From Piromyces finnis finn (Eukaryota > Fungi > Neocallimastigomycota), in NCBI GenBank assembly GCA_002104945.1, contig MCFH01000060.1, forward strand, positions 1-64,000: a stretch of DNA of 64,000 bases. Direction: 5' to 3'. Shown here piece by piece: positions 1 through 64,000 of this stretch. Numbering within the stretch: position 1 is the stretch's first letter; each line of letters starts with the position of its first letter. Made by a program: the position numbers and the translations under genes. The notes beneath the pieces were generated by a model. That model was not told the DNA's origin. It searched no databases and was given only the letters and a program-made list of their open reading frames with translations.

Positions 1-273
1 AGAAATCGTCATAAAGCTAACAATTATGATGTATCCACCTCTTCTAACTCTGATAAAAGATATAAAAATAAATATGAAAGAAAAGAAGATAGCTATGAAA
101 GGAACAAGAAGCCAACAATAGCGAATTATGGTAACGATAAGAAAGATCCTATGAATGAGTTGACGGAGAAAATGAGAAACTTAACTATCAAAACTTGCTA
201 CTTTTGCAACGAGAAGGGACACTTTCAATATCATTGTCCTAAACTGAGTGCTATAGTAGAAGAAAACAAATAA
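1..273 (+). CDS. gag: gag C-terminus (partial) with CCHC zinc knuckle
   Basis: Frame 1 is open from base 1: ...KKDPMNELTEKMRNLTIKTCYFCNEKGHFQYHCPKL...ENK, stop TAA at 271-273. Confidence 0.85.
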   Translation, partial: RNRHKANNYDVSTSSNSDKRYKNKYERKEDSYERNKKPTIANYGNDKKDPMNELTEKMRNLTIKTCYFCNEKGHFQYHCPKLSAIVEENK

Positions 274-3200
274 AAGGCCAGAAAAGGTCATTTAAATTAG
301 ATAGTGGGAGAAGAAGCACTCCCAGTAAGCCAAAAATAGCTTCACTTAATAACAGTTCAGTTGATAATAATGAGTACTCTGAATATTCTGAGTATTCTGA
401 CTTATCAGATAATGAAGAAATATCTTCTATTGAAGATAAAATTATTGCTGCAGCTAAAGGAAAAGCTAATGATGAAGAAGACTCTTCCAAGAAAAGAGTA
501 CAAAAATCATTAAAAGAAGACCCAAGACCAATAGTTACCCCTGCTACTAGGAAGCAACAAGAACGTGAACTCAGTAATGAGAGTTTAGAATCAGGTTCAC
601 CATCACAACCCAAGAACCAACTTGACACGTCTGTTCTGAGTCAACCTAATATTAACAAGGAAAAAGAGGAAAGTAAAAGACTCAGAGAAAAACAAAGAAG
701 TAAACCACCAACCACCATAAATAAAAACGAAAGAGAAGAAAACGAAGATATGGAGGTCAGTATTGATACGGAAGATAAAGTAGAAGTAGAAAAAGCTAAA
801 AAGAAAAATACAGATATTCTACCGACGTTATTGAAAATGACTAAAGATAAAGAAAAAGATAAAACTAAAGAGGAGAAAGTCACACGTAATATCCAAATGA
901 GAGGTGATACCAGTGATTATGATATTTTTGAAGATTTAAACACAGCTAAATGTGATATTACTTATGGACAGTTATTTAATGTATGCCCAAAAATAAGAAC
1001 ACAACTTTCCCAAGGACTAAAGTTAGAGAAAGTACAAAGCAAGGTATCAGGTGCATTAAATAACATAGTAGCTACTACAACCTTATTAAATAATATCAAC
1101 CATGACTATATAAGTAAGAATAATGAAGCTTCAGAAGAGGATATAGCAATGGTGGATGCGACTGTGGATGGGATACCAGGAAAACTACTGGTGGATACAT
1201 GTAGTAACTTAAATGTTATTACATCTTCTTTTTACAAAAGACTACCAAAGGAATATGAAGTGGTAGGAATAAGCAAAGGACGTATTCGACTAGCTACTAC
1301 TGATGAAGAATACTCTGAGGGTACTGTGGTGCGTATACCAGTTAGAATAGGAGAGGTAGAACTAGTGGTTGACTTCAGAATACTTGAAAAAGAAGAACCG
1401 TTCTATGATATGTTAATAAATTATAAAACTCAAGTAGATAATTTATTATATATAAATCCAGTAACCAAGAGCTTATGTCAAGTGAAAGAAAGAGGTGTAG
1501 TAGAAGAAATAGTACCTATCAATAACCAATATTATAATGAAGGAAAATTGGTATGTACTATTAGGAAGATACCAGATGGAGATACTAAAAGCTTGAAGTC
1601 TATTGAAGGTTTACCACCTCAGGAGTATATACACAATGAGATATTCTTGAACACCTTACCAAAAGATAAACGGAAAGAAATACTCCGACTTTTGGAAGAA
1701 AACTTAGAGATTATTGCGACGTCTTCTGAGGAATTAACGCCTTCTAAATTATCACCACATAAAATAAATCTAAAGGCTGGTGTAAAACCAGTTAAACAAA
1801 GAGCTTATAGGTTAACTAAATTTAAATCAAATATACTAAAAGAAGAGTTAACTAAGCTAATAGAAAAAAAGTTAATAGAGCCGTCCTATTCAGAATGGTC
1901 CTCCCCTGTAGTTCTGGTTCCAAAACATAATGGTAAGTGGAGAATGTGTGTGGACTATAGGAGAGTGAACGACCTCACGGAAAAGGACTCTTATTCACTC
2001 CCCTATATTGATGAAATATTTGATAGTCTGAACGGAGCCAAAATATTCACTACTATGGGCTTATATTCAGGTTATCATCAAATTTCTATGCATGAGGAAA
2101 GCACTGAGGTTACTAGTTTTACTACCAAGTTTGGTAACTATCAGTTTAAGGTCATGCCGTTTGGGTTAACTAATGCACCAGCAACTTTTCAGAGGGAAAT
2201 GAATAAGATATTATTTCCTTTAATAGGAAATTGTGTATATAAATTTATTGATGATGTACTCATATATTCCAAGAGTGTGGAAGAACACATGGAACATATT
2301 AAGAGAGTATTTGAAATATTGAAAGAAAATGAATTAAAAATAAATCTTGAGAAATGTAGTTTTATGAAGGAAGAAGTAAATGTATTAGGTCACAGGTTAT
2401 CTACTAAAGGTTTGAGTCCTTTGGAAAGTAAAATAGAAGCCATAAGGAAGTGGGAAGCTCCAGGAAATATTCATGAGTTACGTTCGTTTTTGGGTGCAGT
2501 AGGATATTATCGAAATTTTATTCCTAATTATTCTCAAGTAACCGCGCCCTTATGTGAGTTATTAAAGAAAAATGTACGATATAAATGGGAAGAAAAACAT
2601 GAAAAAGCATTTAAAGTATTAAAAGAAAAACTGATAAACGCTCCCATTTTAAAGTTTCCTGAATTTGATAAGCCTTTTATCATACGTACGGACGCGTCGT
2701 ATGAAGGAGTGGGTGGTGTTTTATTACAAGAAGATGAAACTAACAAAATAGAACACCCTGTACATTATATTAGTCGAAGTCTTAGTAAAGCGGAGAAGAA
2801 CTATGGAATAACAGAGTTAGAAGGTGCTGCGTTATTCTTTTGCGTGAGTAAGTTAAAACCTTATATTTTAGGAAACCCGTACACTACTATGGTTTATACG
2901 GACCATAAACCACTTTTGGGTTTATTTAAAAATAAGGAACCAAATAGTGCACGTCACAACAGATGGTGTCTTACAGTAAGTCAGTTGGATATTGATATTC
3001 AATATGATAAAGGAAAGAATAATGTTATAGCTGATGCATTATCAAGAATGAAGAATAAAGAGGAGAAAAAGATACTGGTAACAAAAATTAATAAAACTAA
3101 TAATGAAGAGTTATTAACCAAAGTTATTAAGGAGTTTATAGCTGAAAAATTTACTACCATAGATGGGAAGGACTATTTCGTAGATGGTAATAACTTACGT

Positions 3201-4268
3201 CGGCTAATATCTACTGTAGAAGAAAAAGTAAAGTTAATATTTCAAGCACATAACGTAGGTCATGAAGGTTATTATAAGACTTATCAAAGGTTAAAGAAAA
3301 ATTATTATTGGAATGATATGATAGCGGATATTAAAAGAATTATTAGCAAGTGTGAGAAGTGTCAAGTAAATAGACCACAACCTTATCCAGAACCAACTGA
3401 GGACAAAGCTACTAAAGTGGAAGGACCATTTGTACATCTAGGTTTGGATATTATTGGGCCATTACCTAAGACAAGAAATAGTAAACAATATATAATAGTC
3501 ATAGTTGACTATTTTACTAAATGGGTAGAAGCCGAAGCGGTGGAAACTGTTACTTCTCTGGACGTGATAAAGTTTTTAATAAATGTGTTTGCAAGACATG
3601 GGGTACCACAAGTTATTACTACAGATAATGGAACTCAATTTACCTCAGATATGACAAAGATATTTCTAGACCTATATGACGTATATGTGAAGTTCACAGT
3701 TCCCTACCACCCTGAAAGTAATGGATTAACAGAAAACCGAAATAAGGAAATTGGGAAACTTTTAAGACTTTTAGGGAAAGAAAATAAAGACTGGGATGAA
3801 GTTCTACCTTCCGCGCTTTGGGCCTTAAGAACTACAAAGAATACGGCTTCGAAACATTCAAGTTTTGAGCTAGTTTATGGTAGGGAAGACCAACAACCTT
3901 TTGATATAGCTGCCCGACCCACTAAAGATCAAAACAAGAGTTCCGATGAAATTCTTTTGGAAAAGTTTATAAATCACTACCGATGGACCCTAGAAGCTGC
4001 TGAAAATGTAAAGACGGCTAATAAATATTGGTCTATGAGAAGAGAAGAAAAATTAAGTATGAACCAAGCTAAGAAAATAAAAGTAGGTGACCTAGTTTTG
4101 GTAAGAAACTTCAGTAGAACAAAATTGGAACCTTTCTTTGTAGGACCTCTCAAAGTGGTCCAGAAACAGTTCAATACAGTAGTCTTAACAGACCCAGAAA
4201 CTGGAGTACTAATGAACAGAAATGTACATTTCAAAAATGTCGTTAAATATAACTCAGCAACGGAGTAG
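243..4268 (+). CDS. pol: pol polyprotein (protease-RT-RNase H-integrase), gypsy domain order; RT motif A Asp appears mutated
   Basis: ORF track 750-4268; the frame is open upstream to 243. LLVDTCS protease, FIDDVLI RT, TDASYEG RNase H, HHCC, GLDIIGP/TDNGTQF integrase, GPF tail, no chromodomain. Motif A reads TTMGLYSG where related RTs have D. Confidence 0.92.
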   Translation, partial: TECYSRRKQIKGQKRSFKLDSGRRSTPSKPKIASLNNSSVDNNEYSEYSEYSDLSDNEEISSIEDKIIAAAKGKANDEEDSSKKRVQKSLKEDPRPIVTPATRKQQERELSNESLESGSPSQPKNQLDTSVLSQPNINKEKEESKRLREKQRSKPPTTINKNEREENEDMEVSIDTEDKVEVEKAKKKNTDILPTLLKMTKDKEKDKTKEEKVTRNIQMRGDTSDYDIFEDLNTAKCDITYGQLFNVCPKIRTQLSQGLKLEKVQSKVSGALNNIVATTTLLNNINHDYISKNNEASEEDIAMVDATVDGIPGKLLVDTCSNLNVITSSFYKRLPKEYEVVGISKGRIRLATTDEEYSEGTVVRIPVRIGEVELVVDFRILEKEEPFYDMLINYKTQVDNLLYINPVTKSLCQVKERGVVEEIVPINNQYYNEGKLVCTIRKIPDGDTKSLKSIEGLPPQEYIHNEIFLNTLPKDKRKEILRLLEENLEIIATSSEELTPSKLSPHKINLKAGVKPVKQRAYRLTKFKSNILKEELTKLIEKKLIEPSYSEWSSPVVLVPKHNGKWRMCVDYRRVNDLTEKDSYSLPYIDEIFDSLNGAKIFTTMGLYSGYHQISMHEESTEVTSFTTKFGNYQFKVMPFGLTNAPATFQREMNKILFPLIGNCVYKFIDDVLIYSKSVEEHMEHIKRVFEILKENELKINLEKCSFMKEEVNVLGHRLSTKGLSPLESKIEAIRKWEAPGNIHELRSFLGAVGYYRNFIPNYSQVTAPLCELLKKNVRYKWEEKHEKAFKVLKEKLINAPILKFPEFDKPFIIRTDASYEGVGGVLLQEDETNKIEHPVHYISRSLSKAEKNYGITELEGAALFFCVSKLKPYILGNPYTTMVYTDHKPLLGLFKNKEPNSARHNRWCLTVSQLDIDIQYDKGKNNVIADALSRMKNKEEKKILVTKINKTNNEELLTKVIKEFIAEKFTTIDGKDYFVDGNNLRRLISTVEEKVKLIFQAHNVGHEGYYKTYQRLKKNYYWNDMIADIKRIISKCEKCQVNRPQPYPEPTEDKATKVEGPFVHLGLDIIGPLPKTRNSKQYIIVIVDYFTKWVEAEAVETVTSLDVIKFLINVFARHGVPQVITTDNGTQFTSDMTKIFLDLYDVYVKFTVPYHPESNGLTENRNKEIGKLLRLLGKENKDWDEVLPSALWALRTTKNTASKHSSFELVYGREDQQPFDIAARPTKDQNKSSDEILLEKFINHYRWTLEAAENVKTANKYWSMRREEKLSMNQAKKIKVGDLVLVRNFSRTKLEPFFVGPLKVVQKQFNTVVLTDPETGVLMNRNVHFKNVVKYNSATE

Positions 4269-4815
4269 CTTGAGTTTTAACGAAGGGCATTCTGTTAAGG
4301 AATGAACATAAATAGTTGAATTAGCTAGAATTTTAGGATTTAACCTTCAACTATTTATATTCCTTACTAGTGTTTAACTCTATTTTTAAAATATAAAAAT
4401 TATAATATATAATTTTTATACATTTTTCTAGTAATTATTAATATTTTTATTATATAGTTATATTATTTGTATATAGTTATTTAAGACCTTTATTATTAGT
4501 ATTAGTATAATTACTTATAATATTTTATACTTATAAAATTTTACAAAATTTTATTATTAAAATAGTTATAGGTATTTTATTATTATTTAAGGTTTATTTT
4601 ATTAATTAACTTTATTGTATAATATTTTATAATTTGAAATTATGACATAGAATTTAATTATAATTTTTACTAAAAGAGGCAACTGTTACACACAAAACAG
4701 AAGATACCTCGACAGAAAAATTATTATTTATGTCTAAAAAAGGGCATAATTAATTGAATAATATAATTTTATTATATGTCATAATTAAATATATAATATA
4801 TGATATGCAAAAATG

Positions 4816-5379
4816 TATCAGGGGTTTGGCGAATAGGTTGAATTATTTTATTATTAAATAAGGTTTGATAAAAATTTAGAAAAGACAATAATAGAAATTT
4901 ATTTAAAAATTTTACACAAGACTCTTTTATTAATAATTTAAGTTTAAAATTATATTTGATCTTTTATTAACATTGAAAAGTGGACTTTTTATAAGTCAGA
5001 ATAATAAAAAGGTTTTTATAGAATTTGAAAATAATTCTCAATTGAAGCTTAACTAATTATTTTTTCTTTAACTATATATACTAAAGCTTCAATTGAGGCT
5101 TTACAATTATTTTAATTTTTTATTAATAATAATTACTAATAATTACTAATTAAATAAAAATAATTAATAATAAAGATTATAAAATTAATATTACTTCGAG
5201 AAGGTGTTATAATTCTTTTACTAAACTAAACTATTTATTCTTCTAAATTTTTCTATTTATTACTAATGACTAATTTATTAATAATTAAGATTCTTCTACA
5301 AAAATTATTTTATTATTTAATATTAATTAAAGTTAATTATAACAAAAAAATTTCCTTAACGTAATGTAACGTATTGATA
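4816..5379 (-). repeat. 3' LTR of the Tf1-like element
   Basis: Direct repeat of 9433-9996; termini TATCA...TGATA. Confidence 0.95.
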
Positions 5380-5410
5380 AGGTCCCTTCTCAAAGACGGA
5401 TTCCAGACGT

Positions 5411-8400
5411 CTAAAGGAATTTATCAAGTCTTTCTATATGCACAACATCTGAGGCCTTGGAATTAGGCGGGAGTTCTAACTTAAATGTAACAGGGGATAA
5501 TATTTCCAAGATTTTAAAAGGTCCAATTCTTCTGGAGGCAAATTTTTTCAATTTCTTCAACGATGGAATTTGTTTGACCCAAACGAAATCACCAATTTTA
5601 AATAAAGGTCCTTCAGAGCGATGTTTATCAGCGTTTTCTTTATATAAAAGTTTACTTGAATTAATATTATTGTAAATAGAATTAAAATGAACTTTCCAGT
5701 CAAGGGTTGTGAATTCCGCATGATTTGAAGCACTAGTAAAGCTAAGATCTGGATCAAAACTAAGATTATATCCATAAACAATTTCAAAAGGAGACTTTTT
5801 CGTAGTAGCATTAATAGAATTATTAATAGAAAATTCCACAAGAGGAAGATAATAGGACCATAATTGAGGTTCGTCATGAGCAAAACATCTAAGTGTTTGG
5901 GTTACAATACCGTTTAGTCTTTCTACTTGTCCATTGCTTTGGTGATGATGAGCAGTCGAATATTTGCATTCAATCTTGAGTAGGTTGAGAAGCTTTTTCC
6001 AAAAATGAGAAGTAAATTGACTTCCACGATCAGAAGTAATAGAATGTGGTAAGCCATGAATACGGAAGATATTTTGAAGAAACAAATTGGCAACGTCTTC
6101 GGCAGAGGGAGTACCAGTAACGGGAATTAAATGAATCATCTTGCTAAATTGGTCAACAACATTCATAATGGTAGTATAGCCTGAAGATTCTGGTAAGTCT
6201 GTAATAAAATCAACGTTGATGAAGGTCCATGGTAAAGAAGGGGTTTCTGTAAGTTGGTTCAGTCCGTATGGAGAATGTGTTGTTTCTTTTCTAGTGGCGC
6301 ATATAACACATTTCTTGATAAACAGATCAACATCGTCATGCAACTTAGGCCAATAGTAGTATCTGGTAATTAATTCTTCTGTCTTCTTTGTACCAAAATG
6401 ACCGGCAACTGGCGTAGCATGATATTTTTGAATAGTGGGAATTCTCATGTTTAAAGGCAAATAAATCCTATTATTATAATAAAGAATATCGTTAATAATT
6501 TCATAATTTTTATTAAACTCACCCTTTACTTTAATTGAATTTATAATATTTTGAATTTCAAGATCAAATTGATATTGTTTTTTGATTTCATCAAAGAATA
6601 GTTCATTATCGTTAAAAGAAGTAATAAGTCCAATAAATAAATCAGGTCGTCTTGATAGTATATCGGCTTTCTTGTTTGAGGCTCCACTGCAGTAGACAAT
6701 TTCATAATTAAACTTTGAAAGAAATTCAAACCAACGAATTTGTCTGTCGGAGAGTACTTCAGGTTTCTTTGGAAATTTAAGGTTCTTATGGTCACAAAAT
6801 ATTTTGAATGGTTCCTTAGATCCTTGTAAATAATTATGCCATTCTTTAAGGGCCGATATTATGGCTAGTAGTTCTTTGTCATAAATGTCGTATCGTACTT
6901 CCGCATTTTTTAGTCCTTTTGACATGAAAGCACAAGGGTGTAATTTATTATTCTTATCGTATTGAGATAAAACAGCTCCCACAGAGTAATTGCTAGCATC
7001 GGTTTCTACTATAAAAGGTTGAATAGGGTCTGGTATCATTAATATAGGGTCGGTGGTAAAGGCACCCTTTAGCATAGTAAAGGCTGCTTCTTGTTCTTTA
7101 TTCCAGTGAAATTCCTGACCTTTTCTTGTTAATTTTGTCAAAGGTTGAACAATTTTTGAAAAATTGCAAATGAATCGGCGGTAGAAATTTGCTAAACCTA
7201 GAAACTGCTGAACTTCTTTCACGGTTTTTGGACGAGGCCAATCCCGAATGGCGGCTACTTTGTCTTGACACATTGATATACCTTTATCAGAAATTTGATA
7301 TCCAAGAAATTCTACAGAGGATTTAAAAAATTCACATTTTTTTAATTTACAATAAAGTCCATTATCAAGTAATATTCTCAAGACTTTCTTGACATGACTA
7401 ATGTGTTCTTCACGTGTTTTTGAGAAAATTAGTATATCATCTATATAGGAGAAGGCGAATTTATCCAATACAGGAGTTAAAATATCGTTAAGGAAATATT
7501 GAAATGTGGCTGGAGCATTGGTAAGACCAAAGGGCATTACTTCATATTCAAAGTGGCCGAATCTAGTACGAAAAGCAGTTTTTGCTTGATCACCATCCTT
7601 GATACGTACTAAATTATAAGCACCTGGTAGATCTAGCTTAGTAAAGTAGGAGCATCCTTGAACACGGTCGAGTAAGTCCTTGATTAATGGCAACGGATAT
7701 GAATTTCTAATTGTGGCTTGATTAAGTTTTCTATAGTCAATACAAAGGCGAAGCGTACCATCTTTCTTTGGTACAAATAATACTGGAGCACCATAAGGAG
7801 ATTTAGAAGGCTTAATAAATCCTTTTCTCAAGTTCTCTTCGATATATTCCTTTAAAGTTTCTTGTTCCTGAAGGGTTAACGAATATAAGGGTCCATAGAA
7901 TGGCACTGAATTTGGTTTTAAATCAATGGCGCAGTCATACACTCTGTGTGGTGGTAATTCTTCTGGTAGCTTTTCATCAAAAATCTCTTTAATTTCCATT
8001 AATTCATTTGGGATTCTGGGTTCCTTTTGATTATTATCTTCTTCACTAAAAAGTAAATCTTGTTCTGTGAAGTCCCTAATTACATTGACTTCAATACATT
8101 GTTCTTCATCTAAATTAGGAGTTAATGTCGGAAATTCTAAGATAATTTCCTTATTAAAGTTAAAGGTGGCTTTATTACCCTTAAGCCAATTGTACCCAAT
8201 GATGCCTGAATAGTTATTTAAGTTAATAACAAGGAATGTGATAGAACTATAGTAGTTTTGATAATGGATAGGTATCTCTGAAGTCTTTCCAAACACGGTA
8301 GATTTTCCATTAATGCCATGGACAAATTTAATCTCAGGATCTAGGGTGTATTGGATTCCATGTCGCTCAGCATAGTTCTTATCAAGGAAACAGGCAAAAG

Positions 8401-9352
8401 CACCAGTGTCGATTAAAAATGGGGTAGGTATAGTTTTACTATTATTGATTAATTCAAAAGTAACTACAGGACATGTCTTTTCTTCTTGGGCTTCAGCACT
8501 AATAGTAGAAATATTGGTAGGATGGTCTAGTTGGTGTCTAATGTCGTTTTGACGTTTAAAACAATTATCTTCATTATGACCAATTCTTTTACAATAACCA
8601 CAGCGTTCAAAGTTAGAGTTTCGGTTACGGATAACAACTGGAGTTTCACGAGAATGATTTGGAATAGGCCTAGATGGAGGGGTTTTGTAATTTCTCTGGT
8701 TATTTTTTCTTTGTCGGTGATTCATTTGTTGGAGTAAATGACGATCAAGTCGGACTGCAAGTTGAGCAAGATCATCTAGGGTTTCTGGAGGAGGGAAAAT
8801 ATTGTCGATTCTTTCTTGTAAACGACTATCTAAGCCTTGGTAAAAGTTGTCAGTTAAAAGGGTTTCGTCAGTATCTATAAATACAGCGAGACGACGGAAT
8901 TCGTTAACGTAATCTAACACATTACCAATTCCATGTTGGCGTAAACGTCTGAACTGACGTTGGTAGTGATATTCTAAATCGGGGTCACCAAAGGTGTTAC
9001 GGATTCTCTTGATGAATCCTTCAGTATCTTGCTTAAGTAACGGATATCTTTCCAAAAGTTTACTAGCCCATTGATAGGCTTGTCCTCCCATATTGTTTAA
9101 AAGGTAGCTTACTTGCCTATCCGGGGTAGAGAAGCGATGAGAATAATTTGCGAAGTTTGTTTTACAATGAGCAATGTAAGATTCCACCATAACTCTATCT
9201 CCAAAAAATCTTGGTGGACGTCTCATATTATCATCAACATCCATTGGCTCAGCTTCTTCTCTAACGGATCCTGAATCATCAAGTAGAGGTTCTTGTTCTT
9301 CCATATCGGCAGCAGCATAGGCTACATAGACGTCATTATTATTGCGACTCAT
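5411..9352 (-). CDS. gag-pol: Single gag-pol polyprotein (capsid, CCHC, protease, RT, RNase H, integrase with GPF tail)
   Basis: Uninterrupted ORF: CGYCKRIGHNEDNC, LIDTGA, YIDDILI, TDASNY, INVDFIT/SDRGSQF. The ORF-track start at 9505 lies inside the LTR, so the likely start is MSRNNN at 9352. Confidence 0.93.
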   Translation of the reverse strand: MSRNNNDVYVAYAAADMEEQEPLLDDSGSVREEAEPMDVDDNMRRPPRFFGDRVMVESYIAHCKTNFANYSHRFSTPDRQVSYLLNNMGGQAYQWASKLLERYPLLKQDTEGFIKRIRNTFGDPDLEYHYQRQFRRLRQHGIGNVLDYVNEFRRLAVFIDTDETLLTDNFYQGLDSRLQERIDNIFPPPETLDDLAQLAVRLDRHLLQQMNHRQRKNNQRNYKTPPSRPIPNHSRETPVVIRNRNSNFERCGYCKRIGHNEDNCFKRQNDIRHQLDHPTNISTISAEAQEEKTCPVVTFELINNSKTIPTPFLIDTGAFACFLDKNYAERHGIQYTLDPEIKFVHGINGKSTVFGKTSEIPIHYQNYYSSITFLVINLNNYSGIIGYNWLKGNKATFNFNKEIILEFPTLTPNLDEEQCIEVNVIRDFTEQDLLFSEEDNNQKEPRIPNELMEIKEIFDEKLPEELPPHRVYDCAIDLKPNSVPFYGPLYSLTLQEQETLKEYIEENLRKGFIKPSKSPYGAPVLFVPKKDGTLRLCIDYRKLNQATIRNSYPLPLIKDLLDRVQGCSYFTKLDLPGAYNLVRIKDGDQAKTAFRTRFGHFEYEVMPFGLTNAPATFQYFLNDILTPVLDKFAFSYIDDILIFSKTREEHISHVKKVLRILLDNGLYCKLKKCEFFKSSVEFLGYQISDKGISMCQDKVAAIRDWPRPKTVKEVQQFLGLANFYRRFICNFSKIVQPLTKLTRKGQEFHWNKEQEAAFTMLKGAFTTDPILMIPDPIQPFIVETDASNYSVGAVLSQYDKNNKLHPCAFMSKGLKNAEVRYDIYDKELLAIISALKEWHNYLQGSKEPFKIFCDHKNLKFPKKPEVLSDRQIRWFEFLSKFNYEIVYCSGASNKKADILSRRPDLFIGLITSFNDNELFFDEIKKQYQFDLEIQNIINSIKVKGEFNKNYEIINDILYYNNRIYLPLNMRIPTIQKYHATPVAGHFGTKKTEELITRYYYWPKLHDDVDLFIKKCVICATRKETTHSPYGLNQLTETPSLPWTFINVDFITDLPESSGYTTIMNVVDQFSKMIHLIPVTGTPSAEDVANLFLQNIFRIHGLPHSITSDRGSQFTSHFWKKLLNLLKIECKYSTAHHHQSNGQVERLNGIVTQTLRCFAHDEPQLWSYYLPLVEFSINNSINATTKKSPFEIVYGYNLSFDPDLSFTSASNHAEFTTLDWKVHFNSIYNNINSSKLLYKENADKHRSEGPLFKIGDFVWVKQIPSLKKLKKFASRRIGPFKILEILSPVTFKLELPPNSKASDVVHIERLDKFL

Positions 9353-9419
9353 TTTGATCTTACTAAGAATAGTTAAATGTACAGTAGTTATAATAATCCA
9401 AGGTATTCTGTTAAAATAG

Positions 9420-9432
9420 AATTGAGAATTAT
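9420..9432 (-). other. Self-priming primer-binding site
   Basis: ATAATTCTCAATT (minus) abuts the 5' LTR and is complementary to LTR bases 9648-9660. It does not begin with TGG. Confidence 0.85.
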
Positions 9433-9996
9433 TATCAGGGGTTTGGCGAATAGGTTGAATTATTTTATTATTAAATAAGGTTTGATAAAAATTTAGAAAA
9501 GACAATAATAGAAATTTATTTAAAAATTTTACACAAGACTCTTTTATTAATAATTTAAGTTTAAAATTATATTTGATCTTTTATTAACATTGAAAAGTGG
9601 ACTTTTTATAAGTCAGAATAATAAAAAGGTTTTTATAGAATTTGAAAATAATTCTCAATTGAAGCTTAACTAATTATTTTTTCTTTAACTATATATACTA
9701 AAGCTTCAATTGAGGCTTTACAATTATTTTAATTTTTTATTAATAATAATTACTAATAATTACTAATTAAATAAAAATAATTAATAATAAAGATTATAAA
9801 ATTAATATTACTTCGAGAAGGTGTTATAATTCTTTTACTAAACTAAACTATTTATTCTTCTAAATTTTTCTATTTATTACTAATAACTAATTTATTAATA
9901 ATTAAGATTCTTCTACAAAAATTATTTTATTATTTAATATTAATTAAAGTTAATTATAACAAAAAAATTTTCTTAACGTAATGTAACGTATTGATA
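9433..9996 (-). repeat. 5' LTR of the Tf1-like element
   Basis: Direct repeat of 4816-5379; adjacent to the PBS at 9420-9432. Confidence 0.95.
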
Positions 9997-10342
9997 AAAT
10001 GTTACACATATCATAAATTAAAATTTTATTAATTATAAATTAAAAATTTTTCTATTCAAATATTAAGAGATTATTCATAATATATATTAAGGATTTAATT
10101 AATATATGTTACAGTGAATGATCCATATATTATGAATGAAATCAATTTAAATCCTTAGCTATCCAAAACCATTAAATTTCAAATAATGGATAGTTGGAAA
10201 AAGTACGAGGATTTTTGAGAAAAAATTTTAAAAATTGAAAAATCAAAAATAAATTAAATGAATAAAAATTAAAATTAAATAAATTTTTATTTTTATAACT
10301 ATTCAAGTGTTTTGTGATATCTTATTTGAACCGTAGCATTGT

Positions 10343-11180
10343 TGATAACGGATTGGTAGTTATATTATAACTTTTTAACTACTTCTTCTGTTATCTTATA
10401 TTGTTTTATCTCGACAGCTATTGTACGAGCTTTAACAATATCTACTAGTTTTATTAATTTATTTTAAGTTATTTTATAGTTTTAATAGTTTTATTATTTT
10501 AATAATATTTATATAGAATAATAACACCAGATTTATTCTATAAAATATTATTTATTATTAACACAATAATTACAAATTAGACAAGTTTAATTTCGTTTTT
10601 ATATTTTCTTTTATTTATTGTTCTTACGCTCTTTTTAACAATAATTTTTATTATATAAAAACTTATTTTTGTCTTTTAAATATTATTATGTATTCACTAA
10701 TTAATTATATTAACTATTATTAAAATTTAACTTATTATTAATAATCTAAGTCTTCTTATTTTTTACTAAAAAATATTATTATTCTTTATAATAAAAATTA
10801 TTTTTATAATTTAACCCAATCAAATATATAAATTTATAAAATATTTGATTTTATGTAAATTATATTTTTATAATAAACTATATAAAATTATTTAATAATT
10901 ATTTTATAATAAAATTTTCTACTAATATCAAATGTATAATATATTTATAATTGTTAACATATGTAATAATTTATTATATTACATTTAAATTATATTTACA
11001 TTAAAATTATATTTAAAATACAATATGTATTTATATTAAATAAAATAAACAAACGCCACATTAGTTACATATAAAAGAACATAATTTTACATGTATTAAA
11101 TCTTCGTAATTACCTATATTAATAAATAAAATATTATTAAAAACATATTAACAATTGTTGATAATAATTATTATTTATCA
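10343..11180 (+). mobile_element. Solo LTR, family P (TGATA...TATCA type)
   Basis: Termini TGATA/TTATCA; 4-bp TSD TTGT at 10339-42 and 11181-84 (overlapping the first bases of G1). No second copy in the window. Confidence 0.7.
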
Positions 11181-11181
11181 T

Positions 11182-12515
11182 TGTAAAAAATATTTGTGGT
11201 GTAAAATATTGTATTAATAGAATAATGTATTTAATACGTATTTAAAATAATGTACAATGTATTGAATTAATGTACCGTAAATCTTTACAAGATTTATATC
11301 ACAATACATTAACATAAATTTATGTAAATTTTATTTTTTAATTACAAAAATTTATATCACAATACATTAACATAAATTTATGTAAAATTTAATTTTATGA
11401 TAAGATAAAGTTTTTGATGATAAAATAAAATTTTAAATTAAATAAATTTTAACCAATAAATATTTTAGATAATAAAAAATTTTTTTTATAAACTAAGTCT
11501 CAAAATTAGAAATAAATAAATTGAATATATGTTTGAAATATAATCAACCATATAGTAAATAAATCAAAACTTTATTTTAAGTTTAGAAAATTCTTTATTA
11601 AATAAATTGAATTTAAATAGTTTAATACAAATAATTTCTTTTAATAAATGTATAAATGTAAACAATGTAAAATTATAATATTAAAACATGTATATTAGAA
11701 TTTATTCAATTTATTTAAAAAGTATAAATAAAGAAAATTTTTCAACTATTGAAACGATAGTTGGAAAATCGTATAGATTAATTTTGTTTAGATAAATTAA
11801 CATTAGTTTATAATTAGTTTATAGTTTAGATTAATAATTTTAGTTTTAAATAAATATAAATTGATTACCTAGTGAGGGCTCTGGTGAAATATCCTTCACG
11901 GTAAAGTAATCAACGGTTGTTTAGTTAGTATAGTTTTAAAAATAAATAAATAAATAAATAAAAATTATTATTAAAAATAATTAGTTTAATTGTTAGTTTA
12001 GTGTTGTATACAAACCTGAACTTTAGAATATTTTACAATAAGTTTGCCCACAAATATTTCAATTGAAACCATATATTCTGGTCACCATTTATTGGCCAGA
12101 TATATGTATAACCATATATTAATGGTTATTAATTAAATAGGAAGTTTATTTGCTTTACCCAATCAAGTGGTAAAGAAAATAAACTAATATAGTTAAATAG
12201 TATAGTTAAAACTAACGTTAAATACTTTAGCGTTAGTATTAGAGTAAATTAGTAACTATAATAATAATTAATGTATATAATTATAATTAATAAATAAAAG
12301 ATATAATTAATATAGAATTATTTAAGTAAACATTATTTCATAAAATCTTTATACATTTGTTTGTAATTATTTTAGTGTTATAATATTTATTTTATTTCTT
12401 TTATTATTTTTTATAAAACTTTGTTTAGTTATTAACTCGTATAGAGAGGTAATAACTAACTTAATTAACTAAATTATATAACTTATTAACTAATATTATA
12501 AAAACACCTTTTACA
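11182..12515 (+). mobile_element. Solo LTR family G (copy G1), interrupted by D1
   Basis: TGTAAAAAATATTTGTGG...CACCTTTTACA; homologous to 19153-20756 and 33598-34908; followed by ATTAT. Confidence 0.85.
11200..12037 (+). mobile_element. Solo LTR family D (copy D1)
   Basis: TGTAAAATATT...ATATTTTACA; homologous to 12539-14059 (inverted) and 33617-34424. No TSD; about 2 bp of G are missing at the junction. Confidence 0.85.
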
Positions 12516-12538
12516 ATTATTTTATGCAATAATTTTAT

Positions 12539-14059
12539 TGTAAAATATTCTAAAGTTCAGGTTTGTATACAACATGTCATGAATATTAGTGGATTCATGA
12601 TTATTTATTTAATTAGTGTTTTATTCGTTTAATTAATTAGAAATATTTTATTATAAAACATAATTAAATAATATTTTAAGAAATATTAATTAATTATAAT
12701 TATTAAGATTTTTATTTATTAAAGTTTGAATTAATATTTCTTTGTTCATTTGATTAAGAAGGAAATTAAAACTAAATTATAAAATAATCATTCCTTCTAC
12801 AAATGATTGATAATATGACTTTTATAATTATTAAATTTAACACGAGTGAAAAGTCATATATAATTAATATATAATTAATTTATAGAATAGTTAATTAATA
12901 TAAATAATTAGTCATGTATTAAATTTAAAATGTATTCCTTAATATTAGAGATAGTATAAATACTCGAGAAAATTCCTATCATTAGGAATTTCGAGAGTTC
13001 ATTACATTTAATATTTACTCTAATTATAATAATAACTAATAAATAAAGATTTTTCTTTAAATAAAAATTTATTAATAAATAAAGTTAATAAAATATTATT
13101 TATTTAAAAATTTACTAATTCATTTATTTAATTAATTGATAAACTTAGGATAAATATGTACGTTCCGACCTAACTGAAGTGAATCCTTACCACAACACTA
13201 AACTAACAATTAAACTAATTATTTTTAATAATAATTTTTATTTATTTATTTATTTATTTTTAAAACTATACTAACTAAACAACCGTTGATTACTTTACCG
13301 TGAAGGATATTTCACCAGAGCCCTCACTAGGTAATCAATTTATATTTATTTAAAACTAAAATTATTAATCTAAACTATAAACTAATTATAAACTAATGTT
13401 AATTTATCTATACTAAATTAACCTATACGATTTTCCAACTATCGTTTCAATAGTTGAAAAATTTTCTTTATTTATACTTTTTAAATAAATTGAATAAATT
13501 CTAATATACATGTTTTAATATTATAATTTTACATTGTTTACATTTATACATTTATTAAAAGAAATTATTTGTATTAAACTATTTAAATTCAATTTATTTA
13601 CTAAAGAATTTTCTAAACTTAAAATAAAGTTTTTATTTATTTACTATTTGGTTGATTATATTTCAAACATATATTCAATTTATTTATTTCTAATTTTGAG
13701 ACTTAGTTTATAAAAAAAAATTTTTTTTATTATCTAAATATTTATTGGTTAAAATTTATTTAATTTAAAATTTTATTTTATCATCAAAAACTTTATCTTA
13801 TCATAAAATTAAATTTTACATAAATTTATGTTAATGTATTGTAATATAAATTTTTGTAATTAAAAAATAAAATTTACATAAATTTATGTTAATGTATTGT
13901 AATATAAATTTTTGTAATTAAAAAATAAAATTTACATAAATTTATGTTAATGTATTGTGATATGAATTTTATGGAAATTTACGGTACATTAATTTAATAC
14001 ATTATACAATATTTTAAATACGTATTAAATACATTATTCTATTAATACAATATTTTACA
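12539..14059 (-). mobile_element. Solo LTR family D (copy D2), interrupted by E1
   Basis: Inverted copy of D1; TSD TTTAT at 12534-38 and 14060-64. Confidence 0.88.
12575..13192 (+). mobile_element. Solo LTR family E (copy E1)
   Basis: TGTCATG...CCTTACCA; TSD CAACA at 12570-74 and 13193-97; inverted copy at 17472-18091. Confidence 0.9.
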
Positions 14060-14099
14060 TTTATTATATGCATTAATATTTCACATAATAAAATTATTA

Positions 14100-15097
14100 T
14101 GTGAAGATATTAACTGGATTTAAAACAAATTCAGATAATATCTATAATTAATTAAACATAATAATTAGAATTAAATGATCCCAATAATTATTTTAAAACA
14201 CCTTTAAAAGTCACCTTTTAAATTTTGGTTCAGTGAAAGGGTTATGATTTCAAAAAATTTAATATCAATACACTATAACCCTTAGCCAAAAATAAACAAA
14301 TACGAAACTACGCATAACTCGCCAAAAACGAGTGCTACGGCTGTAAGTACTACGGCTATGAAACTAGGTTTATTAGAAAGCTTAAGGGAAAAGCTATATT
14401 TTGGTATAATCGCGGTCCTTCTAACTGGTCATTTAAGGAAGATATGATCATTTGAAGATTTTAATAAGTAAATTAAAATTAATATGATATCAAGTATGGA
14501 TCATAGACATTTCTTATGACTTGACGAAAATTAAAAATATATCAATAGAAATTCTAATTATATTAATTTAATTAATGATAGTGACTGTTACTAAAAATAG
14601 AACTAAACCATTTAGGTGTAACAGTTAACATTTATAAATTAAATAATTTTAATTATTATAAAATAGATTAATGGATCAAGTGTTTAAATGATTAATCATA
14701 TGTTTATTTTATTTTATGTCATGACAAAACAAACAAACAAACAAACAAACAATCTTATTATATTATTAACATATTACATGTAATACTTTATTTTTATCAA
14801 TTTAATAATCTGAACAAAGAATATAAAATAGAATGAATTGAATTTGATTTTAATTCTTTGTAAAGATTATAGTTATAATCTTAATTATATAGTTATTAAA
14901 TATATTATCATTTATATTATTATTAATAAATAAATAAAATTTTATAAAAAAAAGTTATTCTAAAGAATAAATATTAATTTTTCATTTGGAAGTTTAAAGG
15001 GTTATTTTATATTTAAATTTAATTTCTTAAAAACATATTTACTATATAATTGATAACATTCTGACCTGGCCGCATAACCAAATCCAAAAACTTAACA
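14100..15097 (+). mobile_element. Solo LTR family F (copy F1)
   Basis: TGTGAAG...CTTAACA, 998 bp; TSD TATTA at 14095-99 and 15098-102; copies at 18097-19094 and 41321-42321. Confidence 0.9.
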
Positions 15098-15164
15098 TAT
15101 TAGCTACATTTTAACACTAATTGTTAAAATGAGATAATGATAATGAAACTATTTATTAAAATAA

Positions 15165-15681
15165 AGAAGAATATACTTATCGAGTTTATTATAAGAGCCT
15201 ATAAATAACGTTTGTGTTAGGGTTTTAGAATATTTTTTATTACAAGAATGTTTTATTTATGTTAAAAGTGTATCAATTTATTTATGTTATTTATTATAAT
15301 TTCTTATAATAATAACTCTTGATTTTCAAATGAAACTCAAGAGGTCTTTTTATATAAAAACTTAAAGAATAAAAGAAAGTTCTAATCTTAATAAATTTCT
15401 TTTCTAGAAAAAGATTAGAAGAAAAAACTAGAAAAGTTTCGATTGATAATCTATTCTTATCAATCATCGTATTATTAGATAAAACCGAATGGATTCGGGA
15501 AAATTCTAATAATCGATTTTTTCTAAATACAATAATTTACATTACATTTAAAATACATTATGTATTATAATAAAATTTAATAAAATTTAATAAAATATTA
15601 AAGGTTAAATAAAAAATATAATAAATTATTTTTAATAAGAAATATAGATTATTTATTATAAAATAAATCTAATTTCTTACA
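15165..15681 (+). mobile_element. Diverged solo LTR family M (copy M1); left boundary uncertain
   Basis: Homologous to 37177-37857 and ends ATTTCTTACA. Followed by AATAA; a possible left AATAA copy is at 15160-64. Confidence 0.6.
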
Positions 15682-15687
15682 AATAAA

Positions 15688-16291
15688 TGGTACAACCTGT
15701 TTGTTTTGTTTGTACCTTTATATGGATCAATACAACTAGAATGAATAAAACAATTATTATATTATAATGAAATAACACAACAATAAAAAATGATTTTTAT
15801 ATTTTATGTATTATTTTTTATATTCTTTTTATTTATCTTTGATCAATAATGTACTATTAATGATTTAAACTCTTATAATAGAAATAAATAAGTATAATTC
15901 ACTAGATTATAATCTGAATATCACTATTAATTCCTACTTAAATCTAATAATATTATTTATCTATCTAGTATTATCACTTATGCCTATTTTCTTATTATTA
16001 TTTCTTATTATCTTTTTATATCGTTTCTTCTTTTAATATTTATTAATTCTCTTTTATTAAATACTCTTTGTTGTAATTAAGGTTTTTAGTCTTTTTAATT
16101 AATTTTATTTATAATTTTTATTTTAGTTATTGCTATAAGCGTTATTAATTAAATCAATAATTGTTAGCTTATAAATTTATATATTAAATTTTTATTAAAC
16201 CTAAAATACTTAAAGTAGAATTATTATTAGTAAAATTAAAGGTTAAATTGGAATTCCTATGCTCTTACATTTTTCTGAATCAGTCGTACCA
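15688..16291 (-). mobile_element. Solo LTR family O (TGATA-type)
   Basis: Terminal inverted repeat TGGTAC...GTACCA; 4-bp TSD TAAA at 15684-87 and 16292-95. Confidence 0.75.
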
Positions 16292-16297
16292 TAAAGC

Positions 16298-16921
16298 TGT
16301 CACAATAACATATATAAAAATTTAAAAAATTTGGACACATGGAAAAAATTAAAAATTTTTTTAAAATTTGAAAATTTGAAAATTTGAAAAAATTTATTTT
16401 TTAAATTTTTATTAAAAAATTTCAAAGTATAAAATTTCTAATATTTGAAATTATTAAATTTTTTAAAATTATTAAAATTTTATTATTAAAAATTTTATTT
16501 TAAATTTATTTATTAACTATTTACAATAATTATATTAATTATTAATTTATAAAAATTAAATATTTTATAATTAGATAATAATTAATTAAAATTAAAAAAT
16601 GTAATAATTAAAATTGTTCATGTATAAAAAGAACAAAAATTGACAAAAATTACGAAGCTTTAGCGTTAGTAATTTTTTTTAACTTAAAGTTAATAAAATT
16701 TATAAACTTCTATAAAACCTAAAACTTTAAAAATTTTAATATTTTTAATAACTTAATATATGCTGATATTAAGTTATTGCTAAAATAAAAATATTATTTA
16801 ATTTTCTTTATATAAATATTATTAGCTTTATGCCTTCAATAGGAAAGCGTATTATATTTGTTAATTAATATAACTAGTATGCTTACCACACTTTTCTTTA
16901 ATAAAAAATCGCTTTTTGACA
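16298..16921 (+). mobile_element. Solo LTR family A (copy A1)
   Basis: TGTCACAAT...GCTTTTTGACA, same as the LTRs of the element at 26936-33594. TSD AAAGC at 16293-97; the right copy is split by J1 and is restored when J1 is removed. Confidence 0.92.
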
Positions 16922-16955
16922 AATGATAAATAATTAAATTTATAAATTATGAATT

Positions 16956-17010
<55 letters not shown>

Positions 17011-17084
17011 TTAAAACACAGATAGTTGAAAATTAAAATAATTAACATGTATAAAATTATTAAATTAAAAATTATAAATGTAAA

Positions 17085-17115
<31 letters not shown>

Positions 17116-17471
17116 TAAATTAAATAGTTTATATTTGTTTATAACTATACTTTAAAATAATAATTTTGTATAAATAGTGATAGAAAATGTTCTTTTTAAA
17201 AGATGTTCCTAATAATCCAGTAAAATTAGATAATAATATTAAATTTAATTAAAATTATAGTTGTGATTATATTTACATACATTCAAGATGTATTAAACCA
17301 TAACATATATATATTTAATAATACAAGAGTTATTAAATATTAAAACTTTATAATTAAATAAAATAATTTTATATTTTAAACTAACAAAGACTTGCAAATG
17401 AACAAGTATAAAAATCATTTATTTTATTTTATTTTTTTTTATTTTTTTTTTAGATACAAATATTATCACTT

Positions 17472-18091
17472 TGTTAAGGATTTCACTTCAGTTAGGTCGG
17501 AACGTACATATTTATCCTAAGTTTATCAATTAATTAAATAAATGAATTAGTAAATTTTTAAATAAATAATATTTTATTAACTTTATTTATTAATAAATTT
17601 TTATTTAAAGAAAAATCTTTATTTATTAGTTATTATTATAATTAGAGTAAATATTAAATGTAATGAACTCTCGAAATTCCTAATGATAGGAATTTTCTCG
17701 AGTATTTATACTATCTCTAATATTAAGGAATACATTTTAAATTTAATACATGACTAATTATTTATATTAATTAACTATTCTATAAATTAATTATATATTA
17801 ATTATATATGACTTTTCACTCGTGTTAAATTTAATAATTATAAAAGTCATATTATCAATCATTTGTAGAAGGAATGATTATTTTATAATTTAGTTTTAAT
17901 TTCCTTCTTAATCAAATGAACAAAGAAATATTAATTCAAACTTTAATAAATATAAAATCTTAATAATTATAATTAATTAATATTCCTTAAAATATTATTT
18001 AATTATGTTTTATAATAAAATATTTCTAATTAATTAAACGAATAAAACACTAATTAAATAAATAATCATGAATCCACTAATATTCATGACA
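17472..18091 (-). mobile_element. Solo LTR family E (copy E2)
   Basis: Inverted copy of E1; flanked by CACTT at 17467-71 and 18092-96. Confidence 0.9.
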
Positions 18092-18096
18092 CACTT

Positions 18097-19094
18097 TGTT
18101 AAGTTTTTGGATTTGGTTATGCGGCCAGGTCAGAATGTTATCAATTATATAGTAAATATGTTTTTAAGAAATTAAATTTAAATATAAAATAACACTTTAA
18201 ACTTCCAAATGAAAAATTAATATTTATTCTTTAGAATAATTTTTTTTATAAAATTTTATTTATTTATTAATAATAATATAAATGATAATATATTTAATAA
18301 CTATATAATTAAGATTATAACTATAATCTTTACAAAGAATTAAAATCAAATTCAATTCATTCTATTTTATATTCTTTGTTCAGATTATTAAATTGATAAA
18401 AATAAAGTATTACATGTAATATGTTAATAATATAATAAGATTGTTTGTTTGTTTGTTTGTTTGTTTTGTCATGACATAAAATAAAATAAACATATGATTA
18501 ATCATTTAAACACTTGATCCATTAACCTATTTTATAATAATTAAAATTATTTAATTTATAAATGTTAACCGTTACACCTAAATGGTTTAGTTCTATTTTT
18601 AGTAACAGTCACTATCATTAATTAAATTAATATAATTAGAATTTCTATTAATATCTTTTTAATTTTCATCAAGTCATAAGAAATGTCTATGATCTATACT
18701 TGATATCATATTAATTTTAATTTACTTATTAAAATCTTCAAATGATCATATCTTCCTTAAATGACCAGTTAGAAGGACCGCGATTGTACCAAAATGTAGC
18801 TTTTTCCTTAAGCTTTCTAATAAACCTGGTTTTATAGCCGTAGCACTTACAGCCGTAGCACTCGTTTTTGGCGAGTTATGCGTAGTTTCGTATTTGTTTA
18901 TTTTTGGCTAAGGGTTATAGTGTATTGATATTAAATTTTTTTGAAATCATAACCCTTTCACTGAATCAAAATTTAAAAGGTGACTTTTAAAGGTGTTTTA
19001 AAATAATTATTGGGATCATTTAATTCTAATTATTATGTTTAATTAATTATAGATATTATCTGAATTTGTTTTAAATCCAGTTAATATCTTCACA
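18097..19094 (-). mobile_element. Solo LTR family F (copy F2)
   Basis: Inverted copy of F1; flanked by CACTT at 18092-96 and 19095-99. Confidence 0.9.
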
Positions 19095-19152
19095 CACTTT
19101 CTATATTCATTTATAGAATTAAGATAATATTTTTCTTCGTATCAACAAAAGC

Positions 19153-20756
19153 TGTAAGAAATATTTGTGGCCATAAGTTTGCCCACAAATATTTCAATTG
19201 AAACCATATATTCTGGTCACCATTTATTGGCCAGATATATGTATAACCATATATTAATGGTTATTAATTAAATAGGAAGTTTATTTGCTTTACCCAATCA
19301 AGTGGTAAAGAAAATAAACTAATATAGTTAAATAGTATAGTTAAAACTAACGTTAAATACTTTAGCGTTAGTATTAGAGTAAATTAGTAACTATAATAAT
19401 AATTAATGTATATAATTATAATTAATAAATAAAAGATATAATTAATATAGAATTATTTAAGTAAACATTATTTCATAAAATCTTTATACATTTGTTTGTA
19501 ATTATTTTAGTGTTATAATATTTATTTTATTTCTTTTATTATTTTTTATAAAACTTTGTTTAGTTATTAACTCGTATAGAGAGGTAATAACTAACTTAAT
19601 TAGTGTAAAAGTTTTACTAAACTTATAATTTAATATTAAAATATTAAATTAAATAAAAGGTTAAAAGATAACTAGGTTAGAAAAAAAATGTTTTATTAAA
19701 ATAATCTTAATTGATTTATAAATGAATAATTAAATTATATATTATGGTTAAAATAATTTCTTTTATTTTATTTAATGATATATTGCTAAAATATATAATA
19801 ATAAGATTATTTAGTAGTAATACTCATTAAGTATTAATTATTATTAATAGTTAATAATTTATAGTTAATAATTTAATAATTTATGGTTAATAATTTTTGG
19901 TTAATAATCTTTACAAAGATTTTAATTTCATAAACTATTCTAAACTATTTATACTATTTGTAATTTTACATTTAATAATAAAATAACTTTTCAATACATG
20001 ATTATATTCATAATATATTTTATAATACTAAGGTTAAACTTAAGACTTATTACTAATTATTAAAAATAACTATTGTCTATATATTCATAATATTAATTAT
20101 TTCTTAATTATAATATAATTCATTGAATATAATATTAATAATTTATAATCTTTTAATTCAAAAATTATAAGCTATGTTATTGAAATAATTATTATAAAAT
20201 AAAGTTAATTAGTTCCGGAAAATAATTTTGATTTAATTAAACAATAATTTTTATACTTTGAGTGAATGATTTATGTTTGATATATCAGGGGTGATCATTC
20301 TCTGAATAAACAATTAATCATTGCTAACAAAATATCTTTAAATTGGAATATCTCGTGAACCAGCAGAGATATTGACCTGATTTTAAGATATGTTGTTTGT
20401 CTCGAGCGTGGCTTTCTAACGAACGTAATTATAACCAAAATATTTTTATTCAAAAATCGTCATTCGTTGAGGAGATACGCGTGTTTTTCCTTATTCCATT
20501 TTAACGATAAGGGTTAAAGTTATTTATTATAAAAATTATTAAGGGTTAAGGTCATATTTTAACCTTTTCTAAATTTTTAAATATTTCTTAATAAAATTTT
20601 ATAATTTATTTGAAAATAAAATATTTGTTGATTTTGAAATTTCATAAGTGATTTCACAATTCCAAGTGATCTTGAAATTGTATTTTCACTAGTATTCGTG
20701 ACAATTAGCTAAATATTAATAACTTATTAACTAATATTATAAAAACACCTTTTGCA
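19153..20756 (+). mobile_element. Solo LTR family G (copy G2), containing H1
   Basis: TGTAAGAAAT...CCTTTTGCA; TSD AAAGC at 19148-52 and 20757-61; the TSD ends 8 bp before tRNA-Ser. Confidence 0.9.
19604..20703. mobile_element. Solo LTR family H (copy H1)
   Basis: TGTAA...GTGACA, 1100 bp; TSD ATTAG at 19599-603 and 20704-08; its end matches (inverted) 42912-42997. Confidence 0.85.
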
Positions 20757-20769
20757 AAAGCAATGTTAA

Positions 20770-20851
20770 GTCAGTTTGTCCGAGTGGTTAAGGAGTCAGA
20801 CTTGAAATCTGATGGGCTTTGCCCGCGCAGGTTCAAACCCTGCAGCTGACG
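20770..20851 (+). tRNA. tRNA-Ser (anticodon TGA)
   Basis: Acceptor stem GTCAGTT/AGCTGAC, D loop CGAGTGGTTAAGG, anticodon arm TCAGA-CTTGAAA-TCTGA, long variable arm, GTTCAAACC T loop. Confidence 0.97.
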
Positions 20852-20861
20852 AATGATTTAA

Positions 20862-20869
20862 TTTTTTTT
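20862..20869 (+). terminator. Pol III T-run terminator of tRNA-Ser
   Basis: T8 starting 11 bp after the tRNA 3' end. Confidence 0.7.
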
Positions 20870-21229
20870 AAAAATGTTAAAATTATAATGAAATAATTTT
20901 ATATTTTATTTACTATTAATTAATTATATAATTATATATTATTTAAATTTTTATGTATTAATTAAATTAATTATATGAAAAGTATAATTTTATTTAATAT
21001 TATATAAATATATATTTTTTACTATTATTAAAATGTAGTTCTTTTCATAATATAAGAAAAGACATTATTAAATAACTTGTATTAAATAATAATAAATATT
21101 AATAACAAATATTAATAAATAAATAATAATAAATAAATATAAAATAATATATATACATATTATACAAATATTTATTTATAAAGTGTTGGTGTTATATAAA
21201 ATATTATAATAATAATATTTAATCATAAA

Positions 21230-21244
21230 AGATTAAGAGTCTCA
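21230..21244 (+). other. PBS complementary to the anticodon arm of tRNA-Lys(CUU)
   Basis: AGATTAAGAGTCTCA; its reverse complement TGAGACTCTTAATCT is the conserved eukaryotic tRNA-Lys-CTT anticodon arm. Confidence 0.8.
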
Positions 21245-21258
21245 ATTGTCTCAAGAAA

Positions 21259-24200
21259 ATGTCTAATAATAAAAATAAAAATCTACTAAGTTCAAATATG
21301 GACCCTTCTAGTTTTATAGGAAAATTCCAAATAGAACTTAATAAAGAAAATTTTCAAGCTTGGCAGATCAAAGTCAGAGATATTTTAAGATGCTGCGGTT
21401 TGGAAGAATATATTGATGAAAATAAAACTCCAAAGATATATATAAAGAATATATCAGAGAGTGAAAAAGAAAATTATAAAGAAGTCCCACATGAGCCTAA
21501 CATGTACTATAATAAAAATGTAACAGATGAAACTCTTGCTATTGATAATAAAGTAAGAATGTTTATTAGAAGTACATTGGCACCAAAATCAGTTGAAGAT
21601 GTTCAAAGTAGAACACTTACTGGTTACCAAATATGGAAAACTTTAGAAAGTATATATATAGGAAACCAATCCAGTAAGAAAACTGACCTTATTAAAGAAG
21701 TGAATAGAATGAAATACAACCCACAAGATAGTATAGCCAGTTTTGTAAATAAACTAAATTTAAAATTTGAAACATTAGAATCCATGGGAGTCCATATAGA
21801 TGAAGAAGAAAAGGCCGCCGTTTTATACAGAGCTATGCCAAAACAATACCAATGGATAAATATATTCGATTATGAAGGTAACTGGACTTTATGTAGAGAA
21901 TATGTATCAAATAGAGTTCAGTCTGTTCAAAGGTCAGAAGAAAGGGAACGAAGTAATAGGCTTGGATTTAATCAAGTTTTTAGTAGTGAAAGTGGCTATG
22001 GAAATTATGATAATTATAATCATAAAAATAATAAATTTTCAAATTATAAAAATAAAAATAATAAAAATAAAAATGATATAATATGTCATTTTTGTAATAA
22101 AAGAGGCCACATTGAAAGAAACTGCATATTTAAAGAAAAATTAGCAAAAGAATATAATTCAAACAATAAAAATTATAAAAATAAACAAAATAAAAAATAT
22201 AAAAAGAAATATGCAGATGTAGTTACAAAACAAAGAAGTAACTACAAGGATATAACACCAAATTTATTCAACGTGGATTATGATTCTACATATGAAAAAG
22301 AATCAAACAGTGTTGTAAAAGTAAATTTTTCAAATAAAAAATATAAAAAGGTTATAAAATCAAAAGGGAACTTTAGTATGTGGATGCTAGATTCAGGAGC
22401 ATCAGTTCACCTTACAAACGATATTAAATTATTATATAAAATTAAAAGACATAAAGAACCAATTTACTATGCGGATGGTGAAGTTGGTTATTCTACACAT
22501 ATAGGCAACATAAAAGGCTACTTTAATAAAGAACAAATAATTTTAAAAAATGTTTTATATGTTCCAGATATTAAAAGGAATTTAATATCTATTTCAAATT
22601 TTGTTAAAGAAGGTCTTAATGTAAATTTTAAATATATAAATAATGCTGCCACAGCATTTATCCAAGATAAAAATAAAAATAATATATATGTATCAAGAGA
22701 AGATGAACATAACATATTTAATGTTTATATATCAAAGACAAAATTATTTAACTACCAAATACAAAATCCAATGTATTGTTATTCAATTAGGAAGTTAAAT
22801 AATGATGAAAAATTACATCTTTGGCATAGAAGATTAGGTCATTTTCATGCCAAAAGTATTGAAAATAAATTATTAAATATAAACATTAAAGATATTTGTG
22901 AAACATGTTCATTATCAAAATTAAAAAATCAACCATATCATAGTTCTACTAATAAAAGTACAGAAGTACTTCAATTAGTACATACTGATATAGTTGGACC
23001 CATTAACGCGTCATCTATATACGGTAATCATTATTTTATTACCTTTTTAGATGATTATTCAAGATATGGATGGGTAATTTTTATAAAAAATAAAAGTGAC
23101 GCGTTTAACGCGTTTAAAATATGGTATAATAAAGTTACCAATGAATTTAAAAAGAATATTACATATTTAAGAAGTGATAATGGTACAGAATATAAGTCTT
23201 TAAATTTTAAAAATTTTTGTGATACTCATGGTATTACACAACAATTCACTGTACCATATAATCCACAACAAAATGGACGCGCTGAAAGGTTTAATGGAGT
23301 ACTAATCCATGCAGCTACCACTATGATGCAAGATGCTAAATTATGTAGAAGATTCTGGGAAGACGCAGTCAGAACTGCCAATTATATACATAACAGGTTA
23401 CCTCACAATGGAAATGACTTGAAGGTACCCTATGAAATGTTATATAATATCCCAGTAGACTACAGTAAATTTCGTGTTTTTGGATGTAAAGTGTTACATC
23501 TTAAACGTAACACTGAAAAACACAAATTTGAAAGCACTTCGCTACCTGGCATATTTATTGGTTATGATGACACTTCTACCGGATTCAGAATTTTTGACTT
23601 AAATTCTTTTAAAATTGTCATCAAAAGAGTAGTTGAATTTTTAGAAGACCAACCAGGTAATTTTAATTTTGATGATAACGTCAAAAATGTCAATTTCATC
23701 GATTATGATTCATTAATCAATGAAATGGAGGGGGACGATAACGAAAGTCTTCAACAGGACATAGAAATTGGCATATCATCAAACATTAATAACAATGATT
23801 TTCCAAATAATTTTAATAAAATAAAATATAATGCCAACAATAACTATATCGGCATTAATAGTAATAATAATAAGGATAATATTATTTATAACAATAATAA
23901 TAAAGAAAACATTAAAAATTATAACATAAATGAAAATAACAATTTAAATATAAATAACAATTTAAATATAAATAACAATTTAAATGAAAATAACAATTTA
24001 AATGAAAATAATATTTTAAAAGAAAATAACGATTTAAACACAAATAATAATTTAAATGAAAATAATAATTTAAATGAAAATAACAATTCAAATAAAAACA
24101 ATAATTCAAATGAAAACGATAATCCAAATAAAAACAATATTTCAGATGAAAATAATAATTCAAATGAAAGTAATGATTTAAATAAAAATAAAATAAAAAA

Positions 24201-26385
24201 TAAAAATAAAATAAAAAATAAAAATAATAATACAAAAGAAGATAATAATTTAAATAAAACAAATAAAAATATTAATGAAATATATGATGATAATGATATT
24301 AATAACATAAATCATATAAATAAATTTAATGATAATAATGACGATAACAACGTTAATATTATTAATTCACATAATAAGAATAATATAAATAATAATATAA
24401 ATAATAACTTCATTAATAATATGAAAGACAATAACAGTTATAAAATTAAAAACAACAATAATAATATTCATAAAAAGAAAAATAAAAGAAAAGTAATCGA
24501 CAGTGACGAAGAAAGTGAAGATGAAAGTAAAATTAAAATTAAAAGAAATAAATTCTTAAACAAAGAAGAAAGGATAAATAAAATAATTGAAAGCGAAAGA
24601 AAATCTAAGAACAAAATTTCTTATAAGGCTAAAGACTTGGACAATGGAATTAGTTTATCAGAATTAAATAAAAATAAACAAAAAAATAATAACTCATTAA
24701 GCTATATTCCAAACCATTCACTAGATGTAGAACAAAGACAATATCCAAATTATCCAAGGAACAAAAGAAAAATTTTGGATAATAATGAAAAGTATACAAC
24801 TAGTAAAAGAATAAGAAAAGAAATAAATAACGTTGATAAATCATCAACGACAGATAACCAAATAACAGAACCAACAAGTTTTTTTGAAATCTTTAAGAGA
24901 AAAGATAAAAGAAGATGGCTTGACGCTATAAATGATGAATTAAACAATATGAAAGAACGCAAAGTATATGAAAAAATAAACAAAGTTCCACAAAATACTA
25001 ATGTAATTACCTCAAAATGGGTGTTCAAAATTAAAAGGGATAGCAAAGGAAACATTACCAAGTATAAAGCACGCTTAGTAGCTAGAGGATTCACTCAAGA
25101 ATACGGTACGGACTACAAAGAAACATTTTCTCCAACATTAAAACATGATTCACTAAGAATTCTTACAGCTATTTCAGCAGAAAAGAAATTTTATATACAT
25201 CAATTAGATATAAAGGCAGCTTATTTATATGCTGACTTAAATGAATGTATTTATATGTATGCTCCAGAAGGAGACTCTACTTACCGAAAAGGCTATTGGA
25301 AACTAAATAAGGCACTCTATGGTCTCAAGCAAGCAGCACGAGAATGGAATAATAATATAACTGATACTTTAACTAATATTGGATTTAAAAGACTGGTAAG
25401 TGAACCCTGTATTTTCGTTAAGAAAGATGATAACAATAATATAAAATGTTTGTTAGGAATATATGTCGATGATATCCTAATATCAGGTAACAATTATGAA
25501 ATAAATAAAACTAAAGAATTACTAAAGAAAAGATACAAAGTTACCGATATTGGATATGCAGATTTTATTATTGGAATTAAATTTGAAAAATTAAACAATG
25601 GATACTTACTTCACCAAGAAAGATACCTTAGAGATATCTTAAGAAAATTCAACTTAGAAAACTGTAAACCTTGCAAAACACCTAAACCAGCAAACGAAGT
25701 TGATGATAAACAAGAAAAATATAACCCAACAAAGTATCGTGCAGCCATTGGTAGTTTACTATATCTTGCTATATCTACTAGACCAGACATTTTATTTTCA
25801 GTCACCAAAGCAGCCAGAAAATCACAAGAACCTACTTTTAAAGACTGGGAGAATGTTATTCAAATTTTTAAATACCTCAAAGGAACCATTAATTACGGAT
25901 TGCTCTATTCAGGCGAAGCTTCTTTAAAGACCTTTGTAGACGCAGACTACGGTAGTGACAAAGTAACCAGAAGATCAACCACCGGATTTGTTTTCTTCAT
26001 GGGAAGTGGTCCCACGAGTTGGTTTTCGAAACTTCAACATTGTATTGCTACCTCTACAGCTGAGTCAGAATATTACAGCTTATGTGAGTGCGGAAAACAT
26101 TCACTTTGGTATGCAAACATACTTAATGAGTTAGGGATAACTCATAAATGTACTGTAATAAACATTGACAACCAGGCAGCAATTTATAATGCTGAAAATG
26201 ATACTATTAATCCAAAATCAAAACATATTGATATTAAGTATCATAAAATAAGAGAAATGGTAAAAGAGAAAAAAATTAAATTGGAATATATCAAGTCCTT
26301 AAATAACATTGCTGATGGTTTCACAAAATATTTGGATGCTACAAAAATGTCTATTTTTAGAAATAGTTTATTACATAAATATTAA
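21259..26385 (+). CDS. gag-pol: Copia gag-pol polyprotein, 1708 aa (gag, CCHC, protease, integrase, Asn-rich linker, RT, RNase H)
   Basis: CHFCNKRGHIERNC, LDSGAS, GAG-pre-integrase HLWHRRLGH, HTDIVGP/SDNGTEY, SKWVFKIK, YVDDIL, DADY...RRSTTG, IADGFTK. Integrase precedes RT. Confidence 0.96.
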   Translation: MSNNKNKNLLSSNMDPSSFIGKFQIELNKENFQAWQIKVRDILRCCGLEEYIDENKTPKIYIKNISESEKENYKEVPHEPNMYYNKNVTDETLAIDNKVRMFIRSTLAPKSVEDVQSRTLTGYQIWKTLESIYIGNQSSKKTDLIKEVNRMKYNPQDSIASFVNKLNLKFETLESMGVHIDEEEKAAVLYRAMPKQYQWINIFDYEGNWTLCREYVSNRVQSVQRSEERERSNRLGFNQVFSSESGYGNYDNYNHKNNKFSNYKNKNNKNKNDIICHFCNKRGHIERNCIFKEKLAKEYNSNNKNYKNKQNKKYKKKYADVVTKQRSNYKDITPNLFNVDYDSTYEKESNSVVKVNFSNKKYKKVIKSKGNFSMWMLDSGASVHLTNDIKLLYKIKRHKEPIYYADGEVGYSTHIGNIKGYFNKEQIILKNVLYVPDIKRNLISISNFVKEGLNVNFKYINNAATAFIQDKNKNNIYVSREDEHNIFNVYISKTKLFNYQIQNPMYCYSIRKLNNDEKLHLWHRRLGHFHAKSIENKLLNINIKDICETCSLSKLKNQPYHSSTNKSTEVLQLVHTDIVGPINASSIYGNHYFITFLDDYSRYGWVIFIKNKSDAFNAFKIWYNKVTNEFKKNITYLRSDNGTEYKSLNFKNFCDTHGITQQFTVPYNPQQNGRAERFNGVLIHAATTMMQDAKLCRRFWEDAVRTANYIHNRLPHNGNDLKVPYEMLYNIPVDYSKFRVFGCKVLHLKRNTEKHKFESTSLPGIFIGYDDTSTGFRIFDLNSFKIVIKRVVEFLEDQPGNFNFDDNVKNVNFIDYDSLINEMEGDDNESLQQDIEIGISSNINNNDFPNNFNKIKYNANNNYIGINSNNNKDNIIYNNNNKENIKNYNINENNNLNINNNLNINNNLNENNNLNENNILKENNDLNTNNNLNENNNLNENNNSNKNNNSNENDNPNKNNISDENNNSNESNDLNKNKIKNKNKIKNKNNNTKEDNNLNKTNKNINEIYDDNDINNINHINKFNDNNDDNNVNIINSHNKNNINNNINNNFINNMKDNNSYKIKNNNNNIHKKKNKRKVIDSDEESEDESKIKIKRNKFLNKEERINKIIESERKSKNKISYKAKDLDNGISLSELNKNKQKNNNSLSYIPNHSLDVEQRQYPNYPRNKRKILDNNEKYTTSKRIRKEINNVDKSSTTDNQITEPTSFFEIFKRKDKRRWLDAINDELNNMKERKVYEKINKVPQNTNVITSKWVFKIKRDSKGNITKYKARLVARGFTQEYGTDYKETFSPTLKHDSLRILTAISAEKKFYIHQLDIKAAYLYADLNECIYMYAPEGDSTYRKGYWKLNKALYGLKQAAREWNNNITDTLTNIGFKRLVSEPCIFVKKDDNNNIKCLLGIYVDDILISGNNYEINKTKELLKKRYKVTDIGYADFIIGIKFEKLNNGYLLHQERYLRDILRKFNLENCKPCKTPKPANEVDDKQEKYNPTKYRAAIGSLLYLAISTRPDILFSVTKAARKSQEPTFKDWENVIQIFKYLKGTINYGLLYSGEASLKTFVDADYGSDKVTRRSTTGFVFFMGSGPTSWFSKLQHCIATSTAESEYYSLCECGKHSLWYANILNELGITHKCTVINIDNQAAIYNAENDTINPKSKHIDIKYHKIREMVKEKKIKLEYIKSLNNIADGFTKYLDATKMSIFRNSLLHKY
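23912..24130 (+). repeat. Coding 18-bp tandem repeat (consensus about AATAACAATTTAAATGAA; NNNLNE)
   Basis: About 10 degenerate units visible in both DNA and translation. Confidence 0.85.
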
Positions 26386-26849
26386 ATGAATATTAAATGA
26401 ATATTAAATGAATATTAAATAAAAGTATTTATACTTTTGGGAGAATGTTAAAATTATAATGAAATAATTTTATATTTTATTTACTATTAATTAATTATAT
26501 AATTATATATTATTTAAATTTTTATGTATTAATTAAATTAATTATATGAAAAGTATAATTTTATTTAATATTATATAAATATATATTTTTTACTATTATT
26601 AAAATGTAGTTCTTTTCATAATATAAGAAAAGACATTATTAAATAACTTGTATTAAATAATAATAAATATTAATAACAAATATTAATAAATAAATAATAA
26701 TAAATAAATATAAAATAATATATATACATATTATACAAATATTTATTTATAAAGTGTTGGTGTTATATAAAATATTATAATAATAATATTTAATCATAAA
26801 AAAAAATATAAAAATAAATATATTTTAAAAAATTTAATAATAAATAATA

Positions 26850-26921
26850 AGGGGCGTTCCGGATTTGAACCGAAGACCTATTGATCTGCAGTCAATTGCT
26901 CTACCGCTGAGCTAACACCCC
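26850..26921 (-). tRNA. tRNA-Cys (anticodon GCA)
   Basis: Minus strand reads GGGGTGTTAGCTCAGCGGTAGAGCAATTGACTGCAGATCAATAGGTCTTCGGTTCAAATCCGGAACGCCCC; full cloverleaf; T6 run at 26827-32. Confidence 0.97.
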
Positions 26922-28011
26922 TTTTTATTAATTTGTTTCAAAAAGCGATTTTTTATTAAAGAAAAGTGTGGTAAGCACACTAGTTATATTAATTAATAAA
27001 TATAATACGCTTTCCTATTGAAGGCGTAAAGCTAATAATATTTATATAAAGAAATTTAAATAATATTTTTATTTTAGCAATAACTTAATATCAGCATATA
27101 TTAAGTTATTAAAAATATTAAAATTTTTAAAGTTTTAGGTTTTATAGGAGTTTATAAATTTTATTAACTTTAGGTTAAAAAATTACTAACGCTAAAGCTT
27201 CGTAATTTTTGTCAATTTTTGTTCTTTTTATACATGAACAATTTTAATTATTACATTTTTTAATTTTAATTAATTATTATCTAATTATAAAATATTTAAT
27301 TTTTATAAATTAATAATTAATATAATTATTGTAAATAGTTAATAAATTTAAATTAAAATTTTTAATAATAAAATTTTAATAATTTTAAAAAATTTAATAA
27401 TTTCAAATATTAGAAATTTTATACTTTGAAATTTTTTAATAAAAATTTAAAAAATAAATTTTTTCAAATTTTCAAATTTTCAAATTTTAAAAAAAATTTT
27501 TAATTTTTTCCATGTGTCCAAATTTTTTAAATTTTTATATATGTTATTGTGACACTGCCCGTCCTAAGGGTCGTTTCGCCGGACGACCCAAAAAATTATG
27601 GACACTGGCACGTCATAATAATTTGGACATGGACACTTCCACGACACTTAGAAGAATTTTGAGAATTTTCAAAAAATGGAAATTCTCAATTTTTGAAAAA
27701 ATCTAAGTGTTGAAAAAGTGAAGTGTAAAAGTGTTCAAGAAAAGTTGAGAGGGTATCACGTGGATTCTTCAGAAATGGAGACTACACGTGAAGGTTAGGG
27801 AAATGATATGACTCGAGGGGAAGCGGATTTTGGGGTGCGGAAAAGGTTGCGAAATTTGAGGGTTGAGGGCAAAGGCGAAAGAGGGTGGTTGGGTAGCGGA
27901 ATAGTGGTTGGTAGTTGTAGTGGTGGCGACTAGTGGGTAGCGGAGTTGTGGGTAGTAGGTGGGGTAGTGGCGATAGGTGGGTAGTGAAGGAGTAAGGGTG
28001 GTAGACACTAG

Positions 28012-31000
28012 TTAAGAATCTGGGACGGAATTGGTGAATTGTTGGTAAGCGCGACGTTGGTAATCAGCTAAAAGGGTGCTGTAGTAGTCATCCTTATCAA
28101 TGGTGTCAGCATTGATCCAACGTTGAGATAAGTCAGTAAAAGTGACTAAGTACTCGTAAAAATGACCCGATTTACGAGAACTAAGGATCTTGGTGATTTC
28201 ATTGGAGTTGGGATGGTTGAGCAATAGATGGTGAGGAGTGGGATGATATGGTTCGAGTTCACTGATGTGGAATACGGGGTAGACACGAGGGAAAGGTGAG
28301 GTAGATAAATCAAGGCGGTAGTTGAGCTTAGATTCATCGACACCAGTGACCTTGTATGGACCATACTTGCGGGATTGGAGCTTGAACGCTAATGGAGGAT
28401 GATAATTAGCGGGTTTGCGAAGCCAAACAAGATCGTGGACCTTGAAGCGCTTAAAGTTGTGATAAAGGTGCTACTGCTTTTCTTAACCATATTTTCAAAC
28501 TTCACGGATTCCCCTTATCTATTGTTACAGACCGTGGTACTCAGTTCGAAAGTCGTCTTTGGTCCCACTTGATGGAATTCTTTAATATCGATCACCACTC
28601 TGCTACTACTGGCCATCACCGCACTGTTGGACAAGTAGAACGTAACAACGACTACGTTGAAACTTATCTTCGTTGCTACTTAGCTCAATTTGATGATCTC
28701 AGTTGGATGGATCATTTGTACTTAGCTGAATTTTGCTACAACAATTCCATCCATGCTTCCACCAAACAACCACCATTTCTCTCTGTTTATAATTATCAAG
28801 TTCACGCAAACCCACAAGTTGCAGACCTTGTTTCTTCTTTAGGACTTCATCCCCTCATCGATAGCTTCTCCCATAACTTAGCTGACCTTAAGCATACTCT
28901 CGAAGTCAGTCGTACCCGTTATCTCGATGAAAAGGATAAGCAGTTTCCTTAGCAGTGGGTAAATGTTTGAACCCAACTAAGTGTATCATCTTAGTTAAGT
29001 AGCAAGTAGTAACCATTATGGTACCTTGATGGTGGTTCGGATTGGTAGAGTCGAATGGTAAGGTAGAGTTACAAGGTCTTGATGGTAAGTCCGTGATAAA
29101 GTCCATTTGTAGGTGTTGCCATGGAAGTTCCGGAAGAGGGACACGGATCATATTACCATAAGGAGCATGGTGATCGGTTTTCATTGCCTTGCATACACTA
29201 CAGCTTCGAATATAAGACTCGACATCTTGACGCATATTAACCCAATAGAAATTACGTTTAAGAATGTCATAAGTCTTATCGACTCCCAAGTGACCGGCAG
29301 TGGGTGCATCATGGTTGAGCTTAATAACTAAGAGTCTTAGTTGACTTGGAACATATACTTGCTCCGGATGTTTGGTTCTTATTAAAAGGCCATCTTGAAG
29401 AATCCAAGGATGATCACTATTTGGAACTTCAAGATCCTTAAGAATCTGACAAGCGGTTTCATCTTGAAGGTAGCACTGCTTAATGTCGTCAATGAAGCTA
29501 GTTTCCATAGAGAAGTAGCATTCATCTTCGTTGAATCCTTCTAATTGGGTTGGTTTAAGTAAGGATGATTCACTTATATCCTTACCAACTGTGAGCATAT
29601 GGTCGGATCTACGAGAGAGAGCATCAGCTTTACCATTTTTCTTTCCTGGTCGATAGATAATCTTGAAATCAAAGGTAGCAAAGTATTCTTGCCAACGAGC
29701 TTGTCTTTGGGATAGAAGTTGCGGTTTGGTAGCAAAAAGCAAGTTTTGATGGTCTGAATAAACGGTAATAGGATATTTTGCACCTTGAAGTAAATGACGC
29801 CATTCGATAAAAGCTTGACGAATTGCTAAGAGTTCCTTTTCGGTGATAGAGTAATTAAGTTCTGCATCATGAAGGGTTTTAGAAAAGTAATAAACTGGAT
29901 GCAGGTCTCCATCATCACCTTTTTGTGAAAGTACTCCCCCGATAGCAAAGTCACTTGCGTCACATTCAACTATGAATGGTTTATCGTGATCAGGACAAAG
30001 TAAAACTGGAGCTGAAGTAAGAAATTCTTTAAGTTGATTAAATGCTCTATTACACTCGTCTGTCCATATGAAAGTGACGCCTTTCTTAGTTAAGTTGTAT
30101 AATGGTTTTGCAATTTTAGAAAAGTTAGAGATAAAGCGACGGTAGTAATTGCATAACCCTAAGAAGGACTGAACTTCTTTCACAGTAGTGGGGATAGGCC
30201 AGTTCTTAACTGCTTCAATTTTGTGAGGATCAGTTTTGATTCCCTCCTTACTGATTACGTGACCCAAAAATTCGATTTCAGCTTTGTGAAACTCACATTT
30301 TTTGAGTTTCGCAACTAAGTTGTTTTCAATGATTAATTGAAGAACATTTCTAACATGTTGAACATGTTCTTCAAGGGTCTTGGAGTAGATAATGATATCA
30401 TCCAAGTACACTTGAACGTACTTATTAATTTGATCACTAAAGATATCATTAATGAAAGCTTGGAAAACTGCAGGAGCATTAGTTAGTCCAAAAGGCATGA
30501 CTAAGTACTCAAAGTGACCAAATGCCGTCCTGAATGCAGTCTTGTATTCGTCACCTTCTTTAATCCTAATTAAATTATAAGCTGACTTGAGGTCTAACTT
30601 AGTGAAATAGTTAGCACCTTTCATTGATTCAAAGACTGATAGGATTAAAGGTAGCGGATAGGCATTCTTGATAGTTTGGTCGTTGAGCTTGCGATAGTCA
30701 ACGCAAAATCTGAGACTACCATCCTTCTTATCTTGGAGTAGAACTGGATGTCCAGCAGGAGATCGGGATTTTCTAATGAATCCTTTATTCAAGTTTTCTT
30801 CAATATACTCCTTAATAAATTGACGTTCAGTAGGAGTAGTTGGATAAATTGGCCCATAAAATAATGAAGCATTAGGTTTCAAATCGATAGAACAATCATA
30901 TACACGATGTTCAGGAAGTTCATCGGCTCGTTCTTCATTGAAGGCTTCATATAAATCTTCATATTCCAAAGGTATACCGTTGATAGATTCTACTAGTTCA

Positions 31001-32895
31001 GGATTCTGATCATCGGCTATGAAGACTGTTTCTGTTGGAATGGAAGTTGATTTATCCAGATTTGAGTCTTCGAGTTCTGTGATAAACATAACTTCATGAA
31101 GAGGTGTAGATTTCTTCAAATCATTCCTAAAGTTAGGAGATTTAATCTCAGATCCATTATGGTTGGAGAAAGGAACAGGACCAATTTTAACTGTAAAGGA
31201 ATGGTCAGGTTGTGTTAAGATACAGAAGAAGTTGGTTTTCATGAACTTAGAACCTAGGAGAATCGAAGAAGGAAGCTGATCAGCTACGTGGCATCGAAGT
31301 TTGTATTGACGAACCTCTTCTCGAGTTCCTCCTAAAGAAGATAAGTTCATTACAATGTTGAACTCTTCTGTGATGTAATGCATTAGGACATTACCTCCCA
31401 TGACCTTTACAACAGTATCAGCTGGTATGGTCTTAATTCCTAGTTTCTTCACTAAATCCATATGGATTACATTGGTAGTAGAGCCAGAATCTAAGAGAGA
31501 CGAAGTGATAATCTGTCTAGATCCTTTAGAAGTTTTTACACTAGTCTTCACGATGGGATACTTCTCCGGATCAGGATTTGGTAGCTCTAAAATATCTTGC
31601 TCTTCTACTTCACAGAGATAGCTGGAGTATGAAGTACCATTATTAGGTTTAGTACTTTTATTGGGATTTTGGGTACTAGACTTGCTATCCAAGTTACTGG
31701 AGCCTTTTCCTTTTTGGTTAGATGGGCGGTTGTTGTTATTGTTATTCCTTTGGTTGTTATTACGATTGTTAGTCTTGTTAGGGTTCTTGGAATAAAGACT
31801 GCCATGAATACCTAATAAATTAGCTATTAAGGGCTCTTTGTCCTTGTAGTTGGCTTGTCTTTCCAAAGTATCATCGTAATAAGTATCCTTGGAAGCATCA
31901 TATTTGATTAGAAGATTCTTCAGTTCTTCTAACGTCTGTCTATCCGAAGTTAATTTACTAAAGGCGTGGTTCACGGTAGGTCGAACTTGGAAAAGCATGA
32001 TGGTTAATTGAATGTCTTCGGAACATCCAATTAATTTGACATATTGGGAGAATTTTCCTAAGTATTCGGAAGCTTTTCCCCAACTATGTCTGAGCTTCAT
32101 CAGGTCGATTTTGGTGATGTTGATATCCTTCGGGTTAAGGAATCTCTTACCCAAAGCTTCGTAAAGAACCTTTCTATTCGGATGAGATTCCTGGAAGTCT
32201 GCTTGTTCAACATCGTACCAATCTGCAGCATCACCAGTAAGACAATCTTCAATGAAGTTTACTTTCACAGCTTCATTGTTTCCATAGAACTTGATGTGTC
32301 TTAGGAAGTGATGTTCGCATCGACGGATGAATCTACGTAATTGAATACTTTCTCCTGAGTAAGAAAGCATTTTTTCAGCGACGTTTGGAGGCGAAGCATC
32401 TCCCATGATGACGTCACCGTCAGGTTCGTGAGGGGTAGTAGCAGAAGGAGTAACGGGAGTAGACAACTCATCAACTCTTTGAGTAGCCTTGCTGATATGA
32501 GCTTTGATATCAGCGAGTTGATTGTCTTTCCTAGCATCGTTGACTTCTAAGGTAGCCATCTTACCCATAATAACTTGAGTAGAGTTTTCCAAAACAGTCA
32601 AACGATCATTGAGACTTTCGTTTTCCCTTCTGGTAGCTTGAATATCAACCTTTAACTGATTGATATTCCCAGTTAAGGTAGCAGTTAAAGACTCAATGAG
32701 GGCCTTGAGATCCTCATTAGTAGTTGGCTTCTGAGTAGGATTACTCGTAGAAGCATTAGCTTGTCCGGAATGATTAGGCATCTTTGATTTTCTTACGGGA
32801 GTATTTCCTGGGGAACGTTCTTTCTTGGTAGTTTGTAGGCGGTTAAAAAATTCTTTTGTATCCACTTTAATAGGTGTAAGTGGAGATTTTTCCAT
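28012..32895 (-). pseudogene. gag-pol: gag-pol polyprotein with GPY/F motif and chromodomain, disrupted by inversion of 28469-28942
   Basis: The main ORF breaks at HLPTAKETA. The next integrase segment (FLNHIFKLHG...VERNN...YLDEKDK) reads on the plus strand at 28473-28938. The C-terminus (HLYHNFKRF...YGPYKV...EITKILSSRKSGHFYEYLVTF) resumes on minus from 28468 to 28012. Confidence 0.92.
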
Positions 32896-32965
32896 TAAAC
32901 TTTAATTATTATATTTAGTTATTAATAATTACTAACTAATTGGTGCTTAGCGCACTTTTATAATA

Positions 32966-32976
32966 AGCGTTAGTAA
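32966..32976 (-). other. Self-priming PBS (11 nt)
   Basis: TTACTAACGCT (minus) directly follows the 5' LTR and is complementary to LTR bases 33224-33234. Confidence 0.85.
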
Positions 32977-33597
32977 TGTCAAAAAGCGATTTGTTATTAA
33001 AGAAAAGTGTGGTAAGCACACTAGTTATATTAATTAATAAATATAATACGCTTTCCTATTGAAGGCGTAAAGCTAATAATATTTATATAAAGAAATTTAA
33101 ATAATATTTTTATTTTAGCAATAACTTAATATCAGCATATATTAAGTTATTAAAAATATTAAAATTTTTAAAGTTTTAGGTTTTATAGGAGTTTATAAAT
33201 TTTATTAACTTTAGGTTAAAAAATTACTAACGCTAAAGCTTCGTAATTTTTGTCAATTTTTGTTCTTTTTATACATGAACAATTTTAATTATTACATTTT
33301 TTAATTTTAATTAATTATTATCTAATTATAAAATATTTAATTTTTATAAATTAATAATTAATATAATTATTGTAAATAGTTAATAAATTTAAATTAAAAT
33401 TTTTAATAATAAAATTTTAATAATTTTAAAAAATTTAATAATTTCAAATATTAGAAATTTTATACTTTGAAATTTTTTAATAAAAATTTAAAAAATAAAT
33501 TTTTTCAAATTTTCAAATTTTCAAATTTTAAAAAAATTTTTAATTTTTTCCATGTGTCCAAATTTTCTAAATTTTTATATATGTTATTGTGACAATT

Positions 33598-34908
33598 TGT
33601 AAAAAATATTTGTGACTGTAAAATATTGTATTAATAGAATAATGTATTTAATACGTATTTAAAATAATGTACAATGTATTGAATTAATGTACCGTAAATC
33701 TTTACAAGATTTATATCACAATACATTAACATAAATCTATGTGAAATATAAAGTTACGATAAAATAATGTATTACAATACATTAACATAAATTTATGTAA
33801 ATTTAATTTTATGATAAGATAAAGTTTTTGATGATAAAATAAATTTTTTAAATTAAATAATTTTTAACCAATAAATATTTTAGATAAGAAAAAAATTTTT
33901 TTTTAAACTAAGCCTCAAAATTAGAAATAAATAAATTAAATATATGTTTGAAATATAATCAACCACATAGTAAATAAATCAAAACTTTATTTTAAGTTTA
34001 GAAAATTCTTTAGTAAATAAATTGAATTTAAATAGTTTAATACAAATAATTTCTTTTAATAAATGCATAAATGTAAACAATGTAAAATTATAATATTAAA
34101 ACATGTATATTAGAATTTATTCAATTTATTTAAAAAGTATAAATAAAGAAAATTTTTCAACTATTGAAACGATAGTTGGAAAATCGTATAGTTTAGTTAT
34201 ATAGTTAGTTTAGATTATTAGTTTTAATTTAATTAGTTAATAATTGATTACCTAGTGAGGGCTCTGGTGAAATAACCTTCACGGTAAAGTAATCAACGGT
34301 TGTTTTAGTTTAGTTTAGTTTAATATAATTTAATAAATAAAAAGTTTAATAATTAATAAATTTATAACTAGTGTTTAGTTTAGTTAGTGTATACAAACCT
34401 GAACTTAGTTTAAAATATTTTACAGTGACCATAAGTTTGCCCACAAATATTTCAATTGAAACCATATATTCTGGTCACCATTTATTGGCCAGATATATGT
34501 ATAACCATATATTAATGGTTATTAATTAAATAGGAAGTTTATTTGCTTTACCCAATCAAGTGGTAAAGAAAATAAACTAATATAGTTAAATAGTATAGTT
34601 AAAACTAACGTTAAATACTTTAGCGTTAGTATTAGAGTAAATTAGTAACTATAATAATAATTAATGTATATAATTATAATTAATAAATAAAAGATATAAT
34701 TAATATAGAATTATTTAAGTAAACATTATTTCATAAAATCTTTATACATTTGTTTGTAATTATTTTAGTGTTATAATATTTATTTTATTTCTTTTATTAT
34801 TTTTTATAAAACTTTGTTTAGTTATTAACTCGTATAGAGAGGTAATAACTAACTTAATTAACTAAATTATACAACTTATTAACTAATATTATAAAAACAC
34901 CTTTTACA
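33598..34908 (+). mobile_element. Solo LTR family G (copy G3), containing D3
   Basis: TSD TAATT: right copy at 34909-13, left copy displaced to 26929-33 by A2. Confidence 0.88.
33617..34424 (+). mobile_element. Solo LTR family D (copy D3)
   Basis: TSD GTGAC at 33612-16 and 34425-29. Confidence 0.9.
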
Positions 34909-34915
34909 TAATTGT

Positions 34916-35721
34916 TGGTAAATAATAAAATTAATAAATATAAAATTATTATTAAACCTGATTTTTAAGTTAACCCTAAAAGTAACTTAAAACAAGTTAT
35001 AGTTTAATTAAGTACTTTACCAAAATTCTTAAATAAAATTAATCCTAAACACTGCATATATTTTGATTATTGAAAGAAAATAATAAACTTTAATTAATCG
35101 AGATCAAGATATATAACTCTTGTTAAATTAATTGTTAAATATTTAATAACTTCGTTAGTAAATTACACTTTAAAAGTAAACAAATATAATAATTCATGTT
35201 ATAAAATAATATAATTAAACACCTTTATTAAAACATTAAAAATAATTATTACTTTAATTAATTGTAAAATAAACAACTTTTTATATTCTTTAACTTTTAA
35301 TTATTTCTTTTATTGTTATTTCTAATTACTTTTATTACTTTTATTGTAAATAGTTATTAATTTTATTGTTTTAATGTAAATAGTTTAAATCTAAAAGAAA
35401 ATATAAATACATGTAAATATTCTTATTTTAATCATTATTATTATTATTAATAAAGAAATATTATATAGTTAGATTAATATTTTATAATTTTAATAATCAC
35501 TTTTATACTTAAATAAATAAAATTTTAAATATTTAAATATTAGAAAAACGAGTGTTTTTAATAAAACAATTTAGTGTCTTAATAAAACAATTTTATTAAT
35601 TTTTATAAAAACGATTTTAAATCTTAATCAATATAACTTATATAGTTATAACAAAAGATATAATATAATAATCACTTTTTGAAGTAAAATTCAAAATTAA
35701 GATTATTATCAAATTATATCA
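34916..35721 (+). mobile_element. Solo LTR family K (TGATA-type)
   Basis: TGGTA...TATCA; 4-bp TSD TTGT at 34912-15 and 35722-25; partial similarity to 47340-47500. Confidence 0.72.
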
Positions 35722-35722
35722 T

Positions 35723-36333
35723 TGTCACAATAACATATATAAAAATTTAAAAAATTTGGACACATGGAAAAAATTAAAAATTTTTTTAAAATTTGAAAAT
35801 TTGAAAATTTGAAAAAATTTATTTTTTAAATTTTTATTAAAAAATTTCAAATTATAAAATTTCTAATATTTGAAATTATTAAATTTTTTTTAAAATTTTA
35901 TTATTAAAAATTTTATTTTAAATTTATTAACTCTTTACAATAATTATATTAATTATTAGTTTATAAAAATTAAATATTTTATAATTAGACAATAATTAAT
36001 TAAAATTAAAAAATGTAATAATTAAAATTGTTCATGTATAAAAAGAACAAAAATTGACAAAAATTACGAAGCTTTAGCGTTAGTAATTTTTTAACCTAAA
36101 GTTAATAAAATTTATAAACTCCTATAAAACCTAAAACTTTAAAAATTTTAATATTTTTAATAACTTAATATATGCTGATATTAAGTTATTGCTAAAATAA
36201 AAATATTATTTAATTTTCTTTATATAAATATTATTAGCTTTACGCCTTCAATAGGAAAGCGTATTATATTTGTTAATTAATATAACTAGTATGCTTACCA
36301 CACTTTTCTTTAATAAAAAATCGCTTTTTGACA
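35723..36333 (+). mobile_element. Solo LTR family A (copy A3)
   Basis: Same sequence family as A1/A2; TSD TTAAT (right copy 36334-38; left copy reconstructable after removing K, G3 and A2). Confidence 0.92.
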
Positions 36334-36341
36334 TTAATTTG

Positions 36342-37169
36342 TGTTAAGGAATGAACATAAATAGTTAAAATTGCTATAACTCAATTATGAACTATTTACA
36401 TTCCTTACTACTGTTTAACTCTATTTTTGAATTATAAAATTATATAATAATTTTTATACATTTTCTTATTAATTAATTATATTTTATTATATAGTTATAT
36501 TATTTGTATATAGTTATTTCATTACTTTTAATATTAGTCTTATTATAATGTTTTATTCTTATAAAATTTTACTTAATTTTTATTATTAAAATAGTTATAG
36601 GTATTTTATTAATATTTAAGGTTCATTTTATTAATTAACTTTATTGTATAATATTTTATAATTTAAAATTATGACATAAAAATTTATTATAATTTTTACT
36701 AAAAGAGGCAACTGTTACACCCAAAACAGAAGATACCTCGACAGAAAAATTATTATTTATGTCTAAAAAAGGGCATAATTAATTGAATAATATAATTTTA
36801 TTATATGTTATAATTATATGATATGCAAAAATGTTACACATATCATAAATTAAAAATTTATTAGTTATAAATTAAAAATTTTTCTATTCGAATATTAAGA
36901 GATTATTCATAATATATATTAAGGATTTAATTAATATATGTTACAGTGAATGATCCATATACTATGAATGAAATCAATTTAAATCCTTAGCTATCCAAAA
37001 CCATTAAATTTCAAATAATGGATAGTTGGAAAAAGTACGAGGATTTTTGAGAAAAATTTTAAAAATTGAAAAATCAAAAATAAATTAAATGAATAAAAAT
37101 TAAAATTAAATAAATTTTTATTTTTATAACTATTCAAGTGTTTTGTGATATCTTATTTGAACCGTAGCA
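36342..37169 (+). mobile_element. Solo LTR family L
   Basis: Matches the 3' LTR of the element at 1-10338; 4-bp TSD TTTG at 36338-41 and 37170-73. Confidence 0.92.
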
Positions 37170-37176
37170 TTTGTTG

Positions 37177-37857
37177 TGTAAGAATTTAATAAATAATTTT
37201 AATTATATATGTACATTCTTAACTACAATGTAATAATACACTGTAAGTAATATAATAATATAACTATATTCACAAAATGAGTAATACGTATCTTTAATGT
37301 TTTGTTTTATTCTTATTTTTAAATTTTTGAATAATAATTTTTTTAAAAAATTTTATTAAAACTTCTCTTAATAAGTTTTGAGTTTATTTTTTCTTACAAA
37401 GAAAAAATAATAACTCTTGAATTTTTTAATTAAATTCAAGAGTTGTTTTATTTATAAGAATTTTAAAATTTTGGGTTAAATTAAAGAATTTTCTAGTCTG
37501 ACAAATAAATCTTCTAGGGAAAGACTAGATAAGAAAACCCTAGAAGGATTTCGATTAATAATCTATTCTTATTAATCACCGAATAATTAAATCAAAACCT
37601 ATTTGTGATAGGAAAAATATTTAATATCCGGTTCCTATCAATTTTACTTTAATTTTAATTTAGATAATAAAATATACTAAATAATTAAATAAAATGTTTA
37701 ATATAATTTAAAATAAAATTACAATTTAATTTACATTACACATATTACATAATAAGGATTGTTACATTTATAAAATATTAATAAAATAAAACATGAAAAA
37801 TGTATACATTTTAATAAGAAATATAGAATTACTTAAGTTTAATTCTAATTTCTTACA
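37177..37857 (+). mobile_element. Solo LTR family M (copy M2)
   Basis: TGTAAGAAT...ATTTCTTACA; TSD TGTTG at 37172-76 and 37858-62. Confidence 0.85.
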
Positions 37858-38649
37858 TGTTGATACAAGATGCATAGAAAAATATAATATTTTAAGTATT
37901 TCATGAATAATATCTAATCCTTTTATAAATTGTATATCAATTACTAGTGTTAATAATAATTAAACTATATTAGTATAAATTATTATGACGCAAATGTTAC
38001 ACATATATTAGAATAATTAATTACACAAGAAACGAAAAGATATAAAAATAGTGATAAAGAACAATATATAAAAGAAGAAAAAAAACTTTTCATATATAAA
38101 TAATATTTGATATTTTAGTTTTAAGTATAAGTTCTATTTTATTTTATTTTAGTTACAGTTTATTTTAGTTTAGTTTTAGGTCACTAATTACGTATTTAGT
38201 ATTTATTTATTATATTTAATTCAGTTTAAAATATTAATTATAAAAGAAAAGAATAATTATTGTTTATTTTTATTATTTCAAAAAGTTATATTTTATTATT
38301 AATAAGAATTTTATCAACATATTTTTATATTTACATTTTATATTTAAGTATTTATATTCATTAAACAATAACTTTCGATTCTACTAGTATTGAACGTTAT
38401 TAATGTTATAATTATAATCATAATAATAATAATAATTAAATAAAGAAACTTTAAACCAAAATCTATTTAATTATATTATTATAAAATTTATTATTTTTAT
38501 TATTTGTTTTTATTATTTATTTTTATTATTATAAAATAGAAATAAATACAATATTATCTAATATATTATTCAACTCTCATTCCCTATTGCTAACGTTCAC
38601 AATTATATTTTATTTATGGTGTTTTTGAAATATATTGCATCATAAAATT

Positions 38650-38666
38650 TGGTGGAGAATCCGGGC
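38650..38666 (+). other. PBS complementary to a tRNA-Ala 3' end
   Basis: TGGTGGAGAATCCGGGC; reverse complement GCCCGGATTCTCCACCA resembles eukaryotic tRNA-Ala(AGC) 3' ends. Confidence 0.8.
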
Positions 38667-38799
38667 GTGGTAATACTGAAGTAATATGAAAACAGTTATA
38701 ATAATATGAGATTTATAAAGATAGGAAAACATAATAATAAATATTATAATATATATATATAAATATAAAAAAAAAAAGAGAAAAGAAAAGGAAAAGAAA

Positions 38800-39926
38800 A
38801 TGGATCCGTTTGAAATAATAAACATGCTTCCATTGTTGGATAACTTTGGAAAGGATATTGATAATTGGATCCAAGAATTTAGTGAAATTATGGAAATGTA
38901 TGAAATAATTAGTCCAAGGCGAATATTTACTTTTATAAAGGAATGTGTTAATGAAGATGTAAAGTATATACTCGAAGAATATAAAATTAATTATGGAAAA
39001 TATCCAACCTTTGATGATATACAAAAAATAATTGAAGAATATTTAAATATAACACAAAATGATAAATTCAATATTTTATTATCATTGAAAATAAAAAATA
39101 ATGAAAGAATAAAGCTATTTAATTATCGCGTAAGAATAAAATATAATTTATTAGATGAAAATTATAAAAAACTTTTTAATGTTAATAATTATGTTGAAAT
39201 GCTAAAAAGTAGACCATATATTCAAATGTTCTATTAAATGATTGTAAAACTCTTGAAGAAGCTTTTAAAGTTGCAGAGTTATCTTCAAAAGTTGAGGAAT
39301 ATAATGTATTTAATAATGAAGTAAATTATTCTTTTGGTTCAATTATGAATATTAATATGACAACTTTAAATCCAAGAATTAATGATATTAATATTAATAG
39401 TAATGATGATTGTGAAAAAAATATGGATTTATCAAATGTAAAAAATGAAATAGAAAATATAATAGAAGATGAAAATGAAGCTGATACATGTAATGAAAAT
39501 TTTAATAATAAATATGAGGACATGGAATGTAATAATAATTTATTAAATTCAATAAACCTAAGTGATTGTGATGAAGATAAAATTTTAAAACTTCAAGATA
39601 AAATACTTAATAATAAAATATTAGAAGATTATAAATATTTACGTAATAAAAAGATTAAAAAACGTTTAGAAAGCATAATTAATGGAGTTGTTATTGAAGA
39701 TAAAAATACCAATGATGAAAATAATATTTATAAAAATAATTATATTAGAGATGCTTTAAAGAATTATTGTCAATTATTAATAGTTAATCATAAATATAAT
39801 AAAACAGAAATAGATACAATGCAAAGTAAAATAAAAGAAAATTTTTCATTTAATTATGGAAATAATAGAAAGGATACCAAAATGTTAGAAAGGAACTATA
39901 GGTATAAGAGAAAAAGAAAACGATAA
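38800..39926 (+). pseudogene. gag-like ORF with one frameshift near 39220
   Basis: ORFs 38800-39237 and 39345-39926 join through an alternative frame (SNVLLNDCKTLEEAFKVAEL, a capsid-like end). Located between PBS and PPT. No pol. Confidence 0.65.
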
Positions 39927-40637
39927 ATACTTGAAATATAAATTTTATTTTTATTTATTATATATTTAGTATAAGAACAATATAAAAACCTATAATTTTA
40001 TTAATCCTTTGTTGACTTCAAGGGACGAAGTCTCATCTAAAGTGGGGGCATCTTGATACGTGACGAACAGAAAATACTACTTTTGGTAGAAATTCCAGGT
40101 TAATTCATATAAGGGTTAAGATAATAATAAATTAATAATAACTTTAATTAATAATGAAATTAATTAATATGAAATTAATTAAAAAAAAATATTTAATATG
40201 TACTAATATAAATATAATTAATAATTAAAAAATTAAAATGATGTTCTTGATTTTGTAATTAAGTTCCAAAGATAATAAGATATAATAAAATGAGAAATTT
40301 AGTAGTAGTTTAGTAATATTAATAGTGAATAAGTAGTATATTTATATAGGAAAGATAGTTATTTTAAATATGTATTATTAATAATAAATAAATGTAAAAA
40401 TACTAATTATAATATATTTTAATAAAGATAAATATTTAATAATAATAAAAGGCTTATTTTGTTTATAATAATAATAATAATAATAACAATAAATAATAAT
40501 AAATAAGTAAATAAATACATAATAACTATATCACATAATTATTAATAACTGGAATATATTATTTCAGCAATATTCCTTATTACCACAACCTAAAAATAAA
40601 TAATATTATTATGATATTTTATTTTATAACGTATCAT

Positions 40638-41261
40638 TGTCAAAAAGCGATTTTTAATTAAAGAAAAGTGTGGTAAGCACATTAGTTATATTAATTAACA
40701 AATATAATACGCTTTCCTATTGAAGGCGTAAAGCTAATAATATTTATATAAAGAAAATTAAATAATATTTTTATTTTAGCAATAACTTAATATCAGCATA
40801 TATTAAGTTATTAAAAATATTAAAATTTTTAAAGTTTTAGGTTTTATAGGAGTTTATAAATTTTATTAACTTTAAGTTAAAAAAAATTCCTAACGCTAAA
40901 GCTTCGTAATTTTTGTCAATTTTTGTTCTTTTTATACTTGAACAATTTTAATTATTACATTTTTTAATTTTAATTAATTATTATCTAATTATAAAATATT
41001 TAATTTTTATAAATTAATAATTAATATAATTATTGTAAATAGTTAATAAATAAATTTAAAATAAAATTTTTAATAATAAAATTTTAATAATTTTAAAAAA
41101 TTTAATAATTTCAAATATTAGAAATTTTATACTTTGAAATTTTTTAATAAAAATTTAAAAAATAAATTTTTTCAAATTTTCAAATTTTCAAATTTTAAAA
41201 AAATTTTTAATTTTTTCCATGTGTCCAAATTTTTTAAATTTTTATATATGTTATTGTGACA
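40638..41261 (-). mobile_element. Solo LTR family A (copy A4)
   Basis: Inverted family A LTR; TSD TAATT (right copy 41262-66). Confidence 0.92.
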
Positions 41262-41320
41262 TAATTTGTAATACGAGGAGGATATTATCTTAATTCTATA
41301 TTTTACTATAGAAAGTGATA

Positions 41321-42321
41321 TGTGAAGATATTAACTGGATTTAAAACAAATTCAGATAATATCTAATTAATTAAACATAATAATTATAATTAAATGATTT
41401 CAATGATTATTTTAAAACACCTTTAAAAGTCACCTTTTAAATTTTGATTCAGCAAAAGGGTTATGATTTCAAAAATTTAATATCAATACACTATAACCCT
41501 TAACCAAAAATAAACAAACACGAAACAAAGCGTAACTCGCCAAAAACGAACGCTACGGCTATAAGTACTACGGTTGTGGAACTAAGTTTATTAGAAAGCT
41601 TAAGGAAAAAGCAATATTTTGGTACAATCGCGGTCATTCTAACTGGTCATTTAAGAAAGATATGGTCATTTGAAGATTTTAATAAGTAAATTAAAATCAA
41701 TATGATATCAAGTATGGATCATAGACATTTCTTATGACTTGACGAAAATTAAAAATATATCAATAGAAATTTTAATTATATTAATTTAATTAATGATAGT
41801 GACTGTTACTAAAAATAGAACTAAACCATTTAGGTGTAACAGTTAACATTTATAAATTAAATAATTCTAATTATTATAAAATAGGTTAATGGATCAAGTG
41901 TTTAAATGATTAATCATGTTTATTTTATTTTATTTATTTTATGTCATGACAAAACAAACAAACAAACAAACAAACAATCTTATTATGTTATTAATATATT
42001 ACATGTAATACTTTATTTTTATCAATTTAATAATCTGAACAAAGAATATAAAATAGAATGAATTGAATTTGATTTTAATTCTTTGTAAAGATTATAGTTA
42101 TAATCTTAATTATATAGTTATTAAATATATTATCATTTATATTATTATTACTAAATAAATAAAATTTTATAAAAAAGTTATTCTAAAAAATAAATATTAA
42201 TTTTTCATTTGGAAGTTTAAAGTGTTATTTTATATTTAAATTTAATTTCTTAAAAAACATATTTACTATATAATTAATAACATTCTGACCTGGCCGCATA
42301 ACCAAATCCCAAAACTTAACA
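41321..42321 (+). mobile_element. Solo LTR family F (copy F3)
   Basis: TSD TGATA at 41316-20 and 42322-26. Confidence 0.9.
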
Positions 42322-42669
42322 TGATAATATCTGTATCTAAAAATTTATAAATAAAAATAAGGAAAATAAAAATAGAATAAATGATTTTTATACTTGTTCA
42401 TTTGCAAGTGTTAGTTAGTTTTTAATATAAAATGTTATTTTATTTAATTATAAAATTATTATATTATCATATTATTTAATAACTCTAGTATTATTAAATA
42501 ATTAAAATTTAATACATCTAGTATGTATTATAAATGTTGTAAAATAAATATTGTTTTATTAAGTATAAATATCTAATTTTTCTCTCTTGGATAATTAGTA
42601 ACCATAATATATAAATTTAATATAACTATATCTAATTTTTATGGATTATTAGGAACATCTTTTAAAAAA

Positions 42670-42825
<156 letters not shown>

Positions 42826-42858
42826 TTATAATTTATAAATTTAATTATTTATCATTTG

Positions 42859-42997
42859 TGATACAATAGAGAATATTATCATAATTCTATATTTTACTAT
42901 AGAAAGTGATATGTCACGAATACTAGTGAAATATACAATTTCAAGATCACTTGAAATTGTAGATTTCACTTATAAAATTTCAAAATCAACAATATTA
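42859..42997 (+). mobile_element. Truncated J LTR (42859-42911) carrying a truncated H LTR (from 42912)
   Basis: The J start matches 41269-41320. TGTCACGAATACTAGTG is the inverted end of H1. Both are cut off at about 42997. Confidence 0.75.
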
Positions 42998-42999
42998 TT

Positions 43000-43710
43000 A
43001 TCTCTGGTGGACCATGCCTAGCAATTACCTCAGAAATTTTATAACTTCTTCTGATTTAATGTTTGGAATAGCCTTTGCTTCAGGCCATTTTGTAAAATAG
43101 TCAACTAAAGTTATAATATAATTATTACCTTGTTTTGTTTCTGGTAATGGTCCTACGATATCTAGTCCTACTCTTGTAAATGGCCTTTCAACAGGAGTAA
43201 TATTATTTTTCGTGTTCTTTGGTAGGGGTTTAGGTCTGAATAGTTGGCATTTGTGGCAAGATTTTACCCACATCTTCACATCATTCCAGATTCCTGGCCA
43301 ATAGTAGGACTGTAACATTCTAAGTGTAGTCTTCTCGGCACCTTCGTGTCCTATATTATGAGCTCTATCTATTACATCTTTTTTTTATCTTCTTCTCTAT
43401 ATATAACTTTCAAATACATATCATTCTTTTTGTAGTATAAAATGTTATCTATGATTTGATAATTTTTACTAAAATATTTTATTATACCTTCCGGTAGGTC
43501 TAAATCTTTAGGTTTAAATTCATTTAATATTGCGTTAATTGTTAATAGAACTCCTTCATTCTTTTTCAATGGTAGTCGGGACAGTGCATCTGCGAAAACA
43601 TTCTTTTTACCTTTTTCATATTTAATTATAATATTGTATTTATTGAATTCCTCGATCCATCTTAGGTGTCTTCCTTTTACTGGTAAACTTTTATTGAAAA
43701 ATTCTATTAA
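43000..43710 (-). pseudogene. Gypsy pol fragment (RNase H end and integrase N-terminal half), frameshifted
   Basis: HLRWIEEF...NVFADALSRL, HNIGHEG...YYWP...CHKCQ, GLDIVGPLP, DYFTKWPEA. Confidence 0.85.
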
Positions 43711-46640
43711 TGGTTTATGATCAACGTATTATTGTTGATGCAGTCGATAAAACCGTTTGTGTTAAGACATGTCAAGGTACTCTGGAACCTCTAACCCCTA
43801 TTATTGATATTAATTCTTTTAACTCTTTGTGCTATTACTGTTACTTATTCCCTTCTTTTGATAGAAAATCAATTGTAGCTGCTTTTAAGGACGAGCTTAT
43901 TCTTAGTAAGGAGGATTTAATTCGGGGAAAAGTTGATGATTTACTTAATCTTATTCCCTCATATAATTCTGAAGAACCGATTGTTGTAGAAGATTTTAAG
44001 AATCTTTTATTTTCTTTCCGTGATATTATTGCTTGCTCCACTGACGACCTCCAACGTTCAAAACTCCGGTCACACCACATTGAACTTGTCGATGGCGCTA
44101 AACCTATTAAAGCTAAAGTTCGGAAGTTGTCACAAGTTCAACTAGCTGCTCTTAAGGGTGAACTTCAAAAACTACTGGACAAAGGCCTTATTGTCCCATC
44201 CCATTCCCCTTGGGCTTCTCCCATTGTGATGGTTCCTGAGAAGCACAATAAATGGCGTCTTTGTGCAGTTATAGAAAAGTCAATAATATTACTGTAAAGG
44301 ATGCCTACTCTATTCCCAACATTAGAGAAGCTTTTGAATCCATGACTGGTGCAAGATTTTTCACGGCCTTAGATCTGTTCAGTGGATACCACCAAATTCC
44401 TATTTTACTATTTTATATACTGACCACCTTCCGTTAGTTGCTATCATTAATAAAAATGAACCTCAAACTTCAAAACACGCTCGCTGGGTTAATGACTTTA
44501 GCCAAAATATGGTAGAAGTAAGATATCAACCTGGAAAAGCGAATATTTTAGCTGACGCTTTATTCCGGATGTCATTAAAAGAAGATAACAATCAGGAAGT
44601 GAACGCAAATGCAATAGTCAGTACACTAAATGATACCAACCTTGAGTCAGAAAATAACGAAAGCGAAAGTGATGAAGAAGAATCTTTATTAGCTCGGAAA
44701 CAGAGAAAACAAGTTGTAGAAGAACCTACTAAGATGCCTGAATTAATGTCAGAAGAAGAAAACGAGGAAAATGATAAATATATCTCAGATGTTATGAAAA
44801 ACTTTCTAAAAGAAAGAGTAATAAGAATAAATAATCTGTTATATTTCAGGGATAACGATAACTTAAGAAAGATTGTTGACGAATCCTTGGAAAAGATCCA
44901 GGTCATCGCGAAAAACCATAAAATCGCACATGAAGGACTGCAGAAAACTTACCAAAGGATCAAGGATAAGTATTATTGGAAGAACATGGTTTTAGATATA
45001 AAAACCTATATTTCTACGTGTAAAAATCTGTCAGTTACGGAAGTCCCAACCTCTACCTGAAAGAACCGAGAGATTTGCATCACCAGTCGAAGCACCGTTT
45101 GTCAGAATAGCCGTGGACATAATAGGCCCGTTAAAGACTACTGTGCAAGATAACAAATATATTATTGTAGCGGTGGACTATTTTACAAAATGGCCTGAAG
45201 CGAAGGCGTTGTCAACGACCACCTCAGAAGATGTAGCGGAATTCCTCACTGAAGTATTTAGTTGTCACGGTGTCCCGCAGTTAGTTTTAATGGATAATGG
45301 TGTACAATTTACTTCAGACTTCACGAAAATATTCTTAGATTTATACGATACTTATGTACATTTCGTATCCACTTACCACCCAGAATCAAATGGTCTAGTG
45401 GAAAATAAAAATAGAGAAATAGGGAAGCAGCTACGATTTCTAGTTGAAAATAATGAAGGTTGGGATAAATACTTACCAATGGCTTTATAGGCGTTAAGGA
45501 CCAGTATATCTACTACGACCGGATTCTCTAGTTTTGAACTTGTTTATGGAAGAAAGGATGCACGCCCAATAGATTTAGTGCTAATGGAAACATATCAAGA
45601 AACTTTAGGAAGATCCACAGAAGAAATTATAATGGAGAGATTCGTGGATGACGCTAAATGGATAAGGAAGGCGGCTTCGAAAATGTTAGATACTCTAAAG
45701 TATTGGGAAGCTAGAAGACAAAGTAAAATAAGTATGGCTCATAAGGAAGAATACAAAATAGGTGATCTAGTCAAACTAAGAAATTTCAACAGAACAAAAT
45801 TGGAACCATATTTTAAAGGACCATATCAAATCCTAGATATCGCCTGGAATACAGTTAAGCTTAAAGACTACAATACAAGACAAGAATTAACCAGGTATAC
45901 ACATATGAAGAATATCCTCACATATAAAGACAATATTTCGTTATGAAGAACATAAAACCATAAATCAAATACACAAACAAACACATAAACAGACGAAAAA
46001 AAAATAAATAAATAGATTATATTTGAACACGAGAAGCTTACACGACGACACTTAATTGAAACTTTATTTTTAAACTTCTTTTTATTTTATATTCTTTATA
46101 GACTATACTTTATTTAAAATTAAAATTAAATTATGATAGTTTACAAATTAGCAAATTATATATATATATACAAAAAAAAAAAATATTATATATATTATTA
46201 GAATCAATTCAAGATTAAACGGAAGAAATTTAGAAATTTGAATAAAATTTTGAAATTTAAAAATTGAGATCCTGAAATTGAAAAAGGTTTTGAATTTTTA
46301 AATTTTGATCTGCTCCTGTCCTGTACGACCTTGCCCCAAATCTCAAGTAGTCCCGGCCAGCCTAAAATAGATAATAATACGGATAATAATAATAAGAATT
46401 ATAATAATAATAATAATAATTAGTTTAATTAGTAATTAGTATATATAAATAATCATAATAATAATTATAAAAAAAAAAATATATTTTATTAGTATCTTTT
46501 TTTTTCAATTTTTTTTCAATTTTTTTTAATTTTAGAAATTTAGTTTTATAACCAGAAAAATTAATATTATAACCAGATACGCTCAGTAAAAATTTTTGTA
46601 TCTTAAATTATACTTCGCTCTCCTATAGCGAGGGGATTTT
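43710..46640 (+). pseudogene. Degenerate gypsy pol (family-L-like) with most of RT/RNase H deleted, stops and frameshifts; 3' UTR and PPT
   Basis: The RT start (SPWASPIV...KWRLC...FTALDLFSGYHQI) jumps near 44410 to the RNase H end (HARWV...NILADAL). Integrase follows in 3 pieces. GAGGGGATTTT PPT precedes TGATA at 46641. Confidence 0.82.
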
Positions 46641-47500
46641 TGATATAAAAATAATATGTGACTTGAACATATTATTATATTAGTAATTTTTCCTAATATT
46701 AAATTTATATAGATTTATTATAATATTAATTATTTCTACAATGTATAAGAATATAATGTAAATGTACGACAAATGTAATATCATGTAATGTAAAGGAATA
46801 ATGTAGATGTAGAATCCATATAGTTCCAGCCTTATAATTGGACAATTAATTATTAAGTAAGCCTCATTAGTATAAATAGATTAGAATAAATATTATTAAA
46901 AAGGGCTTCTTGTTTTAGTTAGAATTTTAATATTTGACAACGACAGAACGTTTTAGTATTTAGACAGAATAGAAATATTGGAACGTTATAAATAAAATTA
47001 TTAATAAAATATATATTAATTAAAGTTTAATTCTTTCTACATAAAATTAACCCGTATCAATAGGTTAATCACGTGAGTATATAAATATATGAAATAGATA
47101 AATAAAATTATTTGTCCATAAATGTTCACAATTATTATATTATTTTTTCTTTATATTTTTATTATAATTTTATTATATTCTTATTACATATTCTTATTAT
47201 ATATTTCTATTATGAAAACAATTACAAAATTACGCTATATTTTATATACATTTATACACTTATAATTAGTAAAAAAGTAAAACTATCACAAGCAAAAAGT
47301 CAACATGAATAGGTCATTTTAACTTAAAATGTAGTTACTCTTTTTATACCAAAAATTTTTTAAAATGAACATATAGTTTTGAAATATTGAAAGAAAACAA
47401 TAAACTTTAATTAATCAGGATCACTATATATATATATCCTTTGAAAAAAGATAATATAATAATAATCACTTTTAAAGTAAATTTAAGATTAAAAAAAGAA
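46641..47500 (+). repeat. Probable 3' LTR remnant (TGATA-type); right boundary uncertain
   Basis: Starts TGATA right after the PPT; 47340-47500 resembles two parts of K (near 35050-35110 and 35650-35700). Confidence 0.45.
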
Positions 47501-47735
47501 GAGGGTATATATTTTATATTTTAAAATAAAAGTCTTAATAAAATATTTTTATATTAAAATTTAATAATTAAATAATGAAAAAAAAAAACAATTTAGCTAA
47601 ACAAATAATAATAAATATTTACTTTTTAAAACTATTTTGAATAGATACATATTTATGAAAAAGAATAGTTAATAATTAAAGTAAAAAAAAAAAAATTTAA
47701 AAAATATATTCAATATTTAATAAAAAGAAAATTAT

Positions 47736-47767
<32 letters not shown>

Positions 47768-48360
47768 TAAAACCATAAATAAATATAAGAAAAAAAATTA
47801 CATAGTGCGTAAAGAGAATGAAGGGACTTCTAATTCTTTTTATTCCTCATTGATAATTCCGTATAGATTATAATATATCATTCGATTTTATATTTAAATT
47901 TTATTAAAACAATGTATTTATACATTAACATAAAAATTAGAAACAAGCTAATGAAGGTATATTATATAGTTCCTTAGACAACCATATAATATATACAATT
48001 GTATTTTAAAATATATTGTTTTAAGAGTACTAATACATTTCTTTGATTAAGAAATAATCTGTGCTCTTTTAAGTATAAACTATTTTAGATCAAAAAAAAA
48101 AAAAAAAAAAAAGTTACATATTTTGAGTAATTGTAGATGTAATGCAACTACAATTACTTAAAAATCGAAAGAAATAGTTAACTATAAAGTTAATTTTATT
48201 ATTCCTTTTCAAGACAATTGGTTTCAATTCTTAAGAGTTTATAAAATTAAAATATATATATATTCCAAAATAAATATATTGATTAGTTTTTTTTTTTTTT
48301 TTTGATAGAAGATGAATACCAAGTAGGTATAGAGACAACCATTGTTAGATGGTGTAACAT

Positions 48361-48363
<3 letters not shown>

Positions 48364-48400
<37 letters not shown>

Positions 48401-51400
48401 GGCATCAAATATTTTAAACTTTATTATTAATTTAATTAAAATTATAATACATGTAATAAAAAATTAAAAATAAATAAAAATAAAAAAAATATGTTTAAAT
48501 AAACACAAATGAATAAAAATTGGGTATAATGTATTCTAGTAATTTTAATTAAAGTAAGAAAGCCACTATCATACTAAAGTATAATAATTGTATTTGACTT
48601 CCAATGGGACACCGAGCCAAAGATCAAAATTTTGTCATGGAACAAAATTATGATCTCCATTGGTTGCGCTGGCCCTCCTGGCCTGTCTTACTGTTTCTTC
48701 AGCATTGACGCTCTTGGATGTTGCTTCAAACCTTTTGAACATTGACCATTGCTGGCCAATAGCAAAAGGCATGATTTTGGTTAGAAGTTCCGCGGTTACC
48801 GTCAAGAATGGTGCTCCTTCATTAGTACCAGATTGAATCTGACGCTTACAAAGTTCTTTCCATTCCCTTGAATTGTAATTAATATTGTTAAAACTTCTTC
48901 CCCCAAGAAGGAATTTAAATATTTTACTGCACACACTAGAATAATCATACACATTAATATTCACCGGATTATTAGAACTATTACTATCATTAACTAAATT
49001 ACTATCTAAATTAGAATTATTATCTTCACTATTGCTATCATTACTAATATTATTATTTCTATTATTGTTATTATTACTATTGTTACTATTACTATTGTTA
49101 CTATTACTATTGTTATTACTACTATTGTTACTATTACTATTAATGTTATTACTATCTCTACTGACATTATCAATTTCATTATTATTGATAGGACTATTGG
49201 AATTACGTTGACTGAAAAAATTTAATAGCTGGACTATGGAATCATAATGTTTAATACGGATATCTCTAAATGTTGGACAATCTAATAACCAATGTTTAAT
49301 ACTTTGATCTCCACACTTGCAACATGGACAGTAGTTAGGACAAACTGGATCAACAAATTTGGCAGCTTTGGCAACTCTAGCATCCAACTTGTATCCGCTT
49401 CTTGCTTTCAATAGCCAGTAGAAGCCATAGGCAAACTCTGGGTATTCATAACATAATTTAATAAAATCTTTAGTTTCACTAAATTTATTATCATCATAAT
49501 ATTGCGCTTTGATTGAATTCCCTTTGAGATCTTTCCAATAAAAGTTTTTAACTGCTTTAACATCTCCATGTTTCTTTAATTTTTTATCAAGTGTCCTACT
49601 TGATTTGCACCACGTGTATTTTCTAAATTTAGGAATGTAATTGACAAGGTGTGAGATAATACAATTTGAGTTTTTCCATTTGTTAAAACATCTAACCTGA
49701 GCTAACGCACATTTGGCTGACAATGGAGGAATATTCAAATCTTTTGAGATAGAGTATAAAGATATAAACGATACAGCTTTATGAACTCCGGCAACCCATC
49801 GTATTCCTTTGTTAACATGCTTCTGAGCAATCCTAGACCTAGCTTTGTTGGATCCAAGTAATGGTGCAAAGTATGAAACTCTGCTAATCACTTGTGAGTT
49901 AAGTACTAGTTTTTTGAAAGGAATAGGAATATTAGGATTTCTTAAGAATTTACTGACTGAGAAAAGCCCTTTCAAAACCTTGTTATTAAGAGCTTTAATT
50001 ACTGGTTTAAGGGACAGATTCTTATCAAATGGAACACCAAGATAAGTATAACAATCAGTAGTTGGAATGGGTTGTCCTGCTAAGTAAAATGTTGGATCTC
50101 TCTTGTTCTGATTTTCTATTGATTCAGGACGAATCACCATCGTTGAACATTTCTGGATACCAAATTCCATTTCATTATACAATGCCCATTCATTAACTCT
50201 TCTAAGCATCTTTTTTAAGCATCCTCTTGTTGGAGCACAAATAACTATATCATCTGCAAAAAGTCCACCACAGCATCGAGTGTCACCTAAACTGACTCCT
50301 AGATCTTCGCACTCTCTAAATATATCATTAATAAAGAGATTAAAGAGAATAGGAGAAAGAGGGCAACCTTGACGGACACCTTTCTTCACATCAAAAGATT
50401 TCGAGAATTGTCCATCTAATTTGACATTAGCCTTAGATGTTAAATATAAATTTTTGATAAATTGTAGACTCTTACCTCGGATTCCTAAACAATCTAATTT
50501 ATGGAGAATATTACCGATTGGGACTGAATCGTATGCTTTCCTGAGATCTAAAAAGGCCAAATATGTCTCTTTATTATCTAATTGACGTCTACGGCATATT
50601 TCTTGGATTGAAATGAAAAGACTAATACTTTCTTCCTTTTTTCGAAAACCAAATTGTTCAGGTCTAATGAAATTATTCTTTAAACCATATTCTGAGATTC
50701 TAGTGGTGACAATTTTGGAAATCAACTTAATACCATTATTGATAAGTGATATACCTCGATAGTTATCACAATCTGTCAAATCTCCCTTCTTAGGAATAGA
50801 AACAATACTGGATTCATTCCATGAGTTGGGGAAATCTCCATCCCAAATACGGTTGAATAATTTAAGAATAAAATTTAAACCATGAGCATCATTATCTGAA
50901 GTAGTATTACCAGAAGAATTATTATCTGTAGCATTATTAGAATCATTACTTGATGGAACTAATGCTTTGTAAAATTCAATTGGAATACCATCCGGACCTG
51001 ATGCTTTATAATTTGGAGTAGAGAGGATAGCTGACTTGACTTCATCAATACTAATATCTTGGTTGATATCCCACTCATCAAGCATAGGAAGTGAAAAACG
51101 TTTATTCGTTGGTTCTTCATACCAATGCTCCAAATCAAGACTTACACCACTTGGGTCTGATGCAAGATTTTCGAAATGATCATGCCACACATCTAGTTGT
51201 TCTTCCGTAGCAACAACTAATTCTCCATTTTTATTTTTAATTGGTTGAGCAATAAAGAAAGAATCTTTTCCAATTTTTGCAGTTTTCTTGATCCATTTCC
51301 AGGCCTTCTTAGGATTATGACTCTTCATATACTCACATCCTGTTTTAATCCAATGAAGATATTCTTGCTTCCTAAATTCATTACATCTTTTGTGGATGTA

Positions 51401-53377
51401 ATCAATGAGCTTACGGTAGATTTTAATTCGTTTAATAAATTCATCTATATCATAAATTCTTTCTTTTTTAAATCTCTTATACAACTTCATTTTGATTTTT
51501 TGAAGATTAAAAATTTGTTGTGAAATATGAAATGAAGACTTTATAACATTATTTGTTGAGGTAATACTGAGCTCGTCTGCAATTGAAAAAGCAGTTGAAG
51601 TAAACTCTTTGGAAAGTTCATCTGTAGAAACATTAGGATCGTTGAATTTTGCTGAAAGTATTTGGAATTTATTATGACTGATAATAGATTCCTTTTCCTC
51701 AATACATTTTAATCTATTCCATTTCAGAATTTTCTTAGGAACATTAAAGTCATTAGAAAAATCTTCCATAGGAATAATTTTACCATTAATAAGAAGTGGC
51801 TTATGGTCTGATACAGGATAAAAATTATTTATAAATGATCCTGAGTGAATAAGATCTTTCATCTTCGAATTGATAAGAGCATGGTCAATGTCGGAAGATT
51901 GATCACCTCGAGTCCAAGAGATAGTCGACCCTCTAAGCGGAAGAATTTCCCAATCTCCTAATCCATTAGTTGATAACCAGTTGGATAATTTTACTTTAGA
52001 CATATTAAAATCACCAACAAGAATCGATGGATGGGATGAATGAGTTTGTAACCACAAGCGAACTTCTAACTTTGCATGATCAACATAGATGTTGTGATGA
52101 CTATGAGGCATATAAACATTACCAATCGAGCATTTGAATCTATTCCAGAGACTAAAAGTATAAATAGAAATAATATACTTTCCAGAGAAGTTTTCAAGTG
52201 AGGCTTGACATGAATTGTGAAAACCTAAATATAAACCTCTCATTCCCGGAACTGATTCGTCAGCTTTCTTGAAAAAGTGTCTATAGTTTCGCAAAGTAAC
52301 ACGACAAGGATAATCTGTATTCGATCCAGAACCATTACCAGTTTCTTGGAAACATAAAAATAATGGTTTGAAAATAGCTGTGAAATAGCTAATACTATCT
52401 CTCTTTTCGTGATTCCACCCATTGGTGTTCCAACTAAGACAAAAAGAAAAGTTATCAGGCTTGTTGGATGAGGAAGAATCGTTGCTATTATTATTATTAT
52501 TAAAGTCATCGTTATTAATGGATGATGCATCAGAGGAATAAGTAGAACTATTACTAGATGGCTGTGAAACTGAAGAACTATCAACTATTGAACTGTTATC
52601 AGAGTTGATAGAGCTATTAGAATTAATTGTTGAATGTTGAGATTGAAATTGTGTTTGCTGTAGATCTGGAATATTTTCATGATTGGAAACTTGTTGAAGA
52701 TCTTGTTGAAGATCTAGTTGAAGATCGGATTGTTGATGAGATTGTTGAACTGATTGTTGAAATGATTGTTGAATAGAATGTTGATGTTTATTAGAAACTA
52801 AAATTTTACGTTTGAGAGTGGAAAAAGTGTATTTGTGATTCCTTCTACTACGAGCTGAAAAGGAAATTGAGGTAACTGAAAGTTTCTTCTTTAACATGTG
52901 TAAGATTTTAATACAATCTTTCGATGAACCATGAACCTTGACTAAGAAAAAGTGATCATTGAAAGTCTGAAAATATTTAACACTAATAACTGAATTAAAT
53001 TTATCTTCTAGAATAACCTCGAGTTTTTCCCATAGCATATTTACTGACCATGATCGAATACCACGGATAAAGAAGGAGCGAATATCATCTAAGGGGATAC
53101 CATAAGACCGGGTACCACGTCTGATATAATTCTTGTCTTTAATATAAAGGACTGACATGATAATAAATTCTAATTAAAAATATTGAATATAAAATAAATA
53201 CTAATAAAAATTATAAATATAACGTATATGGAAAAAAAATCTGTCTCTCTCTCTCTTCTTAAAAGTACTGGATAGTACAAAAATTGTTACGATGCTTTGT
53301 TTAAAGTTTCTTTTTTTGAATTCTAGTTGTAAATTTTCTTTAAAAATTCTAGTTTTGGTTTGTTGTTAGTAAATTCG
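48364..53377 (-). mobile_element. Non-LTR retrotransposon (LINE), apparently full length
   Basis: Intact ORF, about 240-nt 3' UTR, 34-nt poly(A) (T run at 48364-97). The 5' boundary is approximate and no clear TSD was found. Confidence 0.88.
48635..53158 (-). CDS. LINE protein, 1507 aa: N-terminal RRM-like region, APE endonuclease, RT, C-terminal CCHC
   Basis: WNTNG, LCFQET, VGDFN, IDHAL, SDHKP (APE); YRGISL, QFGFR, FLDLRKAYD, GVRQGCPLSP, LFADD (RT); CPCCKCGDQSIKHWLLDC. Confidence 0.93.
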   Translation of the reverse strand: MSVLYIKDKNYIRRGTRSYGIPLDDIRSFFIRGIRSWSVNMLWEKLEVILEDKFNSVISVKYFQTFNDHFFLVKVHGSSKDCIKILHMLKKKLSVTSISFSARSRRNHKYTFSTLKRKILVSNKHQHSIQQSFQQSVQQSHQQSDLQLDLQQDLQQVSNHENIPDLQQTQFQSQHSTINSNSSINSDNSSIVDSSSVSQPSSNSSTYSSDASSINNDDFNNNNNSNDSSSSNKPDNFSFCLSWNTNGWNHEKRDSISYFTAIFKPLFLCFQETGNGSGSNTDYPCRVTLRNYRHFFKKADESVPGMRGLYLGFHNSCQASLENFSGKYIISIYTFSLWNRFKCSIGNVYMPHSHHNIYVDHAKLEVRLWLQTHSSHPSILVGDFNMSKVKLSNWLSTNGLGDWEILPLRGSTISWTRGDQSSDIDHALINSKMKDLIHSGSFINNFYPVSDHKPLLINGKIIPMEDFSNDFNVPKKILKWNRLKCIEEKESIISHNKFQILSAKFNDPNVSTDELSKEFTSTAFSIADELSITSTNNVIKSSFHISQQIFNLQKIKMKLYKRFKKERIYDIDEFIKRIKIYRKLIDYIHKRCNEFRKQEYLHWIKTGCEYMKSHNPKKAWKWIKKTAKIGKDSFFIAQPIKNKNGELVVATEEQLDVWHDHFENLASDPSGVSLDLEHWYEEPTNKRFSLPMLDEWDINQDISIDEVKSAILSTPNYKASGPDGIPIEFYKALVPSSNDSNNATDNNSSGNTTSDNDAHGLNFILKLFNRIWDGDFPNSWNESSIVSIPKKGDLTDCDNYRGISLINNGIKLISKIVTTRISEYGLKNNFIRPEQFGFRKKEESISLFISIQEICRRRQLDNKETYLAFLDLRKAYDSVPIGNILHKLDCLGIRGKSLQFIKNLYLTSKANVKLDGQFSKSFDVKKGVRQGCPLSPILFNLFINDIFRECEDLGVSLGDTRCCGGLFADDIVICAPTRGCLKKMLRRVNEWALYNEMEFGIQKCSTMVIRPESIENQNKRDPTFYLAGQPIPTTDCYTYLGVPFDKNLSLKPVIKALNNKVLKGLFSVSKFLRNPNIPIPFKKLVLNSQVISRVSYFAPLLGSNKARSRIAQKHVNKGIRWVAGVHKAVSFISLYSISKDLNIPPLSAKCALAQVRCFNKWKNSNCIISHLVNYIPKFRKYTWCKSSRTLDKKLKKHGDVKAVKNFYWKDLKGNSIKAQYYDDNKFSETKDFIKLCYEYPEFAYGFYWLLKARSGYKLDARVAKAAKFVDPVCPNYCPCCKCGDQSIKHWLLDCPTFRDIRIKHYDSIVQLLNFFSQRNSNSPINNNEIDNVSRDSNNINSNSNNSSNNNSNSNNSNSNNSNNNNNRNNNISNDSNSEDNNSNLDSNLVNDSNSSNNPVNINVYDYSSVCSKIFKFLLGGRSFNNINYNSREWKELCKRQIQSGTNEGAPFLTVTAELLTKIMPFAIGQQWSMFKRFEATSKSVNAEETVRQARRASATNGDHNFVP

Positions 53378-54055
53378 AATCGCTTTTTGACACTAAACTT
53401 GTTTGACTTTACTTTTCATTAAATATTTAAATTGGTAAAATATTTAAATAATTAATGTAGCCCATTTATTAATACTGAAAATAAAATAAAATAATAATAT
53501 ATATATATAAATTTATAAAACTTTTAAAGATTTTTGCTATTACTTCATGATTTTTAATGCCTATTTTTAAAACATTTTTTATCAATACATATATTATACA
53601 TTATACAAAAAAAACACACAAAAGAAAACTTTATATTTTCTTTCTTCATTACCCATTTCTTTTTTTTTTTTTTTTTTTTTTTTTTTTCAAAAAATTTTTA
53701 TTTTTATTGCATTAAATATATATAATATTATATATATAAAGTTGTTTTTTTTTTTTTTTTGTTATTAAAAAAAAATATAAATTTCTATATAGAATTGGTA
53801 TCTTAATTTAATTTTAATAAGGGATAATTTTTGTTATATTTGTTTCGTTTTGATTTTTTGTTTGTTTGTTTGTTTTTCTATTTATTATTGCTATTTTTTT
53901 AAAAAATTATTCTGTTTTATCTTTAACTAAAAAACGCTTTATTTTCTTTTATTTGTTTTGTTTTTGATTTCGTTAAATAGTTATTGTTTGATATTTTTAT
54001 AATTATCAAGTTATAAATTAAAATAAATAAGTTTTTAAAATTAAATTTTTTTTTA

Positions 54056-54090
<35 letters not shown>

Positions 54091-56267
54091 AAATTGATCA
54101 TTGAATATTACAATATTCAAAAAATAAAAAAAAAAAAAAAATATTAAAAAATAAAAAAAAAATATAAAAAAAAAAAGGTGTGTTTTGTTTTTTAGATATA
54201 AGATGAATATAATTTAAAGTAAAACTGCGTAATGAAATAAAATATATATATAATTAAGTTTTGTTTACTTTTTTATATTAACTATCTTATTCTTACCTTT
54301 TTTTTTTTAATAATACTTTTCTATAGTAAATTAAATAATAATTTAATTTAATTAATTTAATATATAAAAAAGAAAAATAAAAGTAAATAAAATTGAAAAC
54401 AGAATAATAAATTTGCTTTTTGTTTTAATTTTCTGTTTAAATTTTAAGTGTTTAAATTATTATTAAATATAGCGCTCTAAATAATAATAATTTTTACTGT
54501 AAAATTTTAATTAGATATTTCGTGTTTTTGTTGTTAGTTTGATTGTTTGTTTGTTTTTAAACAACGTTGTTTGTTTATTTTGTTTATTTTCATTTTTTGT
54601 TATTTTGATTTATATTTTATAGATTTTTATGAATATAATTTCAAAAAAATATTATATTAATAAAAAGATCCTTTAAATGAGCAACTTTTTATTAATAACA
54701 ATATCCTTTTTACTTCTTATATTGTTGATTTTGTTTTGTTTTGTTTTTTGTTTGTTTGCTTTTATATTGAATATATTGAATTATTTATAAATATTGAAAA
54801 TTTATTATCTTAATAATGAATAAACAATCTTTTATTCATTACTAAAATAATTTTTTTCTAAAATAATGAAAAAAAAATTCTTAATTTACCCTTTTGCTTT
54901 TTTACTATTTATATTATTCTACAAAAATTAAGTAATATTATTTGTATTATATATTGGTTTGTATTTTATAATATATAATATAGTGTTTCAATTTTTCAAT
55001 TTTTTTGATATTTTAATATCATTAATGTGTATTTGGCTTTGCTTTTTTTTGCTTTAATTTTTGTTTTGTTTTTACTTTTTTAAAATCTATGGAAATAGAA
55101 ATATATATTAATAGGCTATTCTTATTTCATCTTAAATTTTTTAATTATTCTTATAAACTCACCTTTTTTTAGTATTTAGCAAAAATACCATTCTATAAAA
55201 TATTCTATTTAAAATAAGAAAAAAAAGGAAATTAGTACACTCTAAAAATTACTATTAACTATAATAATATATATATCAATAATATTATAAGTTATATATT
55301 CCCATAAAATAATAACAATTTTAAAAAAAAACTAGAATCTAATCTAAATAAAATTTTACTAATAATAAATAATAAATATTTATAATTATTTTTATTAAGT
55401 AAAGAATATGCTTAAAAATTAAAAGTTTTTATATTATATATTATTTTACACTAAGATTATATTTTTTTTAATCTAATAAAATTTAAAAAAAAACTATACT
55501 ATTAATAAGCTTAATGGGAATAATATATATAATATATATTTGGTAGATTGGAAGATAGCGTTAATTGTGATATATATATACACAATAAACTTATTTATAA
55601 ATATTTTGTTCAATCTACCATTGGTATATATACTTATTAAATTAAATTAGGTAATTTTTATACTAAAAATTTTATATAAAGTTATTATTAAATATTAACC
55701 TTTTGATTTTTTTCTTTTCTTGGTTGACCTGAACTGAAAAAAAGATATCTACTTTTAATACTTTTTGGAAATGCAAAAAAATAAAAGACTTTTTATGTTT
55801 TAATTTTATAATTAAAATGGCTAGATTGTTGTTGACTATATTTTTCATTTACTATGCCTCAAATAGTAAATTCATTTTTAATCTTTGCCATTAAGTTTAA
55901 AATAATTTTAAATGTCTATTATATATTGTTGAATAATAAAAAAAGGAAATATTGTTGCTGTTGTAAATATTTAATAATTGTGTTTAATTGATTTTCGCTG
56001 AATAAATATATAGTTGAATGAAAATTAAAACTGGGAAAACGATATTGTTTTTATTTGAGGTAATTTTAAAAAAAACTCTATAGGAATTTCTTATGAAAAT
56101 GTTTTTTTTTTCCTCAAATGATCATAAAACTTCTATATTTTATCATTAAAAATATTTAAACTCTATAAGTTGTTAAAATAACCAAGTTAAAAAAAATAAT
56201 GAATCAAAAAAATAGATTAGATGCACATTGTTAAAAATGTCTTTTGCATCTACTATAAAAAATATTT

Positions 56268-58007
56268 CTAATAGTAAATGGTTTGAGTTGGATAGGCAAC
56301 ACCATTTGAAAGTTGATTGTTCATTTGGTATTGATCTATTGGCTCTTGCTTTATAACTGGTGCACCTTGATTTTGACTCATTATTTTTTGATCTTGAGAA
56401 TTGGATTGAACAAGAACTGGTGATTGTTGAATCATTTGTTGATGTTGAATTTGAGGATTATTGCCAACAATAGTAGCACCTTGTGCCATCATTGGGTTGT
56501 TAACATCATAGCTAGAAGTCATAGCTGGACCTTGATCAACAGAACAAACAGTAGTAACATTAGACATTGTTGGTTGAGATTGTTGTTGAGCTGTACTTAA
56601 AAGTTGTTGAATAAGATTTTGTTGCATATCCATTCTTCTAGTGTAGGAATTCATTAAATTATTAACATTGGCTTGTAAATCATTTAATCTTTGATTCATA
56701 TCTTGATTTTGCATTTGTAAAAGTTGAATATTATAATAGACATCATTTTCCATTGGTGGTGGTGGGGGTTGAGATGTAACAGAAGGAACTTCTGGAGGAA
56801 GGATAGTGTGACTACCAACAACTACATTAGCTGGATCAACCATAGCTTGTGGATTTTGTGGCATGACACTACCCATTGTCATTGCTTGTGGGATTGGAGT
56901 ACCAGTGACAGCTGGAGCAGCAGTTACTTCATTGTATGGGATGGTTTGAGATGGAACTTGAATTACATTATAATTAGTAGATGGAACGGTAACTTGTTGG
57001 ACCATTGGGAGAGTTGGAGTGTTGTGAAGAGAGGCAGGGTCAATTAAAACTGGTTCACCACTAGTAGAAACATTAATGTTATTAGCTGGAATACCTTCAG
57101 TAGCATGAATAAAAACTGGATGTTGAGCTTGCATTTCTGGGTTAGTAATTTGTGGATTAACCATAGCATTACTATTAGATGGGACTAATTGATTAGTAGT
57201 ACAATTTACTAAATTAGTAGAACTACGTTTGTTTGATAAATTACCGTAAGAATTTTGACGGACAAGAACTCTTGTTTGTTCTAAGAGAAGATTTGCACGA
57301 TAATTTTCATTTTCTAATTGTTTTCTCTTAATTTCTTCGATAAGATGTGGCTTTCCTCTAACAAACTTTGGGTGGAAGAATTCCCAAATTTGATTTTCAC
57401 TTCCCTTTGGAGCAGACTTATTAACCTTATGGAAACCATACATATTTAATTGACGTACAAAACTAGAAAAGTTGTTATGACGGAAATGTAATGGTAAAAC
57501 ATTACGTGAGAAACCTTGAACATTTCTGATGGTAAAAGAAAAACCAGAATCATTCCATTTAATAAATTTGGATTGCTTTGGATCAGATAACATTTGGTAG
57601 AGTTTGTGAACAAAGGTGTTGTTATTATTTGATTTTGGACGTGGAGATTGAGTAGAATTGGTGGTAGAAGAGGCAGAAGTTGGTTGAGGGGATGAGGATT
57701 GAGAAGTTGGGGATACTGGTGTACCTTGACTAACAACAGAAGTATCAATTTTTAAAGGATGACTACCAAGATAGTCACTCTTTTTCTTCGTTACTGTTTT
57801 TAAGTTAGTTCCTGAAACAGCAGCATTTGAATTAACTTGAACTGGTTGACCATTAGTGGTAACAGTAGAAACTCCTGGAAGTTTATTAACCATTCCTTCC
57901 TTCGGAGTTGAAATTTGATTAGATCCTGATTTAGCCATTCCGTTATATGGCAATTGATTAATTGGTTGTTGAGTAGGTGGTGATGGAAGTTGATATACAG
58001 AAGACAT
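56268..58007 (-). CDS. HSF-type DNA-binding-domain transcription factor, 579 aa, intronless ORF
   Basis: FVHKLYQML...IKW...F...VLPLHFRHNNFSSFVRQLNMYGFHKV...WEF.HP.F.RG..HL...IKRK; a later heptad-like segment and Q/N/P-rich regions. No receiver domain seen. Confidence 0.93.
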   Translation of the reverse strand: MSSVYQLPSPPTQQPINQLPYNGMAKSGSNQISTPKEGMVNKLPGVSTVTTNGQPVQVNSNAAVSGTNLKTVTKKKSDYLGSHPLKIDTSVVSQGTPVSPTSQSSSPQPTSASSTTNSTQSPRPKSNNNNTFVHKLYQMLSDPKQSKFIKWNDSGFSFTIRNVQGFSRNVLPLHFRHNNFSSFVRQLNMYGFHKVNKSAPKGSENQIWEFFHPKFVRGKPHLIEEIKRKQLENENYRANLLLEQTRVLVRQNSYGNLSNKRSSTNLVNCTTNQLVPSNSNAMVNPQITNPEMQAQHPVFIHATEGIPANNINVSTSGEPVLIDPASLHNTPTLPMVQQVTVPSTNYNVIQVPSQTIPYNEVTAAPAVTGTPIPQAMTMGSVMPQNPQAMVDPANVVVGSHTILPPEVPSVTSQPPPPPMENDVYYNIQLLQMQNQDMNQRLNDLQANVNNLMNSYTRRMDMQQNLIQQLLSTAQQQSQPTMSNVTTVCSVDQGPAMTSSYDVNNPMMAQGATIVGNNPQIQHQQMIQQSPVLVQSNSQDQKIMSQNQGAPVIKQEPIDQYQMNNQLSNGVAYPTQTIYY

Positions 58008-61000
58008 AATATTTTAAAAATATATTTTAATTGTTTTAATTTCTTAATTTACTTTTCCTCAAGAATTTTATATATTTTCCCCAGTAAAAATATATATTAG
58101 TTTGGTTAGATATAAAGAATATTTTAATAGTAAAAAATTTTTTAATTTCTTAATTTTTTTCTTAATGATATTAATCACACAATATATAATATTATATAAA
58201 ACGTTTAATAATAATTATGGTTTTATATTAATATTATAATATTTCTTTAAATAAAATAAAAAAAATTTAAAAATTTTATAATTAAATTAAATTATTTTAT
58301 AATAATAAATTTTGTTTTAAATATATTTTAAATAATTGTTATAAATATTTTTTGATAATAATAATTATATTTGATTTTTTTATCTAAAAAAGTAAATATT
58401 ATATATTTTGTTATATGTAAATTTTTTAGTCTATGCTAATTTCTTTACACTATATTTTATTTCAAATAAATTAATTATTTCTGTTTCTTTCTATTTTTAA
58501 TAAATAATTATTTTAATTTTTTTTAAAGTTGTGTTAAATTGTTATTATTTCTTTACACATATTATTCTAATAAATTATTTATATTAATTCTATATATATA
58601 ATATAAAAATTTTATACTTTTAAAAGTATTTTGTTATTATATATATTTATTCTAATTTTTCAATTGGGTTGTTTTTTTCAATCTATATTATTTCTGGAAT
58701 GTATTTGTTTTTTTTTAAAAAAAAATATTATCTCTCTTAATTTTATTATCAAACTAAAAAAAATAATATGGTTATTTGGTTATTTAATGTGTTGGTGTTT
58801 ATAATATTATTACTTTTTAATTAAAAAAATAAGTATTTTAATTTTTAGGTTTTTCTTTTAAAGGTTTTATTATTTTAAATTTGTTTTTATTTTTATTTTT
58901 TTTTTCTTTTTCAATTTGTTTTTTTTTTGTTGTTGTTGTTGTTATTATTGGGTTTATTTTGGTTTTTTTGTTACCTATTTTTTTTATAATAATTAAAAAA
59001 TAATAATTATTATGTTTCTATTTTTTTTATCTATTTTTAATACATATATAAAAATATAAAAAAAAATATAAAAAAAAATTGAAAAATTGAAAATTACAGA
59101 ATTAAAAAAAAAAAATTATATAGGAAAGGAAATTTTATTGCTTTTATACTTTTTAAAAAAAAATAATTAATTTCATATATTTTTTTGGTTTTATTATTAA
59201 TAATGAACTGAAGAATTGATACATAAATTTCTTTTTTTTTCTTAAAGATAGGATTCTATTGTTTTATTCAATATATTAATCTAGAACTAGAATATATGGT
59301 GGCTATTAATTAATTCTATTAACTATAATAATTCAATTGAAATTAAGGATAATATTAATATATATTTCCACCATATAAAAATATTTAAAATAGTAATTAT
59401 TATATATTATATAATAACTTAATATATTATCATTTAAATCATTTCTTTTTTCATAAAAAAATTCTATTATCCTATATAATATTATTATATAATTTATATT
59501 ATATAAATATATTAAGAGAATGTAGATAAAAATAATATTAAAAAAGGTTTGATATATTGAATAAATAAATAGTTTTAGAATTACGAGTCTAGGTTGTACA
59601 AAATTAATAATATTAACAATGTATTATAATAATAATAAATAATAGAATGATGATTAATCTATTGTCGACTAAATCTATATTGTTCAACCTACTTAACTGT
59701 CTCAATATATTGAAGTAGAGTTAAGTAATATATTTCACAGTATATTTAATAATATATTATGTGATATATTATAAATATAATAAAAAGCAGTTCAAAATAA
59801 ATAAATATAAACAAAAAAACGTTTAAACTTTATTAATATATATGGACAACCATATATGAAATATTATTGGTAATTTAATTTAATCTATGTAAACTATTTA
59901 ATATGAATCAAATTAGCATAGGATATTATTATTTTACAATAAATATAATTTAAATTAATTAAATTTTTTTTGTGTAATGAACTTTAAAAATTATATTTTT
60001 ATTTTAATAAATTAATAATCAACAGAATATAAATTAATGATCACAGTGCTATATTAGTATAAAAAATGAATTAAAAATTGAATATAAATTAATAATATAA
60101 TAATATATTTTATATTCTAATTTATATTCAACCTTGTATTGTGGTGAATAAAAAAGTTTAATTATTATAAGATTTGCTTAAAAAAATGTTTTTAAGGAAT
60201 AGTATTAAATTATGGATTATCTATTGTATATTATATATGTTATATATTAAATTAATATAAATAATATTTTAATTTTATTATTTAAAACCAATATCTTTTC
60301 AAGATTGTGTACCAATGAAACTTTTATTTTATTTCATTCTTTGTAATTATGATAATATTAATTTTTTTTATTATTTTATATTAAGTATTTTAATTTAATT
60401 AGTTTTGAAATCTAGAATTAAAAATTGTTGTTGTATCTGTTGTTGTATCTGTTGTTGCTGCTGCTGCTGCTATGGTTTCTTTTTTTTTTTTTTTTTTTTT
60501 TTTTGATCATTATTGAGAAATTAATATAATTGTCTTTTTAATATCTACCTTATAATGAAATTATGGTGATGATACTAATTTAATAATAATATATTTTTTA
60601 TTCTATTCACTTTTTTTTTCAAACAATAGCTCATAGTCATTATTACCATAATAAATTAAAAAGTAATAAAAAAAAAAGTATTTTATAATTAATATATTGA
60701 AAATTAAACTATTCTACTCTAAACTATTATTGTTACTGTTCATAATAATAGCCATAGAATAATATTATACATACATTAATAATCATCATTTAAATAATCA
60801 TTATTAGATTATTCATCTTTTTCTTTAACAAGTCATACCAATTTTTTTTTCTTTCCATAAAATACTTACTATACCTTTAAAGCATTCTTTTATAGGATTT
60901 ATAAATTAAACACTTTTTTCTATTAATGATCAATCCAAAAGCATAAAAAAAATATTTACTAAAGTTTAAAATTCATAAATTAATTAATAAACAAAAGGAT

Positions 61001-64000
61001 AGAAAATATATTAAATATAAATAATTATTCATGACATTCAAAAGAAGAAAAAAAAAAAAAGGAACCTACCTAAAAAAGTAAAAAAGTAAAAATTAAATGT
61101 TTTTCTTTTGGCTAACTAAATTTAGTAATTTATCAATATTAAAAATCATATGATAACTTTAATAAAAATAAACAAAATAATTTATTATAAATTTATTTTA
61201 AAAAAAATAATAATAAATAGAAAGGATCATAAAGAATAGGTTACAACTATGTACAAAATTAGTATTGAAATATTGAAATAGGAACATCATTAAAAAGTTT
61301 TTAAATGTAATACTTGCCTATAAATTTTATCCTTATAATTTTATTTGTTTTTATTTATTTTTCCCCATTTATTCAATGATAAAAAAGTTTGAGCATCATT
61401 CAAAGTGAAACAAATCTTTTTCATTTTTTTTAAAAAAAATTAAGGTTGAAGATCACATTACAATTAATAAAAAAATTAATAATTTAATTATTAATATGTT
61501 TTTTTTTTTTTTACATAAATTGTAAAGTTGGCCTATTAATTGCTGATGTACATTTTTATGTCTATTTTGACAATTACTATAAGAAAGTGGTATTTTTTAT
61601 TTGGAATATATATATTTATCATGGCTATCATTACTTATTTAGTTCCTATTTGCTTAGAAATAAAAAATTTTCATTGTAAATTATTAGCATATATAGAGTT
61701 AACCACCACAATTATGTTGAATAAAGTCTACATTAATTGAATTGAATTTGCCTTGTTAATCATAATTGCATATTCATACGTTTTTCATAGATTTAGTTTA
61801 AAAAAGAGTATTCTATATGATATAAAAAATATATAATACACAAAAAAGGATGATAATTATTTTATTAAATCATATTGATTCATTCAAATAATAGTATTTC
61901 CCAATATTCTATCATTATACCATTGAAAATATCAAAGTTTATTTATTATGAAAGTTACCTTAAATTACAATTACATATTTTTAGTAAATAAATTTTATTG
62001 GTTAAATTATTATTATTATAAATTATATTTATATTACCTTTAGTGTTATTGACCCAAGTTATATTGTAGTGGTGGTGGTGATGTATGAATGAAAAGGGAA
62101 AATGAATAGTAAGATGGATCGATTATGGTAAACTATTTACCAAGTCTTTTAAACTATTTTTGGTTAAACTAATTTATTTTTTATAAAATAGAAAAATTAA
62201 TAAAAGTATAATAGTATAACATCCACGAATAAAATATAAAACAATATATAAAGAAAAAGAATACATTATTTATAATAATAATAGTAACATGAATACATGA
62301 ATTAAAAGCATAGTACATAGTATAAATTTAAAGATTTAATAAATAATAATATACATTATATCTTATAAAGCAAAGTTGAAATAATAATATATGTATATAA
62401 CAGTAATATTTTTTCTAATTCTTAAATCTATAATACTACGTCTAAATATAAACCTAGTTTTTTTTTTTTTTGGCAAGTAAATTAACTAGCTAGGTTTTAT
62501 AAAAAAAAAAAAATGGTGCTATTTAAATATTCACTATATCAATTTTTAGGTATTCTGTATATTATAATTATAATATATCATTCAATAGTATTAATGTGGT
62601 TTTGATTATTTTTACAAACATATTCAAATGTATTTCATTTGTATTCAATAATATATTAATTATCAAAATAAAAAGTGAAACAATAAACAATCCATAAATT
62701 TATGAGTATAATAGAATTTACTATAAATATTACTATAATATATTATCAAAATTGTAATTTATTTATATTAAAATTTATATTAATTAATTGATATATTATA
62801 AAAAAAATAATCAATAAAATAAGTTTGTCTCCATCCCTATTATTACTAACCCTTTCATACTATTGAAAGGTAAAAAAAAATTTTAGTAACCAAACAAGAA
62901 CAATTATATGACTTTGGAATAAAGGAAAAAGATTATAAAAGATATATCATAGCAATTGCAATTTATTAAATACAATTTACATGATATTAAATGACTAATA
63001 TTTTCATGAAACTCATTTTCAAATAAAGAAACAATTCTACTACAATAACAATAATATTGTATAATAGCTTCTTTCATAAAAAAGAAAGTTTATAAATTTA
63101 ATTATTCGAAATTAAAAATCCCCAGTACCTATAATAATAATAATTGAAACAAAAATCAATAATATTTAAATAGAGTCTCCATCATTATGATCAATACATA
63201 TAATTAATTATTCCCAAGAAAATAAAGTAACCACCTTTTAAATTCATTTCCAGTTGAAAGGTTAATTTACTGGTTAAACGAGTCTATTTTTATAAGCTTT
63301 AAATGATACTCAAACAAAATACCAAAATTAATTTTTATTTACTAATTTTAAATTATTTTATTTATAAAGTTGTAAAATAAATAGATAAAGTTAAATCACC
63401 ACCATAACTCATATAAAAATATATATTATAAGACTTTTTTTTTCTAAAAAAAAAAAATTTGATTATAATATTTAGAGGATGAATCAATCTTGCCTTTACA
63501 AAAATCTCAAGTAAATGAATAATTATTTATAATAGGCAAATAGAAAAGACTAAAAATTAAAAAAAAAAAAAAAAAGATATAAAATATCTTTTTTTTTTTA
63601 TAAAATATTTCATGTTGTTATATTAATATAAAACATTTATAAATAAAATAAAAAAATATATTATTAGCAATGGGATAGTATTATTATTGTATTATTATAT
63701 ATCTTATAATTCAAAATAGTAAACATAGTAAACCACTCATCACTGACTAAAAAATCAAGTGCACTTTACAATAAATAATAAAAAAAAGGAGTTTTTTTGT
63801 AAAAGAATAAAAACATATACAGTAAATAATATAAATATTTTATTCATATAGTATATTTGTAATATATTACACCATAATTGGACAATATAATGGTTCAATA
63901 TTATTATATAGAATTAATCTAGTAAAAATTATTCTTTAAAGTTAAGAAAAAAAATTAAAATTTCAAATTTAAAACAATAGGATTATGCCAATTGAACACA

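What the first reader, a model, noticed from the sequence alone, without database searches (positions are those of the whole stretch)
15165..20769. Second stack of 8 insertions upstream of tRNA-Ser, with exact reuse of the same 5-bp targets
Seen: AAAGC (-13..-9) occurs three times, flanking A1 and G2; one copy is split by J1 (TSD ACAAA). CACTT occurs three times, flanking E2 and F2 back-to-back. O has TSD TAAA at -14..-11, and M1 is followed by AATAA at -16..-12. The same families as at tRNA-Cys use the same offsets at a different tRNA with different flanking sequence. Inference: position relative to the tRNA, not target sequence, determines the site.
Basis: partly seen in the sequence, partly recalled or inferred. 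Interest (0 to 1): 0.88.

Follow-up and report, generated by a model that had tools for sequence, protein, structure and literature searches.

The report
Retrotransposon pile-up at fixed tRNA offsets
Eight retrotransposon remnants are piled up just upstream of one tRNA-Ser gene of an anaerobic gut fungus. Each landed at one of two nucleotide-precise distances from the gene (about 12 or 64 bases upstream), so these elements aim by distance from the tRNA gene, as yeast Ty3 does, and not by target sequence.

Summary
Upstream of tRNA-Ser(UGA) (20770-20851) lie eight TG..CA elements with 4-5 bp target-site duplications (TSDs). They are M1, O, A1, J1 (holding E2 and F2) and G2 (holding an eighth element that I call N).

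- AAAGC occurs three times, flanking A1 and G2; J1 (TSD ACAAA) splits the middle copy.
- CACTT occurs three times, flanking E2 and F2.

The insertions fall into discrete registers.

- **Proximal register.** A1, G2, J1, O and M1 have TSDs within -16..-9. Ten insertions at tRNA-Cys lie within -17..-7.
- **Distal register.** At tRNA-Cys there are two more, at -66..-62 and -67..-63. A third stack gives the same spacing.
- The seven distal-register insertions sit in four different sequence contexts and all point the same way as the tRNA.
- **Possible third register.** Family H may use -31..-27.

M1's left end (15165) is not verifiable.

The host is a Neocallimastigomycota fungus. This is Ty3-like Pol III-directed integration, a known kind. 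The lineage and the precise distal register for LTR elements appear undescribed. Other first readers noted the distal register on other DNA of this genome. All attempts to find supporting loci outside the window failed.

The parts
20770..20851 (+). tRNA-Ser(UGA) gene, the landmark from which all offsets are measured. It is intact and followed by a T8 run.
   Evidence: ARAGORN; Rfam RF00005, 58.5 bits
15165..15681 (.). M1, the oldest and most distal LTR-like remnant. Its 3' end ..TTTCTTACA is followed by AATAA (-16..-12 after peeling). Its left boundary is unresolved.
   Evidence: 72-78% similar to a complete M copy at 37178-37857, which has TSD CAACA and termini TGTAAGAA..TTCTTACA. No TG start was found.
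15688..16291 (+). O, a 604-bp single-copy LTR-like element (TGGTAC..GTACCA) with TSD TAAA at -14..-11.
   Evidence: No other copy in the window.
16298..16921 (+). A1, a solo LTR of gypsy family A (TGTCAC..TTGACA) with TSD AAAGC at -13..-9. Same orientation as the tRNA.
   Evidence: 97-99% identical to four other A LTRs. Junctions, peeling.
16924..19144 (+). J1, a solo LTR of about 590 bp (TGATAAAT..CGTATCA) that carries E2 and F2. TSD ACAAA, made of the last 3 nt of A1 plus AA, at -16..-12.
   Evidence: A second J copy lies at 41270-42854.
17472..18091 (+). E2, a distal-register solo LTR (TGTTAAGG..CATGACA) with TSD CACTT at -66..-62 once G2 is peeled.
   Evidence: 99.5% identical to the copy at 12575-13192. 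TSD and offset.
18097..19094 (+). F2, a distal-register solo LTR (TGTTAAGT..CTTCACA) with TSD CACTT at -66..-62 once G2 is peeled.
   Evidence: 98.4% identical to 14100-15097 and 94.4% to 41321-42321. TSD and offset.
19153..20756 (+). G2, the most proximal solo LTR (TGTAAGAAAT..CTTTTGCA, about 500 bp without N). TSD AAAGC at -13..-9, measured directly.
   Evidence: Alignment with the G copies at 12020-12515 and 34418-34908.
19604..20703 (+). N, the eighth element, nested in G2 (TGTAAAAG..CGTGACA). TSD ATTAG at 19599-19603 and 20704-20708, which is -66..-62 measured directly with nothing removed.
   Evidence: Its last 90 nt match 42912-43001, which follow a gypsy integrase fragment.
41321..42321 (-). 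Comparator: an F copy inside the second J copy in the tRNA-Cys stack. TSD TATCA, 3 bp away from the CACTT site within J, at -66..-62 from tRNA-Cys.
   Evidence: The offset was counted from the AATTA TSD at -12..-8.
12516..15102 (-). Comparator: the third stack. The TSDs of G-a (ATTAT), H-b (TTTAT) and F-c1 (TATTA) start 18 and 53 nt apart. These spacings equal those between -13..-9, -31..-27 and -66..-62. E-c1 lies 31 nt inside H-b.
26850..26921 (-). tRNA-Cys(GCA), the landmark of the neighbouring stack used for comparison. Its 5' end is 26921.
   Evidence: Rfam, 67.9 bits. ARAGORN adds one base.

Best explanation
The region is a time-ordered pile of solo LTRs and nested LTR-retrotransposon remnants. 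They were made by repeated integrase-mediated insertion aimed at the tRNA-Ser gene itself. Each new element lands at a fixed distance from the gene and pushes older ones outward. Later recombination between an element's two LTRs reduces most of them to solo LTRs.

Two registers are shown.
- A proximal register has TSDs within -17..-7. This is about where RNA polymerase III should start transcription. It is used by families A, G, J, M, O and K, in either orientation.
- A distal register has TSDs at -66..-62. It is used by families E, F and N, always in the same orientation as the tRNA.

Exact reuse of a pentamer (AAAGC twice, CACTT twice) follows directly. After an insertion, the TSD copy nearer the tRNA sits at the same offset as before and is hit again.

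The mechanism is inferred, not shown. The integrase, or its intasome, is probably tethered to the Pol III initiation complex on the tRNA gene, as Ty3 integrase is tethered to TFIIIB. Different families would contact different faces: one at the start site, the other just upstream of the TFIIIB-covered DNA.
For: **Element ends and TSDs.** TG..CA ends and matching TSDs were found for seven of the eight elements. The joint chance probability is about 1e-15. Family membership rests on 94-99% identical copies elsewhere in the window.

**Element type.** Family A is the LTR of a full-length Ty3/gypsy element (Pfam). The family K polyprotein is closest to Ty3 Gag-Pol, PDB 7q5b. A family N LTR end follows a gypsy integrase fragment.

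**Proximal register.** There are 5 insertions at tRNA-Ser and 10 at tRNA-Cys. All have TSDs within -17..-7 and show no target consensus.

**Distal register.**
- N is at -66..-62, measured directly.
- E2 and F2 are at -66..-62 once G2 is peeled.
- At tRNA-Cys, an F copy is at -66..-62 and an N-like end at -67..-63.
- In the third stack, F-c1 and E-c1 fit the same spacing.
- The targets lie in four unrelated contexts: the J tail, the G tail, the H tail and spacer DNA. The distance to the nearest LTR end varies from 31 to 48 nt, while the distance to the tRNA stays constant.
- All 7 of 7 are co-oriented with the tRNA (two-sided p = 0.016).

**Relative ages.** J1's TSD contains A1's terminal ACA, so J1 is younger than A1.

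**Integrity of the target.** The tRNA genes are intact.
Against: - Only three stacks in one 64-kb window were examined, and the tRNA of the third is outside the window.
- Most offsets rest on peeling, which assumes that elements nearer the tRNA are younger. The order of J1 and G2 cannot be read from the structure alone. Only G2 and N at tRNA-Ser, and the full-length A element at tRNA-Cys, are direct measurements.
- M1 has no definable left end.
- Several TSDs (O, K, P, Q, S) are 4 bp, or 5 bp if the element's last A is reassigned.
- J-type elements often show ACAA in their TSD, which could hint at some sequence preference.
- One complete gypsy element (about 4798-9995) lies in the middle of another LTR and fits no register.
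- The transcription start site was not mapped, and no protein contact was tested.
- Every attempt to find loci outside the window gave nothing.
Confidence: 0.85

Rival explanations
1. Sequence-directed targeting. The integrases would recognise a short DNA motif or the junction at an existing LTR end (for example ..ACA|A), so elements pile onto each other whatever the tRNA does.
For: Many TSDs include the last 2-3 nt of the neighbouring LTR. J-type elements show ACAA(A) in five of six cases. Four of the seven distal-register insertions lie in the tail of J, within the 8-mer TATCACTT.
Against: TSD sequences show no consensus within a register. The insertion site within J shifts by 3 bp in step with the position of J's end, which keeps the distance to the tRNA constant. 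N, F-c1 and E-c1 hit unrelated sequences at the same distance. The distance to the nearest LTR end varies from 31 to 48 nt. Only the tRNA-facing side of each stack is used. The recurring ACAA is what one expects if J lands 2-3 nt upstream of the A and G sites and every LTR ends in ACA.
Confidence: 0.07
2. Untargeted insertion followed by selection. Elements would insert anywhere, and only those in harmless DNA next to tRNA genes would survive and accumulate.
For: The genome has long AT-rich, gene-poor stretches filled with transposon remains. One gypsy element is inserted mid-LTR at no register.
Against: Selection cannot produce single-nucleotide reuse of the same pentamer, two sharp registers 50 bp apart, or a strict orientation rule in the distal register.
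Confidence: 0.04
3. Artefact or rearrangement. The repeated pentamers and stacked LTRs would come from tandem duplication, unequal crossing-over, gene conversion between stacks, or misassembly of repeats.
For: The same families recur in three neighbouring stacks. Near-identical copies lie close together in inverted orientation, which favours conversion. The read-level check could not be run.
Against: The units between repeated pentamers are different families (A1 versus J1 and G2; E2 versus F2), so they are not duplicates of each other. The F-in-J junctions differ between stacks (CACTT versus TATCA), so these are separate events. Every element has its own matching TSD.
Confidence: 0.03

Closest known systems
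Ty3 of Saccharomyces cerevisiae, and the Ty3-like elements Tj1 (S. japonicus), Tyl3/Ylt1/Tyl6 (Yarrowia) and Tca8/beta (Candida)
   Same: These are Ty3/gypsy LTR elements with a 5-bp TSD. They integrate within a few bp of the Pol III start site, about 12-17 bp upstream of the mature tRNA 5' end, in both orientations, and leave solo LTRs (PMC5911963 Table 1; PMC5006619). The proximal register here (-17..-7) matches. The family K polyprotein is closest to Ty3 Gag-Pol, PDB 7q5b.
   Different: The host is an early-diverging fungal phylum (Neocallimastigomycota). At least six or seven unrelated LTR families share the site. Stacks reach 8-13 insertions per tRNA. Family A carries an SH3/chromodomain-like integrase tail. 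No TFIIIB contact has been tested.
DGLT-A of Dictyostelium and other dictyostelids
   Same: A Ty3/gypsy element found 13-33 bp (on average 15 bp) upstream of tRNA genes, mostly as solo LTRs, in an AT-rich compact genome (PMC5006619).
   Different: Unrelated host. The window here is narrower, and it comes with a second discrete register.
TRE5-A (Dictyostelium) and NLTR-B (Polysphondylium), non-LTR retrotransposons
   Same: They insert at a fixed distance well upstream of the tRNA (40-54 and 39-64 bp), beyond the DNA covered by TFIIIB, and TRE5-A does so in a fixed orientation. TRE5-A ORF1 binds TFIIIB subunits (PMC5911963).
   Different: Those are LINE-like elements that insert by target-primed reverse transcription. 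E, F and N have TG..CA ends and 5-bp TSDs, which means integrase-mediated insertion. Their register (-66..-62) is sharper and lies further out.
Ty1, Ty2 and Ty4 (copia elements of S. cerevisiae)
   Same: They insert upstream of Pol III genes, further out than Ty3.
   Different: Ty1 uses a window of about 1 kb with nucleosome periodicity, through integrase contacts with Pol III subunits (PMC5911963, PMC7459421). It has no single-nucleotide register. The one N-type copy with coding sequence is gypsy-like, not copia.

Membership tests
Ty3-like Pol III start-site-targeting LTR retrotransposons | Ty3/gypsy (Metaviridae) coding capacity, with domain order protease-RT-RNase H-integrase | tested here: met
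   Family A (28906-32895) and family K (750-4268) have RVT_1, RT_RNaseH and Integrase_H2C2 (K also rve; the A copy's integrase core is degenerate). K's best solved relative is Ty3 Gag-Pol, 7q5b, E = 7e-111. Families G, J, M and O have no coding copy in the window.
Ty3-like Pol III start-site-targeting LTR retrotransposons | LTR ends TG..CA with a 5-bp target-site duplication | tested here: met
   A1, J1, G2, E2, F2 and N have 5-bp TSDs; O has 4 bp.
Ty3-like Pol III start-site-targeting LTR retrotransposons | Integration within a few bp of the Pol III transcription start, about 12-17 bp upstream of the mature tRNA 5' end | tested here: inconclusive
   The TSDs of 15 insertions lie within -17..-7 of the mature 5' end, which is the expected place. 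The start site itself was not mapped.
Ty3-like Pol III start-site-targeting LTR retrotransposons | Both orientations relative to the target gene | tested here: met
   Families A and G each occur in both orientations relative to the tRNA (A1 against the A copy at 35723-36333; G2 against G::H-c). The two K copies are both opposite to the tRNA, and the J copies all co-oriented.
Ty3-like Pol III start-site-targeting LTR retrotransposons | Targeting depends on integrase binding to TFIIIB (Brf1/TBP) on an assembled promoter | not testable with these tools
   Needs binding or integration assays.
TRE5-like distal upstream targeting (non-LTR) | LINE-type structure: no LTRs, a poly(A) or A-rich 3' end, variable TSD, insertion by target-primed reverse transcription | tested here: not met
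   E, F and N have TG..CA ends, exact 5-bp TSDs and solo-LTR size (0.6-1.1 kb). An N-type end follows a gypsy integrase fragment. They behave like TRE5 in position and orientation but are not members.
Ty1-like upstream-window targeting (copia) | Insertions spread over several hundred bp upstream with about 80-bp periodicity | tested here: not met
   Seven distal insertions fall within a 1-nt spread, at -66..-62 or -67..-63.

The most novel reading that the evidence does not exclude
LTR retrotransposons of anaerobic gut fungi may read the Pol III pre-initiation complex as a multi-stop ruler. Different gypsy families would dock at different faces of the complex and integrate at family-specific, nucleotide-precise registers. 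The registers would be -12 +/- 3 (either orientation), -66..-62 (always co-oriented with the tRNA) and perhaps -31..-27 (family H). A precise distal register for integrase-driven elements is not among the known tRNA-targeting systems. It would imply a tethering contact different from the Ty3-TFIIIB one.
Probability: 0.55. Interest if true: 0.8.

Novelty: new variant of a known kind. Interest (0 to 1): 0.66.

Why it matters
Position-specific integration next to Pol III genes is the classic case of transposons finding safe sites. It has been worked out in budding yeast and Dictyostelium. These stacks extend it in three ways.

- **A new lineage.** They place it in an early-diverging fungal phylum. 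Full-text searches found no description of it there.
- **Many families, one gene.** Many unrelated LTR families converge on the same gene.
- **A second register.** They reveal a sharp second register about 50 bp further upstream, with a strict orientation rule.

The stacks are a natural record of repeated integration. From such records the footprint of the Pol III initiation complex could be inferred.

Anaerobic gut fungi have few genetic tools. An element that inserts at a predictable, harmless site next to tRNA genes could be a lead for targeted gene delivery.

Tried and rejected
**Searches for loci outside the window all failed.**
1. Exact-pattern scans of metagenome contigs, with the F LTR 3' end and with a 36-nt piece of the tRNA-Ser, gave no hits.
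2. I fetched contigs encoding relatives of the A-type and K-type polyproteins. None of the 22 contigs fetched this way carries a tRNA. Most are short assemblies that end in the LTRs or are tandem assembly artefacts.
3. The window's own A and copia ORFs are not on record as gene products.
4. I looked for synteny around the HSF-type gene in three Neocallimastix assemblies. There is no tRNA within 10 kb, so no empty orthologous site was found.

**Readings considered and dropped.**
- J plus F as one composite unit copied between stacks. Rejected because the junctions differ (CACTT versus TATCA).
- G2 as a 1.6-kb LTR. Rejected because it is a G LTR of about 500 bp with N nested in it.
- A start for M1 at 15138 (TGATAATG, with flank GATAA versus AATAA). 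This is only a 4-of-5 match and remains unresolved.
- A hidden Pol III gene inside J as the target of E and F. Rfam and ARAGORN find only the two tRNAs.


Full report
**Setting.** The window is extremely AT-rich: 13-18% G+C outside coding parts. It carries two tRNA genes. tRNA-Ser(UGA) is at 20770-20851 on the + strand. tRNA-Cys(GCA) is on the - strand; Rfam places it at 26850-26921 with a normal 7-bp acceptor stem, so its 5' end is 26921. The large ORFs are retrotransposon polyproteins: three Ty3/gypsy, one Ty1/copia and one non-LTR reverse transcriptase. There is also one host gene, an HSF-type factor. The best named full-length relative of that host gene is from Neocallimastix lanati, at 61% identity over its whole length. 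The next named hits are Mucoromycota and Zoopagomycota.

**Checking the observation.** I read 15000-21000, compared it with the rest of the window by BLAST, and aligned every junction with the other copies of each family. A script then verified ends and flanks. From the tRNA outward:

| Element | Coordinates | Ends | TSD |
|---|---|---|---|
| G2 | 19153-20756 | TGTAAGAAAT..CTTTTGCA | AAAGC (19148-19152, 20757-20761) |
| N, inside G2 | 19604-20703 | TGTAAAAG..CGTGACA | ATTAG |
| J1 | 16924-19144 | TGATAAAT..CGTATCA | ACAAA |
| E2, inside J1 | 17472-18091 | TGTTAAGG..CATGACA | CACTT |
| F2, inside J1 | 18097-19094 | TGTTAAGT..CTTCACA | CACTT |
| A1 | 16298-16921 | TGTCAC..TTGACA | AAAGC (left copy intact, right copy split) |
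| O | 15688-16291 | TGGTAC..GTACCA | TAAA |
| M1 | ?-15681 | ..TTTCTTACA | followed by AATAA |

- G2 is not a 1.6-kb element.
- CACTT occurs three times, at 17467, 18092 and 19095, flanking E2 and F2.
- A1 is a solo LTR of the full-length gypsy element at 26936-33594. AAAGC lies on its left. On its right are AA, then J1, then ACAAA and AGC.
- With the local composition, a 5-mer matches by chance with p = 0.006. The joint probability for all the TSDs is about 1e-15.
- The one weak point is M1. It is only 72-78% similar to a complete M copy (37178-37857, TSD CAACA), and only in its central part. No 5' end can be recognised. So 15165 is a guess, and AATAA is a flank, not a proven duplication.

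**What the stack is.** All elements have integrase-type ends and are of solo-LTR size (0.5-1.1 kb). Family A is shown to be the LTR of a Ty3/gypsy element. An N-type LTR end at 42912-43001 follows a gypsy integrase fragment. Family K (TGTTAAGG...), which occurs in the neighbouring stacks, is the LTR of a gypsy element whose closest solved relative is Ty3 Gag-Pol, PDB 7q5b. The units between repeated pentamers belong to different families, which rules out tandem duplication.

**Offsets at tRNA-Ser.** Elements were removed from the tRNA outward, each with one TSD copy.
- G2: -13..-9, measured directly.
- J1: -16..-12.
- A1: -13..-9.
- O: -14..-11.
- M1's flank: -16..-12.
- N: -66..-62, measured directly with nothing removed.
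- E2 and F2: both -66..-62 once G2 is removed.

The CACTT pair therefore does not belong to the same site as the others.

**Comparison with tRNA-Cys.** I read the - strand from 43300 to 33560 and peeled the proximal elements by script.

Proximal register:
- Full-length A: CAAAT, -14..-10. The last CA of its 3' LTR is mutated to AA.
- G::H composite (34908-33598, reversed): AATTA, -12..-8.
- Q: ACAA, -14..-11.
- A copy at 35723-36333 (reversed): ATTAA, -11..-7.
- K solo LTR: CAAA, -14..-11.
- M copy: CAACA, -17..-13.
- P: ACAA, -15..-12.
- A copy at 41261-40640: AATTA, -12..-8.
- Second J copy: ACAAA, -15..-11.
- Remnant of a third J: about -14..-10.

Distal register:
- An F copy sits inside the second J with TSD TATCA. 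Within J this is 3 bp from the CACTT site, yet it lies at -66..-62 from tRNA-Cys. That J ends 1-2 nt closer to its tRNA and has a 1-nt shorter tail, which offsets the 3-bp shift.
- An N-type end sits in the third J remnant, at -67..-63.
- The differing junctions (CACTT versus TATCA) show these are independent events and not a copied composite.

**The third stack (11182-15102).** Its tRNA lies outside the window. After H-b (with E-c1 nested in it) and F-c1 are removed, the TSDs of G-a, H-b and F-c1 start at positions 1, 19 and 54 of one continuous spacer. These spacings of 18 and 53 nt are exactly those between -13..-9, -31..-27 and -66..-62. E-c1 lies 31 nt inside H-b, which puts it at -67..-63. 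This fits a minus-strand tRNA to the left of the window, as another note proposed.

Family H may define a third register at about -31..-27. It is found there three times: as H-b, and inside two G copies 14 nt from the G end that faces the tRNA, with TSD GTGAC at tRNA-Cys. I treat this as tentative. The G::H composites could have been copied as units or homogenised by conversion.

**Distance or sequence?** The seven distal-register insertions lie in four unrelated contexts: the J tail, the G tail, the H tail and spacer DNA. Their TSDs are CACTT (twice), TATCA (twice), ATTAG, TAATA and TGTTG. Their distance to the nearest LTR end varies from 31 to 48 nt, while their distance to the tRNA varies by at most 1 nt. 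All seven point the same way as the tRNA (two-sided p = 0.016). Proximal-register families occur in both orientations. Proximal TSDs have no consensus. Within the proximal register there is a hint of family preference: A and G centre near -11, J and M near -14. The frequent ACAA in J-type TSDs can be explained by J landing 2-3 nt upstream of the A and G sites, on an LTR that ends in ACA. A mild sequence preference cannot be excluded.

**Mechanism.**
- Shown: repeated, independent, integrase-type insertions at fixed distances from three tRNA genes, with the tRNA genes left intact.
- Inferred from Ty3 biology (PMC5911963, PMC5006619): the intasome is tethered to the Pol III initiation complex. 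The proximal register is where the start site should lie, about 10-12 bp upstream of the mature end, as for Ty3 with TFIIIB. The distal register lies just beyond the DNA that TFIIIB normally covers. Until now only the non-LTR elements TRE5-A and NLTR-B were known to land in that region.
- The strict orientation in the distal register suggests an asymmetric contact. None of this was tested here.

**Limits.**
- There are three stacks in one window, and most offsets depend on the peeling order.
- The order of J1 and G2 is not fixed by the structure. It is supported only because it puts E2 and F2 on the same offset as the directly measured N.
- One complete gypsy element (about 4798-9995, TSD AAATG) lies in the middle of a K LTR at no register. 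So not every insertion follows the rule.

**Relation to what is known.** The review table of tRNA-targeting retrotransposons (PMC5911963) lists three kinds of LTR element:
- start-site-proximal ones: Ty3, Ty3p, Tj1, Tca8, Tyl3, Ylt1, Tyl6 and DGLT-A;
- those with a 1-kb upstream window: Ty1, Ty2 and Ty4;
- downstream ones: Skipper-2.

Distances of 40-64 bp upstream are listed only for non-LTR elements. Full-text searches that combined Neocallimastigomycota or anaerobic fungi with retrotransposons and tRNA genes found nothing relevant. So the proximal register is a new instance of a known kind in a new lineage. The distal register for LTR elements looks like a new variant.

**Earlier notes of this scan.** After I had derived the distal register, I found that other first readers had noted a distal window at about 60-68 bp on other pieces of this genome (s1-078630, s1-173529, s1-190310). 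These notes are unchecked and are not independent proof. They do show that the scan had seen the pattern before on other DNA.

**Verdict.** This is Ty3-like Pol III-directed integration with at least two family-specific registers. This particular stack is one of many such stacks in the genome. Its value lies in the exact reuse of pentamers and in the directly measured -66..-62 insertion.

Noticed in passing
window 20875-26808: A full-length Ty1/copia element lies between the 3' ends of the two convergent tRNA genes. Its ORF is 21259-26385 (gag, integrase, RVT_2), and the two LTRs are 100% identical over 358 bp. It starts 23 nt after the end of tRNA-Ser, just past the T8 terminator run, and ends about 41 nt from the 3' end of tRNA-Cys. 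The flanks are AAAAA and TAAAA. It may represent a downstream targeting mode, or chance.
   Followed up: partly
window 23825-24403: About 24 copies of an 18-nt repeat lie inside the copia polyprotein ORF. They encode an Asn-rich low-complexity stretch between the integrase and reverse-transcriptase parts.
   Followed up: no
window 11182-12515 and 33598-34908: Two G::H composites: an H LTR (11-nt terminal inverted repeat TGTAAAATATT, internal 58-bp tandem repeats) is nested 14 nt from the 5' end of a G LTR. The TSD is GTGAC in one composite; in the other the right copy is deleted. The G parts are 99-100% identical but the H parts only about 90%. With H-b (12539-14059, TSD ATAAA on the - strand, TTTAT on +) this suggests a third register at about -31..-27.
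   Followed up: partly
window 4798-9995: A complete gypsy element (ORF 5411-9505 on the - strand, LTRs 99.6% identical, ends TATCAGGGG..TATTGATA, TSD AAATG) is inserted in the middle of the 3' LTR of the K element. It is far from any tRNA register, so it is an exception to the targeting rule.
   Followed up: partly
window 27560-28908 (- strand): The full-length family A element has 99.5% identical LTRs, but the reading frame between the integrase zinc finger and the SH3/chromodomain-like tail is full of stop codons. This copy is probably defective. The last CA of its 3' LTR reads AA.
   Followed up: partly
window 42670-42860 against 16950-17010: The (TAA)n microsatellite inside family J runs to about 190 bp in the tRNA-Cys copy and about 60 bp in J1.
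   Followed up: no
window 20720-20756, 16885-16921: The tRNA-facing tails of the G and A LTRs place A/T-rich TATA-like runs (TATAAAAA, TAATAAAAAA) at about -36..-25 of the tRNA. Each new insertion would thus replace the upstream promoter region with a similar one. In DNA this AT-rich that may be chance.
   Followed up: no
window 26921/26922: ARAGORN gives tRNA-Cys an 8-bp acceptor stem and a 5' end at 26922. Rfam gives 26921. All tRNA-Cys offsets depend on this choice by 1 nt.
   Followed up: yes
window 48635-53158: A 1507-aa ORF holds a non-LTR-type reverse transcriptase (RVT_1 only). It lies beyond the distal end of the tRNA-Cys stack, and its target preference was not examined.
   Followed up: no
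loci L017-L028 and protein P0208: Relatives of the K polyprotein at 66-75% identity are abundant in ENA and JGI gut metagenome assemblies, and one is a gene model of an Orpinomyces genome (Orpsp1_1). So this gypsy lineage is widespread among anaerobic gut fungi.
   Followed up: partly

Follow-up and report, generated by a model that had tools for sequence, protein, structure and literature searches.

How did some 16 kb of LTR-retrotransposon DNA come to lie upstream of a single tRNA-Cys gene in the gut fungus Piromyces finnis? In this work, we analyzed a 64-kb stretch of its genome (positions 1 to 64,000 of contig MCFH01000060.1, referred to as the window), for which an initial annotation had proposed a stack of insertions directed to a Pol III-transcribed gene, after the fashion of the yeast element Ty3 and the Dictyostelium element DGLT-A. 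Our results support this interpretation: the region very probably arose by the piling up of LTR retrotransposons whose insertion was directed to the Pol III transcription complex of this one tRNA-Cys gene. The gene is encoded on the minus strand, so that its upstream side extends rightward. The gene as called by ARAGORN is longer by one base pair than the acceptor stem (GGGGTGT/ACGCCCC) and the discriminator (T, position 26849) indicate; these place the mature +1 most likely at 26921, which agrees with the numbering proposed initially, with 26922 as -1. The features of the stack are listed in Table 1.

Table 1. Features of the tRNA-Cys stack, from the tRNA-proximal to the distal end, with targets numbered from the mature tRNA 5' end.
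Feature	Position	Strand	TSD	Target	Description
tRNA-Cys(GCA)	26849..26922	-			Stack anchor; ARAGORN, acceptor stem and discriminator read from the letters
Native upstream remnant	26923..26935				13 bases, T-rich, 3'-most letters ATTTG; collapsed sequence after excision
A2	26936..33594	-	ATTTG	-10..-14	Full-length Ty3/gypsy-type element, youngest layer
Inverted segment within A2	28469..28942	+			474 bp with integrase core; compared with rest of pol and a near-identical copy
G3	33598..34908		TAATT	-8..-12	Solo LTR, 498 bp minus D3; right TSD copy 34909-34913
D3	33617..34424	+	GTGAC	-27..-31	808-bp solo LTR nested in G3
K	34916..35721	+	TTGT	-11..-14	806-bp solo LTR; termini compared with 24 full copies
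A3	35723..36333	+	TTAAT	-7..-11	Family A solo LTR, orientation opposite to A2 and A4
L	36342..37169		TTTG	-11..-14	828-bp solo LTR
M2	37177..37857		TGTTG	-13..-17	681-bp solo LTR
N	37861..40636	+	TTGT	-12..-15	2.8-kb non-autonomous element
A4	40638..41261	-	TAATT	-8..-12	Family A solo LTR
J3	41269..42854		TTTG	-11..-14	Solo LTR, 580 bp minus F3, with (ATT)n run
F3	41321..42321		TGATA	-62..-66	1001-bp solo LTR nested in J3 (class II)
J4	42859..42911				First 53 bp of a J LTR; starts at -15 in the collapsed sequence
H2	42912..43000				First ~88 bp of an H LTR, inside J4; preceded by TGATA at -63..-67

The stack was dismantled by scripted stepwise excision of eleven elements, the test excluding J4, whose remainder is missing from the window, and the truncated H2. 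Exact 4- or 5-bp TSDs were found for all eleven, and excision collapsed positions 26923-42858 to 13 native bases before the tRNA gene. The class-I targets all fall within these bases or within the first one to three bases of the adjoining LTR. For every family, the termini, with their TG..CA ends, are confirmed by independent copies at other places; those of G3 are common to 17 full copies, and M2 has a second copy, 98% identical, at locus L033. Within the region, random 4-mers are identical by chance with P = 0.012 and random 5-mers with P = 0.0045, boundaries moved by up to 8 bp matched exactly in 10 of 3066 trials (0.3%), and the joint chance probability of eleven exact TSDs in eleven is about 1e-24. 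The 13-element, 16-kb stack described by the initial annotation was thereby borne out, including the proximal targets of A2, G3, K, A3, L, M2, N, A4 and J3, the start of J4 and the positions of the nested targets of D3, F3 and H2. Most elements are indeed solo LTRs; the families present number ten, rather than about nine as first estimated.

A2 is the innermost element and the sole full-length autonomous one in the stack. Its near-identical LTRs (26936-27554 and 32977-33594; 617-619 bp; ~0.3% substitutions between the pair) are direct, with TG..CA ends (one terminus reads TTTC in place of TGTC), and its short TSD lies at 26931-26935 and 33595-33599. The Pfam domains appear in the order Asp_protease_2, RVT_1, RT_RNaseH_2, Integrase_H2C2, rve (weak) and SH3_Tf2-1, a gag-PR-RT-RNase H-IN arrangement that argues for a Ty3/gypsy-type element. 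The residues from 28018-28470, at the integrase C-terminus, gave no Pfam match at E <= 0.1 to a chromodomain, the criterion for the chromovirus subgroup, and a divergent domain is possible. The 474-bp integrase-core segment is inverted with respect to the rest of pol and to a near-identical copy on C191 (locus L002).

Instead of serial integration, segmental duplication or gene conversion might also produce an array of this kind, and so might errors in assembling repeated LTRs. The arrangements G+K, M+N, N+A and J+F do recur elsewhere with 92-98% identity, as would be expected from such processes, and the DNA runs covering the region come from one sample, probably that of the assembly itself, plus one gut metagenome. 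However, the recurrent junctions differ precisely in their spacer and TSD bases, as with independent insertions; the junction in which 7 bp separate G from K, for one, is found at five loci with five different 7-mers. Furthermore, the flanks beside different tRNA genes are unlike, and a misjoin would break the TSD chain, which is whole. We therefore regard this origin as highly improbable.

LTR ends were surveyed at 40 fetched tRNA loci, which include 28 free-standing tRNA genes. In 24 of the latter an LTR end was found at -12..-17 (23 genes) or, once, at -23. An LTR end also lies 12-23 bases upstream in 14 of 16 tRNA-Arg(TCT) units, a set picked by tRNA score alone and with LTRs disregarded. 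A second stack, at a tRNA-Ser(GCT) gene (locus L018, on C46), passed the excision test for five of five elements. The more distant targets recur too: the first base of families F and H is at -65..-68 at no fewer than six independent genes, whatever the sequence there, with G, J, K, A or other LTRs as hosts (five different host sequences), and the family D target seen in G3 is found again in a J LTR at the tRNA-Ser stack. Both orientations are used, by family A within the stack and by G and K beside tRNA genes. Given that TSD sequences vary from gene to gene and that F, H and D keep their distance inside unrelated LTRs, the target is set by distance and not by sequence. This is Ty3-like position-specific targeting at many different tRNA genes across the genome, with distance from the Pol III gene as the cue, and it supports the interpretation of the initial annotation. 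Stacking as seen at tRNA-Cys is the usual condition of tRNA genes in this genome, which is very AT-rich. LTR piles that measure 10-30 kb carry the tRNA genes at their tips, an observation of relevance for annotation and assembly.

Taken together, these data show that at least four unlike LTR lineages, namely A (Ty3/gypsy-type), G/M, K/J/N and L, make a staggered cut of 4 or 5 bp that lies 7-17 bases before the first base of the mature tRNA, whereas family D cuts at -27..-31 and families F and H at -62..-67. This precision bears on the idea that insertion is untargeted and that copies survive selection only in a harmless zone near tRNA genes. The surroundings of the stack are gene-poor, the nearest host gene to the right, encoding an HSF-type factor, starting near 56.3 kb, which would suit such a scenario. 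Survival in a permissive zone, nevertheless, cannot yield single-base registers (-7..-17, -27..-31 and -62..-67) at dozens of genes and in unrelated host sequence, and we give this explanation very little credence compared with directed integration.

The TSDs also inform on the order in which the elements arrived. The TSD of A2 takes in the first two bases (TG) of G3, and the right TSD copies of K, M2 and N take in the first bases of A3 (TGT), N (TG) and A4 (TGT), respectively. By this logic A2 inserted after G3 and G3 after A3, K after A3, D3 after G3, M2 after N and N after A4, L after A4, and F3 after J3. In all eight relations the younger element is the one nearer to tRNA-Cys. The order at the junctions G3|K, A3|L, L|M2, A4|J3 and J3|J4 is not forced by TSDs and follows from parsimony. 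Terminal branches were estimated from local copies (A2, 0-0.3%; N, 0.1-0.4%; K, 0.4%; A3, 0.5%; A4, 0.6%), with values of 2.4% or less for F3 and 4.8% or less for L that are upper bounds for poorly sampled families. Those of family A follow the stack order, but on 0-4 substitutions. The identity to the nearest relative (L, ~92-96%; A3, 98%; A4, 99%; N5, the 5' LTR of N, 99.7%) changes along the stack without a consistent trend. All of the stack is young, for which reason its layers cannot be dated by sequence divergence, and the divergence test proposed initially has no resolving power here. A family-by-family stratigraphy across stacks was ruled out, as the stacks disagree in the relative order of K and G and of A and J: the tRNA-Ser stack has K inside G, the tRNA-Cys stack G inside K. 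The families must therefore have overlapped in time.

Insertions could be real and tRNA-directed while the array is no strict chronology, either through distal entry of some elements between LTRs or because stacked or ectopic copies recombined and so swapped or fused layers. The five junctions that fit either order, the lack of a monotonic trend in divergence and the reversed K/G order are all compatible with this. So is N, whose 5' LTR (37861-38642) and 3' LTR (N3, 40054-40636) are mutually unrelated, with no similarity above shuffles when compared with each other, although the element has an exact TSD; it fits recombination of two elements stacked at a re-used 4-bp target. N also contains a PBS-like motif, a PPT-like motif and gag-like ORFs (38800-39237 and 39345-39926). 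Since the LTRs of N are unlike, at least this one layer was probably remodelled by recombination. Besides, on its outer side the stack has no intact flank and stops at a deletion breakpoint, where J4 and H2 terminate: H2 breaks off near 43000 and is joined to a gypsy-type pol, itself truncated and on the minus strand, and neither the remainder of J4 nor the missing right-hand part of H2 occurs anywhere in the 64-kb window. Notwithstanding, all TSD-forced orders agree in direction, distal entry needs a chance landing in the 0-3 bases between LTRs whereas the proximal site is a demonstrated hotspot, and differing family orders are to be expected if families were active simultaneously. A departure from strict chronology beyond such local remodelling is thus unlikely, and the tRNA-Cys stack is an ordered record, though not a family-by-family stratigraphy, of families active at the same time.

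The proximal register of the stack agrees with that of Ty3 and DGLT-A, reported at ~15 bp upstream of the mature tRNA in two accounts (PMC5006619, PMC5911963). According to these, Ty3 of Saccharomyces cerevisiae, with its sigma LTRs, resembles family A in being of the Ty3/gypsy type, in its 5-bp TSD and in its use of both orientations, and its insertions likewise lie no more than a few bases from the Pol III start site, some 12-15 bp before the mature tRNA, leaving solo LTRs beside tRNA genes (PMC5006619, PMC5911963). In P. finnis, in contrast, the proximal site is shared by about seven families, which belong to at least four unlike LTR lineages and of which some have 4-bp TSDs; almost all of the tRNA genes sampled are occupied, the piles grow to 13 layers and 16 kb, and two further exact registers exist. 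DGLT-A, found in Dictyostelium and other dictyostelids, is also a Ty3/gypsy-type LTR element, inserted upstream of tRNA genes at distances of 13-33 bp, with a mean of 15 bp, and is regarded as convergent with Ty3 (PMC5006619). Here the host is a fungus, the targets span a narrower range and copies are far more numerous, and serial stacks of such depth do not appear in the consulted part of the DGLT-A description (PMC5006619). A distal fixed register comparable to that of F and H is described, ~50 bp upstream of tRNA genes, for the dictyostelid non-LTR retrotransposons TRE5-A and NLTR-B (PMC5006619, PMC5911963). F and H, in contrast, are LTR elements at ~64 bp, and their TG..CA ends and 5-bp TSDs therefore indicate integration by an integrase and not target-primed reverse transcription. 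The yeast clusters of Ty1, Ty2 and Ty4, like our stack, lie upstream of Pol III genes and consist of recurrent and nested insertions, numerous solo LTRs among them. Ty1, however, uses a nucleosome-patterned target zone of ~750 bp (PMC5006619), without single-base registers, and clusters of this type can therefore not be collapsed to one site by their TSDs.

The stack can best be explained as follows. With an intragenic promoter, survival of merely ~13 upstream bases would suffice for the gene, and the transcription complex would therefore re-form over each new LTR end and offer the site anew. Each newcomer would shift the older elements outward by as much as it is long, most of them would then be reduced to solo LTRs by LTR-LTR recombination, and D, F and H would land in whichever LTR was proximal at that time and therefore appear nested. 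By analogy with Ty3, the integrase would probably be tethered by TFIIIB, whose footprint the registers at about -10 and -64 would flank. It is tempting to go further and to propose, as a tentative reading that may well need revision, that LTR elements of gut fungi (about ten families, at least four unlike lineages) evolved three separate base-exact registers (about -10, -29 and -64) on the Pol III pre-initiation complex, that the -64 register is the LTR-element counterpart of the amoebal TRE5 site, and that, with nearly all tRNA genes saturated, the stacks may provide a genome-wide ordered record of transposition and, for an early-diverging fungus, a ruler with which the TFIIIB footprint can be read in vivo.

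To target Pol III genes in a position-specific manner is a classic "safe haven" strategy, detailed knowledge of which is, as far as we are aware, confined to budding yeast and social amoebae. A literature search on Neocallimastigomycota and Piromyces found no paper tying their retrotransposons to tRNA genes, in keeping with the statement of the initial annotation that it knew of no such description in gut fungi. The form seen here is extreme, with many unrelated LTR families on one site, two more exact registers and almost all sampled tRNA genes occupied. It provides new natural cases of how integrases read the Pol III complex, bears on whether Pol III targeting is ancestral in fungi or convergent, and accounts for a large share of the repeat architecture of this genome.

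Scripted excision, outward from the tRNA-Cys gene with nested elements removed first and the flanking bases compared at every step, recovered exact target-site duplications (TSDs) for all 11 elements tested (the fragments J4 and H2 were left out of the count) and reduced 26923-42858 to 13 native bases adjoining J4, in exact agreement with the element positions and TSD sequences of the initial annotation. The chance identity in this region is P = 0.012 for random 4-mers and P = 0.0045 for 5-mers, the joint chance probability of the TSD set is about 8e-25, and a control with boundaries shifted by up to 8 bp gave exact matches in 10 of 3066 trials. The assembly of the stack has its sole support in the internal consistency of this TSD chain. 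As tRNA-Cys is on the minus strand, its upstream side runs rightward in the window; its 7-bp acceptor stem (GGGGTGT/ACGCCCC) and discriminator T at 26849, read from the gene, place the mature +1 at 26921, and the previous numbering, with 26922 as -1, is therefore right. The ARAGORN model of this gene is one pair too long, its sister genes being called in the 72-nt form.

The stack (26923-43000) was divided into units by self-comparison and by comparison with 20 related loci, and every unit is multi-copy in the genome (assembly searched: 56,455,805 bases, 232 contigs; the window is C190:1-64000). Termini of each LTR family were taken from independent copies. The multi-family character of the stack stands, with ten families counted in place of the "about 9" first estimated.

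Features of the window and termini of the LTR families
Feature	Position	Strand	5' end	3' end	Source
tRNA-Ser(TGA)	20770-20851	+			ARAGORN
Ty1/copia-type element	20856-26800
1708-aa ORF of this element	21259-26385
tRNA-Cys(GCA)	26849-26922	-			ARAGORN
Inverted piece of A2	28469-28942
Element N	37861-40636
Fragment J4	42859-42911
Fragment H2	from 42912
1507-aa ORF	48635-53158	-
HSF-type protein	56268-58007	-
Family A			TGTC	GACA
Family G			TGTAAGAA	TTTTACA
Family D			TGTAAAAT	TTTTACA
Family K			TGATAAAT	TATATCA
Family L			TGTTAAGG	GTAGCA
Family M			TGTAAGAA (as family G)	TCTTACA
N5 (5' LTR of N)			TGATACAAG	GCATCA
N3 (3' LTR of N)			TGATACGTG	GTATCA
Family J			TGATAC	TTATCA
Family F			TGTGAAG	TTAACA
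Family H			TGTCACG

A2, of the Ty3/gypsy type and 6.66 kb long, encodes protease, RT and RNase H together with an IN zinc finger and a Tf2-type SH3 domain, and its two LTRs differ by about 0.3%. The non-autonomous element N spans 2.8 kb and contains gag-like ORFs, and G3, D3, K, A3, L, M2, A4, J3 and F3 are solo LTRs. The LTRs flanking the single internal region of N are unrelated to each other (782 and 583 bp), yet its 4-bp TSD is exact. This hybrid also occurs on contig C16 (L001:4326-7104), there with a TSD of TCTT; it may have arisen by recombination between two elements that had stacked on one re-used target. Within A2, which is young and full-length, 474 bp holding the integrase core run in the opposite direction to the remainder of pol and to the near-identical copy on contig C191 (locus L002), and the borders of this piece share only a short inverted microhomology, ACTGCTT. 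Bases 2-3 of the tRNA-facing LTR ends vary at many loci (in the window at 26936, 34916-34918 and 41269-41270), K having TGA, TAA or TGG, J3 TAATAC versus TGATAC, and A2 TTTC versus TGTC. The full-length copia-type element occupies the interval separating tRNA-Ser and tRNA-Cys, which converge with their 3' ends towards each other, and starts about 22 bp past tRNA-Ser.

Since a TSD copy is made adjoining its element, sequence now lying between the two arrived later. A2 was thus inserted after G3, because its TSD holds the first two bases of G3, and TSDs or junction bases likewise place G3 and K after A3, D3 after G3, F3 after J3, M2 after N, and N and L after A4. The polarized chronological record initially proposed holds in all eight of these forced relations, the gene-proximal element being the younger; at five junctions (G3|K, A3|L, L|M2, A4|J3 and J3|J4) either order is possible, and proximal insertion is the parsimonious reading, given the hotspot. 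Terminal branches, estimated from copies at the compared loci, measure 0-0.6% in A2, K, A3, N and A4, and the greater apparent age of L and F3 reflects only the absence of close relatives from the sample; the stack is therefore young overall. Divergence does not date the layers in the way suggested: in family A the branch order A2 < A3 < A4 is the stack order, but on only 0-4 substitutions, and L, forced younger than A4, has a closest genomic relative 96% identical, while A4 is 99% identical to several copies. K lies on the inner side of G at L018, a second stack at tRNA-Ser(GCT) on contig C46, and on the outer side in the window; the LTR families overlapped in time.

LTR ends near tRNA genes are widespread. 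Among 20 loci picked solely for the best-scoring tRNA, tRNA-Arg(TCT), an LTR end was present 12-23 bases upstream of the first gene in 14 of 16 non-redundant Pol III units (three termini in this count being judged by eye), and when the window and all 40 loci are taken together, such an end accompanies 24 of the 28 free-standing tRNA genes, 23 of them at -12 to -17. Six more genes are second members of tandem pairs 10 bp apart (Glu-Arg, Ser-Met), whose upstream side is the partner gene. Pairs at most 10 bp apart occur at loci L023, L025, L027 and L028 (Glu-Arg) and L007 and L018 (Ser-Met), with LTRs upstream of the first gene, and tRNA-Glu is shortened by about 12 bp in L028-L030. At least 34 equal-scoring copies of tRNA-Arg(TCT) exist genome-wide, their retained 11-16 bp upstream flanks forming a few similar groups (TTCTA..., CACTTT...). 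Whole-genome search coordinates are in line with this pattern: one L LTR on C190 ends 14 bp ahead of a tRNA; other L LTRs lie 93-95 bp ahead, approximately a putative tandem partner gene plus spacer.

F and H (class II) begin at -65 to -68 at six independent genes, and also inside J3 and J4 of the collapsed window, their 5-bp targets lying in G, J, K, A and other LTRs and differing in sequence, and D is found at -27 to -31 inside G in the window and inside J at L018. At five loci a G end and a K start are joined by 7 bp, and the 7-mer differs in each case; two families that both measure from the tRNA would be expected to produce this, a copied arrangement would not. The L018 stack passed the excision test for 5/5 elements (K, G, D, J and G2). 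On contig C13 (L006, ~5028), an H LTR lies 7 bp past the end of an F LTR, which points to stacking of class-II elements, too, at a register of their own. Two tRNA-Arg genes on contig C176 (L038 at 173 kb, L039 at 246 kb) form a natural before-and-after pair: both have an identical 14-bp flank with a J LTR at -15, which is intact at one gene and interrupted by an F insertion at -67 at the other.

At the outer end, H2 gives way near 43000 to a truncated, minus-strand gypsy-type pol, at a point where other H copies run on, and the remainder of the J LTR of J4 is absent elsewhere in the window; the outer stack edge is therefore a rearrangement breakpoint. The 1507-aa ORF farther right is uninterrupted, with RVT_1 as its sole Pfam match. 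The first recognisable host gene right of the stack is the one whose product has an HSF-type DNA-binding domain, so transposon-derived sequence seems to extend from 26.9 kb to past 53 kb.

In the literature searched, no paper connects retrotransposons of gut fungi with tRNA genes. Integration of Ty3 takes place 1-4 bp from the Pol III start, about 12-15 bp upstream of the mature tRNA, through contacts of its integrase with TFIIIB (PMC5006619, PMC5911963). The families targeting the -10 register (class I) behave like Ty3 and DGLT-A; the TRE5 site, about 50 bp upstream, resembles the -64 register, although TRE5 are non-LTR elements and this register is used here by LTR elements. By comparison with yeast footprints, the -10 and -64 registers would flank a TFIIIB-sized footprint. 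Altogether, insertion follows three registers that are exact to the base in their distance from the tRNA gene and independent of sequence, the same site is re-used, and forced pairs are polarized. By analogy with Ty3, class-I integrases would be tethered to the Pol III initiation complex, which, being positioned from the internal promoter, would re-form on the new LTR end and so regenerate the target.
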